DNA of 64,000 nucleotides, taken from the NCBI GenBank assembly GCA_026391355.1, contig JAPLDH010000078.1, positions 6,358 through 70,357 of the forward strand, read 5' to 3'. This document shows positions 1 to 64,000 of the stretch, in pieces. The position numbers and the translations under genes were made by a program. Below the pieces are notes generated by a model, which saw only the letters and a list, made by a program, of their open reading frames with translations, ran no database searches and was not told where the DNA came from. Origin of the DNA: Bacteroidota bacterium. GTDB taxonomy: Bacteria > Bacteroidota > Bacteroidia > Bacteroidales > FEN-979. Within the stretch, counting starts at the first letter, position 1. Each line of letters starts with the position of its first letter.

Positions 1-231
1 AATTTTTAATTTGTAATCTGGTGGAAGATCGGACATCTTTCCAAAGTCTTTGATTTTACCCTCCTCCACCAACAGCCATGCATTTTTGATGGTTTTCAGG
101 TTAGCCATTTCTCTGCCTGCAACTTTAAGACGAGGCACATCTTCTACCTGGACCAGTTCTTCGATATTTATAATGAGAATGTTCATGATTTCGTTTTTGG
201 TGATTGTAGTTGCTGTTTCAATTTCTTGCAT
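1..231 (-). CDS. 5' part of an amidohydrolase-family gene (imidazolonepropionase-like N-terminus); runs off the window
   Basis: Not in the ORF track because it has no stop in the window. Reverse-strand ATG at 229-231 gives MQEIETATTITKNEIMNILIINIEELVQVEDVPRLKVAGREMANLKTIKNAWLLVEEGKIKDFG. This matches the pattern usual at HutI-type amidohydrolase N-termini. Confidence 0.4.
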   Translation of the reverse strand, partial: MQEIETATTITKNEIMNILIINIEELVQVEDVPRLKVAGREMANLKTIKNAWLLVEEGKIKDFGKMSDLPPDYKLKI

Positions 232-354
232 AGTTCTGATAGCAAACTTACTGAAAAATCTGCTTCAGATCTATTGCATTGAAAAACCTCCTCGTTTTCT
301 TGCTCTTCTCTCTTTTATTTCCGTTCTTTGTAATAGATAACCAATATATTTACC

Positions 355-404
355 CTCATCACTCCCCCTCTCTTTCCTTTAAAGAGAGGGGGCCAGGGGG
401 TGAG
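355..404. repeat. GC-rich palindromic hairpin (CCCCCTCTCTTT / AAAGAGAGGGGG core), member of a dispersed family
   Basis: Near-perfect inverted repeat read directly. Related copies lie at 13901-13950 and 35471-35517, and all three are intergenic. Confidence 0.7.
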
Positions 405-422
405 TTTTTAAATAATATACCC

Positions 423-2573
423 ATGAGAAAATTTACCCTCTTTTTTTCCCTGCTTCTGATCACCCTTACAGGGTTTGCAGGAAAAGTATCACTTCATGAC
501 GCCCAACTTGCCGGCCTTCACTTCTTCTCTGAAAAAATAACCCGGTTTTATCCTGACCGGATTGAGAACCTGGCGATTTCGGGCTCATACGCTCTCCCCG
601 ATGCAACCGATCCCGTTTATTACATCTTCAATTTTAATGATAATGGATTCGTTGCCGTTTCCGCCGACAATGCGGCTTATCCTATTCTTTGTTACTCTTT
701 TGAGGGGATTTACACGGGGACCAATCTACCTCCCCAGTTTGTTGCCTGGATGAAACAATATGAAGACCAGATACGATTTCTGAAGGATAATCATATCTAT
801 CCCTCCGAAAAGATCACCGGAACATGGCAACGGTTTTTATCTTCAGATAATTTCTCCGATAAACATTCAGTCAGGCTCCCTTCTGTTGCTCCATTGACAA
901 CTTCTACCTGGAACCAGGACAACTACTACAACGAAGGTTGTCCTGCCGACCCTGCAGGCCCCGGTGGACATGTATATTCCGGTTGTGTTCCAACAGCCAT
1001 GGGACAGATCATGTATTACTACCGCTGGCCGGATCATGGAACCGGTTCTTATACCGACAGGGATACAACCTATGGGACATTACATGTAAATTACGATAGT
1101 ACCTGGTACGGCTGGAACAACATGACCACCTCGATAACCGGCAGCAATCCTGCAATTGCCCAGCTTCTTTATCATGTCGGTGTTGCCTGTGACCTGGTGT
1201 ACGGAGCAGGCGGATCGGGTATGTATAACCATAAAGCAGCCTATGCCCTGAAAAACTTTTTTAAGTATTCCCCCGATGTACAGTATGTTTTTCGTGATAG
1301 TACCAACCTCAACTGGGACAGCCTGATCATGGCACATCTCAATAAAAAAATGCCCCTCTATTATGCAGGGTGGTCAGTACCCGATACAAATGGTCATGCT
1401 TTTGTATGCGACGGTTACCAGGATTCTGCATTTTTTCACTTCAACTGGGGATGGGGAGGCAGTTATGACGGTTATTTCTATTTGGATCACCTGAATCCCG
1501 GAGGAAATACTTTTTACCTTGCCCAGGAACTTGTCATCAACTTTTTTCCGGATACGATCAATTATTCCTATCCGTTATTTTGTACAGGCAACACAACTCT
1601 TCAATCCAATACCGGGAGTTTCGGGGATGGCAGCGGACCACTGGACAATTATTCCTCATCAGCCGATTGCACCTGGTTGATCGATCCCCAGACATCTGAA
1701 GATTCAGTGTCCGGTATCACATTAAAATTCACCAGGTTCGGAACAAATCCTGCAGATTCAGTCAAAATTTTTGACGGGACATCCACAACTTCACCCTTGT
1801 TGGGAATCTTTTCCGGGGATACCGTTCCTTCATCTCTGACCTCCATGGGAAACAAGATGCTTATTACCTTTAAATCAAACGGTGTTACTACCGCACAAGG
1901 TTGGTCTGCCACTTATAATGCCATTTACCCGGTATGGTGTAATTCGATACTGACGATCACTTCAGATACCACGGAAATTACCGATGGAAGCGGCGATTTT
2001 AATTACCACAACAGGTCCAACTGCCGTTGGATGATCGAACCTGCCAATCAAAATGGAAATCCTTTGACTATCTTTTTCAAATCATTTGATACAGAACCGG
2101 ACAAAGATATTCTTGAGATCCATGACCTGGCTGATGACAATACAGCCCACTTCCTGGCAAAAATTTCCGGTCATTACGATGAAGCAGCCCCTCCTGATTC
2201 CGTTACCTCACCAAGTGGAAAAATGTATGTGATCTTCACGACCAACCAATATACGACCGGCAAAGGTTGGGAGTTCTATTATCCCCGGAAAAAACCATCA
2301 GGAATAGATGAAATTGGCAGGATTGAGACGCTGAACATCTTCCCCAACCCGGCATCAGGATATATTAACATCAGGATGACCCTTGCTGAATCCCAGCATA
2401 TGAACGTCCAATTGCTGACCCCGGAGGGGAAATCTGTTCTTGAAAAAGAATTGGTGATTGGCAGCGGTTTCACTGAAACCATACTGAATGTTTCGGGTAT
2501 CGCCAGAGGTATCTATTTTGTTCATCTGACCGGAAATAAGAATGTGCTGACACAGAAAGTAGTGATCGAGTAA
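423..2573 (+). CDS. Secreted C10-family (streptopain/PrtT-like) cysteine peptidase with two CUB-like modules and a T9SS C-terminal sorting domain
   Basis: Signal peptide MRKFTLFFSLLLITLTGFAG at ATG 423. Propeptide-like YYIFNFNDNGFVAVSAD. Catalytic Cys context GCVPTAMGQIMYYY and His context NGHAFVCDGY. Two CUB-like blocks (CTWLIDP..GWSATY and CRWMIEP..GWEFYY). C-terminal LNIFPNPASGYINI...VHLTGNKNVLTQKVVIE is typical of T9SS cargo. The track start at 279 reads through the hairpin repeat and is rejected. Confidence 0.85.
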   Translation: MRKFTLFFSLLLITLTGFAGKVSLHDAQLAGLHFFSEKITRFYPDRIENLAISGSYALPDATDPVYYIFNFNDNGFVAVSADNAAYPILCYSFEGIYTGTNLPPQFVAWMKQYEDQIRFLKDNHIYPSEKITGTWQRFLSSDNFSDKHSVRLPSVAPLTTSTWNQDNYYNEGCPADPAGPGGHVYSGCVPTAMGQIMYYYRWPDHGTGSYTDRDTTYGTLHVNYDSTWYGWNNMTTSITGSNPAIAQLLYHVGVACDLVYGAGGSGMYNHKAAYALKNFFKYSPDVQYVFRDSTNLNWDSLIMAHLNKKMPLYYAGWSVPDTNGHAFVCDGYQDSAFFHFNWGWGGSYDGYFYLDHLNPGGNTFYLAQELVINFFPDTINYSYPLFCTGNTTLQSNTGSFGDGSGPLDNYSSSADCTWLIDPQTSEDSVSGITLKFTRFGTNPADSVKIFDGTSTTSPLLGIFSGDTVPSSLTSMGNKMLITFKSNGVTTAQGWSATYNAIYPVWCNSILTITSDTTEITDGSGDFNYHNRSNCRWMIEPANQNGNPLTIFFKSFDTEPDKDILEIHDLADDNTAHFLAKISGHYDEAAPPDSVTSPSGKMYVIFTTNQYTTGKGWEFYYPRKKPSGIDEIGRIETLNIFPNPASGYINIRMTLAESQHMNVQLLTPEGKSVLEKELVIGSGFTETILNVSGIARGIYFVHLTGNKNVLTQKVVIE

Positions 2574-2604
2574 AATGTTATTAATCCTCTGCGAAGGGTT
2601 GAGT

Positions 2605-4881
2605 TCACATAATCAGCCATTTCTCAATGACTGCTCTGATTTCTTTCTCCTTAAAAGGTTTTGACAGATAATCATTCATTCCTGCTTCAAGGCAGCGTTC
2701 CTTTTCACCTTTAAGGGTTCCCGCAGTCAGCGCAATAATGGGAATCTTCTTTCCTGATTTTTGTTCGAAAATACGGATCTCCCCTGAAGCAGTGTATCCG
2801 TCTTTTTCCGGCATCTGAATATCCATGAAGATGATATCCGGTGTTTGTTTTTTATACAATTCCACGGCTTCAGTTCCATTAACCGCAGTGATAATTTTTG
2901 ATTCCGGAAGAAGGTGAGATATCTGTACTTTGGCTAATTCCATGTTGATCCTGTTGTCTTCGGCAATCATGATGATAAACTTACCACTGATCGTGGGTTG
3001 ATCAGATCTATATTTACTTTCAATACTTATTCCGGGTAAAAGACCTGGTGATAATCCCTTGTTCTCAACCAGATTTAGAATTTCCCAAAGTGCTGCTATT
3101 TTAACAGGTTTCACAAGCTTATAAAGCGACCTGGATTCATTGTCTTTCTGAACAATACTGATATCTTCAGAAGAATCGTATAATAAAATTGCAGGAGGAA
3201 CATTTCTCTTGAATTTCAATAGGTCATGTATTTTTTCAATAATAGCTAACCCGTTCATATCCGGGATATGATAGTCAATAATAAAAATATCATAAACATT
3301 GCCGTCCTGGAGTTTTTTTATTCCTTCCTGTCCACAGGATCCCATATCCGCAGAAATTCCTACATGAACCAGAAGATTCCGGAGTATTATGCAATTCTGC
3401 CTGTTATCATCAATTATCAGCGCTTTTTTTACTTTTGTTAATCCATGTTTAAGTTTCCTCACTTTCCCTTCCACGACATCGAGTTCAAGAGCAAACGAGA
3501 AAGTACTTCCGATTCCCGGTTCGCTGACCAGGTGCAACTGGTCCCCCATTTTTTCCAATAACCTGTTCGAGATTGTCAGGCCAAGACCGGTACCTCCATA
3601 CTTTTTGGTAGTCGAGGGATCGGCCTGAGAAAAAGATTCGAAGATCTTTTGCTGCTTATCCGGAGAAATCCCGATACCTGTATCACGAACAGCAAAGCGG
3701 AAAAGAGCCTTGTTCTCATTTTTACGAAATCTTTCTGCACGGACATTGATCTCGATCTCTCCTTTTTCGGTAAATTTGATTGCATTGCTGAGCAGGTTCA
3801 TTATGATCTGCCTGAGTCGCAGGGAATCAGCCATCACAAATTGAATAATATCCGGAGAGATGTCCAACAGAAGTTCCAGTCCTTTACCATGAGCATTATA
3901 CTTAACGATGTCCATCGTCGATTCCACAAGCTCAATCAGATCAGTGGTGTCATAATCCAGGTCAAGTCTCCCCGCTTCAATTTTGGAAAAGTCGAGTATA
4001 TCATTGATCAGGCTCATCAATGATTCTGCTGATGAGGATACATTCTGCATGTATTGCTGTTGAATATCGGTAAGTTTTGTCTTTAACAGCAATTCGGTGA
4101 AACCAATGATTCCATTCAATGGTGTCCGGATCTCATGGCTCATATTTGCCAGAAATTCACTTTTTGCTTTATTGGCCTGTTCTGCCTCCTTTTTGGCTTT
4201 TTCAATGGTGGACGCCTTATCTTCCAGCTCACGGTTTAGCGCCAGTACTCCTTTGTTGGTATCTTCCAGCTCCTGGTTGATCGTTTCAATTTGATTATTA
4301 CGCTCCTGTAATTGGGAAAGAAGAAACAACAATTCATTGTTCTGTGAATTGATGGTATCAACCATACTGGAATCACCCCGAAGGATCGTTTTTTGGAAAG
4401 CTGACTGAATTTGTTGAATGCGCCCAGGGTCTAAAGCAAGAAATTTTTTAGGTAACCACTTGGCAGCCGCAATTTTTGTTCCCTTCCCGGGATGTGACTG
4501 GATATCAAAATCATCCATGAGTCGTCGTGAACCGCTCAAACCTACACCCATTCCGGTTTTTGATTGAAATTTTCCGGATTCTATTGAATCAATATCCTTT
4601 ATACCGGGGCCGTGGTCTTCAAAGATCAGCACCAACCCGTTTATTCCTTCTTTCTGCTCTCCAAGGTAAAAATGCAGGGTACCACCATGGGCGTGTTCAA
4701 TAATGTTCCTGCTCAGTTCCGAAACAGCTGTCCCAATGCGGATACAGGTAACCTTATCAAACTGAACCTCTTTTGCCAGCAAGGAACTGAGGTTCCTTGC
4801 ACGAATTACATCAGTCTCATAATGAATAGTCAACTCACCTACGTCATGTAACGTAACGGATGATAAGAACGGTGGCATCAT
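2605..4881 (-). CDS. Hybrid sensor histidine kinase with an N-terminal RsbT/RsbW-like GHKL domain, coiled coil, HisKA, HATPase_c and two receiver domains
   Basis: H-box [20 protein letters not shown] boxes [23 protein letters not shown]. Two REC domains ([18 protein letters not shown] and [23 protein letters not shown]). N-terminal [22 protein letters not shown] resembles the RsbT gene upstream. The precise start is uncertain because of a 38-nt overlap with the upstream ORF. Confidence 0.9.
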
Positions 4882-5905
4882 CGCTGATTCTGGAATATTG
4901 GTTTACAATATATTCTGCATTTTCCTGAGGACTTTGTTCCCAATCAATTTCTTCATATTGCCAGCGAGAAATGATCCCGTCTGAATAGAGACAAACAGTA
5001 TCCCCTTTGTTAAAGTCTAATTCAAAAACCCTGGGAGTTCTTATATTATGGCCGACAATTCCCCCATAGGAAAGCAGGTTGGTTTTTTTTGCGTTTGAAT
5101 ATATCTGCCCTTCTATATTGCCAATTCCTGAAAAAAACAACCTGTTGTTCCCGGTATCGATCCTGATGATTCCTACGGTAGCCCCTCGCGTGCCCTTTAT
5201 GGTATTATGAACCTGATTGATAAGGGCATCTACTGCCATGTCAGGTTTTGAAACAATCAGTTCTTTTGCCATCTGTGAAGCCCGGTTTGCTTCTTTCCCA
5301 TGACCTAATCCATCGATAACAGAAGCAACCGCCACTGTTCCCGACAGATGAGTAATAACATATGTATCACCATTTAATTGTTCACCGGGTTTTGCCCTGG
5401 ATGAGGCTCCGATAAGCAAATTCCTGTTCAACCCATTCCATTTCGATTTTTGCAGCCATTTCCGCGTACGGATACAATTTTTAAACTCACTTGTTCCGGC
5501 AAGTTTAACCTGATTAAAATCTATGTTTTTTTCCGGATTGATCTCAAATTCGTCCGATAACCGCTGGATGGACCCTAATCCTATTCCCAAGGAATTTGAA
5601 TTTGTATATCCATCCTGTATAGCCAGGTCAATGTCTGTAAACCCTTTCCCAAAATCACAACACCAGAATTCTAAACCGGTATTAAAACTTGTATCCCGGA
5701 TCCTGCACATCATAAGTTTCCCCTTGCCTCCTCCATGTTTGAGAACATTGGTTCCCATTTCCGTGATCATGATGGCCACTTCTCCGGTCGCAATATCATT
5801 GAATCCGTTTTGTTTGGCAAAAACAACACCCTTTCTACGACATTCACCTATATCTGATTCATTTTCAATCTGAAGAACTTGTATCTTATCACGTGTCAGA
5901 TCCAT
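4844..5905 (-). CDS. GHKL (RsbT/RsbW-like) domain fused to a PP2C/SpoIIE-family protein phosphatase (RsbX/RsbU-type role)
   Basis: N-terminal [25 protein letters not shown]-terminal PP2C signatures [19 protein letters not shown]. Lies immediately downstream of the RsbT-like gene. Confidence 0.85.
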
Positions 5906-6321
5906 TTCATTACCCGTACTTTAGTGCCTTTGTTTACTTTCGATTCAATGCTAAATTCATCGACCAGGCGTTTTGCCCCAGGCAAACCATATCCCATACC
6001 TACTCCTGAAGTATAACCATCATTCATGGCCAGTTCCAGGTTCTCTATTCCCGGACCCTCATCAACACAGGTAATAATTAATGCCCGATGCCCGGTAAAT
6101 TCTCCGAGATCTACATACACTTCTCCTCCGCCCGCATATTGATACATATTTCTGAATAATTCACTTACAGCAGTAGTGATCCTTGTCTGGTCGACAATAC
6201 CCATTCCGTTTTGCTTTGCATGAAAGCGAATATACTGCCTTGCAGTAACAATGTCATTTTCTGTCTGAATCGTATAAGTAGCAATACGATCCCAGTTTTT
6301 ATCAGGTATCAGTTCAGTCAT
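5896..6321 (-). CDS. rsbT: Anti-sigma regulatory factor-type serine kinase (RsbT-like switch kinase)
   Basis: 141 aa, GHKL boxes SELFRNMYQYA, DEGPGI, GMGYGLPG. Positioned after RsbR/RsbS-like STAS genes. Confidence 0.8.
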   Translation of the reverse strand: MTELIPDKNWDRIATYTIQTENDIVTARQYIRFHAKQNGMGIVDQTRITTAVSELFRNMYQYAGGGEVYVDLGEFTGHRALIITCVDEGPGIENLELAMNDGYTSGVGMGYGLPGAKRLVDEFSIESKVNKGTKVRVMKWI

Positions 6322-6335
6322 GGTTACCTTGAGGG

Positions 6336-6752
6336 TTATTTTCTCTTCAGATAATTATAACCTAATCTTTTTTCAAGCATCTCCATCCCTTTTTCCATGT
6401 TCAATGCGGTATCTACACCGGGCATCTCCAATCCGAGTTCTACGAGGGTTATGGCTACCGCGGGTTGCATCCCGACAATGACCACTGCTGCATCCATTAT
6501 TGCAGCCATGGATGCCATCCCAGACAACATTCGCCCAATAAAGGAATCAACCATTTCAAGAACTGAAATATCTATCAATACCCCCCGCGCACCGGTCTTC
6601 TCAATCTCCCCCAATATCTGGGATTGTAACTGAATGGCGAGTTTATCATGCATATCTATCTGAATGGATACAATCAGATAATCCCCGATCTTAATGATGG
6701 GAATCCTTTTTTCCTGCAGAACGGTATCTATTTTCTCATTCCACTTCTTCAT
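6336..6752 (-). CDS. rsbS: Single-domain STAS protein (RsbS-like stressosome scaffold)
   Basis: IPIIKIGDYLIVSIQIDMHD...VLIDISVLEMVDSF...VGMQPAVAITLVELG matches the RsbS pattern. I prefer the internal ATG at 6750-6752 (MKKWNEK) to the track start at 6788. Confidence 0.8.
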   Translation of the reverse strand: MKKWNEKIDTVLQEKRIPIIKIGDYLIVSIQIDMHDKLAIQLQSQILGEIEKTGARGVLIDISVLEMVDSFIGRMLSGMASMAAIMDAAVVIVGMQPAVAITLVELGLEMPGVDTALNMEKGMEMLEKRLGYNYLKRK

Positions 6753-7422
6753 CCTGATAAAATATTTCGTTTTTCTTACTGACCACACTTTTTTTATTCT
6801 GATTCATTGCATATATCATTGCATCCTGAAGTGTGGCTTTGGTACGGATAGATGCAAGATCAATCCCAAGATGGACAATGGTTTGTGCTATGGCAGGACT
6901 GATTCCGGAAATAATACATTCGGCGCCCAGAAGCCGTGCTGCTGTGACCGTTTTCAGCAGGTGATTCGCAACCTGCGTATCGACAGTCATGACACCTGTA
7001 ATATCCAATATTGAGATGGTACAACTTGTTGATACGATTTTGTTCAGCAGATTTTCCATCATCACCTGCGTTCGCTGGCTGTCAAGGGTACCGATAACCG
7101 GCAGGATAAGAATATTATCCCAGACTTTTGTAACAGGGCTGGATAATTCCATCAGGTCCTCCTGCTGCTGAATAATGGTCTTTTGTTGCTCCTGGATCTT
7201 CTCAAGTTTTCCCTGCAATTCTAACTGGATTTTTTCCCGGTTCTTTAATTCATCCGTGAGGTCGTCAATCAGAAGATCAATAGCAGATTCGATCCCTGTG
7301 AAATCATCTTCAATTTCAGATGATATTCGTGCATCCATATCACCGGAGGCAACCGAAGAAAGAATATCTTCTACTCTTTCAATACGGCCTTTGATGTTTT
7401 TTATTTTTACAATTTCGCTCAC
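6736..7422 (-). CDS. rsbR: RsbR-like protein: short coiled-coil N-terminal region plus C-terminal STAS domain
   Basis: C-terminal ELSSPVTKVWDNILILPVIGTLDSQRTQ..ILDITGVMTVDTQVANHLLKT..LLGAECIISGISPAIAQT..LGIDL is the canonical RsbR STAS signature. The N-terminal ~100 aa are acidic and coiled-coil. Confidence 0.85.
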   Translation of the reverse strand: MSEIVKIKNIKGRIERVEDILSSVASGDMDARISSEIEDDFTGIESAIDLLIDDLTDELKNREKIQLELQGKLEKIQEQQKTIIQQQEDLMELSSPVTKVWDNILILPVIGTLDSQRTQVMMENLLNKIVSTSCTISILDITGVMTVDTQVANHLLKTVTAARLLGAECIISGISPAIAQTIVHLGIDLASIRTKATLQDAMIYAMNQNKKSVVSKKNEIFYQDEEVE

Positions 7423-7790
7423 TTTTTCTTCCTCCTGTTCATTAACCAGTTTAACGCTTCCTTTTCCGTCTTAAAGAAATCACTTTTGGCTTCCAGATTG
7501 CCCAGTTTCATTAAAACTTTTGCAATCATGCGTGTAGCTGAAGTTGCACCAATATATGCTACGTCTGTGACTCCTCCTGCGTCCAGCATTTTGTTGGAAA
7601 TTTGCCGGGTCTCCCGGCTTTCCATCTTTGTGCCTTCTGTAAGATCCACAATGAGTTGCCTATATGGTTTGTCCTTAAATGACTCCGTGTAATATTCCCC
7701 TAAAGTCATGGCCTCCGCGGTAGAAAAGTCGCCAATGATTTGCTGGTGAAGTACATCGGTTTGTTCATCATACCAGAATTTGTGTTTCAT
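7419..7790 (-). CDS. Small SpoIIAA/STAS-like protein, first gene of the Rsb-like operon
   Basis: 123 aa. Its stop overlaps the RsbR-like start by 4 nt. The pattern VDLTEGTKMESRETRQ..AYIGATSATRMIAKV is reminiscent of STAS/SEC14-like DUF proteins. Assignment is by resemblance only. Confidence 0.5.
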   Translation of the reverse strand: MKHKFWYDEQTDVLHQQIIGDFSTAEAMTLGEYYTESFKDKPYRQLIVDLTEGTKMESRETRQISNKMLDAGGVTDVAYIGATSATRMIAKVLMKLGNLEAKSDFFKTEKEALNWLMNRRKKK

Positions 7791-7942
7791 GTTATCTTTT
7801 TTAGAAAGTCAGAATTGATGTTATTGATCTGATATTGTTATTTTAACAATGAGTGTAAAGGTAATCTTTTTTAAGGATTAAATACTATTTGCATTTATGA
7901 AAATAATAGTGATACTAATGCGATTTATATTAAAATATTTTT

Positions 7943-7950
7943 TACCTTTG
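7943..7950 (+). promoter_or_regulatory. Bacteroidota -7 box (TAnnTTTG) upstream of the thioredoxin gene
   Basis: TACCTTTG lies 26 nt upstream of ATG 7976. Confidence 0.4.
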
Positions 7951-7975
7951 CAGCAGATTATTAAAAAGCATTTTT

Positions 7976-8446
7976 ATGAAGAAGATATCATTCGCTTGCA
8001 TTTTGTCGATCATCCTTGTATTCAATACCTGTAGCAGTTCAGGTGAAAACAACCCAGATGGTAAAACAACCGTCGTAAAAGAAGGTGAAGTCACTACATT
8101 AACTGCTGATATGTTCAGGAAACTGGTATGGGACTATCAGAAAAACCCCGATTCATTCGTATTCAGTGGTGATGTACCGGTTATTGTGGATTTTTACGCT
8201 GTATGGTGCCGCCCCTGTAAGATTGTAAGTCCGATTATGGAAGACCTTGCTAAAGAATATAAAGGGAAAATCAAGATTTATAAAGTTGATACTGATGCTG
8301 AAAGGGAGTTGGCCGGATTATTTAAAATTCAAAGCATACCCTCAATTCTTTTCGTTCCCAAAAACGGGAAACCATCCATTTCGGTTGGAGCATCTCCGAA
8401 AGAAACTTACGTCCAGGCTATAAAGGATGTATTACAGGTAAAATAA
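7976..8446 (+). CDS. Exported (lipoprotein-type) thioredoxin-family protein
   Basis: Signal peptide with lipobox-like VFNTC. Thioredoxin fold with WCRPCK active site and SIPSILFV motif. Confidence 0.8.
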   Translation: MKKISFACILSIILVFNTCSSSGENNPDGKTTVVKEGEVTTLTADMFRKLVWDYQKNPDSFVFSGDVPVIVDFYAVWCRPCKIVSPIMEDLAKEYKGKIKIYKVDTDAERELAGLFKIQSIPSILFVPKNGKPSISVGASPKETYVQAIKDVLQVK

Positions 8447-8486
8447 ACGATAAATATATTGTTGAATCATTTTAATCACTATCATC

Positions 8487-8852
8487 ATGGCTATCGAACA
8501 CTTAACTAAAGAAAGTTTTCTTAATAAAGTCTTTAATTTTGAATTAAATAAGGAATGGAAATTTGAAGGTACATTACCCTGTATCATTGACTTTTATGCC
8601 GACTGGTGCGGCCCCTGTAAAATGGTAGCCCCGATCCTGGAAGAATTGTCGAAGGAATACGACGGTAAGATAAATATTTATAAAGTGGATACCGAAGCCG
8701 AACAGGAACTGGCGATGGCATTTGGAATCCGTAGCATCCCTTCCATGTTGTTTGTTCCGCAGGAAGGTCAGCCACAAATGTCAGTTGGTGCATTGCCAAA
8801 AGATTCACTGAAAGGTGCAATCAACGAAGTTTTGTTGAAAGTCCAGAATTAA
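8487..8852 (+). CDS. Thioredoxin (cytoplasmic type)
   Basis: 121 aa, no signal peptide, canonical WCGPCK, SIPSMLFV. Confidence 0.85.
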   Translation: MAIEHLTKESFLNKVFNFELNKEWKFEGTLPCIIDFYADWCGPCKMVAPILEELSKEYDGKINIYKVDTEAEQELAMAFGIRSIPSMLFVPQEGQPQMSVGALPKDSLKGAINEVLLKVQN

Positions 8853-8905
8853 CAGGGTTACCGTTAAACGGAAGCCGGTAAACCGCCGCCATATACGCAA
8901 AAATA

Positions 8906-9523
8906 ATGCTTCTCCTTTCAACCGCCTACTTACCCCCCATTTCCTATGTTGCTGCATGTTTTAAAGTAGAGGGTTTGGTTGTTGAACAGTTCGAAACCTA
9001 TACCAAGCAAACATGCCGTAACCGCTGTATGATTGGTGGCCCGAACGGGAAGCAGACGCTGAGTATTCCGGTAAAAAAAGTGTATGGAAACCATACGAAG
9101 GTAAAGGATGTGCTGCTTTCAGATTCCTCTGCCTGGCAAAAAATTCACTGGAGATCTGTTGAAACAGCGTATAATAATTCCCCCTTTTTTCTCTATTACA
9201 AAGATCTGTTCGAACCCTTCTTTCTGAAACGGTTTGATTCATTGGTTGAGTTTAATACAAGTATCCTGAGAATTGTTTTTAATGCCCTTGGTGTTGAAAA
9301 AACAATCGGGTTTACTGATCTTTATGAAAAAACACCTGCTCTTTTTCTTGATAAAAGATCAGCCATGATCGGGAAAAATACGCAAATCTCCTTACCAACC
9401 TATATTCAATGCTTCTCCGAAAGATTCGGATTCCTTAGTAATCTCTCCATTATTGACCTGATCTTCAACCTTGGGCCGGAAGCAAAGGATTACCTGAATA
9501 AAATCGCCAAGGACGTTAATTGA
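8906..9523 (+). CDS. WbqC-family protein
   Basis: The N-terminal MLLLSTAYLPPISYV...QTCRNRC pattern is characteristic of WbqC-like proteins. Recognised from memory. Confidence 0.6.
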   Translation: MLLLSTAYLPPISYVAACFKVEGLVVEQFETYTKQTCRNRCMIGGPNGKQTLSIPVKKVYGNHTKVKDVLLSDSSAWQKIHWRSVETAYNNSPFFLYYKDLFEPFFLKRFDSLVEFNTSILRIVFNALGVEKTIGFTDLYEKTPALFLDKRSAMIGKNTQISLPTYIQCFSERFGFLSNLSIIDLIFNLGPEAKDYLNKIAKDVN

Positions 9524-9589
9524 CCACAGATTACACGGATTACACAGAATTAATTGAAAAAGGTCATACATCCCAAAGGATATAAATCG

Positions 9590-9597
9590 TACTTTTG
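9590..9597 (+). promoter_or_regulatory. Bacteroidota -7 box upstream of feoAB
   Basis: TACTTTTG lies 27 nt upstream of the TTG start at 9624. Confidence 0.4.
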
Positions 9598-9623
9598 CAT
9601 TAATCTTATTTAATCTAAATTAA

Positions 9624-12032
9624 TTGTCAACCCTTTTTGATCTTCAGCAAGGCGAGGCCGGTATCATTGTCAAGGTGAAAGGTCGTGGTGCATTCCGGAA
9701 ACGGATCACAGAAATGGGATTTGTTAAAGGGAAAGAGGTGATTGTGATAAAATCAGCTCCCCTGGCAGATCCCATCGAGTATAAGATCATGGGGTACAAC
9801 GTTTCGCTGCGCAGAAGCGAAAGCCGGTTGATAGAAGTAATGACGAAAGAGGAGGCGCTGGATAAAGTTGAAGAGATCCTCGAACTTGAAAACTATGACG
9901 GAACACTGGTGGAAGAAACCCTTAAAATCACTGCCGGAGAGAAGGGCAAGATCATTGATATTGCACTTGTGGGTAATCCAAATTCCGGAAAAACAACCTT
10001 GTTCAATTTTGCTTCCGGATCAAGGGAACATGTGGGAAATTTCTCAGGGGTAACTGTCGATTCAAAAACCGCCGGATTCAAACAAAACGGATACTCATTC
10101 AATATCACCGATCTGCCGGGGACCTACTCCCTTACTGCCTATTCTCCCGAAGAGATATTCGTGAGGAAGCATATTCTCGCAAATTTCTCGGATATTGTAG
10201 TAAATGTGGTAGATGCTTCAAACATCGAACGGAACCTTTTCCTGACCACGCAACTGATCGACATGGATATCCGCGTGGTTATGGCGTTGAATATGTATGA
10301 TGAACTGGAGCAAAAAGGCGATCATCTTGATCACATTGCCCTGGGACAATTACTTGGAATACCGGTCATCCCAACAGTAAGTTCAAGGGGTTCGGGGATC
10401 AGGGAGCTTTTTGACAGGATCATTGAAGTTTACGAAGACCGTGATCCTGTGGTACGACATGTACATATCAATTACGGACAGGAAATTGAACGTTCGCTGA
10501 AAAAGATCCAGGATTCGATCTGGAAAGACCAGTCACTGACTGACAGGATATCTTCCCGTTATTATGGTATCAAGCTCCTTGAGAAGGACCCCGAGGTATT
10601 ATCGGAACTTTCTGCACTCCGGGCCGATGAAGTTATTTCCGTTTCCAATACGGAGATCAAACGATTGGAAAATACCTTTGAGGAAGATTCAAACACGCTT
10701 GTAACCGATGCAAAATATGGTTTTATAGCCGGCGCTCTGAAAGAGACGATGAAAGTGAATACCTCCCGAAAAACCGGAAAAACAAAAAGTGAGGCCATTG
10801 ATACTTTCCTTACCCACAAAATACTTGGGTTCCCGATCTTTATTGCCTTCCTTTGGTTGATGTTTGAATCCACTTTTGTTTTAGGGGAGTTTCCGAAACA
10901 GGGAATAGAATGGATTGTTGGAAATATCGGCCATCAGGTCAATACACTTATGCCCCCGGGTTCGCTGAGAGACCTGCTTGTGGATGGTATCATCAGCGGT
11001 ATCGGGAGCATCATTGTTTTTTTACCCAACATCCTGATCCTCTTCTTTTTTATTTCACTTATGGAAGATACAGGGTATATGGCGCGTGCAGCATTCATCA
11101 TGGATAAGCTGATGCATAAGATCGGCCTGCATGGACAGTCATTCATCCCCCTGATCATGGGATTCGGCTGTAATGTTCCGGCCATCATGACCATACGCAC
11201 CCTCAAAGACCGAAATGACCGTTTGCTGACAATGCTGATCAATCCCTTTATGTCGTGCAGCGCAAGGTTGCCTGTTTATCTGCTTATCACCGGGGCTTTG
11301 TTCCCGAAATATGCAGGCACGGTTATTTTTTGTCTTTACCTCACTGGGATCTTGCTTGCTATTATCATCTCAATTATATTCAAGAAAATTCTGTTCAAAA
11401 GCAAAGAAGCTCCTTTCGTGATGGAACTCCCGCCTTACCGGATGCCAACAGTAAAAGTAATTTTCAGGCATAGTTGGGACAAAGGTCAACATTACCTGAG
11501 CAAAATGGGTGGTGTGATCCTGATTGCCGTGATCCTTATCTGGGCGCTTGAATATTTCCCAAGGGGAGAAAAATCCACAACACCCGAACAGCAGCTCACA
11601 AACTCCTATATTGGAAAGATTGGCCGGACTATTGAACCGGTTATCCGTCCATTGGGATTTGATTGGCGAATGGGAGTCAGCCTCATAACAGGAGCGGCCG
11701 CAAAAGAGGTAGCAGTAAGCACAATGGGGGTGTTGTTTAGCTCGGGTGAATACCATGAAACAGTAGCAAAACCAAATCTTGCCACTGTTTTACAAACTGA
11801 AACATACCATACCGGACCTAAAGTCGGCCAAAAGGTCTTTTCACCGATTGCAGGAATCTCTTACTTGCTTTTTATCCTGATCTATATGCCCTGTATTGCC
11901 GTCATTGCCACGGTAAGGAAAGAATCAGCAAGCTGGAAGTGGACCACGTTCCTGATTGTTTATACCACCTCCCTCGCCTGGCTTCTCTCCTTTGCTATTT
12001 ACCAGGTCGGTAGTCTGTTTCTATACTATTAA
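9624..12032 (+). CDS. feoB: Fused FeoA-FeoB ferrous iron transporter
   Basis: N-terminal FeoA SH3-like segment (LQQGEAGIIVKVKG..IEYKIMGYNVSLR). G-domain GNPNSGKTTLFN, DLPGTYS. Multi-pass permease with gate motifs. Apparent TTG start. Confidence 0.9.
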   Translation: MSTLFDLQQGEAGIIVKVKGRGAFRKRITEMGFVKGKEVIVIKSAPLADPIEYKIMGYNVSLRRSESRLIEVMTKEEALDKVEEILELENYDGTLVEETLKITAGEKGKIIDIALVGNPNSGKTTLFNFASGSREHVGNFSGVTVDSKTAGFKQNGYSFNITDLPGTYSLTAYSPEEIFVRKHILANFSDIVVNVVDASNIERNLFLTTQLIDMDIRVVMALNMYDELEQKGDHLDHIALGQLLGIPVIPTVSSRGSGIRELFDRIIEVYEDRDPVVRHVHINYGQEIERSLKKIQDSIWKDQSLTDRISSRYYGIKLLEKDPEVLSELSALRADEVISVSNTEIKRLENTFEEDSNTLVTDAKYGFIAGALKETMKVNTSRKTGKTKSEAIDTFLTHKILGFPIFIAFLWLMFESTFVLGEFPKQGIEWIVGNIGHQVNTLMPPGSLRDLLVDGIISGIGSIIVFLPNILILFFFISLMEDTGYMARAAFIMDKLMHKIGLHGQSFIPLIMGFGCNVPAIMTIRTLKDRNDRLLTMLINPFMSCSARLPVYLLITGALFPKYAGTVIFCLYLTGILLAIIISIIFKKILFKSKEAPFVMELPPYRMPTVKVIFRHSWDKGQHYLSKMGGVILIAVILIWALEYFPRGEKSTTPEQQLTNSYIGKIGRTIEPVIRPLGFDWRMGVSLITGAAAKEVAVSTMGVLFSSGEYHETVAKPNLATVLQTETYHTGPKVGQKVFSPIAGISYLLFILIYMPCIAVIATVRKESASWKWTTFLIVYTTSLAWLLSFAIYQVGSLFLYY

Positions 12033-12066
12033 TTCGTAATTTCTAATCTTTAATTTCTATTTGATT

Positions 12067-12255
12067 ATGTTTCAGCTTATTCTAACCATCTTCATCATTT
12101 TGACTGCCATTGGGTTAACCATCTGGAAGGCCATCCGGTATTTCAGGAATCCTAATAGAGAATGTGAGGATTGTGCCTTGGGTTGTAATGGTTGTTCACT
12201 GGAAGAGTTGAAGAAAGAAATTGAACAGAAAAAACACCTACCCAAAAGCGCCTGA
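12067..12255 (+). CDS. FeoB-associated Cys-rich small membrane protein
   Basis: One TM helix followed by CEDCALGCNGCS, immediately downstream of feoB. Confidence 0.65.
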   Translation: MFQLILTIFIILTAIGLTIWKAIRYFRNPNRECEDCALGCNGCSLEELKKEIEQKKHLPKSA

Positions 12256-12296
12256 TTATCTTGAGGATGGTTTCGCATTGCTGTAAAAAAATTAAT

Positions 12297-12304
12297 TATC
12301 TTTG
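12297..12304 (+). promoter_or_regulatory. Bacteroidota -7 box upstream of the C40 peptidase gene
   Basis: TATCTTTG lies 21 nt upstream of ATG 12325. Confidence 0.35.
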
Positions 12305-12324
12305 AAACCATCAAAAACAACAGC

Positions 12325-13134
12325 ATGGAATTCGGTATCTGTCTTCAAAGTGTTATTCCTGTAAGGGCTGTGCCCTCTCATAAAAGTGAAATGGTGACCC
12401 AGCTTCTGTTCGGGGAGCATTACAGGATCCTCCGGAAAGAGCAGGATTGGCTGCGTATTCAACTGGCATATGATAACTATGAAGGTTGGATGCATGCCAA
12501 TCAGTCCACTCCTTTAGGAGAAAGCGAGTTTCTGCATCTTTTTAATATAGAGTCTTCCGTGACAATCGACCTTGTTCAACTGCTTTCCAATGAAACAAAG
12601 AGATATGTTCTTCCGGTTATGATGGGCAGTTCACTCCCCGGATTGGACGGACATAATTTCACCATCGGAAATGAGACATTCAACTATGACGGTCTCTTAG
12701 CAGATTCCCTCGACATTGAGAAAGCGATCACTCCCCGTGAACGTGTAAAAGCAAAGCAAACCCTGGTCGACGACGCCCTCCTTTACCTCAATGCTCCTTA
12801 CCTCTGGGGTGGACGGACACCCTTCGGTATTGATTGTTCAGGTTTCGTTCAGATGGTATATAAACTGAAGAAGATTAAGCTTTTGCGGGATGCTTCCCAA
12901 CAGGCAGCACAAGGTGAATCCTTAAATTTTGTGTCGGAAACTGAACCTGGTGACCTGGCATTTTTCGATGACGAAGAAGGCAATATTATCCATGTCGGAA
13001 TCCTGCTGGATCAGAACAGGATCATCCATGCTTCGGGAAAAGTCAGGATCGACCTGATTGATCATGAAGGGATCTACAATGAGAAGAAAGAACGCTACAC
13101 CCACAAACTGAGACTACTGAAAAGGATCATCTGA
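12325..13134 (+). CDS. NlpC/P60 (C40) cell-wall peptidase with N-terminal SH3-like region
   Basis: Catalytic Cys context YLWGGRTPFGIDCSGFVQMVY and His context GNIIHVGILL..IIHAS. Confidence 0.85.
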   Translation: MEFGICLQSVIPVRAVPSHKSEMVTQLLFGEHYRILRKEQDWLRIQLAYDNYEGWMHANQSTPLGESEFLHLFNIESSVTIDLVQLLSNETKRYVLPVMMGSSLPGLDGHNFTIGNETFNYDGLLADSLDIEKAITPRERVKAKQTLVDDALLYLNAPYLWGGRTPFGIDCSGFVQMVYKLKKIKLLRDASQQAAQGESLNFVSETEPGDLAFFDDEEGNIIHVGILLDQNRIIHASGKVRIDLIDHEGIYNEKKERYTHKLRLLKRII

Positions 13135-13141
13135 TCTGACA

Positions 13142-13204
13142 AGACCTTCCAGGTTTATTTGGCTGGAAGATAGAACGTCTTTATTATTAAAACCTGGAAG
13201 GTCT
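13142..13204. repeat. REP doublet (AGACCTTCCAGGTTT / AAACCTGGAAGGTCT) forming a hairpin between convergent genes; probable bidirectional terminator
   Basis: 15-nt core at 13142-13156 and its exact reverse complement at 13190-13204, followed by a T-run. The same core flanks the RAYT gene at 29 kb. Confidence 0.8.
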
Positions 13205-13211
13205 TTTTTGA

Positions 13212-13880
13212 CTATTTTCCCTTCTTCTCCTTGGTTTTTGCATAGAGAGGTTCATTGAACACATATGTAAACCGGAATGTAAGTACATTATTATACTGCT
13301 TCCTGTCCCAAGTTTTATAAGTATTATTGTATTCCCTGACACGGATGTTAACCATTGAATAAGCATACCTGAAATTAAACCATAACCTTTGCCAAAGGCG
13401 GACCTTTACATCGGCCAGCACATCAATATCATTCTTCTTATAAGGTCCCTGCAGGGTGGTTTGTGTTCTGGCTCCATGCTCCCATTCCTTGACATCAACC
13501 AGTTGTCCATAGGAAAATCCTACTCCTGCAGCCACTACATTTTTATCTACAAAATGTACCAGAACAGGGACAGTTGCATAATCAAGATTAAGCCTGTAAT
13601 AAGGCCTGGGAAGAGTATCAATATCGGGATACTTATCATAGCTCCCTACCCGTGAATATAGAAGTTCAAGTGTTATCGTCCACTTTTTATTTCTGGTAAA
13701 GGGAAGTATGACTGAGGGTCCGATATTAAAACCCACATGACGATACCCGTAAACCTCATCACCATCCACCTGGGTCAGGTTCATCCCTGCTGATAATGCT
13801 CCGTAGATCCGTTGGGAGTAAACCTGGTTCGTGAGAAAAAATCCAGACAATAGCAGGAAAAAAGTAAAGAGTTTTTTCAT
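13212..13880 (-). CDS. Small outer-membrane beta-barrel protein (PorT/OmpA-like porin family)
   Basis: Signal peptide MKKLFTFFLLLSGFFLTNQVYSQ. Alternating amphipathic beta strands. Aromatic C-terminal barrel strand LTFRFTYVF. Confidence 0.6.
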   Translation of the reverse strand: MKKLFTFFLLLSGFFLTNQVYSQRIYGALSAGMNLTQVDGDEVYGYRHVGFNIGPSVILPFTRNKKWTITLELLYSRVGSYDKYPDIDTLPRPYYRLNLDYATVPVLVHFVDKNVVAAGVGFSYGQLVDVKEWEHGARTQTTLQGPYKKNDIDVLADVKVRLWQRLWFNFRYAYSMVNIRVREYNNTYKTWDRKQYNNVLTFRFTYVFNEPLYAKTKEKKGK

Positions 13881-13900
13881 TAACTAAATTGATTTAATGT

Positions 13901-13950
13901 ACCCACCCCGTTCCCCCTCCCTAAATTAGGGAGGGGACTAAGGGGTGGGT
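13901..13950. repeat. GC-rich palindrome ACCCACCCC..TCCCTAAATTAGGGA..GGGGTGGGT
   Basis: Inverted repeat read directly, lying between the OMP start and the tex stop. Near-identical copy at 35471-35517. Confidence 0.75.
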
Positions 13951-13960
13951 ATTTTAACGT

Positions 13961-16111
13961 TTATTCCGCTTTAATATTTTGGCCTTTCATCGTTAACTGG
14001 ATCCGTTTTCTCTCCATATCTATCTCCGTCACCTCCACCATCACTTTCTGGTTAAGTTTAACCACCTCATTTGGATCCCTTACAAACCTGTCGGCCAACT
14101 GGCTGATGTGAACCAGTCCGTCCTGGTGAACACCGATATCGACAAAAGCTCCGAATTTCGTGATGTTGGTAATGATCCCGGGCAGCTTCATACCAATTTT
14201 CAGGTCGTTCAGGGAATGGATATCTTTGGCAAATTCAAACATTTCGAATTTTTTCCTGGGATCCCGTCCGGGTTTGTCCAGCTCCTGCATGATATCCTGT
14301 AAGGTAGGCAGGCCAATGGTTTCCGTCACAAACTCCTTCGGGTCGATCTTCTTCCGGAGTTCGGGTTGTTCGATCAGTTCAGCAATGGAGCAATTCAACT
14401 TACCTGCCATCTTATTCACTACATGGTAACTTTCAGGATGAACAGCGCTCCTGTCCAGTGGGTTTTCACCGTCACGGATCCTCAGAAATCCTGCCGCCTG
14501 TTCAAATGCCTTGTCCCCGAAACGGGGTATTTTTGATAACTCCTTTCTCGACCTGAAAGCCCCGTGTTCATCCCGGTAGACTACAAGGTTCTTTGCCAGA
14601 ACAGGACCCAGTCCCGAGACATAGGTCAGGAGTTGTTCGCTTGCCGTGTTGACCTCCACCCCTACCGAATTGACAGCACTGACAACAGTATCTTCGAGAC
14701 TCTGTTGCAGGTCATTCTGATTGACATCATGCTGGTATTGTCCGACACCTATCGATTTCGGATCGATCTTCACCAGTTCTGCAAGCGGGTCCATCAACCT
14801 CCTGCCGATGGAAACCGCACCTCTTACCGTTACATCATAATCAGGAAATTCCTTTCTGGCAATCGCTGAAGCTGAATAGACCGATGCCCCGCTCTCATTA
14901 ACCATAATGGCAATGATCTCCTTTTCGAAAGGAATTGCCCTGATCAGCATTTCTGTTTCCCTGCCGCCGGTTCCGTTCCCGATGGCAATTGCCTCAATTT
15001 TATAAGCATTGACAAGACTTTTAATTTTATGAAGGGAATCCTTTACCTCCAGTTGAGGGGGATGGGGATAGATGGTTTCATTGTGCACCAATTTCCCCTG
15101 CTTATCAAGACATACCAGTTTGCACCCTGTACGAAACCCGGGGTCGATGGCGAGAACATTTTTCTGTCCGAGAGGCGGGGCAAGTAAAAGCTGGCGCAGG
15201 TTTTCAACGAAGACCCTTATGGCCTCCTTATCCGCCTTTTCTTTGACCAGTTGCCGCATTTCGGTTTCCATGGAAGGAAAAAGCAGGCGCTTGCAACTGT
15301 CTTTTATCGCCTTCTTCACAAGTTCAGATGAGGCATTATTACCCTTCACAAATATTGTTTCAAGGATGTTCCGGGCTTTTTCTTCATCCACCTCAACAGA
15401 CAACCTGAGCATTAACTCATTTTCGCCACGCATCATTGCGAGGATCCGATGAGAAGGCGATTTTATCAGCAATTCACTAAAGTCAAAATAATTGCGGTAA
15501 TTGGCGCCTTCAGCCTCTTTTCCCTTTGCAACTTTGGAACAAAGAAGTCCTTCACGATGGAAAAGGGAACGGATCCGTTTCCGGGTGTAGATGTGTTCAT
15601 TTACCCATTCGGCAATGATATCACAAGCGCCCTTTATAGCATCTTCTATAGTATTAACACCTTTCTCCAGGTCTACAAAGGATTGTGCTTTTTCTTCCAC
15701 ATCGTCATATTTTTGCGACAGGATGATCTTTGCAAGCCCTTCCAATCCTTTTTCCTTCGCAATGCTGGCGCGGGTCTTACGTTTTGGGCGGTAGGGAAGG
15801 TAGATGTCTTCCAACTCCGCCATCGAAGTCGCCTCCTGAATGGCCCGTTCAAGCTCCCCGGTAAGCTTTTCCTGTTCAATAAGCGACCTGATAATCGCCT
15901 CTCTGCGGGCATCAAGATCCTTCATCTGGTTCAAACGGTCGCGTATCCTCATGATCATCACCTCATCCAGGCTGCCCGTCATCTCTTTACGGTACCGCGC
16001 AATGAAAGGGATCGTGGCCCCTTCTTCCAGCAACTTTATCGTATTCCTTACAAAAGCCGAAGCGATGTTCAACTCAAGGGCAATAGCACCTGAATATTTA
16101 TCTGTCGTCAT
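13961..16111 (-). CDS. tex: Tex-like transcription accessory protein (YqgF/HhH/S1 domains)
   Basis: 716 aa. N-terminal IPFIARYRKE signature. C-terminal S1 domain GMKLPGIITNITKFGAFVDIGVHQDGLVHISQL. Confidence 0.95.
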   Translation of the reverse strand: MTTDKYSGAIALELNIASAFVRNTIKLLEEGATIPFIARYRKEMTGSLDEVMIMRIRDRLNQMKDLDARREAIIRSLIEQEKLTGELERAIQEATSMAELEDIYLPYRPKRKTRASIAKEKGLEGLAKIILSQKYDDVEEKAQSFVDLEKGVNTIEDAIKGACDIIAEWVNEHIYTRKRIRSLFHREGLLCSKVAKGKEAEGANYRNYFDFSELLIKSPSHRILAMMRGENELMLRLSVEVDEEKARNILETIFVKGNNASSELVKKAIKDSCKRLLFPSMETEMRQLVKEKADKEAIRVFVENLRQLLLAPPLGQKNVLAIDPGFRTGCKLVCLDKQGKLVHNETIYPHPPQLEVKDSLHKIKSLVNAYKIEAIAIGNGTGGRETEMLIRAIPFEKEIIAIMVNESGASVYSASAIARKEFPDYDVTVRGAVSIGRRLMDPLAELVKIDPKSIGVGQYQHDVNQNDLQQSLEDTVVSAVNSVGVEVNTASEQLLTYVSGLGPVLAKNLVVYRDEHGAFRSRKELSKIPRFGDKAFEQAAGFLRIRDGENPLDRSAVHPESYHVVNKMAGKLNCSIAELIEQPELRKKIDPKEFVTETIGLPTLQDIMQELDKPGRDPRKKFEMFEFAKDIHSLNDLKIGMKLPGIITNITKFGAFVDIGVHQDGLVHISQLADRFVRDPNEVVKLNQKVMVEVTEIDMERKRIQLTMKGQNIKAE

Positions 16112-16212
16112 TTTACTAAAATAATATTAAAGCGACATTCTGTTATATGGTCAAATACTTTTTAAGTAAAGATTAGTGACTTATGGTCTTATGAAAGGTT
16201 TTTATTGATTAC

Positions 16213-17322
16213 TTATGACAAAGAAAGATTAACTGACTGAAAATATTCCAGACTCCAACCTAATTTATTTAGCTCTGTATGTTCTCTTGCAAACCTGCCA
16301 ATAATGAGAGCAGGGTGTGTATTGAACCTGGTTGCAAAATCAATAATGGATTTTTTGGTAAGAGGTAAATTTTCAACAAGTTCAGCTTCTTGCTCATCTG
16401 TGAGAGTGAATTTAACTGCAAATTCATCTGCTTCATTTTCCTTTATCATTTCTTCTTCTGAATATTCAAGACCTTCAACAAAAATATCCCTTTTACCATG
16501 TTTTACGATATGGCCGGCTTCATGAAAAAAGGTAAACCAAAAAATATCATTCCGGTTGTAAAGGTTCGAGAGTTGTATTAGAGGATTGTCATTTATCCAC
16601 CGGGTGGAGCCATGAAGATTTGTTTTTGGCAAGCATGGTGTATGTACAACTTTTACCCCTGTTGATGAGCAAATTGATTGTAGTGATGAAAAAAAATTAA
16701 CCGGCTGCTTTGCCATAATGCTTTTTATCTCTTGCAGTGCCGACTTAAATCGTTGTAAGTCATATGTGGCAGCGCTTAATTCTTCGGATTGATGTTCGCC
16801 CTGTCTAAGCCAGGCTGAAACAGCATATGGATTCTTACCACTCGATTTGCTCATCCGGTAAGCTGATTCATATACATTTTTATGATAATAGTTGTAATAA
16901 GGCTCCTGGCCAGATACTCCAAAAAAAGAATACAAAGCAGATGCTTTGCTCAGAATATTATCTTCATAAGTTAACCACTTTAATTTTTTCATTGCAGAAA
17001 GTGGAAAATTATCTACCCAGTCTTTTGTATTTAATAGTATTTCAGCTTCTTCTAATTGGGCTAATTCCAATCGATAATTCTTTTCTCTTTCTAACCAAAA
17101 AGCGGCTTCGATACCTAACACTCTTTCTAATTGGATTGCAGTTTCAGGGGTAATAGCAGTTTTACCCTTGATGATTTCATTGATGGTCTTAATAGGTCTT
17201 CCCATTCGCAATGCCAATGAAGGTTGACTTATACCTTTCACTGAAAGTGTTTCAGCTAAAGTATCGCCGGGTGGTGAAATAATTTGCCTGGCAGTTTTAA
17301 TATCTTCTTTGGTTCTATACAT
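16213..17322 (-). CDS. HigA-type XRE HTH antitoxin domain fused to an ImmA/IrrE (M78) zinc metallopeptidase domain
   Basis: N-terminal HTH GISQPSLALRMGRPIKTINEIIKGKTAITPETAIQLERVLG. C-terminal HExxH FFHEAGHIVKH. Confidence 0.8.
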   Translation of the reverse strand: MYRTKEDIKTARQIISPPGDTLAETLSVKGISQPSLALRMGRPIKTINEIIKGKTAITPETAIQLERVLGIEAAFWLEREKNYRLELAQLEEAEILLNTKDWVDNFPLSAMKKLKWLTYEDNILSKASALYSFFGVSGQEPYYNYYHKNVYESAYRMSKSSGKNPYAVSAWLRQGEHQSEELSAATYDLQRFKSALQEIKSIMAKQPVNFFSSLQSICSSTGVKVVHTPCLPKTNLHGSTRWINDNPLIQLSNLYNRNDIFWFTFFHEAGHIVKHGKRDIFVEGLEYSEEEMIKENEADEFAVKFTLTDEQEAELVENLPLTKKSIIDFATRFNTHPALIIGRFAREHTELNKLGWSLEYFQSVNLSLS

Positions 17323-17335
17323 TGTTTTTTCTTTT

Positions 17336-17458
17336 TTAGTGGTAATCTTCGCTTTTACGCTGATTTACAAGTTTAGCGCGGGTTCCATAATTTGTCGCTA
17401 TAGCAGTTAATGAAGCCACAGTTTTTTCCAGTTTTTTGCTCTTGAAAAATAATTTCAT
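17336..17458 (-). pseudogene. 40-codon relic resembling the N-terminus of a HigB/RelE-type toxin, 13 nt upstream of the HigA-ImmA gene
   Basis: My own translation: MKLFFKSKKLEKTVASLTAIATNYGTRAKLVNQRKSEDYH*. The FKxKKLEK...YG..AK.v.qR pattern matches killer-protein N-termini, which normally continue to about 90-100 aa. Too short for the ORF track. Confidence 0.4.
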
Positions 17459-17527
17459 GCAAATATAGTTATAATTTTAAGTAAACATTAACCTTAAGGG
17501 TTAAATAGTTTGTTTTTTGTGGATATT

Positions 17528-17562
17528 CCGGAGTATTTATCTGTTGTCATCTTATTAAAATA
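17528..17562. repeat. Degenerate duplicate of the tex start codon region (direct repeat of 16089-16123)
   Basis: CCGGAGTATTTATCTGTTGTCATCTTATTAAAATA versus CCTGAATATTTATCTGTCGTCATTTTACTAAAATA, about 30 of 35 identical. The copy still encodes MTTDKYSG on the minus strand. Confidence 0.7.
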
Positions 17563-17738
17563 TGTTCATCAAATTTGTAAAATACAAGATCAATTTGAGA
17601 TGATTGAAAAATTTAACCTTTTGATAAACAAGAATATATCGTAGTAATTCCAAAATAAGTATAAAATAATTTGTAAAAACGAGGTAACTTTTATTACATT
17701 TGTACCGACATTGCTCGAGGAGTGAAGGACTTGGTTGG

Positions 17739-17765
17739 CCGCATTACCGCAAATGCGGTTTTTTT
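17739..17765 (+). terminator. Rho-independent terminator on the + strand
   Basis: 7-bp stem CCGCATT/AATGCGG, 6-nt loop, then TTTTTTT. It abuts the stop codon (17768-17770) of the minus-strand 181-aa gene. Confidence 0.6.
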
Positions 17766-17767
17766 AT

Positions 17768-18313
17768 TTATGGGCCACACCTTCCTTGATATTTTGCTTC
17801 GTAATAGCTGATATTCCGTATATCTACGCAAAAACTTGTGATAAGAAAATAATCCGGCTTCACCTCTTCCAGAATGATAATATAATTCTTTGCTTTGTAC
17901 CAGAAATACTGACGGACGGATCCATCGTCCTCTGAAAAATGAAAATGAGTTATTCGAGGATCTGAACAGTTTTGTAAAATTGGTTTAATCCAATGTATTC
18001 GATTTGCTCTATTTTCCTTAAACATGCGTTTCTTAGACATTACTTTGGTACGCCCGGAAATCTCCCGGGTTAAAAGATGAACAAATTTCTCATGATAATG
18101 AGAATAAAAATCAGGTAGACCATCTGCAATGTGATTGGAATAAAACTCCTTTTTTACTTTGATATTTTTGTGATCAATCTGGAATGGTTGATCGAAGAAA
18201 TCACGAAGATAGCAGGCATAGATTGAATCAATGATTTCCTTATCAGTTGATTGAATTGGCTCAGTGAAACGTGGTGTGAGTGAACCCAGAATGTCTAAAA
18301 CCCCAATACTCAT
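17768..18313 (-). CDS. Hypothetical 181-aa protein, translationally coupled partner of the DUF3800 gene
   Basis: ATG 18311-18313 overlaps the upstream TGA (ATGA). I recognise no family. Notable segments are HYHEKFVHLL, RANRIHWIKPIL and YFWYKAKNYIIILEEVKPDYFLITSF. Confidence 0.6.
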   Translation of the reverse strand: MSIGVLDILGSLTPRFTEPIQSTDKEIIDSIYACYLRDFFDQPFQIDHKNIKVKKEFYSNHIADGLPDFYSHYHEKFVHLLTREISGRTKVMSKKRMFKENRANRIHWIKPILQNCSDPRITHFHFSEDDGSVRQYFWYKAKNYIIILEEVKPDYFLITSFCVDIRNISYYEAKYQGRCGP

Positions 18314-19026
18314 AGCACCCTCCTTGGTTGATGATCGAAAATATTGAATTTTGATTCCCAAGGGGCTGTACCAAAATCCAGGTCATAACCAGACTTCTGT
18401 TCAAGATATTGGACCAGTTCAATCTTTGTTTTATTTGCACCGTCAGCAAGTTGTAACCCTCTTGCTTTGTACGTAATTGCTCCAATAAAAATATCGGCAA
18501 GCTGAATAAACTGTGAATCAAATGAACGAATGTGTTGAAACCATTTATATGGGCTATTACCATAAAATTTATTCCGGAAAATCTCATCTAGCATTTTAAG
18601 CTTTTCACGGCCTCTTGTATCTTTAATATCCAGAAAAACCTTATAATTATCTGATGTATTATTAAGCCATGGATTTGCTAACAAATAGAAAATCATCTTG
18701 TCATAATAGATGTCATGCCGGCCTTCATTGAATTTCTGATGTTGTAAACGGTTTTTATGTTTTATTAAAAGGCAACGGAACTGTAAAGGCTTATCGAAAA
18801 AATAATCAATTAATTCCTTGTAGAGAGCTCCCTTTGTATTACTAATAGTATTCCACTTTATTTCATGTACAATACCATGATTCCGTTTTATTTGTTTAAT
18901 CTCAGTTTTAATTTTTGGAACTTCCTCTGAGGGGACTTTAATATATCCCACTGCCATGATATTTGATAAATCATGCTCCAAATGGCAGCTCTCATCAATA
19001 TAAAGGTTATAATCAAACATGTTCAA
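18310..19026 (-). CDS. DUF3800-family protein
   Basis: N-terminal YNLYIDESCHLEHD and C-terminal QLADIFIGAITY match the DUF3800 pattern as I remember it. Confidence 0.6.
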   Translation of the reverse strand: MNMFDYNLYIDESCHLEHDLSNIMAVGYIKVPSEEVPKIKTEIKQIKRNHGIVHEIKWNTISNTKGALYKELIDYFFDKPLQFRCLLIKHKNRLQHQKFNEGRHDIYYDKMIFYLLANPWLNNTSDNYKVFLDIKDTRGREKLKMLDEIFRNKFYGNSPYKWFQHIRSFDSQFIQLADIFIGAITYKARGLQLADGANKTKIELVQYLEQKSGYDLDFGTAPWESKFNIFDHQPRRVL

Positions 19027-19279
19027 CTAATTTTTACAAAATTCACAAATTATTCCTTACAAACTCAGGCAGAGGGTTAGTAAGATATATAATCACTTGA
19101 CTCATAACAACAACTTACTGTCAGATTTTACCATAATCTTATCATGTCCAAACGCAAAATTCCTCACACCACCTAAAGTAACGTTTCATCTTTAGTAATT
19201 GACACGGCAAGTTTTTCCAATGTCAGTTTATACCTAAATAATTCATGCTATATTTTATTAATTTTCATTCAAAAGCACT

Positions 19280-21955
19280 TTATTTAAAAACATTAGGTGA
19301 AACTACACCTTTAAAACTGCTTGTCTTTGTTACCTGGTCATGTGGGATTAAAACGTGTTTCCAGGGTTTACCTCCATTTTCGGATGTGTATTCTGTTGCA
19401 TAATTGCAATACTTTAATGCTGCTTGTGCCTTTGCCTGAACATCCGGGTCGTTAATTTCATTGACTGCTTTTGTTTCTATAAGGTAGATGCAGTCGGCTG
19501 ATTCAGAAACAAAATCAGGTTCGTAAAGTTTAGTGTTATGTTGCCAATAAATGCGAAATTGGTTAGGCGCTGGTCTTAACCATTTCAATACCTCTTTATC
19601 GTTCTCTAGAATATAGGAAAGGGTCTGTTCTGTCCGGCTATCAAACTTGTACTCAAAATGACAACTTTTTTCAAAGCCTCTAAAAATAAATTTCGGAACC
19701 TGTATAGCAGGGAAATTGCCATCCCTGTAGTCTTTACGAACTACATTAATTAAAGCCGTAAAATTCCATTTTTCAATACTGGTAAAGGGTTTTACATTTG
19801 GTTTTATATAATCAGGTTCATGCAAGCGAAAATGTTGCATCATTTGTGAATAAACTCTATTGGCGATCAATCGGCGCCACTGAAAAACAATTGTTTTTAT
19901 AGATTCCCCCTCTTGTATATTATTTTGCAATCTATCAACTGCTTGTTTTGCAAGCTTGTGCAACAAGTCTGCATTGGCGTCATAATCAATTTCTGAAAAA
20001 TTTATGAGTTCTGATATAAGCAACTTAACGGGGCTGCCATAATTCACACCTGCTTTCACTTCAATTACATCAATACTTTTATCCTTCAGACCAATTCTTA
20101 TAATTTCTTCGTTTAGTTGCTCATAGGAAAAGTCCTTGCTATCCAAATCAAAATCATCAAAACTTGCAGTTACCATGCCTAGAACTAAATCCATTCTTGG
20201 AATCTGAATGATGTTCTTTTTAAAATCAGCAACCAACTTTTCATAAATTTCATCTGCTTCGGCAGCTATTTGAGTAGCGAAAAGATTAATTTGCCCGGTG
20301 CTTAGTTCTTTTTGCACCGCTTCCATTACTTGTTTTTTAACTTCTGGTTTAATTAAATCATCTACCTTTTTTACCTGTGAATTGGTATTGAAAAATGGAA
20401 TAACATTTACCAGTATCCTTTTTGCATCGACAATATTTTGTTGTTTCTGTTTTTGTGTGGAATCCTGAATTTTATTTACTGCCTCCTGTTCTTTTTGTAA
20501 ATTTTCTGTAATTGTGTTTTGCACCGTTACTACTTCGACTCTTTCGTTTAATTGAGCGGCATCAATTTCGACAAACTTGAGTTTATTTAAGATTGAGTTG
20601 GGGTCTTGCGCTGCTGCAATTACTCTATTGAAGTTATCATGAGCAACTATCGTGAGTTTGTCAACTTTATCATTTCCGGTTCTTTCACCACCAAAAGGCA
20701 AACGCAAACCCCTACCAATGGTTTGTTCAACCAATACTGATGCGTTGGCTGCACGGAGCGGGACAATTGTATAAAGGTTCGTAACATCCCATCCCTCCTT
20801 GAGCATGTTCACATGAATTACAATTTCAATTTCGTTGTCATCAAGCTCCAATGAAAGAAATTGTTGTTCTATCAATTCTTCGTTCCGGGTGGTGCTGTCA
20901 ATCTGTAACACTTTATCAGCGAATGTGCCTTCATAAAAATCTACTGAAGAAATTAAATCATACACCGCTTTTGCATGCGTAGTTTCACGGCAAACAACTA
21001 AAATAAAGGGTTTTACTAATTTTTTACCGGTGTTCAGAGCGAATAGTTTTAACTCTTGTTTTGTATCTTCATGGATACTAACCGCATCCTCCAGTTTTAT
21101 TTTTTCAATTTCATCCTCGCTTCTGCCTTGGGGATTAAAATCTTTCCGGGTGGCGATGGTTGGGTTTTTTACATATAGGCCGTCCGTAAGCGCCTGAGCC
21201 AAACTATATTCATACACGACGTTTCTGAATTGATTGCCTTTTTCATCTATTGGCGTTGCCGTCAATTCAATACCTAAAACCGGTTTCAGCTCATTGATAG
21301 CATCCTTACTCTTATCAGCATGGTAACGGTGGGCTTCATCCATTAAAATGACTAAGTCATTGAGGTTGCTGAGATATTCCCAATAGCTTTGACCCAAATA
21401 TTCCGAAAGTCGTTTTATTCTCGGAGCTAAATTTCTGCCCCCCTGTGTTGTCGGCTTTGTTTCTCTTGCAAATTTAGAAACATTGAAAATATTTATTCTG
21501 ATTTCGGTTTCGCTGAAAAGCGAACTGACTTGATTGTAATTATCACCTGTAATAATAACCGGTTTGTTATGAACAAAATCTGCAATACCGTTGAACACAT
21601 ATTTTGGATTGCTGCTATTCCCAAAATCTTCAATCAGTTTATTGTAAATTGTGAGGTTGGGTGCTAAAACAAAAAAATTTCTGATCCCCTTTTCCAGATA
21701 CAAATATGCAATACAGGCGCCCATCAATCTTGTTTTTCCGACTCCGGTTGCAATACTGTAACAAATGGATACAAACTCTCTTTCAAAATCGGTACAGGTT
21801 GGATAAAGTGCTTGTACTTTTCCCAATTCTGATTTCAGGTCAACTTCTTTTTGTAATTCCAATTCACCTGAAAGGAAAGTTAGAATATCAAAAGCCTCTT
21901 GCAAGGGTTTGCGAAGTGATAATCGTTGCTTAATATTTTCTGCAATCTGGTTCAT
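19280..21955 (-). CDS. res: Type III restriction enzyme Res-like subunit (SF2 helicase plus C-terminal PD-ExK nuclease)
   Basis: Walker A ATGVGKTRLMG, DEAH box LMDEAHRYH, TATP, motif VI QTIGRGLRLP. C-terminal YEPDFV...IYLIETKA is a PD..ExK motif. Directly downstream of a Mod-type MTase. Confidence 0.85.
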   Translation of the reverse strand: MNQIAENIKQRLSLRKPLQEAFDILTFLSGELELQKEVDLKSELGKVQALYPTCTDFEREFVSICYSIATGVGKTRLMGACIAYLYLEKGIRNFFVLAPNLTIYNKLIEDFGNSSNPKYVFNGIADFVHNKPVIITGDNYNQVSSLFSETEIRINIFNVSKFARETKPTTQGGRNLAPRIKRLSEYLGQSYWEYLSNLNDLVILMDEAHRYHADKSKDAINELKPVLGIELTATPIDEKGNQFRNVVYEYSLAQALTDGLYVKNPTIATRKDFNPQGRSEDEIEKIKLEDAVSIHEDTKQELKLFALNTGKKLVKPFILVVCRETTHAKAVYDLISSVDFYEGTFADKVLQIDSTTRNEELIEQQFLSLELDDNEIEIVIHVNMLKEGWDVTNLYTIVPLRAANASVLVEQTIGRGLRLPFGGERTGNDKVDKLTIVAHDNFNRVIAAAQDPNSILNKLKFVEIDAAQLNERVEVVTVQNTITENLQKEQEAVNKIQDSTQKQKQQNIVDAKRILVNVIPFFNTNSQVKKVDDLIKPEVKKQVMEAVQKELSTGQINLFATQIAAEADEIYEKLVADFKKNIIQIPRMDLVLGMVTASFDDFDLDSKDFSYEQLNEEIIRIGLKDKSIDVIEVKAGVNYGSPVKLLISELINFSEIDYDANADLLHKLAKQAVDRLQNNIQEGESIKTIVFQWRRLIANRVYSQMMQHFRLHEPDYIKPNVKPFTSIEKWNFTALINVVRKDYRDGNFPAIQVPKFIFRGFEKSCHFEYKFDSRTEQTLSYILENDKEVLKWLRPAPNQFRIYWQHNTKLYEPDFVSESADCIYLIETKAVNEINDPDVQAKAQAALKYCNYATEYTSENGGKPWKHVLIPHDQVTKTSSFKGVVSPNVFK

Positions 21956-21975
21956 ATTATTTCCTGATTACTTGA

Positions 21976-23715
21976 TTAAAAAAGTGAGGGTTGGCTTTCA
22001 TCTTCTTTCTTTTCGTTGGCGGAGCTGACTGATTTATTGGTTTTAGATTTCATTTTTTTGCCAGTCGATTCATCTATGCTGATTTCATCTTCATTGGTCG
22101 AAGAATTATCTGGTTCGACATGAGGAAGATTTATAATATTGAAAGAATAATCATCTTTGCCAAACTCACATCTGCCATAAAGCATTTGAGGAATTTTTTT
22201 GATAGTGATGTTGCCAGGTCTTGATTTACATTCTGTTTTAAAACCTTTGCAGCAAATCAATAAACTTTCGTTGGGTTGCAATTCTTCTGCAAGCCTGTCA
22301 AACATTTCTACAGTGATAAATTGTGTAGTGGTGAAAATGAAATCTTTTTCGCTGCTTTTGCCTTGTTTCCAATAAATGCTTTCATGTGGATCATAGCGGA
22401 ATCCCTCTTGTTTTGCCATTGCTGCAGCCAACATATTGGCATTGTAAGTTGGGTTGATAATATCGTTGCCATATTTATCTTTTTGAATTAAACTGGGTGC
22501 AAGAGTGTAGAATTTAAAACCACCACCACCTTTCCATTCCAAAAGGTTACTTATCCCACCCTGATCTGAACCATCTATTACTTTTGCTAACCGAGGAACA
22601 CAAAGTGAGATGGCATGTGCCCCTAATTCAATCCCAATCCATCGGAGATTCATTTTATGAGCGACCGCTGCTGTAGTCCCTGAACCTAAAAAAGAATCTA
22701 GTACCCAATCACCTTCATTTGTAACTGAGTTAATAAGCGTATAAATTAATTTTTCTGGCTTAGGATAATCAAAAGCTTCACTATTTCCGAAAAGCAATTC
22801 ACTTTCTTTAGTAGCATCTTCATAAGTTGACATTTCATAGTGAGCAACACTCAATAAATTTTTCATTTTCTTTGGTTCACCGCCCTCTTTAATGTGATTT
22901 GGCCTAAAAGGAATCTGACTGATTAATATCTTCTCTTTGCATTTCATTATTTCATCCAGTTTACTTTGGGAATAGCGCCATTCTCCTTCTAGTCTGAATG
23001 CATTAACATTAAAACCTGCTTTTATCTCAACCCTATCAAGTAAACGAGTGATGATGTTACCACCAGACATGTCACAAGCCTCTATAATTTGGTCTTTTAG
23101 ATTGAAATATACTGAGCCAGCTGAAAATTTTAAAATACGAATACCATTACCAGCATTATTTATCGGATATTTTTTCCCTTTAGTTGTCTCACCATAGATG
23201 AAGGGTGGAGAGTACTTTGCATTTTTACCATAGCTTAAAATGTATTCTGTTATCGACCCCATATTTGATAGGAAGGAGGGTTTTTTCTTTTTTTCCCAAA
23301 TCAAAGAACCTAAAAAATTACTACGACCAAATATTTCATCAGATAATATTTTTAAATAATGTACTTCATCGTCATCAATACTTATAAATAAAATACCATC
23401 ATTTGAAAGTAAAGACTTGATGATTTCTAGACGAGGCTTCATTAAATTCAACCATAAAGAATGTTGCAGTCCGTCATCGTAATGTTCAAATGCATTGCCT
23501 GTGTTATAAGGAGGATCAATATAGATACATTTAATCTTATTAGAAAAGTTTTGCTCCAATGCTTTTAAAGCAAGTAAATTGTCACCGTGTATTAGTAAAT
23601 TTTCAGAATTATAACTGCCAAAAGAGTATTTTGGATCCTCGATTAAAATTCTAGGTTCTAATTTCTGATCATTACCTTTACCAATCCAAGTAAGTTCAAG
23701 TTTTTGATTTTTCAT
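21976..23715 (-). CDS. mod: Beta-class N6-adenine/N4-cytosine DNA methyltransferase (type III Mod-like)
   Basis: Motif IV IYIDPPYNTGN precedes motif I VLDSFLGSGTTAAVA. A long variable region lies between them, the presumed target-recognition domain. Confidence 0.85.
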   Translation of the reverse strand: MKNQKLELTWIGKGNDQKLEPRILIEDPKYSFGSYNSENLLIHGDNLLALKALEQNFSNKIKCIYIDPPYNTGNAFEHYDDGLQHSLWLNLMKPRLEIIKSLLSNDGILFISIDDDEVHYLKILSDEIFGRSNFLGSLIWEKKKKPSFLSNMGSITEYILSYGKNAKYSPPFIYGETTKGKKYPINNAGNGIRILKFSAGSVYFNLKDQIIEACDMSGGNIITRLLDRVEIKAGFNVNAFRLEGEWRYSQSKLDEIMKCKEKILISQIPFRPNHIKEGGEPKKMKNLLSVAHYEMSTYEDATKESELLFGNSEAFDYPKPEKLIYTLINSVTNEGDWVLDSFLGSGTTAAVAHKMNLRWIGIELGAHAISLCVPRLAKVIDGSDQGGISNLLEWKGGGGFKFYTLAPSLIQKDKYGNDIINPTYNANMLAAAMAKQEGFRYDPHESIYWKQGKSSEKDFIFTTTQFITVEMFDRLAEELQPNESLLICCKGFKTECKSRPGNITIKKIPQMLYGRCEFGKDDYSFNIINLPHVEPDNSSTNEDEISIDESTGKKMKSKTNKSVSSANEKKEDESQPSLF

Positions 23716-23722
23716 TAAGTTG

Positions 23723-24790
23723 TTATTTAATTAGCCAATGTTTTGCATCGGCCCTTGTTTGATTAGTGCAATTTTTTATTTGTTTTTTGTAAAGGCTGCC
23801 TCGAAGAAAAGAAACAATATACTTATTAGTACCAAGTTTTACAAACTTTAATAGCAACGGCCTATCGAAACTTGTTATTTCTGAGATTGTAAAGCGATAA
23901 GTATAGTTACCAAAACGGCAGATGACAGAAGGCCGAAACTCATTGTAGGGGAATTTTAATTGAATTGTTTTATGAATTTGGTCTGGCTTTACATCAAAGT
24001 AATTTTCTAATACAGATGATGGTATTTGAACTTGTGTGCCATTTGCTCCAGTTTCAGTTAATACTTCCAAAAATAAAATAGAACCAACTTTTGGCTTGAT
24101 GATTCTTTTGCTTTGTGCCTTCCCTTTAATATGCGAAACGGTTGATATTGCTGGAATATTTAATTCAGGGAACAGTTTTTTTAATTCATTACTTTTTCTT
24201 CTTTGTGTTTTCTCAATCTTTTCTATACGAATGCGTAATTTTTCAAGACCTTTTAACAGTGCTTTGTCGATGCTTCTTAAATTGTTCTTTTTAAATGGAT
24301 TTTGCGGATTACTATAAGTTTCCCAGACATCTTCAAACTCTTTTAACAAAGAATTGTCTTTTTTTCGGTCTAATTCTATCTTAATTGAACATTCGCTATT
24401 TATTGAGATACCACCAAGAGATAAATTTGATGAACCAATAAATACAGTCAACGAATCTTTTTTGTCAAAAAAATAAATCTTAGGATGAAAAGTGTAGTTA
24501 TCGTTGGATGCATTAAATACTTTAAAAGAGCCTTTTGGCATCCGTTCATTTAAATATCTTAACACATCAATTTCACTGGTTGTGCTACCTAAACCAATAA
24601 TCATTTTCAATTGAGAATATTTAGACTCATAAAAACTCTCCAACTCTTCATAGATTGTATCCAATCCACGCCATGATAAATATGCGACCAGAGCCCTAAA
24701 GCAAGTGGTGCTCTTGTCTATTAATTCTAATTTTAACTCGTCCTTTAATGGATTATTAAAAGGGGTTTGGTTTATTACTTGTGTTTTCAT
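23723..24790 (-). CDS. Single-HKD phospholipase D-family nuclease with a C-terminal beta-rich putative DNA-binding domain (BfiI/NgoFVII-like architecture)
   Basis: One HxKx4D..GSxN motif (FHPKIYFFD...FIGSSNLS). The C-terminal ~130 aa carry no catalytic motif. Confidence 0.75.
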   Translation of the reverse strand: MKTQVINQTPFNNPLKDELKLELIDKSTTCFRALVAYLSWRGLDTIYEELESFYESKYSQLKMIIGLGSTTSEIDVLRYLNERMPKGSFKVFNASNDNYTFHPKIYFFDKKDSLTVFIGSSNLSLGGISINSECSIKIELDRKKDNSLLKEFEDVWETYSNPQNPFKKNNLRSIDKALLKGLEKLRIRIEKIEKTQRRKSNELKKLFPELNIPAISTVSHIKGKAQSKRIIKPKVGSILFLEVLTETGANGTQVQIPSSVLENYFDVKPDQIHKTIQLKFPYNEFRPSVICRFGNYTYRFTISEITSFDRPLLLKFVKLGTNKYIVSFLRGSLYKKQIKNCTNQTRADAKHWLIK

Positions 24791-24822
24791 GAGAAAATTG
24801 ATTTTTGTATATCCTGTCCAAA

Positions 24823-27735
24823 TTATTCTACTTTCCAGCGAATTGTGAATAATTCTTTCTCAGTTGTATTTTGCTTCAATCGTTGTTCGATTTCATCCAA
24901 TAGATTGTCTTTCCGTTTTTCAATATCATCTTCATTCTGATATTGATTGTATCGCTTTTCCGCTAATTTTTTCTCAAGATCCTTAATGATGCGATGCTCT
25001 TTTACTTTCTGTTCAAGGTTCAACAGTTTTCTTGCTTCTGTTTTCCGGGTCTTTATTTCTTTGTCCAGATCCTTTATTTCAAACTTAATACTGTTCCTTA
25101 CATCTTCACTCCACTTTTCAAGTTTATCGACTTCTTCATCAAAAAAAGCATGGTTTCGGTTACGGTTTTCTTCAATAATACCTATTTGCTGCGCATGATA
25201 GTTTTCTTCCATAAGATTCTTGACTTCATTCGGTACAATAGATTCATAATCAACTATATTTGCCTCCAAAGAAAATAGGCGTTGGCACTGTTCGGGAAGC
25301 AGAAAATTTCCGTCATCATCAACGGCAGCAAATAAAATATGGTCTTCCATTTCAAAACTTGAAATCGAGATTTGTTTTACCTGGAGCCAGCCTTGTTTAC
25401 CTTTCAGGACTTCAAGTATCGAGATTTTTCTTGAACTACTGGTATAATCAAAAATCAATTCCTGTAAAGGTACTTCCTGAGTTTTACATTTTGCAATCAC
25501 TTTTTGTGCTAACGGATGCCCAACACGATAAAGGTTTTCATTGGAACCCAATTCGGTAACTTCATATTTTTCTCCAATATTTTTCTTGCCAACTCTATAA
25601 GGTCCTCTATTTATGGGTTCACCCGAGAAGGGATTTCGATTTAGGTAGAAACTGTTTTCTGAATCATTAAAAGTGGCAAAGGACTGTAAGTAAAATTTAG
25701 TGATTTGCCACAACCAATTTTCAAACTTGTTCAGATAATCACTGCTTTGCTGCAAATTAATTTTAAGTTTCTCATGAACTTCTTCATCAAAATTCTCCAG
25801 AAGTTTTTTCCTCGTTATATCGATACCTTGTTCAATTTCCGGTTCCATTTCCTTCTGCAGCAAATCAAATGCTTGTTGTATGGCTTCGGTGGTTCTGCAG
25901 GTTTGGTAAATATTAATAATCCGCTTTTCAAAATCAACTCCGCTTTCAATTGATCCCAAAACTTCATCGCTCGCACCGAAAACACCACTAAACAACTGAA
26001 ATTTTTCATCAAGCAATTGATAAACTCTTTGATCTGCAGCATTGGTATTATTCAGAAAATTCACCACTACTACATCAAACTTTTGCCCATATCGGTGGCA
26101 TCTTCCAATACGTTGTTCAATGCGTTGGGGATTCCAGGGCAAATCATAATTGACCACCAGTGAACAGAATTGCAAATTGATACCTTCTGCCGCCGCTTCA
26201 GTTGCGATCATTATAGTTGCTGTATCATGAAAATAATCAACCAGCGCCGCTCTTTTATCGGCTGTTCTTGAACCTGTTATTCTGTCAGTTCCTTTATGTC
26301 TTTTCAGCCATGCCTGATAAATCTGATTGCTCTTCGGGTCATTATTACTACCATTAAACAAAACTATTTCATCCTTGTACCCTCCAGCTTCTAAATTGTT
26401 TTTAAGATACTCCTGTGTCCGGGTGCTCTCAGTAAAAATAATTGCTTTCCGGTTTGCTTTAAGTTCAGTCAATTTCTGAAAACCCCTTGCTAACGCAGTA
26501 AATAAAACCTCTCCTTTAGAATTTACAGTGATTGATTTTGCTAATTTCTTAAACTCATTAAGTGAATCAACTTCTAGTCTTATTTCGGAAATTTCATCTT
26601 TGGTGTAAACACGTTTCTCTTTTATTATTTCTTCTTCTTCATCAATCCACTCGTCAAGTTGATCTTCATAAATCTCATAATTTTCCGAGAACACTTCAAT
26701 CACCATTTGAGGCGATTCTAATTGTTCTGTTATGGTTTTTTCCAATTTGTCGGCCAAACCTTGCAGAGTGCCCGATATAGCATAAGTAGAAGATGCCAAC
26801 AGCTTACGAAGAACTAAAGTCATAAGTGTACGCTGACCAGGTGGCAACGCATATAAGGTTGGTCTTTGTAGATATTCAGAAACTAAGTTATAAAGCTGTT
26901 GTTCATCTTCACGAGGTGTAAACTCCTGGAGAATGCAAGCCCGGTTTGTATAATTAATATACTCAAGGACCTGCCTTCTTAATGTTCGCTTACAAACCGG
27001 TTCTAACCGTCTTTTTAATTCTTCAAAGTTTTTTTCTTCCGAAAGCCGTGTGTATTGTGTTTTGAAACTTTTTAAATCGCCGAAGGCATATTCGTCAATA
27101 ATGCTGACTAAACCGTATAACTCTAAAAGGGAATTTTGCAAAGGTGTAGCTGTAAGAAGAATTTTTGGCGCATGTGCAACAGCCTCTTTTATTGCTCTCG
27201 CAATTTTATTATTGGGTTTGTAAATATTCCTTAAACGATGCGCTTCATCAATAACAACTAAGTCCCAATCAACTTTGCTTACATAAACCGCTTTACTTTT
27301 TACAAAGTGATAGGAACAAATAATAACCTTATCGGTTTGCTGAAAGGGATTAAAGTTTGCTTTTTGCAATTCTTCATTAAAAGATTTTGTTTCAAGGATG
27401 ATCGAGGGAAGAAAGAATTTATCTGCAATTTCCTGATTCCATTGTTTACGGAGATTGGCGGGAGGAATGATTAGAATTTTTCGTTTACGTTCAGCCCACT
27501 TTTGAGAAATGACAATTCCGGCTTCAATGGTTTTTCCTAAGCCTACTTCATCAGCCAAAACGGCACCTTTTGAAAGCGGTGATTGAAAAGCAAAAAGTGC
27601 GGCATCAATCTGATGGGGGTTTAAGTCAACCTGTGCATCAGAAAGTGAAGCTGTAAATTTTTGTAAGCTATTTGAAGAATATCGCTTCGTTATTTCATAT
27701 GCAAAGTATTTTGCATGGTATGGAGTGATGTTCAT
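24823..27735 (-). CDS. SNF2-family ATPase/translocase with a ~370-aa C-terminal extension ending in a charged coiled coil
   Basis: DEVGLGKTIEAG, VIDEAHRLRN, LTATPLQN, GINLQ..NYDLPWNPQRIEQRIGRCHRYGQ. The tail is rich in E/K heptads (EEVDKLEKWSEDVRNSIKFEIKDLDKEIKTRK...). Confidence 0.9.
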   Translation of the reverse strand: MNITPYHAKYFAYEITKRYSSNSLQKFTASLSDAQVDLNPHQIDAALFAFQSPLSKGAVLADEVGLGKTIEAGIVISQKWAERKRKILIIPPANLRKQWNQEIADKFFLPSIILETKSFNEELQKANFNPFQQTDKVIICSYHFVKSKAVYVSKVDWDLVVIDEAHRLRNIYKPNNKIARAIKEAVAHAPKILLTATPLQNSLLELYGLVSIIDEYAFGDLKSFKTQYTRLSEEKNFEELKRRLEPVCKRTLRRQVLEYINYTNRACILQEFTPREDEQQLYNLVSEYLQRPTLYALPPGQRTLMTLVLRKLLASSTYAISGTLQGLADKLEKTITEQLESPQMVIEVFSENYEIYEDQLDEWIDEEEEIIKEKRVYTKDEISEIRLEVDSLNEFKKLAKSITVNSKGEVLFTALARGFQKLTELKANRKAIIFTESTRTQEYLKNNLEAGGYKDEIVLFNGSNNDPKSNQIYQAWLKRHKGTDRITGSRTADKRAALVDYFHDTATIMIATEAAAEGINLQFCSLVVNYDLPWNPQRIEQRIGRCHRYGQKFDVVVVNFLNNTNAADQRVYQLLDEKFQLFSGVFGASDEVLGSIESGVDFEKRIINIYQTCRTTEAIQQAFDLLQKEMEPEIEQGIDITRKKLLENFDEEVHEKLKINLQQSSDYLNKFENWLWQITKFYLQSFATFNDSENSFYLNRNPFSGEPINRGPYRVGKKNIGEKYEVTELGSNENLYRVGHPLAQKVIAKCKTQEVPLQELIFDYTSSSRKISILEVLKGKQGWLQVKQISISSFEMEDHILFAAVDDDGNFLLPEQCQRLFSLEANIVDYESIVPNEVKNLMEENYHAQQIGIIEENRNRNHAFFDEEVDKLEKWSEDVRNSIKFEIKDLDKEIKTRKTEARKLLNLEQKVKEHRIIKDLEKKLAEKRYNQYQNEDDIEKRKDNLLDEIEQRLKQNTTEKELFTIRWKVE

Positions 27736-28069
27736 TTTTTAAAATGGTCTTTCCAAAATATCACCTTAAGACGTTTTATGGGATCAAGAATATAGATACT
27801 GGCTGCTGTAAAATGTACCATGCTTTTTTTTATTGCAAGTTACATAAAACATTCAAATTGGATATATCCTGTGAGAATTTTCATTTTACAAAAAACAGTA
27901 TGTTATGGGTTTGTAGGTTTCTACAAAATTCGACCATTAAAATGAAGGAAATTTAGAAAAGGTGTAATAAATCATAGGGATTGCACTCTTTTGACTTTGC
28001 CCTTGGGTTGGCTTCTGTGTATGCACGAAGAAGCAGATGCGAGCAATTTGGGGCGGCATTATTTTCCGC

Positions 28070-28789
28070 TTACCATCCCGATGCAAGGAGATCAATGATA
28101 TGGATGGTCTTTAATGGCAGTTTGTGCTTATCTATATAGCCCTGCTGGTGCATCATACAGGAAGCATCGGTGGTTACAATATATTCGGCCCCGGTTGCCA
28201 GGGCATGCTTGACCTTTTGTTCGGCCATCGCAGTGGAGATGGGTTCAAACTTAACTGAAAAGGTGCCCCCAAACCCGCAACATACTTCAGTATCCTTCAT
28301 CTCTCTCAATTCCAACCCCTTCACATTCGCCAGCAACTTCCTTGGTTCATCTTTGATCCCATATTCCCTTAAAGCTGCACAGGAATCATGATAAGTGACC
28401 ACATGATTAAAAGTCGCACCGACGTCCACTACTCCAATAACATTTACCAGAAAATCGGTAAATTCAAGCATATTCTTCTTCAACTGCTTGTATTCATAGT
28501 GCTGGGCTGTATTGTGAAACAGCCAGCTGTAATAATTCCTGACCATTCCTGAACAGGAAGCAGAAGGACTGATAACGGGACGGTCATTCGGAAAATCATG
28601 CAGAAATTTCTTCCCCATCTCCTTCGCCTCATCCCAGAAACCACTGTTAAATGCCATCTGGCCGCAGCAGGTCTGGTTACCGTTATAATGAACATCGACA
28701 CCCAGCTTTTCCAGGATCTTTACCATGTTCATTCCGGTTTGCGGATATACCTGATCTATAAAACAAGGGATGAAAATGTCAACGAGCAT
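28070..28789 (-). CDS. Cysteine-rich (CCG-domain) Fe-S oxidoreductase subunit, LutA/YkgE-like
   Basis: MLVDIFIPCFIDQ...CCGQMAFNSG and a second CCGFGG motif, which is the LutA/GlpC-type pattern. Confidence 0.75.
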   Translation of the reverse strand: MLVDIFIPCFIDQVYPQTGMNMVKILEKLGVDVHYNGNQTCCGQMAFNSGFWDEAKEMGKKFLHDFPNDRPVISPSASCSGMVRNYYSWLFHNTAQHYEYKQLKKNMLEFTDFLVNVIGVVDVGATFNHVVTYHDSCAALREYGIKDEPRKLLANVKGLELREMKDTEVCCGFGGTFSVKFEPISTAMAEQKVKHALATGAEYIVTTDASCMMHQQGYIDKHKLPLKTIHIIDLLASGW

Positions 28790-28862
28790 GGCTTCTAATA
28801 GAAAGAGATTGATGATGAAAATGAAGGGTCAAATATAGTAAATTAATGAAACAACCCCATTT

Positions 28863-28982
28863 AGACCTTCCAGGTTTGTGTTAGCCAACAGAAAGACCTT
28901 CCAGGTTTCAGATGGCCAACTGTTACAACTTTCCAATTGAAACCTGGAAGGTCTGTCTAGCCAATTGAAACCTGGAAGGTCT
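28863..28982. repeat. REP cluster (two forward and two inverted copies of AGACCTTCCAGGTTT) upstream of the RAYT gene
   Basis: Forward cores at 28863 and 28894, inverted cores at 28940 and 28968, giving nested hairpins. Confidence 0.85.
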
Positions 28983-29047
28983 GAAAAATATTAACTTTGT
29001 TTTTGGATCTCTTCAAATCATTTACACGAAAAATATAGACTGATGTA

Positions 29048-29644
29048 ATGTCAAAAACAGAACTTTTGGACCCAGGGAACTACTATCACATTTATAATCG
29101 GGGCATAAATGGTTGTGATCTGTTTACGGATAATAAAAATTTTGAATATTTTATCAAACTGTTTGAAAAGTACCTCTTGCCAGTTTCAGATATTTATGCC
29201 TGGGTTCTTATGAAAAATCACTTCCATTTTCTGTTGCGAATTCATGAAGAGAATGAATTTCCAGAACGAGGGAAGCTGAAAGGTAACAAACCTGTTCATC
29301 AGTATTTCTCAAATTTCTTTAACGCTTATACGAAAGCTTTCAACAAGCGATACGACCGGACAGGCAGTTTATTTGAAAAGAACTTTCACAGGAAACATAT
29401 AAAGGATACCAGATATTTACAAAATGTGGTGATTTATATTCATCAAAATCCTGTGCATCACTCTTTCTGTGAACGTGCATCCGACTATCCATGGTCATCG
29501 TATAATACTATTGTTGCATTGAATGATACCAAAATAAAGCGTAATACTGTGATTGGATGGTTTAACGATGTTGGAAACTTCATAGACTGTCACGATAAGA
29601 AGAGAGAGTTCATCAAGATTGAAAAATGGTTGGAACTAACATAG
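29048..29644 (+). CDS. REP-associated tyrosine transposase (RAYT; IS200/IS605-like HUH Y1 enzyme)
   Basis: HUH motif NHFHFLL and catalytic Tyr motif VIYIHQNPVHH. The N-terminal YYHIYNRG is typical of this family. The stop codon lies inside the first downstream REP. Confidence 0.8.
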   Translation: MSKTELLDPGNYYHIYNRGINGCDLFTDNKNFEYFIKLFEKYLLPVSDIYAWVLMKNHFHFLLRIHEENEFPERGKLKGNKPVHQYFSNFFNAYTKAFNKRYDRTGSLFEKNFHRKHIKDTRYLQNVVIYIHQNPVHHSFCERASDYPWSSYNTIVALNDTKIKRNTVIGWFNDVGNFIDCHDKKREFIKIEKWLELT

Positions 29645-29785
29645 ACCTTCCAGGTTTCATCAGAAAGACCTTCCAGGTTTGTGATAGCCAACAGAAAGAC
29701 CTTCCAGGTTTCAGATAGCCAACTGTTACAACTTTCCAATTGAAACCTGGAAGGTCTGTCTAGCCAATTGAAACCTGGAAGGTCT
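29643..29785. repeat. REP cluster (three forward and two inverted cores) downstream of the RAYT gene
   Basis: Forward cores at 29643, 29666 and 29697. Inverted cores at 29743 and 29771. Confidence 0.85.
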
Positions 29786-29798
29786 TTTGGATGGCCTT

Positions 29799-31058
29799 TC
29801 ACTCCACAGAAAACCCAACATCGATCAGGTGTTCCCAAAACCGGGGATAGGACTTTTTTACAACATCCGGATTTACGATCGTAATCTTGCCCAGCTTAAA
29901 AACCAACGGTGCGAAAGTCATGGCCATACGGTGATCTCCGTAGGTTTCCATTTTAAGGTTGGGCCCCCATCTGATCTTGGAAGAAGGAAACTCCAGGGCA
30001 ATGTTACCATCCGGTGTGGTTTCGGTTTCCATCTTTATTCCCAGTTTTTCAAACTCATTCGTCATGGCCTGTAACCGGTCGGATTCCTTGATTTTTAAAC
30101 TCTTCAGGCCTTCAAACCGGCCCCGGATCCCGGAAGCAGCGCAGGTGGCAATCACAGGAAGCGCAATATCAGGATAATCACTGAAATTAAAATAATAACC
30201 ATCAATCTTTTTTTTAACCTTCGTTAGCCTGATCCCATCTTCCATGAATTCAGTACTGACTCCAAAGTTTTGGAAGACAGATGCAATGATGGTATCTCCT
30301 TGCAGGCTGTTTTTATGCAACCCCGGGAGCGTAAGGTCTGCCTCTGCAGAAAGTGATGCAAATTCGTACCAGAAGGCAGCAGAAGACCAATCGGCTTCAA
30401 CGGTATATTCTCTCGCATGATAAGTTGCTTCAGGAATGATGATCCTGTTACTCTCTGTGATGACATCCACCCCGAAATATTGCAGCAGCCTGACCGTCAT
30501 ATTGATGTAAGGTTTCGACGCTACCTGGCCGGTAAGCCGGAGGGTCAATCCGCCGGGAATGCCAGGTCCGATCAGGATCAAAGCAGAGACAAACTGGCTG
30601 CTGACGGTAGCATCTACTTCTATTTCCCCACCCCTCAAAGACTTTCCCCTGATCATTAATGGCGGATAACCCAACTTGGCAAGGTACTCGATTTCTGCCC
30701 CCAGCGATCGCAACGCATCAACCAAAGCGCCGATAGGGCGAAATTTCATTCGTTCGGAACCGGTAAGGATCCATTTCCCCGGAACTGACGAAAGATAGGC
30801 AGTCAGAAACCGCATGGCTGTTCCGGCATTTCCTGTTTCAAGTACGATCTGAAGGTCATTCCTCTTTTTTGTCCGGATTGCCATCAGAAGATTTTCCAGC
30901 AGGAAAGTGTCATCTGCTTCCGAAAGATGATGGATCCGGAAATCTTCCGGAGCCATAGCCCTGATCATGACCAGCCGGTTACTGATGCTTTTGGAAAAGG
31001 GTAACAGGATCGTTCCTTTCAGGATTTTATCCGCTTTATTTACCGTGACGGTCTTCAT
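29799..31058 (-). CDS. aroA: 3-phosphoshikimate 1-carboxyvinyltransferase (EPSP synthase)
   Basis: LPFSKSISNR, GNAGTAMRFL, ESDR and the overall 419-aa length match the class. Confidence 0.9.
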   Translation of the reverse strand: MKTVTVNKADKILKGTILLPFSKSISNRLVMIRAMAPEDFRIHHLSEADDTFLLENLLMAIRTKKRNDLQIVLETGNAGTAMRFLTAYLSSVPGKWILTGSERMKFRPIGALVDALRSLGAEIEYLAKLGYPPLMIRGKSLRGGEIEVDATVSSQFVSALILIGPGIPGGLTLRLTGQVASKPYINMTVRLLQYFGVDVITESNRIIIPEATYHAREYTVEADWSSAAFWYEFASLSAEADLTLPGLHKNSLQGDTIIASVFQNFGVSTEFMEDGIRLTKVKKKIDGYYFNFSDYPDIALPVIATCAASGIRGRFEGLKSLKIKESDRLQAMTNEFEKLGIKMETETTPDGNIALEFPSSKIRWGPNLKMETYGDHRMAMTFAPLVFKLGKITIVNPDVVKKSYPRFWEHLIDVGFSVE

Positions 31059-31068
31059 CCCAGACTTC

Positions 31069-32181
31069 TTAAAACTTTAGTTGCTGATAAAAACTGATTG
31101 CCTCCATGATCTGTGACCTGGATAACTGTTGATTTATGATTGCTTTTCCAATCTTTTCCAACAACACAAAATAAATTTCCCCCGATATGTTTTTCTTATC
31201 CTGGATCATCAATTCAACCATCTCTTCTTCATTACCATTACCTATTGGAAAATAATTATAATTCCCAAGGATCATCGAAATAATGGATTGCATCTCTTCG
31301 CGGGGCAGTCCTGAATAGCGGAACGAAAGATAACTTGCCGGGATGATCCCTAATGCAACTGCATTACCATGAGACAATTCATTCCCCGGCTTTTTCATTG
31401 ACAGAGATTCCAGGGCATGACCAAACGTATGTCCGAAATTTAATTTTTTTCTTTCGTTCTCCTCATAAAAGTCCTTCTGAACAATGTCGTTTTTAATACG
31501 AACAGATTGGTTGATCAGATCCTCCAAGAAATTATCACCCTGTAAATCAATAAAATTTCCGGTCAGGTTGATAGCCATTGTTCTCTCCCATAACGCTTTA
31601 TCCGCAATTAATCCTGTTTTTATGATTTCTGCAAATCCGCTTTTTACTTCCTGATATGGCAATGTTTTCAGGAAACCGGGGTAAATAAACACAGCTATGG
31701 GAGAGTGAAAGGTTCCGATCTGGTTCTTGATATTCCCCAGGTTAATCCCCGTTTTACCGCCAATTGCCGCATCCGCCTGCGCCATCAGGGTGGTTGGAAC
31801 ATTGATAAATGAAATCCCCCTTTTAAAAGTTGAAGCCAGGAAACCTCCAAGGTCTGAAAGTACACCTCCTCCCAGGTTTATCAAAAGTGAATGACGGTCA
31901 GCACGTTTTTCAATCATTCTATTCCATAGAAACAGTAAGGTTTCCTGGTTTTTATTCCGCTCGCCACTTTTTGTTTCAAGGATCACGGCATATTCAAGAC
32001 ATGATGAATCGGAAAGAAGGATTGGCAGGCAATATTGCTTCGTATTTTCATCAACAAGGATAAAAATACCTCCGGGATTTACACAATATTCTTTCAGAAA
32101 TTCATTTAATTCTGTAAAAACCATATCCCCGGTAATGATAACCCACTCTTCTGAGCCGTTTACTTTTCCGGAGATCTTCAT
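31069..32181 (-). CDS. aroB: 3-dehydroquinate synthase
   Basis: GGGVLSDLGGFLASTFKRGI, PTTLMAQADAAIGGKTG, NFGHTFGHALE. Confidence 0.9.
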   Translation of the reverse strand: MKISGKVNGSEEWVIITGDMVFTELNEFLKEYCVNPGGIFILVDENTKQYCLPILLSDSSCLEYAVILETKSGERNKNQETLLFLWNRMIEKRADRHSLLINLGGGVLSDLGGFLASTFKRGISFINVPTTLMAQADAAIGGKTGINLGNIKNQIGTFHSPIAVFIYPGFLKTLPYQEVKSGFAEIIKTGLIADKALWERTMAINLTGNFIDLQGDNFLEDLINQSVRIKNDIVQKDFYEENERKKLNFGHTFGHALESLSMKKPGNELSHGNAVALGIIPASYLSFRYSGLPREEMQSIISMILGNYNYFPIGNGNEEEMVELMIQDKKNISGEIYFVLLEKIGKAIINQQLSRSQIMEAISFYQQLKF

Positions 32182-32205
32182 AGTATGTTCAGAGGTTATT
32201 AGTTA

Positions 32206-33420
32206 TCAGTGGAATGCTGCCATTAAAAGATCTATATCCTGGCTTGGCAAATTAAAATATTTTCCAATAAAATGATTTGTGAGGGTACCGAAATAAAGAT
32301 AGACACCATGACGAAGTCCTGCATCGAGTTTAAGCAGTTTCTCCACACCTCCTTCAACACCAATATCCAGGAGAACCGGGACAAAAATGTTGTTCAGCGC
32401 TTCCGATGAAGTCTGGGGTACTTTTGATGGGATATTTGGAACACAGTAGTGGGTAATTCCATGTTTCTTAAATACCGGATTTTTATGGGTTGTTGGATAG
32501 GATGTTTCAAAGCATCCTCCCTGGTCAATGCTGATGTCGATCAGCACAGATCCTTCCTTCATCTCTTTTATCATATCTTCCGAGATCAGGCATGGAACTT
32601 TGCCATCGCGTGAATGAACGGCTCCAATCACTACATCAGCCGATCTCATGCATTCCCGTAAAACTTTTTGATGGATAACAGAAGTAAAGACACGAAACCC
32701 GAGATCATTCTGTAACCTTCGTAACCGGTAAACGGAATTATCAAATATTTTCACAAGCGCTCCAAGTCCGATGGCAGAACGGGCTGCAAATTCACCAACC
32801 GTTCCTGCCCCAATGATAACCACTTCTGTAGGCCGGATTCCGGTAAAACCGCCAAACATCTTACCTGAACCGAATTCAGGATCTGCAAGATATTCGGCTG
32901 CAAGAAAAACAGAGGTACTACCTGCAATCTCACTCATAGCACGGATCACCGGAAATGTATGGGCCTTGTCACGGATCAACTCAAATGCAAGGGCAGTTAT
33001 TCTCTTATTGATAAGCGAACGGAAATATTCTTCTTTCTGGATTCCCATCTGCAAAGCAGAAATCAATGTTTGCCTGGGTTTAAGATATTCTGCCTCCGTC
33101 AAACTAACCGGCGACACTTTCATAATGATGTCGGCCTTGTAAACCTCTTCAGAAGAGTAAACGACCTGTGCACCAGATTCACTGTAATCATGATCTGTGA
33201 AATGTGCAGCTTTGCCTGCTCCGGTCTCTATCATCACGTGATGACCATGATTGGACAGGAGTCTGACCCCTTCCGGGATCAGGATCACACGGTTTTCGTT
33301 CAGAATAGTCTCTTTGGGAACTCCGATCGTCAGGCTGCTACTTTGCCTCCCGACCTCCAGCATTTCCTCTTTGGGTAAAAGAAAGTCTGAATACCTGGAT
33401 TTACTCTCTTCCATCATCAA
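32206..33420 (-). CDS. Alanine dehydrogenase/PNT-family NAD-dependent dehydrogenase
   Basis: N-terminal IGVPKE..NENRV and Rossmann VVIIGAGTVGEFAA. The substrate cannot be told from sequence alone. Confidence 0.7.
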   Translation of the reverse strand: MMMEESKSRYSDFLLPKEEMLEVGRQSSSLTIGVPKETILNENRVILIPEGVRLLSNHGHHVMIETGAGKAAHFTDHDYSESGAQVVYSSEEVYKADIIMKVSPVSLTEAEYLKPRQTLISALQMGIQKEEYFRSLINKRITALAFELIRDKAHTFPVIRAMSEIAGSTSVFLAAEYLADPEFGSGKMFGGFTGIRPTEVVIIGAGTVGEFAARSAIGLGALVKIFDNSVYRLRRLQNDLGFRVFTSVIHQKVLRECMRSADVVIGAVHSRDGKVPCLISEDMIKEMKEGSVLIDISIDQGGCFETSYPTTHKNPVFKKHGITHYCVPNIPSKVPQTSSEALNNIFVPVLLDIGVEGGVEKLLKLDAGLRHGVYLYFGTLTNHFIGKYFNLPSQDIDLLMAAFH

Positions 33421-33473
33421 TTGTAAAATTTATACGAAGATACGAAAAAAGTAGGCTATCAGTGTCCAGGATC

Positions 33474-33878
33474 TCAGAATTCAATGGTGCGTTCTCCATC
33501 ACCTTCCATTTTCACATGGACCGTATGCTCCGGAAGAAGGGATTCCATCATCTCAGGCCACTCTATAAAACAATACGCCCCTGAAAAAAGGTAATCCTCA
33601 TACCCGATATCATATACTTCATCTATTTTCCGGATACGGTAAAAATCAAAATGGAAAAGGAATTCTCCTCCGGGTATTCTATATTCATTGATGATGGCAA
33701 ACGAGGGACTCTGAACGATATCAGATGCACCCAATTGAGCACAGATGACTTTGATAAAGGTAGTCTTCCCGGCACCCATCATCCCGTAAAATACAAACAC
33801 ACGGGCATCGGGATAGGCTGCCAGCAATTCTTTTGCTGCCGGGATAAGGTCTGATTCGTTCTTACAGGTAAAGATCAT
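33474..33878 (-). CDS. tsaE: tRNA t6A biosynthesis ATPase TsaE
   Basis: 134 aa. P-loop GMMGAGKTTF, SPSFAIINEY, HFDFYR. Confidence 0.85.
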   Translation of the reverse strand: MIFTCKNESDLIPAAKELLAAYPDARVFVFYGMMGAGKTTFIKVICAQLGASDIVQSPSFAIINEYRIPGGEFLFHFDFYRIRKIDEVYDIGYEDYLFSGAYCFIEWPEMMESLLPEHTVHVKMEGDGERTIEF

Positions 33879-35428
33879 TTTCCCTTCAACACTACAAATG
33901 GTATCATCACCTCCTCCATTGATACACCTCCATGCTGGAATGTATTCCGGTAATAGTTAACATAGTAATTATAGTTGTTCGGATAGGCAAAGAAATCGTC
34001 ATTCTTGCAAAAGATATAGTTAGAACTTACATTTATCCTTGGAAGAAAGGCATCTGCCGGGTTCTTGATCTCAAATACCTCGTTATGTTCGTATTTCAGC
34101 GCTTTCCCCGTCTTGTAACGAAGGTTTGTGTTGGTGTTCTTGTCACCAAGTACCTTTACCGGGTTATTTACGCGGATAGAACCGTGATCGGTTGTAATTA
34201 TCACATTTACATCCTTTTCTGCAAGGAAACGGAATATATCTAATAGCGGTGAATGCAGAAACCAGGAAACTGTAAGTGAACGATATGCTTTTTCATCATC
34301 CGCCAGTTCACGAATAATTTCCATCTCTGTGCGGGCATGTGATAACATATCTACAAAATTGTAAACTATAATGTTGAGCTTATTCACCATCAGGTTAGGC
34401 AATAATTCAACCAGCTTTTTCCCATACGTTTGATTGAGAACCTTATAGTAGGAATGCTTGATATCCTTACCATAACGGTGAAGAAGCTCAGTCAGAAACT
34501 CTGCTTCATAATTATTTTTTGTACCCTCTTCATCATCGTCCACCCATAATTTTGGATACTTTTTCTCGATCTCAGTCGGAAGAAGCCCTGCAAACAGAGA
34601 ATTACGGGCATATTGGGTGGTAGTAGGAAGGATACCAAAATAGATATCGTCGCGCTCAACCCTGTAATACTCTTCCAGGATGGGTTGAAGCATTTTCCAC
34701 TGGTCATACCGGAGATTATCTATGAGGATCACAAACAAAGGTCTGTTATCATTGAAAAACGGAAAGACCTTCTCCCTTAATAGTGTATGAGACAATACAG
34801 GTTTTTCCTGGGTTTTGCCATTGAGCCATGTAAGGTAATTACGCTCAATAAACTTGGCAAAAACCTCATTTGCTTCATGTTTTTGCATCCCCAACACCTG
34901 GTTCATCCCCTCGTCATCCGATTTCTCAAGTTTAAGCTCCCAGTAAACCAGCTTCTTGTAAACCTCCGTCCATTCTTCGTAATTCAGTTTATTGCTGATC
35001 TCCATTCCCAGACTTCTGAATTGCTGCTGGTATTGGTGTGTGGTTTTCTCATTGATCAGCTTTTTATTTTCAAGCGTTTTCTTCAGGCTTAGCAAGATCT
35101 GGTTCGGATTTACCGGTTTGATCAGGTAATCAGAAATATTTGATCCTATTGCATCTTCCATGATGGTCTCTTCCTCGCTTTTTGTGATCATTACAACAGG
35201 TAGATTCGGAAAATTACCCTTGATCTGCAGCAAAGTCTCAATTCCTGATAACCCCGGCATCTGTTCATCCAGAAAAACTATATCAAAATCTTTTTTCCTG
35301 AGTATTTCAATCGCATCATGGCCATTATTGGTAGTGTCAACATCATAACCTTTCTCCCTTAAAAAAATCATGTGTGGTTTCAACAGGTCTATCTCATCAT
35401 CCACCCATAAAATCGCTGTTTTATCCAT
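33875..35428 (-). CDS. porX: PorX-type response regulator (receiver plus PglZ/alkaline-phosphatase-like domain) of the T9SS regulatory pair
   Basis: ILWVDDEIDLLKPHMIFLREKGY..FLDEQMPGLSG..VVMITKSEEE..DYLIKPVNPNQILLSLKK closely follows P. gingivalis PorX as I recall it. The 517-aa length also matches. Confidence 0.8.
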   Translation of the reverse strand: MDKTAILWVDDEIDLLKPHMIFLREKGYDVDTTNNGHDAIEILRKKDFDIVFLDEQMPGLSGIETLLQIKGNFPNLPVVMITKSEEETIMEDAIGSNISDYLIKPVNPNQILLSLKKTLENKKLINEKTTHQYQQQFRSLGMEISNKLNYEEWTEVYKKLVYWELKLEKSDDEGMNQVLGMQKHEANEVFAKFIERNYLTWLNGKTQEKPVLSHTLLREKVFPFFNDNRPLFVILIDNLRYDQWKMLQPILEEYYRVERDDIYFGILPTTTQYARNSLFAGLLPTEIEKKYPKLWVDDDEEGTKNNYEAEFLTELLHRYGKDIKHSYYKVLNQTYGKKLVELLPNLMVNKLNIIVYNFVDMLSHARTEMEIIRELADDEKAYRSLTVSWFLHSPLLDIFRFLAEKDVNVIITTDHGSIRVNNPVKVLGDKNTNTNLRYKTGKALKYEHNEVFEIKNPADAFLPRINVSSNYIFCKNDDFFAYPNNYNYYVNYYRNTFQHGGVSMEEVMIPFVVLKGK

Positions 35429-35470
35429 ATTCTTTTATTTATTTTTAAATGTAAAATTCATTTAAAGGTG

Positions 35471-35517
35471 CCCACCCCTTGGTCCCCTCCCTAAATTAGA
35501 GAGGGGTAGGGGGTGGG
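35471..35517. repeat. GC-rich palindrome CCCACCCC..TCCCTAAATTAGAGA..GGGGTGGG
   Basis: Second copy of the 13901-type hairpin, in the divergent porX / HD-gene intergenic region. Confidence 0.75.
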
Positions 35518-35599
35518 TATCAAATAAATGTCGTAATATTGCTTTTATTGTTTGAAAGCCGGTTTTTTATCATATTTTAACAAAGTTACAAATAAATTG

Positions 35600-36859
35600 A
35601 TGGAAGGTGACAAGATAAGGAAACGAAAGATAATCAATGATCCGGTTTATGGTTTTATTACGCTTCCCGGCGACCTGTTATCTGATGTTCTGGAACATCC
35701 TTTTTTTCAGCGGTTACGTAGAATAAAGCAGTTGGGACTTACCCACTATGTTTATCCTTCGGCCCAGCATACCCGTTTTCAACATGCTCTGGGAGCGATG
35801 CACCTGATGAGCCAGGCTATAGAAGTGTTACGATCGAAGGATCATCTGATCACCGGGCAGGAAGAAGAAGGTCTTTTACTCGCTATTCTTTTACATGATA
35901 TCGGCCATGGACCCTATTCCCACACACTGGAACAATCATTGGTCAAAGGCCTTACCCACGAGGATCTTTCCCTCATGTTCATGGATGCCCTGAATGATTA
36001 CCTTGAAAACCGGCTTCAAATTGCCATCAGTATCTTCCGTGATGATTACCCAAAAAGATTTTTACATCAGTTGGTTTCCAGTCAACTGGATATGGACAGG
36101 CTGGACTATCTTACACGCGACAGTTTCTTTACAGGGGTTGCCGAAGGAGTTATCAATACAGACAGGATCATTAAAATGCTGAATATAGCGGATGATGAGC
36201 TGGTGGTCGATATGAAGGGGATCTATTCCATTGAAAAATTCATCATTTCTAGGCGGTTGATGTACTGGCAGGTCTATTTCCATAAAACCGTTATGGCTGC
36301 TGAGTACATACTGATCAACATCCTGAAGAGGGCAAAATTCCTGGCCGAAAACGGAATGGTGCTCTTTGCTACTCCAGCGCTAAATATGTTCCTATCCAAT
36401 ACTCCCACAAAATCAGATTTTCTGAATGATAAAGAATGGTTGGTCAATTTTTCAATGCTCGATGATTTTGATATTTTCGCCTCAATCAAAGTTTGGAAAG
36501 ATCACACGGATCCTATCTTATCCTTTCTTTGCAACAGTCTCATCAACCGTCACCTGTTTAAATTGGAGATCAGGCATGAGCCTTTTGAACCAGCCTATAC
36601 TCAATTTGTGAGAAAACAGGCTGCCAGGATCTTTAACCTGTCTGAATATGAAACCAGTTACTTCGTTACAGAAGAATCAGTTGCCAATAATGCTTACAAT
36701 CCCAACTGCGATAAAATAAACCTCCTCTCAAAAGATCACCATATAATTGATATTTCTGAAGCATCTGACCAGTTAAATATCCCAATCATATCAACAACTG
36801 TTAGAAAATATGTTTTTTGTTATCCCAAGAATCTTGAAAGTGACAGAGTGACAGAGTGA
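35600..36859 (+). CDS. HD-domain phosphohydrolase (dGTPase/SAMHD1-like)
   Basis: INDPVYGF, RLRRIKQLG, TRFQHALGAMHL, LLHDIGHGPYSH, DMDRLDYLTRD. ATG 35600 is preferred over the TTG track start at 35552. Confidence 0.85.
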   Translation: MEGDKIRKRKIINDPVYGFITLPGDLLSDVLEHPFFQRLRRIKQLGLTHYVYPSAQHTRFQHALGAMHLMSQAIEVLRSKDHLITGQEEEGLLLAILLHDIGHGPYSHTLEQSLVKGLTHEDLSLMFMDALNDYLENRLQIAISIFRDDYPKRFLHQLVSSQLDMDRLDYLTRDSFFTGVAEGVINTDRIIKMLNIADDELVVDMKGIYSIEKFIISRRLMYWQVYFHKTVMAAEYILINILKRAKFLAENGMVLFATPALNMFLSNTPTKSDFLNDKEWLVNFSMLDDFDIFASIKVWKDHTDPILSFLCNSLINRHLFKLEIRHEPFEPAYTQFVRKQAARIFNLSEYETSYFVTEESVANNAYNPNCDKINLLSKDHHIIDISEASDQLNIPIISTTVRKYVFCYPKNLESDRVTE

Positions 36860-36871
36860 CAGAGTGACAGA
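36840..36871 (+). repeat. Tandem octamer (GTGACAGA)x4 spanning the HD-gene stop codon
   Basis: Read directly. The last codons, ..DRVTE*, are encoded by the repeat itself. Confidence 0.9.
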
Positions 36872-36881
36872 GAGAGAATGT

Positions 36882-36961
36882 AACTGGTAAAATGGTAAAC
36901 TGGCAAAATGGTAAAAATCCATAACAACAAAAAATTTTACCAATTTACCAGTTTACCAGTT
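36882..36961. terminator. Long imperfect hairpin built from TGGTAAA/TTTACCA words; likely terminator
   Basis: AACTGGTAAAATGGTAAACTGGCAAAATGGTAAAAA ... TTTTACCAATTTACCAGTTTACCAGTT. The arms are largely complementary. Confidence 0.5.
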
Positions 36962-37057
36962 GAGACCCCGAACTGAAAAAAAAACCAGCCTGTTTGGAAA
37001 AAAATTGGTAACTTGCGCCACTTTTTAAATCGTAAACCATTATATTAAAGCGAATTG

Positions 37058-38089
37058 ATGGAGTTTTCTGCAGCTAAGATTGCTGAAATCCTGAACGGGA
37101 AGGTTGAAGGAGATCCCAATGTAACTGTTTCGAACTTAGCCAAAATTGAAGAAGGGTTGCCAGGCACGATGACTTTCCTGGCAAATCCCGTCTACACTCA
37201 CTTTATATATACCACAAAAGCATCTGTTATTCTGGTCAACCAGGATTTTATCCCAAACCAGCCTGTGTCTGGAACACTTATCAGGGTCGAAAACGCTTAC
37301 ACAGCTTTTGCCAGTATCCTGGATATCTTTACACGAAGGACATCAGAAAAAAGCGGTGTATCATTGCTTGCAGCCGTTTCGAAAACTGCAAAAGTGGGAG
37401 AGGATGTCTATATCGGTGAATTTGTTTGTATCGGGAAAAATACTGTAATCGGGAAAAATGTCAGGCTGTATGCCAATTGTTATATCGGTGACAACGTGTC
37501 AATCGGCGAGGAAACTACCTTACATCCCGGAGTAAAGATTTACAAAGATACCGTGATTGGGAAAAATTGCACACTCCATGCCGGTGTTGTCATTGGTGCT
37601 GACGGATTCGGTTTTGCCCCCCAATCGGAAAATGAATATAAGAAAATTCTCCAGGTTGGTAATGTAGTGATTGAAGATAATGTTGAAATTGGCTCCAACA
37701 CGACCATTGACAGGGCTACACTGGGATCGACCCGGATATGCAAAGGAGTAAAACTTGACAACCTGATTCAGGTAGGCCATGGTGTTGAAATTGGCGAAAA
37801 CACTGTTATTGCAGCACAAACGGGTATCGCTGGATCGACCAGGATAGGAAAGAATTGCCTCGTTGGAGGTCAGGTTGGTTTTGCCGGGCATCTTGTCATT
37901 GGAGATAATGTAAAAATCGGGGCGCAATCAGGGATCGAACACAACGTTAAAGATGGCGAAACATTTTTTGGGAGCCCTGCACTCGAGATTAGCAAAGCCC
38001 GCCGGCTCTATGTATATTTTCGGAATTTTGATCAGATTATTAAAAGGATATACCAAATTGAGAAGTTGATCAACAAAAAAAATGGCTGA
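37058..38089 (+). CDS. lpxD: UDP-3-O-acylglucosamine N-acyltransferase
   Basis: LpxD N-terminal region followed by hexapeptide repeats. IEDNVEIGSNTTIDRATLGST.I..GVKLDNLIQVGHGV. Confidence 0.9.
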   Translation: MEFSAAKIAEILNGKVEGDPNVTVSNLAKIEEGLPGTMTFLANPVYTHFIYTTKASVILVNQDFIPNQPVSGTLIRVENAYTAFASILDIFTRRTSEKSGVSLLAAVSKTAKVGEDVYIGEFVCIGKNTVIGKNVRLYANCYIGDNVSIGEETTLHPGVKIYKDTVIGKNCTLHAGVVIGADGFGFAPQSENEYKKILQVGNVVIEDNVEIGSNTTIDRATLGSTRICKGVKLDNLIQVGHGVEIGENTVIAAQTGIAGSTRIGKNCLVGGQVGFAGHLVIGDNVKIGAQSGIEHNVKDGETFFGSPALEISKARRLYVYFRNFDQIIKRIYQIEKLINKKNG

Positions 38090-39473
38090 AAAACAAAAAA
38101 CCATAAAATCTCCTGTAAGTGTCGCTGGAACAGGTTTGCATACCGGAAATGAAGTTATCCTTTCTTTTCTTCCTGCACCTGAGAATCATGGATATAAATT
38201 CCGGAGGACGGATTTGAACCCTGATGTCCTTGTCCCTGCAGATGTAGATCATGTTATTGACACTTCACGGGGAACAAGCATTGAATTCCAGGGGGTAAGG
38301 ATCGACACCATTGAGCACGTTCTTGCCGCATTGGCTGGTCTCGAAATCGATAATGTACTGGTCGAGATGAATCAATCGGAAACCCCTATTCTTGATGGCA
38401 GTTCCAGAATCTTTGTTGAGAAACTACTGGAAGCCGGATTGGTTGAACAAAATGCGGATCGTGTTTTTTTCGAACTCAAATCCAATGTCACTTATACAAA
38501 TGCTGAAAAGAAAATTGAACTTATAGCAATTCCTTCAAATGATTTCAGGGTTTCTGTAATGATTGACTTCGATGTCCGTGTCCTTCCTCCCCAAAGCGCT
38601 GTTCTGAACAAAATAAGCAGTTTTAAGGATGAAATTGCTCCCTGCAGAACCTTTGTTTTTCTTCATGAACTGGAATATCTTCTGAATAATAATCTGATCA
38701 AAGGTGGAGATGTTAATAATGCCATCATTTTTGTGAATCGGGCTGTAACACAGAAGGAACTTGACCATCTTACCGGCTTATTCAATAAACCAAGGGTCGA
38801 GGTTAGGAATGAAGGAATACTCAATAATCTTGAACTTAAATTTTCGAATGAACCTGCCAGGCATAAATTGCTGGATGTGATCGGGGATTTAGCCCTTATC
38901 GGAATGCCAATCAAAGCACAGATTATTGCTACCCGTCCAGGACATTATTCCAACGTACAATTTGCCAAGCAGATCAAAAAATTGATCAAACATAAAAGTA
39001 CCAAGGAAGAAATCCCTGTGTTCGATCTCAACAAGCCTCCGGTCTATGATATTATGCAGATCCAGAAATTACTTCCGCATCGTCCACCATTCCTGCTGAT
39101 CGACCGGATTCTTGAAATGAGTGACAAGCATGTTGTTGGGCTGAAAAATGTCACAATGAACGAAGCCTTTTTTGTGGGTCATTTTCCGAATGAACCAATC
39201 ATGCCTGGAGTGTTACAGATTGAAGCAATGGCTCAGACGGGAGGTATTTTTGCTCTTAGTCAGGTACCTGACCCGCACAATTATTTTACCTATTTTTTAA
39301 AGGTTGAAAATGTCAGGTTCAGACATAAAGTAGTACCTGGTGATACCCTGATCTTTGTGAATGAATTGATCGGTTCGATTCGCAGGGGATTGATTCATAT
39401 GCATGGCACCGTGTATGTTGGACAAAAAATTGTTACGGAAGGAGACCTTCTTGCCCAAGTTCAGAAAAAATAA
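38082..39473 (+). CDS. lpxC/fabZ: Bifunctional UDP-3-O-acyl-GlcNAc deacetylase / 3-hydroxyacyl-ACP dehydratase
   Basis: LpxC half (GTGLHTG, IEHVLAAL, HKLLD.IGDL) fused to a FabZ half (LPHRPPFLLIDRI, GHFP..PIMPGVLQIEAMAQ). Confidence 0.95.
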   Translation: MAEKQKTIKSPVSVAGTGLHTGNEVILSFLPAPENHGYKFRRTDLNPDVLVPADVDHVIDTSRGTSIEFQGVRIDTIEHVLAALAGLEIDNVLVEMNQSETPILDGSSRIFVEKLLEAGLVEQNADRVFFELKSNVTYTNAEKKIELIAIPSNDFRVSVMIDFDVRVLPPQSAVLNKISSFKDEIAPCRTFVFLHELEYLLNNNLIKGGDVNNAIIFVNRAVTQKELDHLTGLFNKPRVEVRNEGILNNLELKFSNEPARHKLLDVIGDLALIGMPIKAQIIATRPGHYSNVQFAKQIKKLIKHKSTKEEIPVFDLNKPPVYDIMQIQKLLPHRPPFLLIDRILEMSDKHVVGLKNVTMNEAFFVGHFPNEPIMPGVLQIEAMAQTGGIFALSQVPDPHNYFTYFLKVENVRFRHKVVPGDTLIFVNELIGSIRRGLIHMHGTVYVGQKIVTEGDLLAQVQKK

Positions 39474-39479
39474 CACACT

Positions 39480-40271
39480 ATGAACCAACCACTGGCTTAT
39501 GTTAGCCCGCAGGCAAAAGTTGCCACAAATGTTGTTATTGAACCTTTTGTCAGTATCGATAAAAATGTAGTTATTGAAGAAGGAACATGGATTGGATCAA
39601 ATGTTACAATTCTTGAAGGTGCACGTATCGGAAAAAATTGCAGAATTTTCCCCGGCGCTGTGATATCGGCAATTCCCCAGGATATGAAATATGCAGGTGA
39701 GGATACTATTGTTAAAATCGGAAATAATGTAACGGTTCGGGAATTTGTGACCATTAACAAGGGAACCAAAGTCAACTATGAAACCGTTGTAGGAGATAAT
39801 ACTTTATTAATGGCGTATGTTCATGTTGCTCATGACTGTATTATTGGCAACAATGTAATTTTAGCTAATGCTGTTACACTTGGCGGACATGTTGTTATTG
39901 ACGACTGGACCATCTTAGGAGGGATGGTCGGAGTACATCAGTTTGTTCATATTGGTTCTAATAGCATGATAGCCGATGGCTGTATTGTGAGAAAAGATGT
40001 ACCCCCTTATACAAAGTCAGCCCGTCAACCCCTTTCCTATGTTGGTATAAACTCCATCGGGCTTCGTCGCAGGGGGTTCAGCATGGAAGTTATCAACCAG
40101 ATACAGGAAATTTACAGGATCATCTATCTGAAAGGGTATAATGTTTCCCAGGCATTAAAGATCATTGAGGCTGAAGTGGATGCCCTGGCTGAACGGGATG
40201 AGATACTTTCCTTCATCTCCAATTCTCCCCTGGGGATCATGAAGGGATATTCCAAACTGACTGCAAAATAA
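39480..40271 (+). CDS. lpxA: Acyl-ACP--UDP-GlcNAc O-acyltransferase, copy 1
   Basis: Hexapeptide repeats, AHDCIIGN, GGMVGVHQF, SIGLRRRGFS. Confidence 0.9.
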   Translation: MNQPLAYVSPQAKVATNVVIEPFVSIDKNVVIEEGTWIGSNVTILEGARIGKNCRIFPGAVISAIPQDMKYAGEDTIVKIGNNVTVREFVTINKGTKVNYETVVGDNTLLMAYVHVAHDCIIGNNVILANAVTLGGHVVIDDWTILGGMVGVHQFVHIGSNSMIADGCIVRKDVPPYTKSARQPLSYVGINSIGLRRRGFSMEVINQIQEIYRIIYLKGYNVSQALKIIEAEVDALAERDEILSFISNSPLGIMKGYSKLTAK

Positions 40272-40387
40272 ACGATTTAAATTAAGCAATGGAAAATACT
40301 ATATTCAAGAGATTACATGTGTGAGAAACAAAATTTTGATGGATGCTGACCTGATACCAAAAATTCTAAAAAAATAAAAACTTTTAT

Positions 40388-41200
40388 ATGAATCAACCAC
40401 TGGCTTACGTAAACCCGCAGGCAAAAGTTGCAACAAATGTCGTAATTGAGCCTTTTGTCTCTATCGATAAAAATGTTGTCATCGAGGAAGGTACCTGGAT
40501 CGGCTCCAATGTTACCATCCTTGAAGGCGCCAGAATCGGGAAAAACTGCAGGATCTTCCCGGGCGCTGTTATATCAGCCATCCCTCAGGACATGAAATTT
40601 GCCGGTGAAGATACCATTGTTAAGATAGGAAATAATGTAACCATCCGTGAATTTGTCACCATAAACCGGGGTACCAAAGCCAGCTATGAAACGGTGATCG
40701 GTGACAACACCCTGCTGATGGCCTATGTTCATGTTGCTCATGATTGTATTATCGGAAATAATGTTGTGATGGCAAATGCTGCCATGCTTTCCGGCCATAT
40801 CGTTATCGATGACTGGGCCATTATCGGTGGCATGGTCCCCATTCACCAGTTTTGCCATATCGGGGCTCATTCCATAATTCAAGGCGGGGCCCTTGTCAGC
40901 AAGGATGTTCCCCCTTACACCAAAGCAGGCAGATTACCTCTTTCTTATGTCGGTGTAAATTCGATCGGGTTGCGCAGGAGGGGATTCACTCCGGAAGTGA
41001 TAACCAAAATACAGGAAATTTACAGGATAATCTTTGTGAAAGGATACAATGTTGCACAAGCTGTCGAGATTATTGAAGCCAAGGTGGAACCGACTCCGGA
41101 AAGAGATGAAATCCTTTCCTTTATTGCGAATTCCAGCAGGGGGATCATGAAAGGATATTCCAGACAGCGAAATAAAAACCTCTTTTCCGACACAGTTTGA
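40388..41200 (+). CDS. lpxA: Acyl-ACP--UDP-GlcNAc O-acyltransferase, copy 2 (tandem paralogue)
   Basis: Same motifs as copy 1. The first 70 residues differ at one position, although many codons differ synonymously. Confidence 0.9.
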   Translation: MNQPLAYVNPQAKVATNVVIEPFVSIDKNVVIEEGTWIGSNVTILEGARIGKNCRIFPGAVISAIPQDMKFAGEDTIVKIGNNVTIREFVTINRGTKASYETVIGDNTLLMAYVHVAHDCIIGNNVVMANAAMLSGHIVIDDWAIIGGMVPIHQFCHIGAHSIIQGGALVSKDVPPYTKAGRLPLSYVGVNSIGLRRRGFTPEVITKIQEIYRIIFVKGYNVAQAVEIIEAKVEPTPERDEILSFIANSSRGIMKGYSRQRNKNLFSDTV

Positions 41201-41252
41201 TGCAATACCCAGTAATTTTTTTCATTCACCTGTCATCAAAATTCTTCCCCAA

Positions 41253-41879
41253 TTGCAGATCCTCCTTGAGAAAACCGGAAAAAAATTCAATACGGAATGG
41301 ATTTTCAGGGATCTTTCTTTTTCTTTTGAGAAAAATAATGCCTGCGCAATTCTTGGACGTAACGGTTCAGGGAAATCAACCCTGCTACAGGTCATTGCCG
41401 GTAACATTCAACCTACATCAGGTCACGTAAAATACCTCGAAGATGATAAAGAGATCAGCAGTCAACAGATCTTCCGGTATCTTACACTCGTTGCGCCTTA
41501 CCAGGAACTGATTGAAGAGTTCACCCTTGCGGAAATGCTGAATTTCCACTTCTCCTTCAAACCTTTAATGCCCGGGTTCACGTTAAATGACGTCAATCAG
41601 TTACTCGGATTCAGGAATACCGGCGACAAACCAATCAGGCTCTTTTCTTCCGGCATGAAACAAAGGGTGAAACTTGTCCTTGCCATACTCAGCAATACCC
41701 CGGTTTTACTGCTTGACGAACCCACCATTAACCTCGACCAGGCCGGTATTGAATGGTATCTGGATCTTATGGCTAAGTTTTCCAATGAGCGGATCGTAAT
41801 TGTTTGTTCCAACCTGAGACAACAGGAAACTGCATTTTGCTCTGCCTCGCTTTCTATAGAAGATTACGAAAGAAAATGA
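41253..41879 (+). CDS. ABC transporter ATP-binding protein (stand-alone)
   Basis: Walker A GRNGSGKSTLLQ, signature FSSGMKQR, Walker B LLLDEP. TTG start. Confidence 0.8.
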   Translation: MQILLEKTGKKFNTEWIFRDLSFSFEKNNACAILGRNGSGKSTLLQVIAGNIQPTSGHVKYLEDDKEISSQQIFRYLTLVAPYQELIEEFTLAEMLNFHFSFKPLMPGFTLNDVNQLLGFRNTGDKPIRLFSSGMKQRVKLVLAILSNTPVLLLDEPTINLDQAGIEWYLDLMAKFSNERIVIVCSNLRQQETAFCSASLSIEDYERK

Positions 41880-41961
41880 CAAGAATAACGAATTCGGGAA
41901 TGACGAATACCTTTTTCTGATTCTGTATTCCCATATTCGTCATCCGTCATTCGCATATTCG

Positions 41962-44900
41962 TCAATCCCGCATACATCTGACCGAAAAGGCATTATTTCG
42001 GAATGCCGGATAAAGCGATACAGAGGCATCCGTGTCATTCAATCCATGACTCCAGGCCTTGTCAATCCCATGTGAAGTCGATGACCAGAAGAATGTTGCA
42101 AACCCGTTCCAATCCCATGTTTTATTCTGATGTCGGGTCGCTGACAGTGTCGCATTGAATCCTGAATACCCGGTAAAAAGCATCGGCCATGCTGCAAATG
42201 CATTGCTTACAAAACTACCAAATAGTAAATTCCAGTCTGCTTCTGAAGGCACATGCCATCCCGGTGGGCAGAGGCCCTGGGTGCTCAAGGTTTCATCGTA
42301 AGCCATGAGTTCATCCCATTGGTAGTAAACAGTTCCCAGTTGGCAGTTCCCAGTTATATCATTCAGGCAGTATTTTTCATTGATGCAATTGTCTCTTTGG
42401 CTTATGTTTCCGGGGATCATCGTTCCGTAATTCAGGTTTGACGCTAACCAGCATTGGGTCCCAATTGACACCGTCGGATATATCTTCCCATCCCGAACAT
42501 CGGTTAAATTACTCCCACACACTCCTAATGACCAATTACTAATGACCAATGACCTGCTGGCAGATGCCGTACAAAGTGCAACATTCGTATAGGTATAGGT
42601 GATAGTCTTCGTTCCGGCTCCTGCAATTGCAGGATAAAATATACCGTTGATGACACCCGGGCCTGAATAGGTTCCACCCAGGGGAATTCCACCTTTCAAC
42701 CGGAAGGGTTGTGCAATGGTTGTTGTAACAGAATCGTTGCACCTGGTCAGGGTGACAACGGGCGAGGCCGCAACTCCCATCGTAATTGTGTTGCTGATGG
42801 CGGGATTTCCGCTTGTACAACTAAGGTTTGAGGTTAGCGTACAGGTGATCAGATCGCCGTTTACTGGAACATACTGATAACTGGTACTGTTGGTCCCGAC
42901 ATTAATTCCGTTGACTTTCCATAGGTAAACCGGGGTTGTTCCTCCATTTGTCGGCACGGCTGTGTATGTCACCGAGATCCCTGAACAGACCGGGTTATTG
43001 GAAGCTGAGATCAGAACACTTACCGGCATATTTGCGTTAACCGTCATGGTAATCGTGTTGGATATTGCAGGGTTACCGGTCGGGCAGGTCGCATTTGAAG
43101 TAAGAACACAGGAAACCTGGTCGCCATTGAGTGGAGTATAAGAATAGGTAAGGCTGCTTGTTCCAACTCCTAACCCGTTCACCTTCCACTGGTATTGAGG
43201 CAGAGTGCCCTGATTGGTTGGAGAAACCGTGAATGTGACCTGGGTGCCTGCACAAACTGTTAATGGAGTGGTGATGGTGATGCTGACAGGAAGGTTCTGA
43301 TTGACAGTCATGCAGATTGAATTGGAAGTTGCCGGGTTTCCGCTGGCACAAACAAGGTTTGAAGTCAGGATACAACTGATGCAATCGCCATTTACAGGTA
43401 TATAGTTAAACTGAGAGTTATTTGCACCTGAATTAACCCCATTCACTTTCCATTGATAACCAGGCGTTGTTCCCCCATTCGTCGGGTTGGCGGTAAAGAT
43501 CACAGATATCCCGCTGCAAACAGTAGTGACAGGTGTTGTAATAACTATACTCACCGGGTTTACCGTATTCTCAATCATTGTGATCGTATTCGAAGTGGCC
43601 GGGTTATCAGCCGGGCAGGCAATATTTGAGTTCATTACACAGGTCACGAGATCACCATTCGCTGGTACATATGAATAAATTGGATTATTCGTTCCAACCC
43701 CAACCCCGTTTACTTTCCAAGAATATGAAGGTGTGGTTCCTCCATTCGTTGGGGTTGCGGTGAAGTTTACCATGGATCCTTGACAGAAAGGATTATCCGG
43801 AGTATTGATCGAGACACTCACAGGATTCAATGGATTTACAACCATTGAAATGGCATTAGATGTTGCCGGGTTGTTTGATATGCAAACCGTATTTGAAGAA
43901 GTGAGAATACATGAAACAATATCCCCATTGGCAGGAACATATGTCATTATTGATGCGTCCGGGTAAATGCCTCCACCATTCACTTTCCAAAGATAGGACG
44001 GTGAAGATCCTCCATTGGTGGGGATGGTTGAGAAAGTTACCTGGGCGCCCTGACAAACAGAGTTTGATTGCGTCGAAATGGTCACCTTGACGGAATCTCC
44101 CGGATTGACAGTAACAGGAAAATCAACTGCCAATCCCTGGCAACTGCCTGCCTTGGGAACGACATGGTAGGTAACAATCCCCGGTATTGTGATGGGGTTT
44201 AACAGAAACTGGTTGATGATAAGCCCTGAATCGGGACCGAAGCCGGTAACATTTCCTGACGTCAGGGAGGCCGTCCAGTAAAAGTTCGTTCCCGGAACAT
44301 TGGCTGTAAGCTGAATATTCGTTGATTGCCCAGTACAAATGATCTTGTTTAAAGGATTATTGGTGATCACCGGAGGATTCGTGAAACCAACATTAACTGT
44401 GTCCATACCCACGCACATGACATTTGTCACGATTACCGAATAGTTGCCGGCCTCCCCTGTTTTATAGGTCTGTCCGTTTCCGATATGCAACTGGTTCGTG
44501 GTAAGATTATTCCAGTCAAACGTACACCACTGGCACAATCCGGCATCGAGGGTTACGGAATCCCCTGTGCAAAGCAACTTATCTGTTCCAAGGTTGGGTG
44601 TTGGCACTGCCCAGATAGTCACGTTTCGCCAGGCTGTGTCCATTCGTTTATCGTTGTGGCGAACGATCAGCATCACATTATATGTTCCCGGATTCATAAA
44701 TACATGATCTGGCGCAAGTAGATCGGAGGTATTCAGAGATCCGGATGCAGGATCGTTGAAATCCCAGTGAATACTGTCAGCCGGTGGCCAGATGGATGAA
44801 GTAAAATTGATCGTATCCCCGTTGCAACGGTCTTCATGATGAATATACACATAATACCGCTGAAGGAATTGGGGAATACTTGTATTAGCTGTATTCTGAC

Positions 44901-46023
44901 CATCCAGTGAAAGAACATTCTTCTGAAAACCGCAGGCAGTACCTCCCAGTTCCGGGAAATTAATAACATGCATTGAGTCAAGCTGATTAAATGGAAAGGA
45001 AAGACTTCTGCCATCAATATAGATCTTACCGTTGGATGCAAGTTGCAAGGGACCACAACCTGTTCCTATGAAAACCTCGCTCTGAACGAATTGAAGTGAA
45101 TCAGTTTTAGTGGCATCGTATTGGTACAATTTACCTGACCCATTCCAACTGTTTGTTACATATAAATAATGATTATCCCTCGAAAACTCAGCAAAATAAG
45201 GCGCATTCAAACCTGTCTGGCCTTCAGGATTAAACAGGAACAAATGGGTAATCTGACCCGTTTCATTATTAAAATGGCACATCTCACCATAAGATTGGTT
45301 ATACCTGAATCCTGAACCAAAGAATTTGGTACCGTCTGTCGAAATTTTTATCGTTCCCGGGTTTATAACGTGGATATATTCATAAGGCGTAAGTGGTGTA
45401 CTGCTCAATACAGGCACTGTGTCGAGGCCTGCAGTAGTTAATAAAAATGACATATAATACCAGGTACTGTTCATAAAGAACGGGTGAAATTTTGTAACAA
45501 TCCATACATCGTGGTTATTTTTATGACGTGTACCGTATAAATAGTTGTATGTGCTGTCAACAGGGACAATTATATTTTTTTTACCGGCTGGGATATCCCC
45601 TAAGCCTCCATTAAGTTTCATGTCGATAATTGAATATTGCAAGCCATAAGCTCCTCCACCGCTTCCGTCATTGCCGACTGTAAACAGGTAATAAGTGCTG
45701 TCGTTGTGGATTGAAGGGACTGCCAGTACCCCTTTTTCAGGCCAGTATATACCATGTAAACCATTTCCATTCGGCATTATATTGTTGTTTCGGTCCCAAA
45801 CCTTGCTCCCTTCTGAATAAAATAAAAGGTTTCCGACCGAATCCGAGATGCTGACCGTGCCTGCCGTGGCCATCATAGCATTATCGGCGATCTTGATCGG
45901 GAGCCCGGAATTGAAATCAAGTGTGATGTGATCCCCGAAGCACCATTTGTTCCACTCTCCTTGTGAAAAGCCCACAATAGAGAAAAATACTACAAAGACG
46001 GTAAGGATCGCTGATTTCATCAT
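41962..46023 (-). CDS. Giant secreted protein: N-terminal beta-rich region, PKD domain, five ~80-aa Ig-like repeats, C-terminal FISUMP (Fibrobacter succinogenes major paralogous) domain
   Basis: Signal peptide MMKSAILTVFVVFFSIVGFSQ. PKD-like IHWDFNDP..GTYNVMLIV. Five repeats of PTNGG..P.Y.WKVNG....Y.P.NGD...C.LTSN..C..GNPA.SN. C-terminal DVRDGKIYPTVSIGTQCWLASNLNY...GWHVPSEADW...FSVRC. Confidence 0.8.
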   Translation of the reverse strand: MMKSAILTVFVVFFSIVGFSQGEWNKWCFGDHITLDFNSGLPIKIADNAMMATAGTVSISDSVGNLLFYSEGSKVWDRNNNIMPNGNGLHGIYWPEKGVLAVPSIHNDSTYYLFTVGNDGSGGGAYGLQYSIIDMKLNGGLGDIPAGKKNIIVPVDSTYNYLYGTRHKNNHDVWIVTKFHPFFMNSTWYYMSFLLTTAGLDTVPVLSSTPLTPYEYIHVINPGTIKISTDGTKFFGSGFRYNQSYGEMCHFNNETGQITHLFLFNPEGQTGLNAPYFAEFSRDNHYLYVTNSWNGSGKLYQYDATKTDSLQFVQSEVFIGTGCGPLQLASNGKIYIDGRSLSFPFNQLDSMHVINFPELGGTACGFQKNVLSLDGQNTANTSIPQFLQRYYVYIHHEDRCNGDTINFTSSIWPPADSIHWDFNDPASGSLNTSDLLAPDHVFMNPGTYNVMLIVRHNDKRMDTAWRNVTIWAVPTPNLGTDKLLCTGDSVTLDAGLCQWCTFDWNNLTTNQLHIGNGQTYKTGEAGNYSVIVTNVMCVGMDTVNVGFTNPPVITNNPLNKIICTGQSTNIQLTANVPGTNFYWTASLTSGNVTGFGPDSGLIINQFLLNPITIPGIVTYHVVPKAGSCQGLAVDFPVTVNPGDSVKVTISTQSNSVCQGAQVTFSTIPTNGGSSPSYLWKVNGGGIYPDASIMTYVPANGDIVSCILTSSNTVCISNNPATSNAISMVVNPLNPVSVSINTPDNPFCQGSMVNFTATPTNGGTTPSYSWKVNGVGVGTNNPIYSYVPANGDLVTCVMNSNIACPADNPATSNTITMIENTVNPVSIVITTPVTTVCSGISVIFTANPTNGGTTPGYQWKVNGVNSGANNSQFNYIPVNGDCISCILTSNLVCASGNPATSNSICMTVNQNLPVSITITTPLTVCAGTQVTFTVSPTNQGTLPQYQWKVNGLGVGTSSLTYSYTPLNGDQVSCVLTSNATCPTGNPAISNTITMTVNANMPVSVLISASNNPVCSGISVTYTAVPTNGGTTPVYLWKVNGINVGTNSTSYQYVPVNGDLITCTLTSNLSCTSGNPAISNTITMGVAASPVVTLTRCNDSVTTTIAQPFRLKGGIPLGGTYSGPGVINGIFYPAIAGAGTKTITYTYTNVALCTASASRSLVISNWSLGVCGSNLTDVRDGKIYPTVSIGTQCWLASNLNYGTMIPGNISQRDNCINEKYCLNDITGNCQLGTVYYQWDELMAYDETLSTQGLCPPGWHVPSEADWNLLFGSFVSNAFAAWPMLFTGYSGFNATLSATRHQNKTWDWNGFATFFWSSTSHGIDKAWSHGLNDTDASVSLYPAFRNNAFSVRCMRD

Positions 46024-46073
46024 CAATTTCTGGTTAATTTCTAACCCTTCAAACAAAATATTGAAAGCAACTC

Positions 46074-46418
46074 TCAGTCATGCACACATCTGACACTGAA
46101 AGCATTTGATCTCAGCGATGGATAAAGTGATATACTGGGATCCGTGTCATTTAAACCATGTGCATAAGCTTTCGTTGTGCTATGGATTGTCGATGACCAG
46201 AAGAATGTTGCAAACCCGTTCCAATCCCATGTTTTATTCTGGTGTCGGGTCGCTGACAGTGTCGCATTGAATCCTGAATATCCGGTAAAAAGAAGTGGCC
46301 ATGCTGCAAATGCATTGCTTACAAAACTACCAAATAGTAAATTCCAGTCTGCTTCCGTGGGTACATGCCATCCCGGAGGGCAGAGGCCCTGGGTGCTAAG
46401 GGTTTCATCGTAAGCCAT
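46074..46418 (-). pseudogene. Detached C-terminal FISUMP-domain fragment of the upstream 1248-aa gene
   Basis: About 90% identical to the last 114 aa of the 41962 gene. The same frame stays open upstream to a TGA near 46587 and encodes ..IGSQCWLASNLEFGT... It is out of frame with the 46534-50280 ORF. Confidence 0.65.
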
Positions 46419-46533
46419 GAGTTCGTCCCACTGGTAAAAATCGTAACGCGTGACGGGTGACGCGTAACGCGAGTATTTCTCTGCGATGCAATTGTCGCGT
46501 TGGTTCTGCGTTTCGGGGATTGTGGTGCCGAAC

Positions 46534-49500
46534 TCAAGATTTGACGCCAGCCAGCACTGCGAACCGATCTGGGTTACGCGTCACGATTGTCACGATTGCG
46601 CTGGCAGAGCATAACGCAACATTCGTATAGGAGTATGTAATTTGATGGGAGCCGACTCCTGCAATTGCTGGATAGAAAATCCCATTTGTCACACCGGGAC
46701 CTGAATAGTTTCCTCCTAAAGGAATACCGCCTTTCAACCGGAAGGGTTGCGCAACGGTTGTTGTAACAGAATCGTTGCACCTGGTAAGGGTGACAATGGG
46801 TGAAGCGGCAACACCCATCGTGATTGTATTGCTGGTAGCAGGATTTCCGTTGGTGCACGTGAGGTTTGAAGTCAATGTACAGGTGATCAGGTCACCGTTT
46901 ACAGGAATATATTGGTAAGTGGTACTGTTGGTTCCGGTATTAATTCCGTTGACTTTCCACAGGTAAACCGGGGTTGTTCCGCCATTTGTCGGGACAGCTG
47001 TGTATGTGACCGGGATCCCTGAACAGACCGGGTTATTGGAAGCAGAGATCAGAACACTTACCGGCATATTTGCGTTGCCCGTCATGGTAATCGTGTTGGA
47101 TGTTGCAGGGTTACCGGTCGGGCAGGTTGCATTTGAAGTAAGAACACAGGAAACCTGGTCGCCATTGAGCGGAGTATAAGAATAGGTAAGACTGCTCGTT
47201 CCGACTCCTACCCCATTCACCTTCCATTGATATTGCGGCAGAGTGCCCTGGTTTGTCGGAGATGCCGTAAATGTAACCTGGGTGCCTGCACAAACTGTTG
47301 TTACCGGAGCGCTGATAGTGATGCTGACAGGAAGGTTTGGATTGACAGTCATGCAAATTGAATTGGATGTTGCTGGGTTCCCGCTGGCACAGACAAGGTT
47401 TGAAGTCAGAACACAAGTGATGCAATCCCCATTTACAGGTGTATAGGTAAACTGTGAGTTATTTGCTCCATTATTTACTCCATTCACTTTCCATTGGTAA
47501 GCAGGCGTTGTTCCCCCATTCGTCGGGTTGGCGGTATAGATCACAGAAGTTCCGCTGCAAACGGTGGTGGCCGGGGTTGAGATTACAATGCTCACCGGGT
47601 TCACCGTATTCTCCACCATCGTGATGGTATTGGAGGTAGCTGGGTTTCCGGTTGGACAAGCAATATTTGAGTTCATTACACAGGTCACAAGATCACCATT
47701 CGCTGGTACATAGGAATAAATTGGATTATTCGTGCCGACCCCAACCCCGTTTACTTTCCACGAATATGAAGGTGTGGTTCCGCCATTCGTTGGAGTTGCA
47801 GTGAAAGTAACGGTCGATCCCTGGCAGAAGGGATTATTTGGGGTATTTATCGAAACACTAACGGGATGCAGTAGATTTACAGTCATAGTAATGGTATTCG
47901 ATGTCGCCGGGTTGTTTGATATGCAAATCGTGTTTGACGTGGTGAGCGTGCAGGTAACGATGTCCCCATTGGCGGGTGAATAGGTATAAATGGGATTATC
48001 GGTTCCTGCACTAATCCCGTTCACCTTCCACAGGTAGGATGGTGAAGATCCTCCATTCGTTGGGGTTGCGGTGAAAGTTACAGAAGTACCAGCACAAACA
48101 GGATTAACCGAAGCTGAAATTGTCACAGACACCGGTAGGTTTGGATTTACAACCATAGTGATCGCATTTGAGGTTGCCGGGTTGTTGGAGGTACAAATCG
48201 TATTTGATGAGGTCAGAACACATGTAACGATATCCCCAGTGGCAGGAACATAGGTCATTGTTGGTGCATTAGGGTAAACGCCACCACCATTCACTTTCCA
48301 CTGATACGATGGAGTAGAACCGCCGTTTGTGGGTGTTGCTGTATATATGACCGATGTTCCGGCACAAACAGTGTCATCAGAGGCGGAGATAGATACACCT
48401 ATTAAAATAACAGGTACAACATTTATTTCAATGACATTAGACTCAACCGCACCACTCCAGTCCGTCATACAATCTACCCTGACGATACGTTTAAACCATG
48501 TCGTTTGAGTAACTAAACCTGGACTATAGGAAGCATTGTTACTGCCGATAATATCATTAAATCCTGTTGTGCTGCTTGTGGTTGATTGCTGCCATTTATA
48601 TTCCAGGGTTCCGAAAAACCCGGATGGAGTTTGCAGATTGTTCAAAGGATTTGGAACATAACTTCCGCATCCGCTTTGTTCATTGCCAATAGCTCCTCCA
48701 CTTACCGGATTACTGCAGGGAGGATTATAACACCAGAACACATGTGAGGTATCCGATTTAAAACCAAAAACTTCAGCATATACATGATCTTCGCCTGGGG
48801 CTACACCGGTTTGTGTATAACAATATTGGGCATTACCCAAAGCATCGGTATACGCATTACCAACCAATGGATTTATCCCACTGACGTAGAAATTCACTAA
48901 CACCCCGACAACCGGGTTTAAGAGGTTATCAAGGATATTTGCAGTTAAACATACATTTGTAATGTTTAACTGACCGTACGCTGTATCGGGAGAAAGTGTA
49001 ACGCTATTGACGGTTCCTACAGGTGAAAGCGAACATCCTCCTGGATATCCATAAGATTCTGCTTGATCCCATCCATATACAAAAACACCGAATGGGAATG
49101 TGCTGGCAAAAGTATGTGAACCCACAATAACAGATCGTTGTGCACCATAGTAGTTGGTGGTGCCGATCTGTGTAAAAGCGGCGTTTGGTATCACTACTCC
49201 ATCCTGATATATTGTACCCAAAGCATATTCGGGAGCAACTACATTAACCCAATGAGTCGATGGAGTGCCCATTTCAACATTACAAATCGTATAATTAGTC
49301 AGGAATTGCTCTATAGGAGGAATTAACATCATAAATGGGTCCCCAGTTATATTTCCAGTACAAATCGCCCCCTTTGCGAACTGCGCCAGCAAAGTAGCTT
49401 TGGAACTTGCAATTGAATTGTAACCTGTTAAATTGGTATCAAAATGATCCCCCATATTAATGGTTGAAACCAATGACCCATTTATTGAGATTTCTGTCCC

Positions 49501-50280
49501 ATCCTCAGCTGCGAGAATCCTGAAAACATCTCCACTTGCATCCCGGCCTGCCAAAGAAACTGTCACAAAATTTTTCCCCCAAGAATAGTAAGGAAACATT
49601 TCTTCAACAATATAGTCACCAGCTGGACAAGATGCCGAAGGGATTTCATCAAGTGGTACTGACCCATATACTACCACTGGATAGTTTGATTGTATTCTTG
49701 ATCCTGTTAAATCATCACCTAGGTACCAGGATTGAACATGATATGTTTGACCTTGGTCAAGATTTATTGTGTCTATTGAATTTGTTTGATGGTTAAAAAC
49801 TATGATTACAGTGCCATCACTTGTAGCTACAACACTAAATGACGATCCCTGCGTTGCATGATTTGTTTGGTACGTCATGACTCTGTAATCGAGACCCAAA
49901 GCTTCTATAGGTAATGCAAGAAAGGCATCCGTGGAATAATTCCGTCTGTTTAATCCGTATACAGAGATTGGATCTACTGAAGTAATTCTAATTCCTTTGT
50001 CTTCAATACCCGGTAAAAGAGTTACGACAGAAGGCAAAGAGAGTTCAGTAACTACTCCGGGAGCAACAGTAAAACTCTGATCAACGCCTGGAAATGAAGA
50101 ATGAACTATACCACTTGTTGAGATGTTTGAGGAAATGAAAAGCTTTATTATTGGGAAATAACCAGATGTATTTGGAGGAAAAGCAACCCAAAAGTCAGTC
50201 CCCGAACTTGTAATATTTTGTGAATTACCTATATAGAATAGGAAATAGCTAAGTAGGATTGATAAAAAATACTTTTTCAA
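46534..50280 (-). CDS. Giant secreted protein: IgGFc-binding-like N-terminal domain plus six ~80-aa Ig-like repeats; C-terminal domain lost by frameshift
   Basis: Signal peptide MKKYFLSILLSYFLFYIGNSQ. GTDFWVAFPPN signature. Six WKVNG repeats whose DNA is about 90% identical to the neighbouring gene. Confidence 0.75.
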   Translation of the reverse strand: MKKYFLSILLSYFLFYIGNSQNITSSGTDFWVAFPPNTSGYFPIIKLFISSNISTSGIVHSSFPGVDQSFTVAPGVVTELSLPSVVTLLPGIEDKGIRITSVDPISVYGLNRRNYSTDAFLALPIEALGLDYRVMTYQTNHATQGSSFSVVATSDGTVIIVFNHQTNSIDTINLDQGQTYHVQSWYLGDDLTGSRIQSNYPVVVYGSVPLDEIPSASCPAGDYIVEEMFPYYSWGKNFVTVSLAGRDASGDVFRILAAEDGTEISINGSLVSTINMGDHFDTNLTGYNSIASSKATLLAQFAKGAICTGNITGDPFMMLIPPIEQFLTNYTICNVEMGTPSTHWVNVVAPEYALGTIYQDGVVIPNAAFTQIGTTNYYGAQRSVIVGSHTFASTFPFGVFVYGWDQAESYGYPGGCSLSPVGTVNSVTLSPDTAYGQLNITNVCLTANILDNLLNPVVGVLVNFYVSGINPLVGNAYTDALGNAQYCYTQTGVAPGEDHVYAEVFGFKSDTSHVFWCYNPPCSNPVSGGAIGNEQSGCGSYVPNPLNNLQTPSGFFGTLEYKWQQSTTSSTTGFNDIIGSNNASYSPGLVTQTTWFKRIVRVDCMTDWSGAVESNVIEINVVPVILIGVSISASDDTVCAGTSVIYTATPTNGGSTPSYQWKVNGGGVYPNAPTMTYVPATGDIVTCVLTSSNTICTSNNPATSNAITMVVNPNLPVSVTISASVNPVCAGTSVTFTATPTNGGSSPSYLWKVNGISAGTDNPIYTYSPANGDIVTCTLTTSNTICISNNPATSNTITMTVNLLHPVSVSINTPNNPFCQGSTVTFTATPTNGGTTPSYSWKVNGVGVGTNNPIYSYVPANGDLVTCVMNSNIACPTGNPATSNTITMVENTVNPVSIVISTPATTVCSGTSVIYTANPTNGGTTPAYQWKVNGVNNGANNSQFTYTPVNGDCITCVLTSNLVCASGNPATSNSICMTVNPNLPVSITISAPVTTVCAGTQVTFTASPTNQGTLPQYQWKVNGVGVGTSSLTYSYTPLNGDQVSCVLTSNATCPTGNPATSNTITMTGNANMPVSVLISASNNPVCSGIPVTYTAVPTNGGTTPVYLWKVNGINTGTNSTTYQYIPVNGDLITCTLTSNLTCTNGNPATSNTITMGVAASPIVTLTRCNDSVTTTVAQPFRLKGGIPLGGNYSGPGVTNGIFYPAIAGVGSHQITYSYTNVALCSASAIVTIVTRNPDRFAVLAGVKS

Positions 50281-50454
50281 TTTAATGAGATTGAAAACTG
50301 GGAAAGCCCAATCAAAATTACAAAATATTAATAGATTTCATACTGTTCTACATATAAGACAACCCTTTGTCAAAATGGTTGACCGAATCAAAAAGAAAAA
50401 CCCCTTGCCTAAATTCTGACAAGAGGTTTTCAACACGCCTGCTGACCTTAAGGC

Positions 50455-50519
50455 AGACCTTCCAGGTTTCAAGGTTGGCAGTTCTTTCTCTTGTAGATCA
50501 ATCAAAACCTGGAAGGTCT
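50455..50519. repeat. REP doublet (same 15-nt core as at 13.1 kb and 29 kb)
   Basis: AGACCTTCCAGGTTT at 50455-50469 and AAACCTGGAAGGTCT at 50505-50519. Confidence 0.8.
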
Positions 50520-50873
50520 CTACAATTGATTACCAACTTGCTGAGGAAGGATCGAACGTTACAGCCAGGAAATTGCATGGATAAAAATGTGCATTTCCCT
50601 TGTACCGTCAGGTACATACTATCGGTAGAAATTTGGGATCGCCCTCCATATCTCGTCCCGAATGGGACGAAATATCTTTCCATTTCCAATATTCTACCAA
50701 TATCTAATCCCTTACGGGATTTTTAATTTGCAGAAATCTTCAGAAACAACCCTGCTAAACCTTTAGGTAAAGATGCGCAAACAAAGTCGGAGCGGGATTA
50801 CAAATTCCACTCTGCCGGAATTATAATAAACCATCTCTGCAATCGTAAATCGTCGATCTAAAAGTAAATCTTT

Positions 50874-51599
50874 TCAGGGGTGAGCTACAAAGTAGTATTC
50901 TTTTCCTGTATGGAAATACTCACAAAATCTTTCCAATGTAAGATGGGAATGATTGTGCAGAAAGCCTTTCAGTGTTGATATCTGTAATCCGAAATCACTG
51001 ATGATCAGCGAGAAGAATGCTTCTGGTTGCGTATCATAATAATCTGCTGCCCCAAGACCAAATTCAAAAATGATGATGGGTTTACAACGTTTGATGGTCG
51101 TTGTTCCACCCTTTAGAACTTGAAATTCAGCGCCTTCAACATCAATTTTAATAAATTTGATCGTTTCATCAGCCGGAATGACATTATCAAGCAGATCAGT
51201 CTGAACTGTCAATTCATTGATGTGAACATCAGAGGAGGCATACTTCCTGCGTTTAATGCCACTATAAGCAGGAGCATCGACAACATACTGAAAAGAAGTT
51301 TCTCCCTTTTTATCAAATAAGGCGATGGAATAAACAGAGATATTATCTGACCTGTATTTTTCTTTCAGGTAATCATACAGATGGGGTAATGGTTCGAATG
51401 CAAAGTGATGACCTTTCGGTGATCGCTTCATGATCGCGTCAAGGATTTCCCCTTTATGACAGCCGATATCAATACAATTCCAATCCTTTTTCAGGATCTT
51501 ATCAAGGATCTCCAGTGTGTACCTGTCATACCTCAGATTCCTGGTAATAGGCAGATGTAACCCCACAAGCAAGCTTTTGAAAGCTTGTTTTAATGACAT
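50874..51599 (-). CDS. FkbM-family methyltransferase
   Basis: CIDIGCHKGE SAM-binding motif and IKIDVEGAE motif. The internal ATG at 51597-51599 is preferred. Confidence 0.75.
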   Translation of the reverse strand: MSLKQAFKSLLVGLHLPITRNLRYDRYTLEILDKILKKDWNCIDIGCHKGEILDAIMKRSPKGHHFAFEPLPHLYDYLKEKYRSDNISVYSIALFDKKGETSFQYVVDAPAYSGIKRRKYASSDVHINELTVQTDLLDNVIPADETIKFIKIDVEGAEFQVLKGGTTTIKRCKPIIIFEFGLGAADYYDTQPEAFFSLIISDFGLQISTLKGFLHNHSHLTLERFCEYFHTGKEYYFVAHP

Positions 51600-51674
51600 T
51601 CGACCGATTTTTTCAATTGAATTAACGTTGTGAAAATACAAAAAAGATCATTCCTGTAATTGTAAAAAATTGAC

Positions 51675-51682
51675 TATTTTTG
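51675..51682 (+). promoter_or_regulatory. Bacteroidota -7 box upstream of efp
   Basis: TATTTTTG lies 36 nt upstream of ATG 51718. Confidence 0.4.
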
Positions 51683-51717
51683 CACTCCTTTTCAAATGTA
51701 TTATCAATTAACATATT

Positions 51718-52284
51718 ATGGCTACAACAGCGGATATCCGAAATGGTTTGGTAATTGAATATAATGGTGATCTTTTTTCAATTGTAGAGTTTCAGCATGT
51801 AAAACCGGGCAAGGGACCGGCATTTATCAGAACCAAACTTAAAAACCTGAAAAGTGGTCGGGTGATCTCCAATACTTTCGATTCCGGTGTTAAGCTTGAT
51901 GTTGCAAGGGTTGAAAGAAGAAAATATCAGTTCTTGTACAAGGACGATTCCGGATATCATTTTATGAATACTGAAACATTTGATCAAACTTTTATCCAGG
52001 CAGATCTGATCAATGCCCCCACATTTCTGAAGGAGGGTCACGAGGTTGAAATACTTTTTGATGCTGATACCGAGACTCCGCTGACCTGTGAATTGCCTAC
52101 CTATGTGGAACTGAAACTAACATATACAGAACCAGGTTTGAAAGGAAATACGGCTACTAATGCCATGAAAAATGCCATTCTGGAAACCGGGGCAACTGTC
52201 AGGGTCCCTCTATTTATAGAAATCGGGGATACCATTCGCGTTGATACAAGAACCGGTGATTATTCAGAAAGAGTAAAGGCCTGA
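51718..52284 (+). CDS. efp: Elongation factor P
   Basis: MATTADIRNGLVIEYNGDLF..VEFQHVKPGKG.AF.RTKLKN, 188 aa. Confidence 0.95.
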   Translation: MATTADIRNGLVIEYNGDLFSIVEFQHVKPGKGPAFIRTKLKNLKSGRVISNTFDSGVKLDVARVERRKYQFLYKDDSGYHFMNTETFDQTFIQADLINAPTFLKEGHEVEILFDADTETPLTCELPTYVELKLTYTEPGLKGNTATNAMKNAILETGATVRVPLFIEIGDTIRVDTRTGDYSERVKA

Positions 52285-52299
52285 TATTGCTTCATTCAT

Positions 52300-53229
52300 A
52301 TGAAACTCAACCCACCCCTGACCCTTAAAGAAACTGCCGGGTTTTTACACGCACGTTATCTCGGCGAACCTGATTTCCCTGTTACAGGAATAAATGAGAT
52401 TCACATGGTTGAGCCGGGCGATCTGACTTTTGTCGACCATCCAAAATATTACAGTAAAGCGCTTTCCTCAAAAGCAACCACGATCATTATCAACAAAGAG
52501 GTTGATCCGCCTGCAGGAAAAAACCTCATCATATCTGAGAAACCGTTTGATGATTATATTTTTCTGGTTACAAAATTCCGGCCTTTTGAGAAGGCCACAT
52601 CCATGGTCAGTCCTTCTGCTACCATCGGCGAAGGGACAATAATTCAACCCGGAGCATTTATCGGAAATCATGTCAAGATTGGCACAAATTGCATCATCCA
52701 TGCAAACGCCAGTATTTACGATCATAGTGTAATCGGAAACAATGTTATCATTCATTCAGGTAGTGTTATTGGCTCTGATGCCTACTATTTTCAACGTAGG
52801 CCGGAAGGTTATAAAAAACTGGAATCATGTGGAAGAGCTATTATCGGCGATAATGTTGAAATTGGCGCTGTTACAACAATCGACAAAGGGGTTTCGGGTG
52901 ATACCATTATTTCTCAGGGTACAAAAATGGATAATCATGTCCAGGTCGGACATGATACATTTATCGGCCAGAATTGTCTGATTGGTGCATATTGCGCTAT
53001 TGCAGGTGTGACAAGGATAGAGGATGATGTAATCTTATGGGCGGGGGTGCTTGTAAACAAAGATATTGTGATCGGGGCAAAAGCCGTGGTCCTTGCTGGA
53101 GCCGGAACTGACAGGTCCCTCGAAGGAGGTAAAACCTATTGGGGTATTCCTGCCATTGAAGCCCGAAAAAAATGGCGCGAGGTTGCTGCTTTAAAAATTC
53201 TGCCTGATTTACTTCAGAAACTGAGATAG
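52300..53229 (+). CDS. lpxD: Second LpxD-type UDP-3-O-acylglucosamine N-acyltransferase paralogue
   Basis: LpxD-like N-terminal region (PGDLTFVDHPKY). Hexapeptide helix IGDNVEIGAVTTIDKGVSGDT.I..GTKMDNHVQVGHD. Confidence 0.75.
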   Translation: MKLNPPLTLKETAGFLHARYLGEPDFPVTGINEIHMVEPGDLTFVDHPKYYSKALSSKATTIIINKEVDPPAGKNLIISEKPFDDYIFLVTKFRPFEKATSMVSPSATIGEGTIIQPGAFIGNHVKIGTNCIIHANASIYDHSVIGNNVIIHSGSVIGSDAYYFQRRPEGYKKLESCGRAIIGDNVEIGAVTTIDKGVSGDTIISQGTKMDNHVQVGHDTFIGQNCLIGAYCAIAGVTRIEDDVILWAGVLVNKDIVIGAKAVVLAGAGTDRSLEGGKTYWGIPAIEARKKWREVAALKILPDLLQKLR

Positions 53230-53238
53230 TTTCAACCC

Positions 53239-54720
53239 TTATTGTTTTCCCGTCACCCCGGTTTCCTGATTTTCTGCGGATTGGCCGTTTGTGAAATACA
53301 GATCCATCGCCACAAGAATTGCAATAAAACCCCAGAAAGGAACTGAAGCTTTATCACTGTCGAGGAAATTATTCATGGTCCCGTGAAAGAAATAGGTGAT
53401 AAGACCTAACATAACCGACAAACTGATCACTTTTATTTCCCTTGTTTGTGCTTTCCGGTACACACGAAAACCCGTCACCACCGTACAGATCAGGATGATA
53501 ATGACAAAGATGGCACCGATAAACCCTGATTCTGCTAATGGCCCGATATACTCGCTGTGCGCATTTCCACGATCACCAAAATCAGTACTGATCTTCGTTT
53601 TCTCCATCGAACGCTGATAGGGACCATATTCAAACTGATAGGTTCCTGGGCCGAAGCCGAATACAGGCCGTTCATTGAACATACGGAAAGCCGATTGCCA
53701 CCTGTTTATCCGTTCAAGGTTGGATGCATCGGTGGAAATATTTGAGATGGATTGAACATGCTCAATAAAGTTTGCCGAAGTGCCTTGCTTGTTCCTTTCA
53801 AGTTTATCCCATATTTCACCCTGAAACAGATAGAAAATACCTCCCAGAATGAAAAGTGTAATGACTATCCATTTGAACTTGATTTTTAGTAAGACAATCA
53901 AGTAAACGAAGAATGCAAAAGCCAAGCTGACCCAGGCCGCCCTGCTGAATGACAGAATAAGTGCTAACACGAGCATCATCAGAACAACAAGACAAAATAC
54001 GCGGACAAACCTTGAATAGATCCTGCTGAATGTAAAACCGACGAATACCGGGATAAACAGGGTCAATATTGCACCATATGCAGTATGGTCATTATAAAAA
54101 GGATACATGACCCAATGCCCGGCCTGCTCATCAAACCCCCACAGATAGTGATTATAGGTGGTATAAACAATTACACCAATCAATGGAATCGTATATAGCC
54201 AAAGAAAGCTCTTGATATTATTGACCTTTCTGAAAAGGTAAATAGCCAGAAAATAAAATGGTATTACAAACCAGAGTCGAGCCAGCAGAAACTTGAGCGA
54301 AACAATTGGCAACTGACTGGTAAGACTGGTAATAAGAAGCCATAACAATTGAAGTATGATGATGATGGTAAGCGGATGTTTTAACATTGTCCTGTCGAAG
54401 GTTTTTTCATAAATCAGTTTGAGGACAAATAACACAAGAACACCGAACATCAAAGGTTCCGTCGGAACCGATATCCCAAACCCAAACTCCAGGTCCGTCA
54501 GGTTTATGGCTAATGGTGTAAAAAAAGCAATCAGCAACAGAATAATATCAAGCCTGAAAATATAGAGATATAAAAGAACAATCCCGACCGGAATTAGCAT
54601 CCCATAGTATAATTCTCTTCTTACCAGGTATGTATTCAACACGATATATAAAATAGAAAGTGTATATACCACCCATATTTTGGATCGCTCAAAAAGTTCT
54701 TTTCGTGCCTGGTTCATCAC
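53239..54720 (-). CDS. O-antigen ligase / Wzy_C-family polymerase-like membrane protein
   Basis: About 12 TM helices and the typical LSFSRAAWVSL loop motif. Confidence 0.7.
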   Translation of the reverse strand: MMNQARKELFERSKIWVVYTLSILYIVLNTYLVRRELYYGMLIPVGIVLLYLYIFRLDIILLLIAFFTPLAINLTDLEFGFGISVPTEPLMFGVLVLFVLKLIYEKTFDRTMLKHPLTIIIILQLLWLLITSLTSQLPIVSLKFLLARLWFVIPFYFLAIYLFRKVNNIKSFLWLYTIPLIGVIVYTTYNHYLWGFDEQAGHWVMYPFYNDHTAYGAILTLFIPVFVGFTFSRIYSRFVRVFCLVVLMMLVLALILSFSRAAWVSLAFAFFVYLIVLLKIKFKWIVITLFILGGIFYLFQGEIWDKLERNKQGTSANFIEHVQSISNISTDASNLERINRWQSAFRMFNERPVFGFGPGTYQFEYGPYQRSMEKTKISTDFGDRGNAHSEYIGPLAESGFIGAIFVIIILICTVVTGFRVYRKAQTREIKVISLSVMLGLITYFFHGTMNNFLDSDKASVPFWGFIAILVAMDLYFTNGQSAENQETGVTGKQ

Positions 54721-54734
54721 AAAAAAGGAGAATA

Positions 54735-55682
54735 TTAAATTTGCTGCTTTTTAAACTTCCGGTCCTCGATGAACCCGATCACCATAATCGCAATAAACAT
54801 AGCGGCAATCGTGGAAACCAAAATGATGATCCATCGAACAGGATATGATTTTTTATCAGCAGGAAATGGCTTGTTCAGGAGGTTCACATAGGTATATTGC
54901 CGTTGGTAGTTCTGAATAGCCCGGTCAAAATCAAGTTTATATTGGCTGTATGTTCCTGCTTCACTTTTCATTAGTTCACCAAGCAGCATCATTTCCCCTC
55001 CGTTTTCTTCCAGACTTTTCTTCAGTCTTTCTGCTTCTTTTTTGTTATACATAGAACTACTTCCAAGATAAGCCTTCATGACCTCTTTTGTCTGGTTGGG
55101 AAAATCGAGAACGCCATATTTCGTACCCAGTTCTTCAGCACGCGCTTTCAGGGAATCGAGGTCCTTCCTCTTCAACTCCGTCACTTGTCTGAAATTTTCC
55201 ACTACCTCCTGGAACTTCTCCTTGTGAAGATTTCTGACTTTCATGTTGTAACAGTCAATCATTGTATTCGCCATGTCGCTTGCAACAATCGGATCCTGGT
55301 CGTACACTTCAAGCACAACGGCTTCATAAGGAGTCTTGTTGATTTTAACCCTGTTGCCCCATTCCCATAACATTGTACTTAAGAAATATTTGTAATAGAG
55401 ATCAATTCCATAATGCTGGGCAAGGTTGAATTTTTTAATCACCGTGTCGCGGATATCCTTCGACTGAAATATCTGGATCATTTGCTCCGTTTCATTTTCC
55501 GTAGCATACGGTGAAACATTCGAGGGATACATGATGGCAAAAGATTTAAATAGCGGAGTGATGAAGATAGGACCTGAAAAAAAAGCCGAAAGTAAAATAG
55601 CAACCACCGCGATAATAGCAAGATGATATTTCCATCTGACCAATATATTGATGATCCTTTTGCTGCTGAAATATTCTTCCAT
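54735..55682 (-). CDS. Wzz-like polysaccharide chain-length determinant (paralogue 1)
   Basis: N- and C-terminal TM helices flank a coiled-coil periplasmic region. Shared KSYPVRW motif before the last TM. Confidence 0.65.
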   Translation of the reverse strand: MEEYFSSKRIINILVRWKYHLAIIAVVAILLSAFFSGPIFITPLFKSFAIMYPSNVSPYATENETEQMIQIFQSKDIRDTVIKKFNLAQHYGIDLYYKYFLSTMLWEWGNRVKINKTPYEAVVLEVYDQDPIVASDMANTMIDCYNMKVRNLHKEKFQEVVENFRQVTELKRKDLDSLKARAEELGTKYGVLDFPNQTKEVMKAYLGSSSMYNKKEAERLKKSLEENGGEMMLLGELMKSEAGTYSQYKLDFDRAIQNYQRQYTYVNLLNKPFPADKKSYPVRWIIILVSTIAAMFIAIMVIGFIEDRKFKKQQI

Positions 55683-55726
55683 ATTGCTTAATTTTATCTT
55701 AACAAATTTTATTTTCTCAACGATTA

Positions 55727-56767
55727 TTAACCGACATTGAATTTTTTGTGCTTATTGTAGGCAGAGATCTTTTCCATAATGATCAGAACCATGATAGCCA
55801 GGAATAGTGCCGAAAAAGTTGAAACAAGAACAATAAGCCATCGTACCGGATAAGATTTCTCCTCCGCTTTATAGGCATCATTAACAACGAATTTCTGTGG
55901 AAGGTTTTCTTCTGCATCAACTTTTGCCTGTTTATATTTGGTCTGCAGCAGGGTGAGCTGTTCTGTCTTGAATTTCAATGCATCCTGAAGGGTAAGGTAG
56001 ATCCCTCCATACATCCCAAGAATGTCAAGCTTTTTTTGCAATGCCTTGATTGCCGCCGGTTTGTTGTTCATTATTGCAATCGCCATTTGCTGGTTGTAAG
56101 CCTGCGATTGGTATTCAACATCATTTACACCAAGTTTTCCAATGTTGATCAGGCTGTCGGTAATCTTCTCAACCTCTGCTTTCAGGCTGTTATACTCCCC
56201 TTCAACAATCTTGTATCCTGTTACTGCACGCTGATGCTGCATTTGGTTCTTTGTCGAATCAAGAAGTTCCCCGATTTTATTTGCAATATCGGCAGCCATC
56301 TGCGGGTCTTTATCATAAACCGAGATCTTGACAGCCATGTATTCCGTTCTGTTAAACTTAATGTTTCTTTCATACTCCTGATAAAGCACAGAGTTCTTGT
56401 AGCGATAACCGGTATCTATCTCATAATGTGCCATCAGGTTAAACTTCTGGATGATCCTGTCCCTGATCTTGTTGGAGTTAAGTATCTGCAATAATTGCTC
56501 AGCCTGTTCATCTTCACCGAAAGCCATAAGATCCTGTCCTTTTGTCGATTGCTCAGACATTAACGCTTTTGACACTGAATTGGTGGCAGCAGGAAACAGA
56601 ATGACGATACTTTTAAACTTTGGAGTGATGAACCAGGAACAGGAAAAAAACCATGATCCAAAAAGTGCGATAAGACACACAATCAATAATGGCTTACGCC
56701 ACTTATAGATAAATACTATAAGCCCGGAAGAATCAAATTCCTCACTCCTTTTCGTATTATTAATCAT
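55727..56767 (-). CDS. Wzz-like polysaccharide chain-length determinant (paralogue 2)
   Basis: Same architecture and motifs (IRD.IIKKFNL..HY, KSYPVRW) as the adjacent gene. Confidence 0.65.
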   Translation of the reverse strand: MINNTKRSEEFDSSGLIVFIYKWRKPLLIVCLIALFGSWFFSCSWFITPKFKSIVILFPAATNSVSKALMSEQSTKGQDLMAFGEDEQAEQLLQILNSNKIRDRIIQKFNLMAHYEIDTGYRYKNSVLYQEYERNIKFNRTEYMAVKISVYDKDPQMAADIANKIGELLDSTKNQMQHQRAVTGYKIVEGEYNSLKAEVEKITDSLINIGKLGVNDVEYQSQAYNQQMAIAIMNNKPAAIKALQKKLDILGMYGGIYLTLQDALKFKTEQLTLLQTKYKQAKVDAEENLPQKFVVNDAYKAEEKSYPVRWLIVLVSTFSALFLAIMVLIIMEKISAYNKHKKFNVG

Positions 56768-56843
56768 AAAGGGCCAATTACATTTTTTGCCAAAGGTATA
56801 TAAATTTCATTAAAATCCAAATGAAACCGCACGAAGAACAGGG

Positions 56844-58319
56844 TTATTGATCATTCCGGAGGATTCGTAACAGGGATTTGATATTCAGTAGCTTCAGAAC
56901 AGCCGCAAGTAAAAAGGAAAGGATGATTGCCAGAATAAAATTGATTTTCCAGGAAAACCCGCCAAATGTACTTGTGAGGTGAATGGGAACCTGCTTTGAA
57001 ACAAAATTAAGAAAAACGACCCCTATTATAAAAAATGCAAGGGTTAACAGGTATTTGTAGTTGATCCTGAATTTAAAAACACGCTGTACGATGATAATCT
57101 GTACAATGGCTGTAAAAAATTGGGTTACCAGACTTGCATAGGCTGACCCTTCAGCATACATTCTTGGAATAAGGAAAAGGTTTATGCAAAAATTTATCAG
57201 GAGACTGCAGAGGGAAATGATGTTCAATTCCTTCAGATTGCCATTGGCCGTCAATAAAGTACCGAAAATATAAGTGGTTGAAACTGCTATAAATCCTCCC
57301 ATCAGAACTTTGAAAACATTGGATGCTTCAGTAATATGAACCTTATAAAGAAGATCCATTAGTTCATAACTGTAAAAAATACAGCCAATTGAAACAATGA
57401 GTGCAATGGTGATAAGGATTGTAAAGGCAAGCTTCAGCATGTATTCAATTGATTGCCTGTTTTTCAACATGCGTGAAAAAATCGGCACAAGCAATACTGC
57501 GAAAAGATATCCGATCATATTGGCAGCATCAAGCAAACGGAAACTCTTTGCATAAATTCCTACCTGCTTGTTCCCGATCGTATCCGGAAGAAGTTTCTCC
57601 AGCATAATTGGGTCCAGGCGGTTGTAAAATGACATCAGTAATACAAGAAGTGCGAAAGGATAACTTTGCTTTATAATCATCAGGAAAAAAGCGTAGTTCC
57701 AGGTAAGTTTCCGAAACTGTGCCTTCTTTAGTACGATAAAAAATGCAATGAAAGCTGTCAACAGATATGCGATGGTTTGGGAATATACAAACCATTCTAT
57801 CCTGAAGGGCGTCTTGGTAACGTGACCAAAAAGGAGAACACCGCAGAAAAGGATCATCAGGAAACGATCAAGAATCGATAAAAAGCTGTCTGTTTTGAAA
57901 GAAAAAATCCCTGAAATATTTGATCTGAGATAAAGAATAAATGAAACAAGTATCTGGTTGAAAGCGAGTATGCCCAATAGTTTTAATTGTGCAGCATTGT
58001 AATTCATGATGAAGGCAATGATGAATGTAATGACAATATATACTGCTGCCAGCATGATCTTCATCACGAGAATCCCTGAGAAATGTTTATTCAGGAGATG
58101 GCTGTTTTGGGCAATATTCCGGTTGTTAAAATTTGTAATCCCCAGATCGAGGATGATCTGAAAAAGAAATGAAAAATTAAAGATAACGAAATAGAACCCA
58201 TAATCTACTTCGCCTACAATATTCTGAACATTCCGGTCAATCCCGAATATAAATACCGGTTTGATCAGCAGATTCAGTAAGAGTATTAGCCCTAAATTTG
58301 TAAGGAATTTACGCTGCAT
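56844..58319 (-). CDS. Wzx-type oligosaccharide flippase (MOP superfamily)
   Basis: 491 aa with about 12-14 TM helices, located in a polysaccharide cluster. Confidence 0.7.
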   Translation of the reverse strand: MQRKFLTNLGLILLLNLLIKPVFIFGIDRNVQNIVGEVDYGFYFVIFNFSFLFQIILDLGITNFNNRNIAQNSHLLNKHFSGILVMKIMLAAVYIVITFIIAFIMNYNAAQLKLLGILAFNQILVSFILYLRSNISGIFSFKTDSFLSILDRFLMILFCGVLLFGHVTKTPFRIEWFVYSQTIAYLLTAFIAFFIVLKKAQFRKLTWNYAFFLMIIKQSYPFALLVLLMSFYNRLDPIMLEKLLPDTIGNKQVGIYAKSFRLLDAANMIGYLFAVLLVPIFSRMLKNRQSIEYMLKLAFTILITIALIVSIGCIFYSYELMDLLYKVHITEASNVFKVLMGGFIAVSTTYIFGTLLTANGNLKELNIISLCSLLINFCINLFLIPRMYAEGSAYASLVTQFFTAIVQIIIVQRVFKFRINYKYLLTLAFFIIGVVFLNFVSKQVPIHLTSTFGGFSWKINFILAIILSFLLAAVLKLLNIKSLLRILRNDQ

Positions 58320-58475
58320 AAATAATATTAAAAGCTTACGGGATCAGAAACTTTTCACGAAAACCTTAAAAAATATTCGGATATTTGCTACAAAGTTATA
58401 ATTTATATTTTTGGAAATACTTATAAATTCGACCGGTTCGGATTTTAACACTTGCATTCAACTTTACCTTTTGAG

Positions 58476-59606
58476 ATGAACATTGCTGTCAACACAAGGT
58501 TACTGATCAAGGATAAGCTTGAAGGCATCGGATGGTTTACATTTGAGTCCCTTAAAAGAATTACGACCCAGCATCCCGAGCATCATTTCTATTTCATTTT
58601 TGACCGCCCATATGCGAATGAGTTCATTTTCTCTGACAACATCACCCCGATCGTTCTCTACCCTCAGGCACGCCATCCATTGTTGTTCTATTTATGGTTT
58701 GAATACAGCCTGGCATCATTACTAAAAAAACTAAAGGTTGATTTATTCCTTTCTCCCGACGGATACTTATCACTGAAAACCGACGTAAAGTCGCTCGCAG
58801 TTATCCATGATCTTAATTTTGAACATTATCCACAGGATCTTCCATTCCTGATACGGTGGTATTATCAGTATTATTTCCCGAAATTCGCCAGAAAATCACA
58901 CAGGATTGCAACGGTGTCCGAGTTTTCAAAACTGGATATCATGAATCTTTACCATATCCCTGCCAACAGGATCGATGTCGTTTACGATGGGGCAAATGAA
59001 GCTTATGTACCCCTCACAGATGACCTCATCCAGACAGTCAGAAATAAGTACTCCAAGGGTTCACCCTATTTCATCTTTATCGGATTAATTCATCCGAGAA
59101 AAAACCTTGCCAACCTTTTCCGGGCTTTCGATCTTTATAAGAAAAAAGCTGACGGAAACGTCAGGTTAATGGTGGTTGGAGCAAAAAAATGGTGGACAGG
59201 GGAGATCAATGCTGCATTTCGCGGGATGGAATTTGCCAATGATGTAATTTTTACCGGCCGTTTGAATTCAGATGAGCTTCGTTTGGTATTGGGGGCTTCT
59301 CTTGCACTAACGTATGTTTCCTATTTCGAGGGATTTGGGATTCCCATCGTAGAAGCCTTCCGGACGCACACACCGGTGATTACCTCAAATGTGACCTCGA
59401 TGCCGGAAGTACTTGGTGATGCCGGACTTCTTGTTGACCCGTTGAAGCCGGCTTCAATTGCAGAAGCTATGCTGCAAATATCACAAGATGAGAATCTGCG
59501 AAAAGATCTCATAAAAAGGGGTGAAATCCGGAAAGAGCTTTTTACCTGGCAAAAAACTGCCGACAGGCTCTGGGCATCTATCGATAAGGCTATTTATGAT
59601 AAATAA
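58476..59606 (+). CDS. GT4-family glycosyltransferase
   Basis: C-terminal EGFGIPIVEA motif (E-x7-E type) and Rossmann-like halves. ATG 58476 is preferred to the TTG at 58452. Confidence 0.8.
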   Translation: MNIAVNTRLLIKDKLEGIGWFTFESLKRITTQHPEHHFYFIFDRPYANEFIFSDNITPIVLYPQARHPLLFYLWFEYSLASLLKKLKVDLFLSPDGYLSLKTDVKSLAVIHDLNFEHYPQDLPFLIRWYYQYYFPKFARKSHRIATVSEFSKLDIMNLYHIPANRIDVVYDGANEAYVPLTDDLIQTVRNKYSKGSPYFIFIGLIHPRKNLANLFRAFDLYKKKADGNVRLMVVGAKKWWTGEINAAFRGMEFANDVIFTGRLNSDELRLVLGASLALTYVSYFEGFGIPIVEAFRTHTPVITSNVTSMPEVLGDAGLLVDPLKPASIAEAMLQISQDENLRKDLIKRGEIRKELFTWQKTADRLWASIDKAIYDK

Positions 59607-59614
59607 TCTGTAAC

Positions 59615-60892
59615 ATGAATGTTCTTCTACTCGGATCTGGCGGACGTGAACATGCCATCAGCCTGAAATTATCACAAAGTCCGCTCCTCGAAAAACTTTA
59701 TATCGCCCCCGGCAATGCAGGAACCACAGCAACAGGAATAAATGTGCCCATCCAGGTCACTGACTTTCCGGCCATCCGTGAATTCGTGCTAAGAAATCAG
59801 ATCGGGATGATTGTGGTTGGGCCGGAAGATCCGCTCGTAAAAGGGATACATGATTATTTCCTCAGGGATCCTGACCTTGCCATGATACCTGTGATTGGTC
59901 CGGTAAAAGCAGGTGCAATGCTCGAGGGATCAAAGGAGTTTGCAAAGAATTTTATGCAACGGCATGGCATTCCAACCGCTTCCTGCAAAATCTTCAGTAA
60001 GGAAAATCTTGAGGAAGGCGACATGTTCTTCAGGAAGGGTCATCCGCCTTTTGTTTTGAAGGCCGATGGACTTGCTGCAGGTAAAGGAGTAGTGATCTGT
60101 CCAACCGTCGAGGATGCAATCCGTGAACTGAAGGAAATGATCACTGATGAGAAATTCGGCACCGCTTCAAAGCATGTAGTGGTTGAGGATTTTTTAAAAG
60201 GCATCGAATTATCTGTCTTTATTCTCACTGATGGGGATTCATATAAGATATTTCCTGAAGCCAAAGATTACAAAAAAATTGGTGAAGGTGATACCGGTCC
60301 GAATACCGGAGGAATGGGATCTGTCTCCCCAGTCCCGTTTATGAATCACACTTTGAAGGATAAAATCGAGAAAAGGATCATCCGGCCTACTATCCTGGGA
60401 CTGAAATCAGAGAATATTGACTATAAAGGGTTTATCTATTTCGGATTGATGAATGTGGATGATGAACCCTTTGTCATTGAATACAATTGCCGGTTGGGTG
60501 ATCCCGAAACAGAAGCCGTTCTTCCGCGCCTTTGCAATGATCTCCTTGAACTCTTCATAGCCGTGGGTAACAAAACACTTGACAAATGCACGATTACCAC
60601 AGACCCGCGTCATACGGTTACCGTAATGCTCGTTTCCGGCGGATATCCCGGAGTATATAAAAAGGGATTTGAAATTACCGGAGAAAAAGGAGTATCCGAA
60701 AGCCTGGTCTTCCATGCAGGAACAGTTACAGATCAGAACGGGGTGGTCAGGACAAGTGGTGGAAGGGTAATGGCCATCACATCATTTGGGAATACCTTCG
60801 GGGAAGCGCTTGAGAGATCTTATGAAAACGCAGAAAAGATACATTTTGAGAACAAATATTTCAGAAAAGATATCGGCTTTGATGTAAAATAG
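59615..60892 (+). CDS. purD: Phosphoribosylamine--glycine ligase
   Basis: MNVLLLGSGGREHA, APGNAG, ADGLAAGKGV, ATP-grasp, 425 aa. Confidence 0.95.
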   Translation: MNVLLLGSGGREHAISLKLSQSPLLEKLYIAPGNAGTTATGINVPIQVTDFPAIREFVLRNQIGMIVVGPEDPLVKGIHDYFLRDPDLAMIPVIGPVKAGAMLEGSKEFAKNFMQRHGIPTASCKIFSKENLEEGDMFFRKGHPPFVLKADGLAAGKGVVICPTVEDAIRELKEMITDEKFGTASKHVVVEDFLKGIELSVFILTDGDSYKIFPEAKDYKKIGEGDTGPNTGGMGSVSPVPFMNHTLKDKIEKRIIRPTILGLKSENIDYKGFIYFGLMNVDDEPFVIEYNCRLGDPETEAVLPRLCNDLLELFIAVGNKTLDKCTITTDPRHTVTVMLVSGGYPGVYKKGFEITGEKGVSESLVFHAGTVTDQNGVVRTSGGRVMAITSFGNTFGEALERSYENAEKIHFENKYFRKDIGFDVK

Positions 60893-60905
60893 TACAAACA
60901 AAACC

Positions 60906-61892
60906 ATGTTCCTTAAGTTCTTCAGATCCAGTTTTGCAGCGCAATATATTATGATTGCACTAACCGGATTGATTCTTTGGGGTCATACCTTGATTTCTCC
61001 TGTCAGAATGCCGGTTCCCTCAGGCCCGGTTCCATTCTATATCCTTCTTTTTCAACTTCTTTCTGACTTTCCACACATTGCTTCCCTGCTTGGTTTTCTC
61101 CTGGTTCTGGGTACTGCTTTTTTCCTTAATTTTCTCTTTACACAACAGGAGATTGCACTGAAAAACTCATCCCTGGTTGCATTCCTTTTCCTGGTGTTTG
61201 TAAGTTATTTCCCTTTCCTTTTAACGCTGCAACCCATAAACATCAGCATTTTTATCCTTTTATGGATACTCTACCAGCTTTTTAAAACATACAACAGGGA
61301 GGAATCCCTGGAATTGTATTTTGCTGCCGGTTTTTTCGTAAGTATTGGTTCATTCTTCTACTTCCCATTCATTCTTTTTTACCTGTTTATCCTTGTTTCC
61401 TTTATTGTATTCCGCTCAACAATCTGGAGAGAATGGTTAAGTTCATTGATCGGCCTGTTTACACCCTATATTTTCCTGATAACATATTACTATGTGGCAA
61501 ATAAACTCCCTCCGGAAATCAAGGAATATGGTCATTCAATCAGCATCAGCAACCCTTTCCACATGGTGAATACACCAACGGTTTTTCTCATATTCTCTGC
61601 CCTGATCATCCTGGGTCTGATCATCGGTTTTTTTTACAATATGTCGCACCTGACAGAAAAAACAATTGAAAACAGGAAAAAGAATATTCTTTTATACTGG
61701 TCAGCGCTTTTTATCGTGATCTCTTCGTTTTTTTCAAAGTCATTACTGAATTACCATTTGCAGTTCCTTGCTCCCATTGTTGCGGCGTTCCTCTCTTATT
61801 ATCTCCTTCACCGGAAAAAAATATTCTGGGTGGAACTGATATATTCCCTTTTCCTCCTTGCAGTGATCTTAAATAATCTCATCTTTGGATAA
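60906..61892 (+). CDS. Hypothetical multi-pass membrane protein
   Basis: About 9 hydrophobic helices with no recognisable catalytic motif. Confidence 0.5.
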   Translation: MFLKFFRSSFAAQYIMIALTGLILWGHTLISPVRMPVPSGPVPFYILLFQLLSDFPHIASLLGFLLVLGTAFFLNFLFTQQEIALKNSSLVAFLFLVFVSYFPFLLTLQPINISIFILLWILYQLFKTYNREESLELYFAAGFFVSIGSFFYFPFILFYLFILVSFIVFRSTIWREWLSSLIGLFTPYIFLITYYYVANKLPPEIKEYGHSISISNPFHMVNTPTVFLIFSALIILGLIIGFFYNMSHLTEKTIENRKKNILLYWSALFIVISSFFSKSLLNYHLQFLAPIVAAFLSYYLLHRKKIFWVELIYSLFLLAVILNNLIFG

Positions 61893-61916
61893 TCCAGGAA
61901 CCAACAGCATTAACTT

Positions 61917-62516
61917 ATGCTGAAAAGTTATTTTGATATTGCCCTCGTTGAAGCAGGTTGTGATGAAGCCGGCCGTGGATGTCTAGCAGGTCCTGTGTTT
62001 GCAGCAGCAGTGATCCTTCCAAAAAACTTTCAGAACGACGCGTTGAGGGATTCCAAAAAGCTCTCTCTCCGGCAACGCCTTTCATTACGACCGCTCATTG
62101 AAAAGCAGGCGTTGGCCTGGGCTGTTGCGAGTGTTGAACCTGATGAAATTGACAGTATCAATATTCTGAATGCTTCATTCCTTGCTATGCACAAAGCCAT
62201 CAACAGTTTAAAAACAATCCCGCAACTTTTACTGATCGACGGAAATCGTTTCCGCCCTTATAAAAATATTCCTCACATCTGCATCATTAAAGGAGATGAT
62301 AAATACCTCTCAATTGCTGCGGCATCTGTTCTTGCAAAAACAAACCGGGATGATTACATGATAAGGATTCATTCTGAATTTCCACAATATAATTGGTCAG
62401 GGAACAAAGGATATGGTACCCTGGTTCATCGGGAAGCAATTGCACGTTATGGCATGACCCTGTATCACAGGAAAAGTTTTAAATGGTCTGTACAATTGAA
62501 ATTACCTTTTAATTAA
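61917..62516 (+). CDS. rnhB: Ribonuclease HII
   Basis: GCDEAGRGCLAGPV, DSKKLS, IDGN, ASVLAK. Confidence 0.95.
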   Translation: MLKSYFDIALVEAGCDEAGRGCLAGPVFAAAVILPKNFQNDALRDSKKLSLRQRLSLRPLIEKQALAWAVASVEPDEIDSINILNASFLAMHKAINSLKTIPQLLLIDGNRFRPYKNIPHICIIKGDDKYLSIAAASVLAKTNRDDYMIRIHSEFPQYNWSGNKGYGTLVHREAIARYGMTLYHRKSFKWSVQLKLPFN

Positions 62517-62612
62517 CAACACTTTGTTAGCTTTATTTGTTCCTCCAACAAGGAAGCATTGCCAGTTTCACACTATTTTTAGACTCCTCTTTTTTATTCA
62601 TTCCTGTTTAAG

Positions 62613-64000
62613 ATGAGATTCTTTAAAGTATCATTACTGTTAACGTTGTCAATACTTGTTTTAGGTGGAATTACATACATCGGCTACCTCCTTTACCAGC
62701 AACTGAACAAGCCATCCGAATCACCGGTTAAAGCAATTTCAGAAAATACCGTCCTGGTGATAAATGTTCATAAACCGGCCGGCCTTATGCAGGAACTGCA
62801 ACAATCAAACCTGATATGGAAAGATGTAATGGCTTTCCCTTTTATGCAGCCTTTCCGGTCGGAACTTTCTTTTCTTGATTCAGCAATTCGGAAAAACGAA
62901 AAGATTGCCGGCATTTTCAGGAATTATCCCCTTTGGCTGGCTGTATCATTAAGGGGGAGAACATCTTTTGAGTTATTGATCCTGACTTCAGTCCCTGGCA
63001 AAGAACCTGAATCCGTGATTAATGATTTCTTCAGGCAAACTTATAAGAACAGAATAACCATCCTTACAAGCCCTTATGCTTCTGTTAGCCTTGAAGAAGT
63101 GATAGTGAAAGGATATCCTGACCCCTTTTATTTTGCAGTCAGCAAAGGAGTGTTTATGGGTAGTTTTCATTCCGACCTTGTTAAAAAAGCAATCGACCGG
63201 CTTTCCCTGAATATTTCATCTATTACAGGAACCGGTTTCAAGAAGGTTGAATCGATAATCGGTAAAAAAGTCGATGCAAACATCTATATCAATTACCGGT
63301 ACCTGTCATTCTACCTTTCGCGGTTTTTTAACGAAAATATGAATACCAACCTGGTCAAACTTTCACTTTTTGCCGATTGGAGTGGTCTGGATATGATCAT
63401 CAAGCGTGACGAACTGCTCGTAAACGGTTATTCAACATGTGGTGATACAACAACCCGGTTTCTTCCACTTTTCCAGGATCAAATCCCACAAAAAATTGAG
63501 ATTTCACGAGTTATCCCCGATGATGCCAGCTCTTTTGTATTTTTTGGCTTGAATGATTTTAAAAAATTCTATTCCAAATTTCAAGTGTATCAACCCGAAC
63601 AGGCCATGATTCGCGATAATTTCACTATTTCGGGTGAAACTCCACGGCTGGGTGACATTCCTTCCTGTGAATATTTCCTTCCATGGGTAGGTAATGAAAT
63701 AGCCTTGATTAATACTGAAAACCCCGCCAGGGATGAAGAGGAATCCTCCTATGCCATCCTTAAGGTGAGCGACAAGCATCTGGCCGACAGCCTCTTGTAT
63801 GAGTTGTCGAAAATCACCGGTAAAAAACACGAAGTGCAGGTTTATAAAGATGTTCCAATTAACACACTGAATATCCGTAATATCATTCCCCATACCCTGG
63901 GGAGCTTCCTGGAAAAGGTCACAGGGTCCACCTATAGCTTTCTTGATGATTACATCATCTTCAGTAATGATCCAGCTTCCCTCAAACGGTTAATCGATCG
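62613..64000 (+). CDS. Hypothetical exported/membrane-anchored protein (DUF3352-like?), runs off the window
   Basis: Not in the ORF track because it has no stop. ATG 62613 gives MRFFKVSLLLTLSILVLGGITYIGYLLYQQ..., open for more than 460 codons to the window end. Confidence 0.6.
   Translation, partial: MRFFKVSLLLTLSILVLGGITYIGYLLYQQLNKPSESPVKAISENTVLVINVHKPAGLMQELQQSNLIWKDVMAFPFMQPFRSELSFLDSAIRKNEKIAGIFRNYPLWLAVSLRGRTSFELLILTSVPGKEPESVINDFFRQTYKNRITILTSPYASVSLEEVIVKGYPDPFYFAVSKGVFMGSFHSDLVKKAIDRLSLNISSITGTGFKKVESIIGKKVDANIYINYRYLSFYLSRFFNENMNTNLVKLSLFADWSGLDMIIKRDELLVNGYSTCGDTTTRFLPLFQDQIPQKIEISRVIPDDASSFVFFGLNDFKKFYSKFQVYQPEQAMIRDNFTISGETPRLGDIPSCEYFLPWVGNEIALINTENPARDEEESSYAILKVSDKHLADSLLYELSKITGKKHEVQVYKDVPINTLNIRNIIPHTLGSFLEKVTGSTYSFLDDYIIFSNDPASLKRLID

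Follow-up and report, generated by a model that had tools for sequence, protein, structure and literature searches.

Two minus-strand genes, A (18310-19020) and B (17768-18313), were examined in the window, the whole 64,000-nt stretch of DNA analysed here. They lie in an island of low GC content (31-38% across ~16.1-28 kb, versus ~42% in the surroundings), and their neighbors in the window are a type III Res gene (19280-21955) and an HTH-M78 protein. The open reading frame of A covers 18310-19026 and starts at a TTG, and the ATG at 19020 gives a DUF3800 protein of 236 aa (MFDYNLYIDESCHLEHD); B encodes a partner protein of 181 aa. The TGA of A (18312-18310) overlaps the ATG of B (18313-18311), and the resulting ATGA (18310-18313, minus strand) suggests translational coupling. 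An AGGAGG within the end of gene A (18319-18324, minus strand), 5 nt 5′ of B's ATG, is a putative signal for B. The shared ATGA and the position of the pair 253 nt after Res in an AT-rich island had both been noted in a first-pass annotation of this DNA, and direct reading, the measured gap and the GC content bear them out. The Res-to-A spacer (19021-19279, minus strand; 253 nt between Res and the A reading frame) contains a near-consensus box, GAATTTTG, at 19037-19044, 16 nt before A's ATG, which could be a weak candidate for an own promoter of the A-B module. Mobile-cassette ends or an attachment site were considered and rejected, since no inverted or direct repeats surround the module and the sequence 5′ of A, including the Res-to-A spacer, is not conserved across related loci. 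On the opposite strand, a small RNA gene of ~60 nt (17703-17765, plus strand) converges with A-B.

A matched the Pfam profile PF12686 (DUF3800) with 49.2 bits against a gathering cutoff of 21, over profile positions 1-148 of 149, which confirms its earlier description as DUF3800-like, and it matched the PADLOC PDC-M04A model PDLC04353 (3e-82, 273.5 bits, residues 2-231 of 234). An alignment of 38 sequences (A2) showed that D9-E10, D131/D134 and Q173xxD176 are invariant, and A carries the N-terminal DE and C-terminal QxxD motifs that have been described for DUF3800 (PMC7736814). When the AlphaFold model of A (pLDDT 89.6) was compared with the PDB by Foldseek, the top matches (E 7e-5 to 1e-3) were all RNase HII/H2, the seven best having E 6.7e-5 to 7.7e-4 and TM 0.42-0.48, with the catalytic subunits 1eke, 3puf and 1x1p among them. 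A shares with these enzymes an adjacent Asp-Glu pair on the first strand, but differs from them in its sequence identity of just 10-15% (at TM ~0.45) and in additional conserved Cys/His/Gln residues. On the strength of the model, A is predicted to be an RNase HII-like nuclease with conserved acidic motifs. DUF3800 had been called uncharacterised in the first-pass annotation, which holds in part, but an RNase H2-like prediction and links to structured RNAs, retron reverse transcriptases and Cas12a2 are in the literature (PMC5737381; PMC7736814; PMC10910872).

B matched the PADLOC PDC-M04B model PDLC04365 (1.4e-58) over residues 6-176 of 181, and a search of 1.84 billion cluster representatives yielded 635 clusters for it at E<=1e-3. 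H79, R102 and W108 are invariant in B, and F77, R96, W138 and T159 are near-invariant. No family was matched in Pfam or NCBIfam and no sequence-profile match was obtained in the PDB, in agreement with the earlier remark that the second reading frame has no placeable motif. The structure model of B (pLDDT 93.8) gave no significant fold match in the PDB and one match in BFVD, an uncharacterised siphovirus protein. Its likeness to RNases of the RelE/colicin-D type (BECR) is below significance (best E 0.05), with colicin D (1tfo, 5znm, 1v74), RelE (3bpq) and HigB (6kml) appearing only at E 0.2-0.75 and probability 0.2-0.7, and no sequence signal for such RNases was found in B. That this likeness falls below significance was counted against the reading of the RNA as an antidote that is set out below.

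Searches with A led to 79 loci in other genomes, of which 77 carry a B homologue directly after A, and B starts -4 to +3 nt relative to the stop of A in ~60 of the 73 related loci that could be scored. The coupling of A and B is far beyond chance, and conserved B homologues beside DUF3800 genes elsewhere, whose absence was to have spoken against a functional pair, are present in these 77 loci. By their sequence matches, the two proteins of the window make the pair a member of the PADLOC phage-defence candidate PDC-M04, and it is thus already a known candidate; both match the respective models nearly full length, in a restriction-modification setting, and their genes are adjacent, on the same strand and overlap by 4 nt. 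PDC-M04 belongs to a set of 145 predicted candidates that were derived by 'guilt by embedding' (Payne et al., bioRxiv 10.1101/2024.01.29.577857), and its definition in PADLOC-DB v2.0.0 consists of two protein models only, with the small RNA gene absent from it.

The module adjoins or sits within restriction-modification operons in many genomes. It is repeatedly found inside hsd operons, with hsdS and hsdR on either side in at least 18 loci, or beside SNF2/PLD, AbiEi or PDC-S60 genes; a type I restriction gene is absent within 6 kb in 51 of the 79 A-first loci, and the gene context differs widely between related genomes. The first-pass annotation had proposed a two-gene defence or abortive-infection module. 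As a candidate reading this fits the PDC-M04 match and the restriction-modification neighbors, but the module has three parts, with a conserved RNA gene 3′ of B, and the candidate is not new.

The small RNA gene was delimited by conservation, covariation and a covariance model (R1), and it ends 2 nt from B's stop. The box TACATTTG (17695-17702, plus strand), 4-6 nt 5′ of the conserved RNA body, matches TAnnTTTG, the -7 promoter consensus of Bacteroidota, and an exact TAnnTTTG occurs at the equivalent place in at least 57 related loci. A TTTG at 17670-17673 (plus strand), 21 nt upstream of the -7 box, is a candidate -33 element, presumably of the same Bacteroides promoter type. The transcript probably starts near 17706-17709. 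The RNA comprises the helices P1 (17707-09/17728-30), P2 (17712-16/17720-24) and P3 (17738-43/17754-59) and a pseudoknot in which GGU (17733-35) pairs with ACC (17746-48). The P3 stem and a T7 run constitute an intrinsic terminator (17737-17765, plus strand), 2 nt from the stop of B on the other strand; a terminator scan of the plus strand matched 17737-17760, followed by the T-run, and found no terminator for the A-B transcript in its own direction.

Across more than 70 loci the DNA sequence of the RNA is 78-89% identical, whereas the A proteins of these loci are only 46-63% identical, and the RNA is better conserved than either protein. In alignment A4, 95.9% of the cells are paired, compared with 40-51% in slid controls, and compensatory changes occur at eight pairs, with none of 500 shuffles reaching the observed values. 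The three helices covary, and so does the pseudoknot, whose third pair occurs as U-A in 30 unique sequences and as C-G in 10, and is never mismatched. Alignment by the covariance model is unreliable for RNA variants with inserted hairpins, and the pseudoknot was counted by a per-sequence parsing script, of which only the pseudoknot and P3 counts were used, P1 being misread in some rows. R1 detected the window copy with 72.7 bits (E 6e-13) as its sole match in the window. The covarying helices, together with the promoter box and the terminator, indicate an RNA gene rather than a DNA site. The RNA has no variable guide-like segment, which fits recognition by a protein.

In the RNA copy of the window, the central pair of P1 is an A-A mismatch and a loop change permits a competing hairpin, and the folding energy of this copy does not surpass that of shuffled sequences (z -0.52); all three features were counted against an antidote role. 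At the gathering cutoffs of Rfam 15, neither the window region nor any of 12 related loci gave a match, and at E<=10 the window and related loci gave chance-level matches only. The only DUF3800 match in Rfam was DUF3800-I, with 14.2 bits against a gathering cutoff of 44.2 and an alignment carried entirely by the terminator; the extended RNA variant of locus L008 gave no DUF3800 match in Rfam. A tRNA-like identity was rejected, since ARAGORN found no tRNA in the RNA region of locus L074 and Rfam gave no tRNA or tRNA-like match on the window copy. In public RNA runs, one 251-nt contig from a lake metatranscriptome lies within B, a wastewater metatranscriptome contig covering B stops at the RNA stem, and ~5-kb contigs from cultures of a related Bacteroides span A, B and the RNA and continue beyond the RNA gene; all of these contigs are undirected and define neither the ends nor the strand of the small RNA.

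In all related loci outside the Firmicutes whose sequence extends past B, the RNA comes immediately 3′ of B (76 R1 matches, one per locus). The arrangement is convergent in 73 of the 76, with the RNA terminator 0-10 nt from B's stop, and in the other three (L009, L010 and L012) the RNA is inverted onto the strand of A-B with its promoter box and terminator kept. Retention of both signals, also in the inverted copies, indicates a trans-acting product, not a cis element. Two RNA copies were found only in L164, and a search for tandem repeats in 17300-19300 found none except a 19-nt chance array.

A-B is essentially never seen without the RNA, and the RNA occurs without A-B in ~29 of 54 metagenome loci and in ~15-16 of 17-19 matches on viral contigs, just two of which carry A-B. 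Such an asymmetry, A-B always with the RNA and the RNA often alone, is what an antidote would be expected to show. In L081, L089, L090, L094, L103 and L104, orphan copies lie right next to phage tRNA genes, with phage marker genes confirmed (PHROGs) for L081 only; the phage copies are located within tRNA arrays and have no promoter of their own. The neighbors of orphan RNAs are mixed (Schlafen/AlbA_2, YhcG, ATPase_2-DUF234, DUF6650, PDDEXK_3, DUF559 and phage DHFR), and an alternative conserved protein partner was rejected because these neighbors are heterogeneous and lack matches to the profiles of A and B. Type I restriction genes are absent near the orphan copies.

We tentatively interpret the locus as a toxin-antitoxin or abortive-infection-like module made up of the nuclease A, the coupled B and a ~60-nt pseudoknotted RNA antidote, with phage-borne decoys, a reading that we regard as plausible without calling it probable. 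Within it, we favor the RNA over either protein as the antidote-like partner. The reading draws on computational observations: the PDC-M04 matches, the 77/79 synteny, the coupled start and stop, the RNA 3′ of B and its covariation, and further A's RNase HII-like fold with invariant D-E...D...QxxD, the hsdS/hsdR embedding, the Res neighbor and the phage orphans. What follows on an A-B complex, on RNA binding and inhibition, on trigger and substrate and on a phage phenotype is inferred. The two proteins would be produced in a constant ratio and work jointly as a nuclease, in which B, rich in conserved His/Arg/Trp, may be an RNA-binding subunit or a second RNase. The small RNA, transcribed separately and constitutively, would bind A-B and keep both harmless. 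Shut-off of host transcription by a phage, or destruction or displacement of the RNA, would free the nuclease, which could then cut RNA or RNA:DNA hybrids (e.g., replication intermediates) and so stop phage and cell. Phages whose tRNA arrays include a copy of the RNA would bring the antidote with them and escape. Since about half of the RNA-first copies are orphans beside unrelated accessory genes, which speaks against this reading, the RNA could serve a purpose of its own, apart from A-B.

That A-B strictly co-occurs with the RNA would also suit an RNA that the two proteins need as cofactor or scaffold in a joint ribonucleoprotein, comparable to retron msDNA or RNase P RNA and promoting defence or nuclease activity instead of inhibiting it, with the phage copies as dominant-negative mimics or as RNAs with a function of the phage's own. 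The extremely conserved sequence of the pseudoknot and P3 speaks for such a role, as do the fusion or pairing of DUF3800 with retron reverse transcriptases, which use a nucleic-acid partner (PMC7736814), its pairing with Cas12a2 (PMC10910872) and the eleven other structured RNAs that accompany DUF3800 genes (PMC5737381). We nevertheless judge this explanation unlikely, though worth serious attention, given that phages have no obvious reason to keep intact orphan copies in tRNA arrays and that the many orphans on bacterial-type contigs suit an antidote better than the cofactor of an absent enzyme. The same tRNA arrays bear on a guard model, in which the RNA is a bait or sensor: a stable tRNA-like decoy would be attacked by phage factors that cleave, modify or bind RNA, its alteration would activate A-B, and the phage copies would dilute the signal. 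Lying promoterless among tRNAs, those copies would be processed like tRNAs, and the hsd-operon embedding recalls PrrC, which guards a type I system (Payne et al. preprint, 10.1101/2024.01.29.577857). This model is quite improbable in our view, as neither ARAGORN nor Rfam detects a tRNA or tRNA-like family for the RNA and a phage factor acting on it is purely hypothetical.

The convergent arrangement in 73 of 76 loci, with the RNA terminator 0-10 nt from B's stop, is what a cis-antisense regulator of the A-B messenger would show. Following the logic of type I toxin-antitoxin systems, read-through A-B transcripts would pair with the RNA and be degraded; the A-B transcript indeed has no terminator in that direction, and the contigs from a related Bacteroides cover A-B and extend past the RNA gene. 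Against it stand the three inverted loci with all parts intact, the orphan and phage copies, which are unable to work in cis, and a conservation of the loop and pseudoknot that exceeds the need of simple antisense pairing. Complementarity of the RNA to the A-B messenger, the start regions of A and B included, is not conserved, the longest matches being mostly 7-9 nt (maximum 12) at scattered positions. Moreover, type I toxins are small membrane peptides, whereas A (236 aa) and B (181 aa) are proteins of the soluble type, and we consider this regulator very improbable. The module might instead have no defensive role, being a selfish addiction cassette or an RNA-processing function that rides in variable islands, with the conserved RNA a widespread stable RNA that has its own role. 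PDC-M04 is so far a predicted candidate, roughly every second RNA copy has unrelated genes as neighbors, and 51 of the 79 A-first loci have no type I restriction gene within 6 kb. The repeated embedding in hsd operons or next to SNF2/PLD, AbiEi and PDC-S60 genes, the context that varies between related genomes as is typical of defence cargo, and the phage-borne RNA copies, which suggest conflict with phages, make a non-defensive module rather improbable.

In its proposed logic, the antidote module resembles type III toxin-antitoxin systems (ToxIN, CptIN, TenpIN and AbiF), in which an adjacent structured RNA neutralises a nuclease, a phage is the trigger and a phage RNA mimic allows escape; the pseudo-ToxI of phage phiTE is reportedly such a mimic, letting the phage escape ToxIN. 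It differs in that the RNA is single-copy (R1) instead of a tandem direct-repeat array, and lies downstream, convergent and with its own promoter instead of upstream in a shared transcript. Moreover, two proteins are present, A has an RNase H-like fold, and neither A nor B matches families of the ToxN/AbiQ/CptN type (Pfam, PADLOC). Type I systems, in which antisense overlap with the toxin messenger is obligatory, differ in that inverted and orphan RNA copies exist here. Type VII retrons (Mestre et al. 2020, PMC7736814) combine a reverse transcriptase with DUF3800, as a fusion or as a pair; they likewise set an RNase H2-like DUF3800 protein next to a non-coding nucleic acid of its own and are predicted to act in defence. 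No reverse transcriptase is present in or adjoining the module, however, A consists of the DUF3800 domain only, and A retains Q173xxD176 whereas retron DUF3800 proteins are without the Q of QxxD (PMC7736814). PrrC in the EcoprrI hsd operon is also a latent nuclease cassette between type I restriction genes in the same orientation (10.1101/2024.01.29.577857), but A-B is without an ABC-ATPase or PrrC similarity, its proposed silencer is an RNA and not the restriction enzyme, and the window copy follows a type III and not a type I system.

Weinberg et al. 2017 described eleven structured RNA motifs near DUF3800 genes, DUF3800-I to -XI, to which no function is assigned in the sections cited here (PMC5737381). 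These sections describe conserved structured RNAs beside a DUF3800 gene, in either orientation and often with an intrinsic terminator, and the small RNA shows the same class features (76 loci, three of them inverted; covariation; a terminator). It scores 14.2 against 44.2 bits with DUF3800-I; the motifs II-XI were compared by their class description, and the small RNA might still be identical with one of them. A partner protein B and phage-borne copies are unmentioned in the same sections. What is new is a third component of the PDC-M04 pair, the gene for a small structured RNA that matches none of the Rfam 15 families.

The link between DUF3800 and structured RNAs has been known since 2017 without a proposed function, and PDC-M04 is listed without a mechanism; the antidote model joins the two. 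It might be extended, in a step that we consider possible but decidedly doubtful, to propose that PDC-M04 supplies the proteins of a so far unrecognised class of abortive-infection system under RNA control, with an RNase H-like nuclease and its partner restrained by a single-copy pseudoknotted RNA and with decoys in phage tRNA arrays, and that the eleven DUF3800 motifs of 2017 are the antidote RNAs of a large family. If the antidote model holds, a set of long-standing orphan RNA motifs would be explained, an RNA-regulated nuclease system distinct from type III toxin-antitoxins and retrons would emerge, and phage tRNA arrays would carry anti-defence RNAs that are not tRNAs. Protein-only defence finders would then miss an essential part, and A-B cloned without the 75 nt past the stop codon could mislead, giving either toxicity or a null result. 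The first-pass annotation covered 17768-19026 and overlooked the RNA gene, which lies just beyond these positions.

The pair was read directly from the sequence. Gene A, which encodes the DUF3800 protein, occupies a minus-strand ORF with a TTG start (18310-19026); read from the ATG at 19020, it gives a 236-aa protein with the N-terminus MFDYNLYIDESCHLEHD. Its stop codon TGA and the ATG of gene B (181 aa, minus strand, ending at 17768) overlap as ATGA at 18310-18313, and AGGAGG lies 5 nt upstream of that ATG. The coupling proposed by the first-pass annotation was thus borne out, as was the placement of the pair in its own unit within an AT-rich island: a spacer of 253 nt separates the A ORF from the type III Res gene (19280-21955, minus strand), and GC content is 31-38% at about 16.1-28 kb versus about 42% elsewhere.

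A matched Pfam DUF3800 (PF12686) with 49.2 bits (cutoff 21), confirming its earlier designation as DUF3800-like, and the PADLOC-DB models for PDC-M04, a phage-defence candidate system, matched both proteins (A, 3e-82; B, 1.4e-58). A is a DUF3800 member, and the pair is a member of the already catalogued PDC-M04. Payne et al. (bioRxiv 10.1101/2024.01.29.577857) put forward 145 such PDC systems as predicted candidates, on the grounds that they occur embedded within type I restriction, BREX or DISARM systems; the name PDC-M04 was not found in the literature searched. An alignment of A homologues was scanned against one genome per species, which yielded 79 loci, mostly from Bacteroidota, with some from Ignavibacteria and KSB1 and one each from a Syntrophaceae MAG and an Oscillospiraceae MAG. 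In 77 of these, the gene immediately following A matched a B profile, the exceptions being a locus at a contig edge and one (L061) whose B was too divergent for the profile, and B started -4 to +3 nt from the A stop in about 60 of the 73 scorable loci. Therefore, the concern that B might have no conserved homologues beside DUF3800 genes elsewhere does not refute the pairing. The B family, large yet unnamed, comprises 635 clusters among 1.84 billion representatives.

Two apparent in-frame A-B fusions or deletions were also observed, a single 318-aa ORF matching both profiles beside an intact small RNA (L073, 5986-6942) and a 162-aa protein (P0171) that combines the N-terminus of A with the C-terminal half of B; decay of the copies or faulty assembly might account for them.

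The pair stood as proposed, but the two-part composition did not, since a third part, a small RNA gene after B, had been overlooked. Over the ~75 nt past the stop codon of B, the window shares 78-89% identity with more than 70 loci, in which the A proteins are only 46-63% identical to that of the window; identity across the B family falls to 25-50%. On the plus strand, TTTG (17670-17673) is followed by a 21-nt spacer, a promoter-type box TACATTTG (17695-17702), the conserved RNA body from about 17707, a G+C stem (P3, 17738-17759) and seven T residues to 17765, the run ending 2 nt from the stop codon of B. The Bacteroides-type promoter consensus is TTTG-N19-21-TAnnTTTG, and at least 57 related loci have an exact TAnnTTTG at the equivalent position. 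The unit after B is flipped in orientation in three cases (L009, L010 and L012), its box and terminator intact, indicating a separate small gene that is usually convergent with A-B. When the 30-sequence alignment described below was turned into a covariance model, the model matched the 64-kb window once (17703-17765, 72.7 bits, E 6e-13) and detected a single copy immediately 3' of B in 76 of the 79 loci; two of the other three are cut by contig ends, and the third is the divergent Oscillospiraceae locus (L079). In L023, where the sequence is cut short after B, a partial copy was recognized by eye.

The RNA structure was evaluated on a 30-sequence alignment with three helices and a GGU/ACC pseudoknot. 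The results showed that 95.9% of cells were paired, with compensatory double changes at eight pairs, and that the proposed structure scored better than 500 of 500 column shuffles; control structures slid by 1-3 columns paired 40-51% of cells. RNAalifold independently recovered P1, P2 and the pseudoknot pairing. In 40 distinct sequences, the third pseudoknot pair was U-A in 30, C-G in 10 and mismatched in none, the switch to C-G occurring in clades whose RNA has extra hairpins. These clades retain P3 beside an added terminator hairpin, which makes P3 more than a terminator. No variable, guide-like segment was found in the RNA.

The window copy carries a single A-A mismatch in P1, and its folding energy is unremarkable on its own (z -0.52). 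Its P3 loop (17739-17758, plus strand) reads ACCGCAAA in place of ACCGUAAA, a change common to L019 and L084 that makes a second CCGCA able to pair with UGCGG in a tighter alternative hairpin, which would compete with the pseudoknot.

No family in Rfam 15 matched the small RNA, and the sole DUF3800-related match, DUF3800-I, scored 14.2 bits (threshold 44.2), with the terminator alone aligned. Weinberg et al. (PMC5737381) describe eleven structured RNAs that adjoin DUF3800 genes; these RNAs are dissimilar, can lie in either orientation and in several cases have terminators, and no functional hypothesis is given for them. The small RNA belongs to this DUF3800-associated class and may coincide with one of motifs II-XI.

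RNA copies were also found apart from A-B. Viral contigs were searched with short RNA-derived patterns followed by covariance-model scoring, which resulted in 17 full-length matches of at least 34 bits and two weaker ones; A and B were also present in only two of these loci. Six viral-contig loci carry orphan copies in or beside tRNA arrays: ahead of 18 tRNAs (L103), 2 nt ahead of tRNA-Thr (L090), abutting tRNA-Ser on a 345-kb contig (L089) or tRNA-Pro on a 177-kb contig (L104), flanked by two tRNA-Thr genes (L094), and 5 nt past tRNA-Met with NinG/Rap-like, HNH and UvsX-like genes as neighbours (L081). The tRNA-abutting copies have no promoter box or terminator of their own. The same pattern search of metagenome contigs gave 55 model matches in 54 loci, with A and/or B adjoining in 22, about 29 orphans and 3 at contig edges. 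Of these orphans, seven were placed in tRNA arrays or close to them; the remainder are next to unrelated accessory genes, none of which is A-like, B-like or part of a type I restriction system. No A-B pair was seen without the RNA apart from L079 and contig-cut loci; the RNA is often alone, and the association is hence asymmetric.

Several single loci differed in other respects. Firmicutes are represented by L079 (5986-7204) alone, where A is divergent (36% identity) and B weak (E 4.6e-6); the small RNA is absent, Rfam gave no family at gathering, and the pair may use a different RNA partner. Two tandem RNA copies (85.1 and 71.3 bits) follow B in the metagenome locus L164 (1534-1596 and 1839-1901, minus strand), the only locus with more than one. 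In two viral contigs (L095, 2982-3040; L108, 3081-3139), an orphan lies directly 3' of a dihydrofolate reductase gene, with a phage-encoded tmRNA gene ~1.1 kb away. In three wastewater metatranscriptomes, word depth climbs to as much as 193 over a ~55-nt stretch (7387-7443) about 130 nt past the RNA in L074, and its flanks there are many and different, suggesting a conserved element that is repeated or strongly expressed; ARAGORN found no tRNA there.

The confident structure model of A (pLDDT 89.6) gave seven significant PDB fold matches, all RNase HII/H2 (E 7e-5 to 8e-4, TM about 0.45), in agreement with earlier predictions of an RNase H2-like fold for DUF3800 (PMC7736814, PMC10910872). D9, E10, D131, D134, Q173 and D176 are invariant in 38 A homologues. 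For B, whose model was likewise confident (pLDDT 93.8), the PDB fold search gave nothing significant (best E 0.05), the PDB sequence search found no relative, no Pfam family was found across the 68 members examined, and the BFVD search gave one match, an uncharacterised siphovirus protein. The below-significance fold matches of highest probability were colicin D, RelE and HigB, a model-based likeness that is a lead, not a finding. H79, R102 and W108 are invariant in B and F77, R96, W138 and T159 nearly so, a composition that would suit RNA binding or metal-independent RNA cleavage.

Neighbouring genes vary widely among related genomes. Of the 79 loci, 28 have type I restriction genes no more than 6 kb away, with the order hsdM-hsdS-[A-B-RNA]-hsdR in at least 18, and PLD-SNF2 helicases, AbiEi and PDC-S60 occur elsewhere. 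These surroundings support defence-island cargo, as the first-pass annotation had suggested.

A, B and the RNA very probably form a functional three-part unit. How it works is far less certain, and we tentatively favour a toxin-antitoxin-like abortive-infection module because the asymmetric association and the phage-borne copies are the pattern expected of an antidote: a toxin would never be kept without its antidote, orphan antidotes would be tolerated, and parasites would gain by carrying them. A, being RNase H-like, and B might act jointly, silenced by the constitutively transcribed RNA until the latter is lost or displaced in the course of an infection and the nuclease is freed. Rival readings make the RNA a required cofactor or a bait, or give the module a non-defence role. 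Cis-antisense control of A-B by the RNA is disfavoured, since inverted and orphan copies exist and no conserved complementarity was found.

The proposed working logic of the toxin-antitoxin-like module would resemble that of type III toxin-antitoxin systems, whose defining features are missing here, there being no RNA repeats and no ToxN-type toxin. The module is not a retron because it has no reverse transcriptase, and its sole likeness to PrrC is its embedding in hsd operons. Compared with the literature searched, the link of PDC-M04 to a specific, obligate small RNA, the pseudoknotted structure of this RNA and its orphan copies in phage tRNA arrays appear to be new.

The island is flanked by tex (13961-16111) and, on the other side, by a CCG-domain gene (28070-28789). 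Beyond the small RNA lies a gene for a 369-aa protein (16213-17322, minus strand) with an N-terminal HTH_3/HigA-like domain and a C-terminal M78 (ImmA/IrrE) peptidase domain, which matched PADLOC PD-Lambda-2_B (2.3e-30); its neighbours include no evident PD-Lambda-2 A or C partner, and other genomes do not regularly have it beside A-B. Upstream of A-B, four same-strand genes span 19280-27735: an SNF2 helicase (24823-27735; NCBIfam DISARM DrmD_b, 699 bits, under the 950 cutoff), a PLD/NgoFVII-like nuclease (23723-24790), the type III Mod (21976-23715) and Res. Together they have the look of a type III restriction cluster that is DISARM-like or helicase-assisted, not of a plain type III system.

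Follow-up and report, generated by a model that had tools for sequence, protein, structure and literature searches.

Parts of the locus analysed here resemble several described restriction and defence systems. The classical definition of type III restriction-modification (R-M), as in the Mod2Res enzymes EcoP15I and EcoP1I, comprises two genes, and neither an SNF2 ATPase, nor a slot for variable cargo, nor a second nuclease is part of it. Among the HKD nucleases of the PLD superfamily, BfiI, a metal-independent type IIS enzyme of 358 aa, acts without any ATPase, and in single-HKD proteins the active site is formed by a dimer, as established for Nuc and for BfiI itself. SauUSI is modification-dependent (type IV), lacks a methylase, and is considered here together with the PLD-helicase and HKD+SNF2 fusions (PADLOC PLD_Helicase and C3a139; NCBIfam phospholipD_antiphage), which combine PLD with an SF2 or SNF2 motor. 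The CglI and NgoAVII systems (R2H2 plus M) possess an R subunit of about 350-365 aa, with an N-terminal single-HKD PLD domain and a C-terminal B3-like domain, whose gene lies beside those for a methylase and an SF2 ATPase; according to passages in four reports (PMC5737866, PMC5861437, PMC4267653 and PMC4267654), this PLD-B3 subunit needs a translocating SF2 ATPase, and a passage in the first of them restates the dimer-formed single-HKD active site for CglI. Class 1 DISARM, in the passages of 10.1101/2021.12.28.474362 that define it, is composed of DrmD, DrmMI, DrmA, DrmB and DrmC.

The four-gene locus and its products

The locus lies at positions 19280-27735 of the window, that is, of the whole 64,000-nt stretch of DNA analysed, and the ORF listing of the window contains there four minus-strand ORFs, with coordinates, spacing and motifs exactly as given in a preliminary description of this DNA. 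They encode an SNF2-family, DrmD-like ATPase that is a conserved companion of Mod-Res (24823..27735, 970 aa), an HKD (PLD-superfamily) nuclease with a C-terminal B3-like DNA-binding domain, similar to BfiI, R.NgoAVII and R.CglI (23723..24790, 355 aa), a beta-class type III Mod methyltransferase with DPPY before FxGxG (21976..23715, 579 aa), and a type III Res composed of an SF2 ATPase and a C-terminal PD-(D/E)xK nuclease (19280..21955, 891 aa), with gaps of 32 nt (SNF2/PLD), 7 nt (PLD/Mod) and 20 nt (Mod/Res). That these genes form one unit, as first proposed, agrees well with the homology found in two other Bacteroidota MAG contigs (L001 and L002), which spans exactly window positions 27737-19289 at 78-82% nucleotide identity, stops 2-4 nt upstream of the start of SNF2, and is flanked by unrelated regions, the shared stretch covering exactly the four genes. 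A search for recurrence of the gene order, suggested at the same time, recovered it in further metagenome contigs (L008, L009/10, L011, L012, L016, L025, L094, L095 and the P0006 contig), with PLD identity of 31-55%. The operon lies within a low-GC island at approximately 16.2-28.0 kb (GC 0.31-0.37, versus 0.41-0.45 outside), and the search for features that could mark the island boundary found no tRNA gene in the 64,000-nt window and no integrase among the genes neighbouring the island. The 334 nt that separate the SNF2 start from the stop codon of a gene with a CCG domain (27736..28069, minus strand) presumably hold the operon promoter. The small HTH gene of the plasmid versions is not present upstream of SNF2 here, and a promoter and terminator scan, based on a sigma-70 consensus that does not model Bacteroidota promoters, returned counts no higher than the shuffled expectation. 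The four genes are best read as a single horizontally mobile operon.

In the SNF2 protein, all the helicase motifs quoted previously are present (DEVGLGKT62, DEAHRLRN163, TATPLQN195 and QRIGRCHRYGQ541), and the family assignment holds (Pfam SNF2-rel_dom 7.9e-36, Helicase_C 4.8e-20). The best PADLOC model is DrmD (PDLC02619, 696 bits), against 114 bits for the DrmA model, which is a generic helicase-core match; with the NCBIfam model DISARM_DrmD_b the score is 699 bits, short of the 950-bit cut-off, and the match spans residues 29-676 alone, leaving the C-terminal third unmatched. The core matched by the DrmD models (residues 29-676; 25708..27651, minus strand) has RapA and the Snf2/ISWI ATPases as its nearest solved sequences. 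The remaining C-terminal module (residues 677-970; 24826..25707, minus strand) is predicted by AlphaFold2 to be a beta-rich domain inside a long antiparallel coiled coil (mean pLDDT 87 for residues 620-970); it had no match in a Pfam search, and Foldseek with the model of residues 620-970 found nothing in the PDB at E <= 0.001, but the module is common to 431 database proteins. Full-length homologues of the ATPase, with 39-54% identity, are carried by 45 plasmids, and in all six plasmid contexts inspected a methylase and a Res-like helicase lie downstream.

The Mod-Res pair resembles classical type III R-M in each of its features: mod lies directly upstream of res, Mod is of the beta class with its target-recognition domain (TRD) between DPPY and FxGxG, Res combines SF2 helicase motifs with a C-terminal PD-(D/E)xK nuclease, and both match the PADLOC type III models strongly. 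In Mod (Pfam N6_N4_Mtase 8.5e-45; PADLOC MTase_III 515 bits), DPPYN67 precedes FLGSGTT342, and the TRD occupies residues about 165-320 (22756..23223, minus strand). Res (Pfam ResIII 5.1e-21; PADLOC REase_III PDLC03648, 540 bits) carries GVGKT71, MDEAH205, TATP232 and QTIGRGLR411, followed by the nuclease motif EPDF812 ... IETK826 (PD...ExK; 19469..19522, minus strand), whose P-D and E-T-K columns are kept in 12 of the 13 Res sequences aligned. What differs from type III R-M is that this clade has an obligatorily linked SNF2 ATPase gene upstream, that a variable cargo slot separates SNF2 from Mod, and that this copy holds a second nuclease with another fold.

The PLD protein contains a single HPKIYFFD102 and a single GSSN119 within a catalytic domain (residues 1-165; 24296..24790, minus strand), and the family shows no variation at H102, K104, G119, S120 and N122. 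With only one HKD motif per chain, the active site is expected to be built by dimerisation. Pfam matches are weak (PLDc_2 and RE_NgoFVII), as are the PADLOC matches to DrmC, DpdK and ZacB, with the DrmC models at 16-21 bits. In Foldseek comparisons of the AlphaFold2 model (pLDDT 83) with the PDB, BfiI gives the best full-length match (2c1l, E 3.6e-13), followed by SauUSI (7clg, 3.6e-10) and R.NgoAVII (4rct, 2.1e-9), and the DNA-bound C-terminal recognition domain of BfiI (3zi5, 1.8e-4, rank 44) is also matched. When the family profile was compared with PDB sequences, SauUSI gave the best match, through its PLD domain (1.9e-8), R.NgoAVII came next (3.4e-5), and BfiI was weak (0.03); BfiI is in fact similar in size but only ~11% identical in sequence, and with R.NgoAVII only the PLD domain shares sequence similarity. 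The C-terminal domain (residues 235-355; 23726..24088, minus strand) is modelled as a beta-barrel-like fold of seven to eight strands and two short helices, and its B3-like assignment comes from this predicted structure, with a moderate domain-level match (E 1.8e-4, TM 0.53). It is the best-conserved part of the protein (51% mean pairwise identity, versus 46% for the catalytic domain), conserved across both gene architectures in which the family occurs, and its conservation would fit equally well with binding to an unvarying protein partner or to DNA without sequence specificity. The protein had been thought of as a DrmC-type component; on the predicted fold it is best read as similar to BfiI and R.NgoAVII, with a B3-like domain, and not as DrmC-like. 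The strict subfamily is rare: its members form about 35 clusters at 90% identity, 69 representatives are recovered at E <= 1e-30, and a scan of a genome collection yielded only five PLD loci.

In its predicted fold, size and gene neighbourhood, the PLD protein resembles the R subunit of CglI and NgoAVII, but the systems differ in the motor, which is of the SNF2 family here and a DEAD-Z1 H (N) subunit there (no Z1 domain was found), in the methylase, which is a type III Mod here and a separate C5 enzyme there, and in the complete Res subunit that this operon also contains. In SauUSI and the PLD-helicase fusions nuclease and motor are joined, while they are separate genes in this locus.

The SNF2-Mod-Res framework and its variable slot

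Mod and Res follow SNF2 at every SNF2-family locus whose contig extends far enough, and an SNF2 homologue is present on all 23 plasmids that carry a full-length homologue of this Res. The linkage of SNF2, Mod and Res is obligate, and the conserved framework is the triad SNF2 ... Mod-Res, to which the window conforms, the gene for an SNF2 protein with the C-terminal module preceding those for Mod and Res on the same strand. The triad is present in several phyla and on many conjugative plasmids and is widespread without any PLD. The preliminary description was right that the locus goes beyond a plain type III system, but its picture of a one-off hybrid of four equal parts has to be abandoned, as the PLD gene is an occupant of a slot. 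This slot, the space between SNF2 and Mod, is variable: filled here by the HKD nuclease, it holds elsewhere nothing, IS256 with Abi, AIPR with VapC, DUF87, SMC, M78/DUF4411, HigB/Bro-N/AbiJ, YhcG with KwaAB (Kiwa), DarT-DarG, or GmrSD, and two loci at one chromosomal site (L082 and L091) differ in their cargo. Wide as its taxonomic range is, the cassette is not common in E. coli, where the complete Klebsiella-type form (HTH-SNF2-MTase-Res) occurs in 2 of 5426 complete genomes. Our literature search returned no paper describing the triad or its PLD variant; absence from that search is not proof of absence, and the triad is apparently a widespread, previously unnamed type III-like family. MANTIS/Gao_RL, ARMADA, Hma/Hna and MhgA were also considered and are different systems.

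Within the slot, the position of the PLD gene is strict. PLD and Mod always adjoin, the junction ranging from -49 to +7 nt across all 11 loci, and any extra cargo in these loci lies between SNF2 and PLD. Adjacency is accompanied by a correlation with the TRD, as the Mod proteins of all nine PLD-bearing loci compared share one TRD type (60-97% identical, 155-156 aa long), while the TRDs of four PLD-less SNF2-Mod-Res loci are unrelated to it (16-23% identity, 4/4) even though their Mod cores retain 51-67% identity to that group; this comparison covers 13 loci, with about five to six independent PLD-bearing lineages, and is uncorrected for phylogeny. Across about 20 independent contexts of the PLD subfamily, moreover, an SNF2 ATPase and a methylase are both present every time. 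These contexts fall into two architectures, the second consisting of a different SNF2 fused to an HKD domain, a type IIG-like methylase and PLD, with no Res seen. The TRD-containing half of that methylase is its most conserved part, and a Pfam search of the methylase N-termini for a nuclease domain found no match. Since helicase and methylase belong to different families in the second architecture, any mechanism common to both must be a loose one. The separability of SNF2 and PLD from Mod and Res, which the preliminary description named as evidence against its own reading, is therefore borne out in part, PLD occurring also with another SNF2 and a type IIG-like methylase.

The place of the HKD nuclease

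The explanation that we favour, to which we give about an even chance, is that the operon is a member of the triad family in which the HKD nuclease of the slot acts as a second, CglI/NgoAVII-like restriction arm under the mark set by Mod. Mod would methylate one asymmetric target and thereby mark host DNA, and Mod-Res would restrict unmethylated DNA by the mechanism established for type III enzymes, with Res using ATP to enter a sliding state and its PD-ExK nuclease cutting after collision with a second complex. The HKD protein would dimerise to form a single active site, read the unmethylated target of Mod through its B3-like domain, and, by analogy with the R2H2 assembly of CglI, restrict in dependence on an SNF2-type translocase. 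Gene content, folds, intact catalytic motifs, the SNF2-Mod-Res linkage, PLD-Mod adjacency and the correlation of PLD with the TRD are what the analysis establishes; that PLD reads the site of Mod and that SNF2 drives PLD we infer, as we do any part played by SNF2 in triads lacking PLD. The earlier suggestion of one methylase serving two nucleases gains comparative support at the sequence level from PLD-Mod adjacency and the TRD correlation, while its mechanism is still a proposal. Since triads that lack PLD function or, at the least, survive, driving PLD is not the primary role of SNF2.

Of the other readings, the one in which PLD is an autonomous passenger, for instance a stand-alone nuclease effector in a hotspot for unrelated defence genes, with no tie to Mod, Res or SNF2, draws on the content of the slot itself: it elsewhere houses many unrelated and self-sufficient modules, clearly autonomous genes such as Kiwa, DarTG and Abi among them, its cargo differs between the two loci that share a chromosomal site, and the triad is found without PLD. 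We nevertheless judge this reading unlikely, as a passenger would not be expected to have an SNF2 ATPase and a methylase in each of its roughly 20 contexts and both architectures, to adjoin the methylase with overlapping or nearly overlapping frames, or to follow one TRD type, and, with no methylase to protect the host, a nuclease aimed at a defined sequence would be toxic. Conservation of the C-terminal domain above that of the catalytic domain in both architectures would suit an integral accessory subunit that does not read sequence, docks through that domain on the SNF2 core, the Mod/Res complex or non-specific DNA, and adds non-specific degradation downstream of Mod-Res recognition, as is thought for DrmC in DISARM. 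The weak DrmC, DpdK and ZacB matches lean the same way, as does the pairing of DrmC-like PLD nucleases with SNF2 helicases in DISARM described in passages of 10.1101/2021.12.28.474362, but the partners are not the same in the two architectures, the fold matches the DNA-recognition domain of BfiI and R.NgoAVII, and the reading leaves unexplained why one TRD type accompanies PLD while the TRDs of PLD-less relatives are swapped; we find it somewhat harder still to accept.

Two further readings are highly improbable. A reduced or atypical class 1 DISARM, with Res in place of DrmA and DrmB, would account for an SNF2 ATPase that is nearest to DrmD in both PADLOC and NCBIfam, for the presence of PLD and adenine methylase genes in the same operon, and for the weak DrmC matches. 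The DrmA/DrmB pair that defines DISARM is absent from the operon and from the rest of the window, and on this ground we reject the reading; the DUF1998 check proposed earlier for the 891-aa Res gave no match, nor did SNF2, PLD, Mod, or the neighbouring and other large ORFs, in keeping with the original view that this is not canonical DISARM. Against it stand also the sub-threshold DrmD_b score and differing C-terminus of SNF2, a PLD protein with another architecture, BfiI-like with its B3-like domain and reaching 21 bits against DrmC, a beta-class type III Mod in place of DrmMI, and a bona fide REase_III with its own intact PD-ExK motif. The least probable reading, if by little, is that of two unrelated neighbours, a plain type III Mod-Res system and a separate SNF2+PLD pair: defence genes do gather in islands, and PADLOC treats HKD+SNF2 candidates and PLD-helicase fusions as entities of their own, but the co-occurrence of SNF2, Mod and Res on 23 of 23 plasmids with this Res clade, the conserved cassette boundaries, gaps of 7-32 nt, and a PLD gene that is flanked by SNF2 and Mod and whose coupling is with Mod and not with SNF2, largely refute it.

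Returning to the favoured explanation of a second arm under the mark of Mod, its boldest form is one that we offer tentatively and think rather more probably wrong than right. One Mod would license two mechanistically unrelated arms, a sliding type III Res with its PD-ExK nuclease and an SNF2-powered, CglI-like HKD/B3 nuclease of fixed specificity, within an unnamed, phylum-spanning triad family whose SNF2/Mod junction would serve other defence modules (Kiwa, DarTG, Abi and more) as a dedicated docking site. If this is true, the fixed specificity of the nuclease would explain why PLD-bearing operons cannot swap the TRD of Mod, unlike their PLD-less relatives.

The large clade that always has the SNF2 ATPase includes IncF-type plasmids of Salmonella, Klebsiella and E. 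coli, and its existence would mean that a common obstacle to the transfer of plasmids and phages is described incompletely by annotation tools. The triad would also provide a tractable model for the role of DrmD/BrxH-type SNF2 proteins in methylation-based defence such as DISARM and BREX. The variable slot adds to the instances of defence genes carried inside R-M operons and is useful for guilt-by-embedding discovery. The PLD variant, finally, amounts to a natural experiment with two nucleases, one methylase and one sequence-based prediction, namely that the B3-like domain of the nuclease would read the motif of Mod and so constrain the swapping of its TRD.

The operon, DISARM and the surrounding island

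Profile searches resolve the four minus-strand genes, in transcription order, into a 970-aa protein with SNF2-rel_dom and Helicase_C domains (SNF2, 24823-27735), a 355-aa protein with weak PLDc_2 and RE_NgoFVII matches (PLD, 23723-24790), a 579-aa methylase with an N6_N4_Mtase domain (Mod, 21976-23715; PADLOC MTase_III, 515 bits) and an 891-aa ResIII protein (Res, 19280-21955; PADLOC REase_III, 540 bits). The ORF listing places gaps of 32, 7 and 20 nt at SNF2/PLD, PLD/Mod and Mod/Res, respectively, in exact agreement with the positions and gaps in the preliminary description, whose quoted motifs were all found in the four proteins and whose family assignments concur with the profile searches for each of them. 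Because Res has a full set of helicase motifs and a PD...ExK motif (EPDF812, IETK826) that is kept in 12 of 13 aligned homologues, this protein looks catalytically competent by motif content. The SNF2 core has RapA and Snf2/ISWI as its nearest solved structures, while its C-terminal module, in the predicted model, is a beta-rich domain set in a long antiparallel coiled coil; no relative of this module was found in Pfam or the PDB, and we conjecture that it might be an obvious docking candidate for Mod/Res or PLD.

According to 10.1101/2021.12.28.474362, three proteins define DISARM: DrmA, DrmB (which has DUF1998) and DrmC. A search for DrmA and DrmB/DUF1998 gave no signal in the four proteins, including the 891-aa Res, in the other island genes or in the other large ORFs of the window. 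The best models for SNF2 are indeed those of DrmD (PADLOC, 696 bits), but its 699 bits with NCBIfam DISARM_DrmD_b fall short of the 950-bit cut-off, with a match over residues 29-676 only, and we treat SNF2 as a sister of DrmD rather than a member; PLD scores only 16-21 bits with DrmC models. Identity with DISARM was rejected on these grounds: DrmA and DrmB are required in that class, whereas the four-gene operon is without both. The earlier view of the locus as neither plain type III nor DISARM is borne out.

The operon lies within a low-GC island (~16200-28000, or 16.2-28.0 kb; GC 0.31-0.37 vs 0.41-0.45 in the flanks) bordered by tex (13961-16111) on one side and a CCG-domain gene (28070-28789) on the other, and the genes of this island are exclusively defence-type. 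The island yielded neither an integrase nor long terminal repeats, and the window has no tRNA genes. Directly downstream of Res, a DUF3800 gene (18310-19026, minus strand; PADLOC PDC-M04A, 274 bits) overlaps a gene for a 197-aa protein (17768-18361, minus strand; PDC-M04B, 195 bits), and by their profile matches the two (17768-19026) look like a complete PADLOC candidate two-gene defence system, a pair that is not conserved beside the related cassettes of L001 and L002. An HTH plus Peptidase_M78 (ImmA/IrrE-like) gene (16213-17322, minus strand; PD-Lambda-2_B, 104 bits) lies between the two copies of a 35-nt direct repeat (16089-16123 and 17528-17562; 86% identity). The repeat duplicates the tex start codon region and, read by eye, the opening codons of Tex seem to be encoded again in its second copy. 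The arrangement resembles a scar left by an insertion at the tex 5' end. Farther away, a 517-aa protein (33875-35428, minus strand) has a weak PglZ-domain match (67 bits) and is presumably a PorX-type regulator rather than a BREX component, judging from its size and the apparent Bacteroidota host. An SH3 plus NlpC/P60 gene (12325-13134) has a counterpart at 4325-5107 of L094, a few kb from the cassette of that contig, which has the window's four-gene order and a PLD 53% identical to ours in a different immediate context.

Recurrence of the four genes and the slot between SNF2 and Mod

Over 27737-19289, which begins at the start of SNF2 and ends at the stop of Res, two Bacteroidota MAG contigs (L001 and L002) share 78-82% nucleotide identity with the window; the flanks are unrelated. 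The four genes travel together as a single unit. The SNF2-PLD-Mod-Res order recurs in further, unrelated metagenome contigs (L008, L009/L010, L011, L012, L016, L025, L094, L095 and the P0006 contig), with PLD identities of 31-55%; some carry extra genes in the SNF2/PLD interval, namely a DUF87 ATPase, an SMC-like ATPase, a 583-aa protein, or a trio of 110-aa, HTH-M78 and 224-aa proteins.

The slot between SNF2 and Mod was found to hold no gene; an IS256 with an Abi gene; AIPR, HTH and VapC; a hypothetical gene with a DUF87 ATPase; SMC-like fragments; HTH-M78, M78 and DUF4411; HigB-like, HTH-M78, Bro-N and AbiJ; YhcG with KwaA/KwaB (Kiwa); DarT-DarG; or a GmrSD fragment. On the metagenome contigs L082 (8321-19056) and L091 (8587-19416), the frame of SNF2, Mod and Res occupies one chromosomal site, flanked by AFOR/aldolase genes and PFOR genes, and the slot cargo differs (M78/DUF4411 vs HigB-like/M78/Bro-N/AbiJ). 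Because these loci share their site and differ in cargo, the slot behaves much as the embedded-gene sites of type I R-M and BREX loci do. Both contigs come from long-read assemblies and have a split SNF2 gene, for which a frameshift introduced by sequencing, and not pseudogene formation, may be the cause.

The PLD protein and the Mod target-recognition domain

An AlphaFold2 model of PLD, built from a 25-sequence family alignment (pLDDT 83) and compared with the PDB, aligned over its full length with BfiI (2c1l, E 3.6e-13) and the NgoAVII R subunit (4rct, E 2.1e-9), and the PLD domain of SauUSI (7clg) was among the best matches; the C-terminal domain alone matched the BfiI recognition domain with DNA (3zi5, E 1.8e-4, TM 0.53). 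The PLD family profile matches the SauUSI and R.NgoAVII sequences as well. As modelled, the protein is a single-HKD nuclease domain followed by a B3-like pseudobarrel, the domain architecture of BfiI and of the CglI/NgoAVII R subunits. The CglI and NgoAVII R2H2 complexes, as described in PMC5737866, PMC5861437, PMC4267653 and PMC4267654, depend on translocation by an SF2 ATPase and are paired with a cognate methylase.

At about 20 independent loci, the strict PLD subfamily is accompanied in every context by an SNF2 ATPase and a methylase, in either of two architectures: SNF2, optional cargo, PLD, Mod and Res (type A), or an HKD-SNF2 fusion, a type IIG-like Eco57I/TaqI_C methylase and then PLD (type B). 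Type A loci have -49 to +7 nt between the stop of PLD and the start of Mod (11 of 11), and extra cargo is always between SNF2 and PLD. In a small sample of nine PLD-bearing and four PLD-less loci, of non-independent lineages and with identities uncorrected for phylogeny, the Mod target-recognition domain (TRD, residues ~165-320) is 155-156 aa long and 60-97% identical in all nine PLD-bearing loci, whose Mod cores are 59-94% identical; the TRDs of the four PLD-less triads are unrelated to these (16-23% identical) and mostly to one another (8-47%), with Mod cores still 51-67% identical to those of the PLD group. Most telling is L025, a PLD-bearing contig whose Mod core diverges from those of the other PLD-bearing loci as much as the PLD-less Mod cores do, but whose TRD is still of the PLD type.

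Within PLD itself, mean pairwise identity is highest in the C-terminal domain (51%, vs 46% in the catalytic domain and 25% in the linker), and this domain is conserved between types A and B. The type B methylase is likewise best conserved in its TRD-containing C-terminal half (62-72%, vs 24-38% at the N-terminus). The conserved C-terminal domain of PLD could bind a constant protein instead of a DNA motif. Taken together, the genomic context, the adjacency to Mod, the TRD pattern and the C-terminal conservation argue that PLD is a partner rather than a passenger, and these comparisons suggest that the DNA specificity of the nuclease is fixed and that it is viable only beside a methylase of matching specificity, which would therefore be frozen.

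Type B loci were seen in L003-L007, L013, L015, L017 and L019-L023 (Omnitrophota and other MAGs), with fusions of 1064-1167 aa, Eco57I/TaqI_C methylases of 1009-1169 aa and the PLD-B3 nuclease as last gene; no nuclease domain was detected with Pfam in the N-terminus of the methylase. In L006, genes for two uncharacterised proteins of 326 and 482 aa come next, with AbiJ, PDDEXK_4 and DarT-Macro genes after them.

A proposed mechanism and the SNF2-Mod-Res family

From gene content, folds, intact motifs, linkage statistics, PLD-Mod adjacency and the TRD correlation, we infer the following biochemistry. Mod would methylate one asymmetric site, marking host DNA, and Mod-Res would restrict unmethylated DNA along the established route of type III systems, with ATP-triggered sliding and collision-activated PD-ExK cleavage (this route is reviewed in the introduction of PMC5737866). 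A PLD dimer would form one HKD active site, its B3-like domains would bind the motif of Mod when unmethylated, and cutting would occur upon ATP-driven movement by an SNF2 translocase, by analogy with the R2H2 complex of CglI. In PLD-less triads, SNF2 would have another role with Mod-Res, for which active translocation, removal of DNA-bound proteins and restriction control are candidates.

What is conserved across loci is a triad of SNF2, Mod and Res. The C-terminal region of SNF2 (residues 620-970) matched 431 database proteins, and SNF2 homologues of 45-70% identity in metagenomes and genomes have a beta-class methylase and Res downstream wherever the contig extends far enough. By tblastn against plasmids, full-length homologues (39-54% identity) were found on 45 plasmids, from hosts that include Salmonella, Klebsiella, E. 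coli, Citrobacter, Rhizobium, Cupriavidus, a planctomycete, Deinococcus, Aeromonas, Roseomonas, Paracoccus and Sphingopyxis; all six annotated contexts inspected have SNF2, usually preceded by a small HTH gene, and downstream of it a methyltransferase and then a Res-like helicase, with optional genes between SNF2 and the methyltransferase and an optional one before the helicase. Since every plasmid record with a full-length Res homologue also carries an SNF2 homologue (23 of 23), this Res clade is obligatorily SNF2-linked; the SNF2 protein is found also with more divergent Mod/Res pairs.

HTH-SNF2-methylase-Res cassettes were seen on conjugative plasmids of Salmonella (15 records), Klebsiella/E. 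coli/Citrobacter/Raoultella, Rhizobium and Cupriavidus, for example L085 (Salmonella pR18.1595_113k), L087 (E. coli pEC316_2), L086 and L090, and are annotated with generic product names only. On pEC316_2, ssb/psiB/psiA lie a few kb upstream of the cassette, with two IS elements in between. Among 5426 complete E. coli genomes, only 2 contain the whole Klebsiella-type cassette.

Our literature search found no paper naming the triad. The locus is better described as belonging to a type III-like family, SNF2-Mod-Res, that has a slot for cargo; in the copy studied here, a BfiI/NgoAVII-like nuclease appears to be wired to the specificity of Mod. The interest of the system lies mainly in its being directly testable and in the presence of the triad, unrecognised as a unit, on clinically relevant plasmids.
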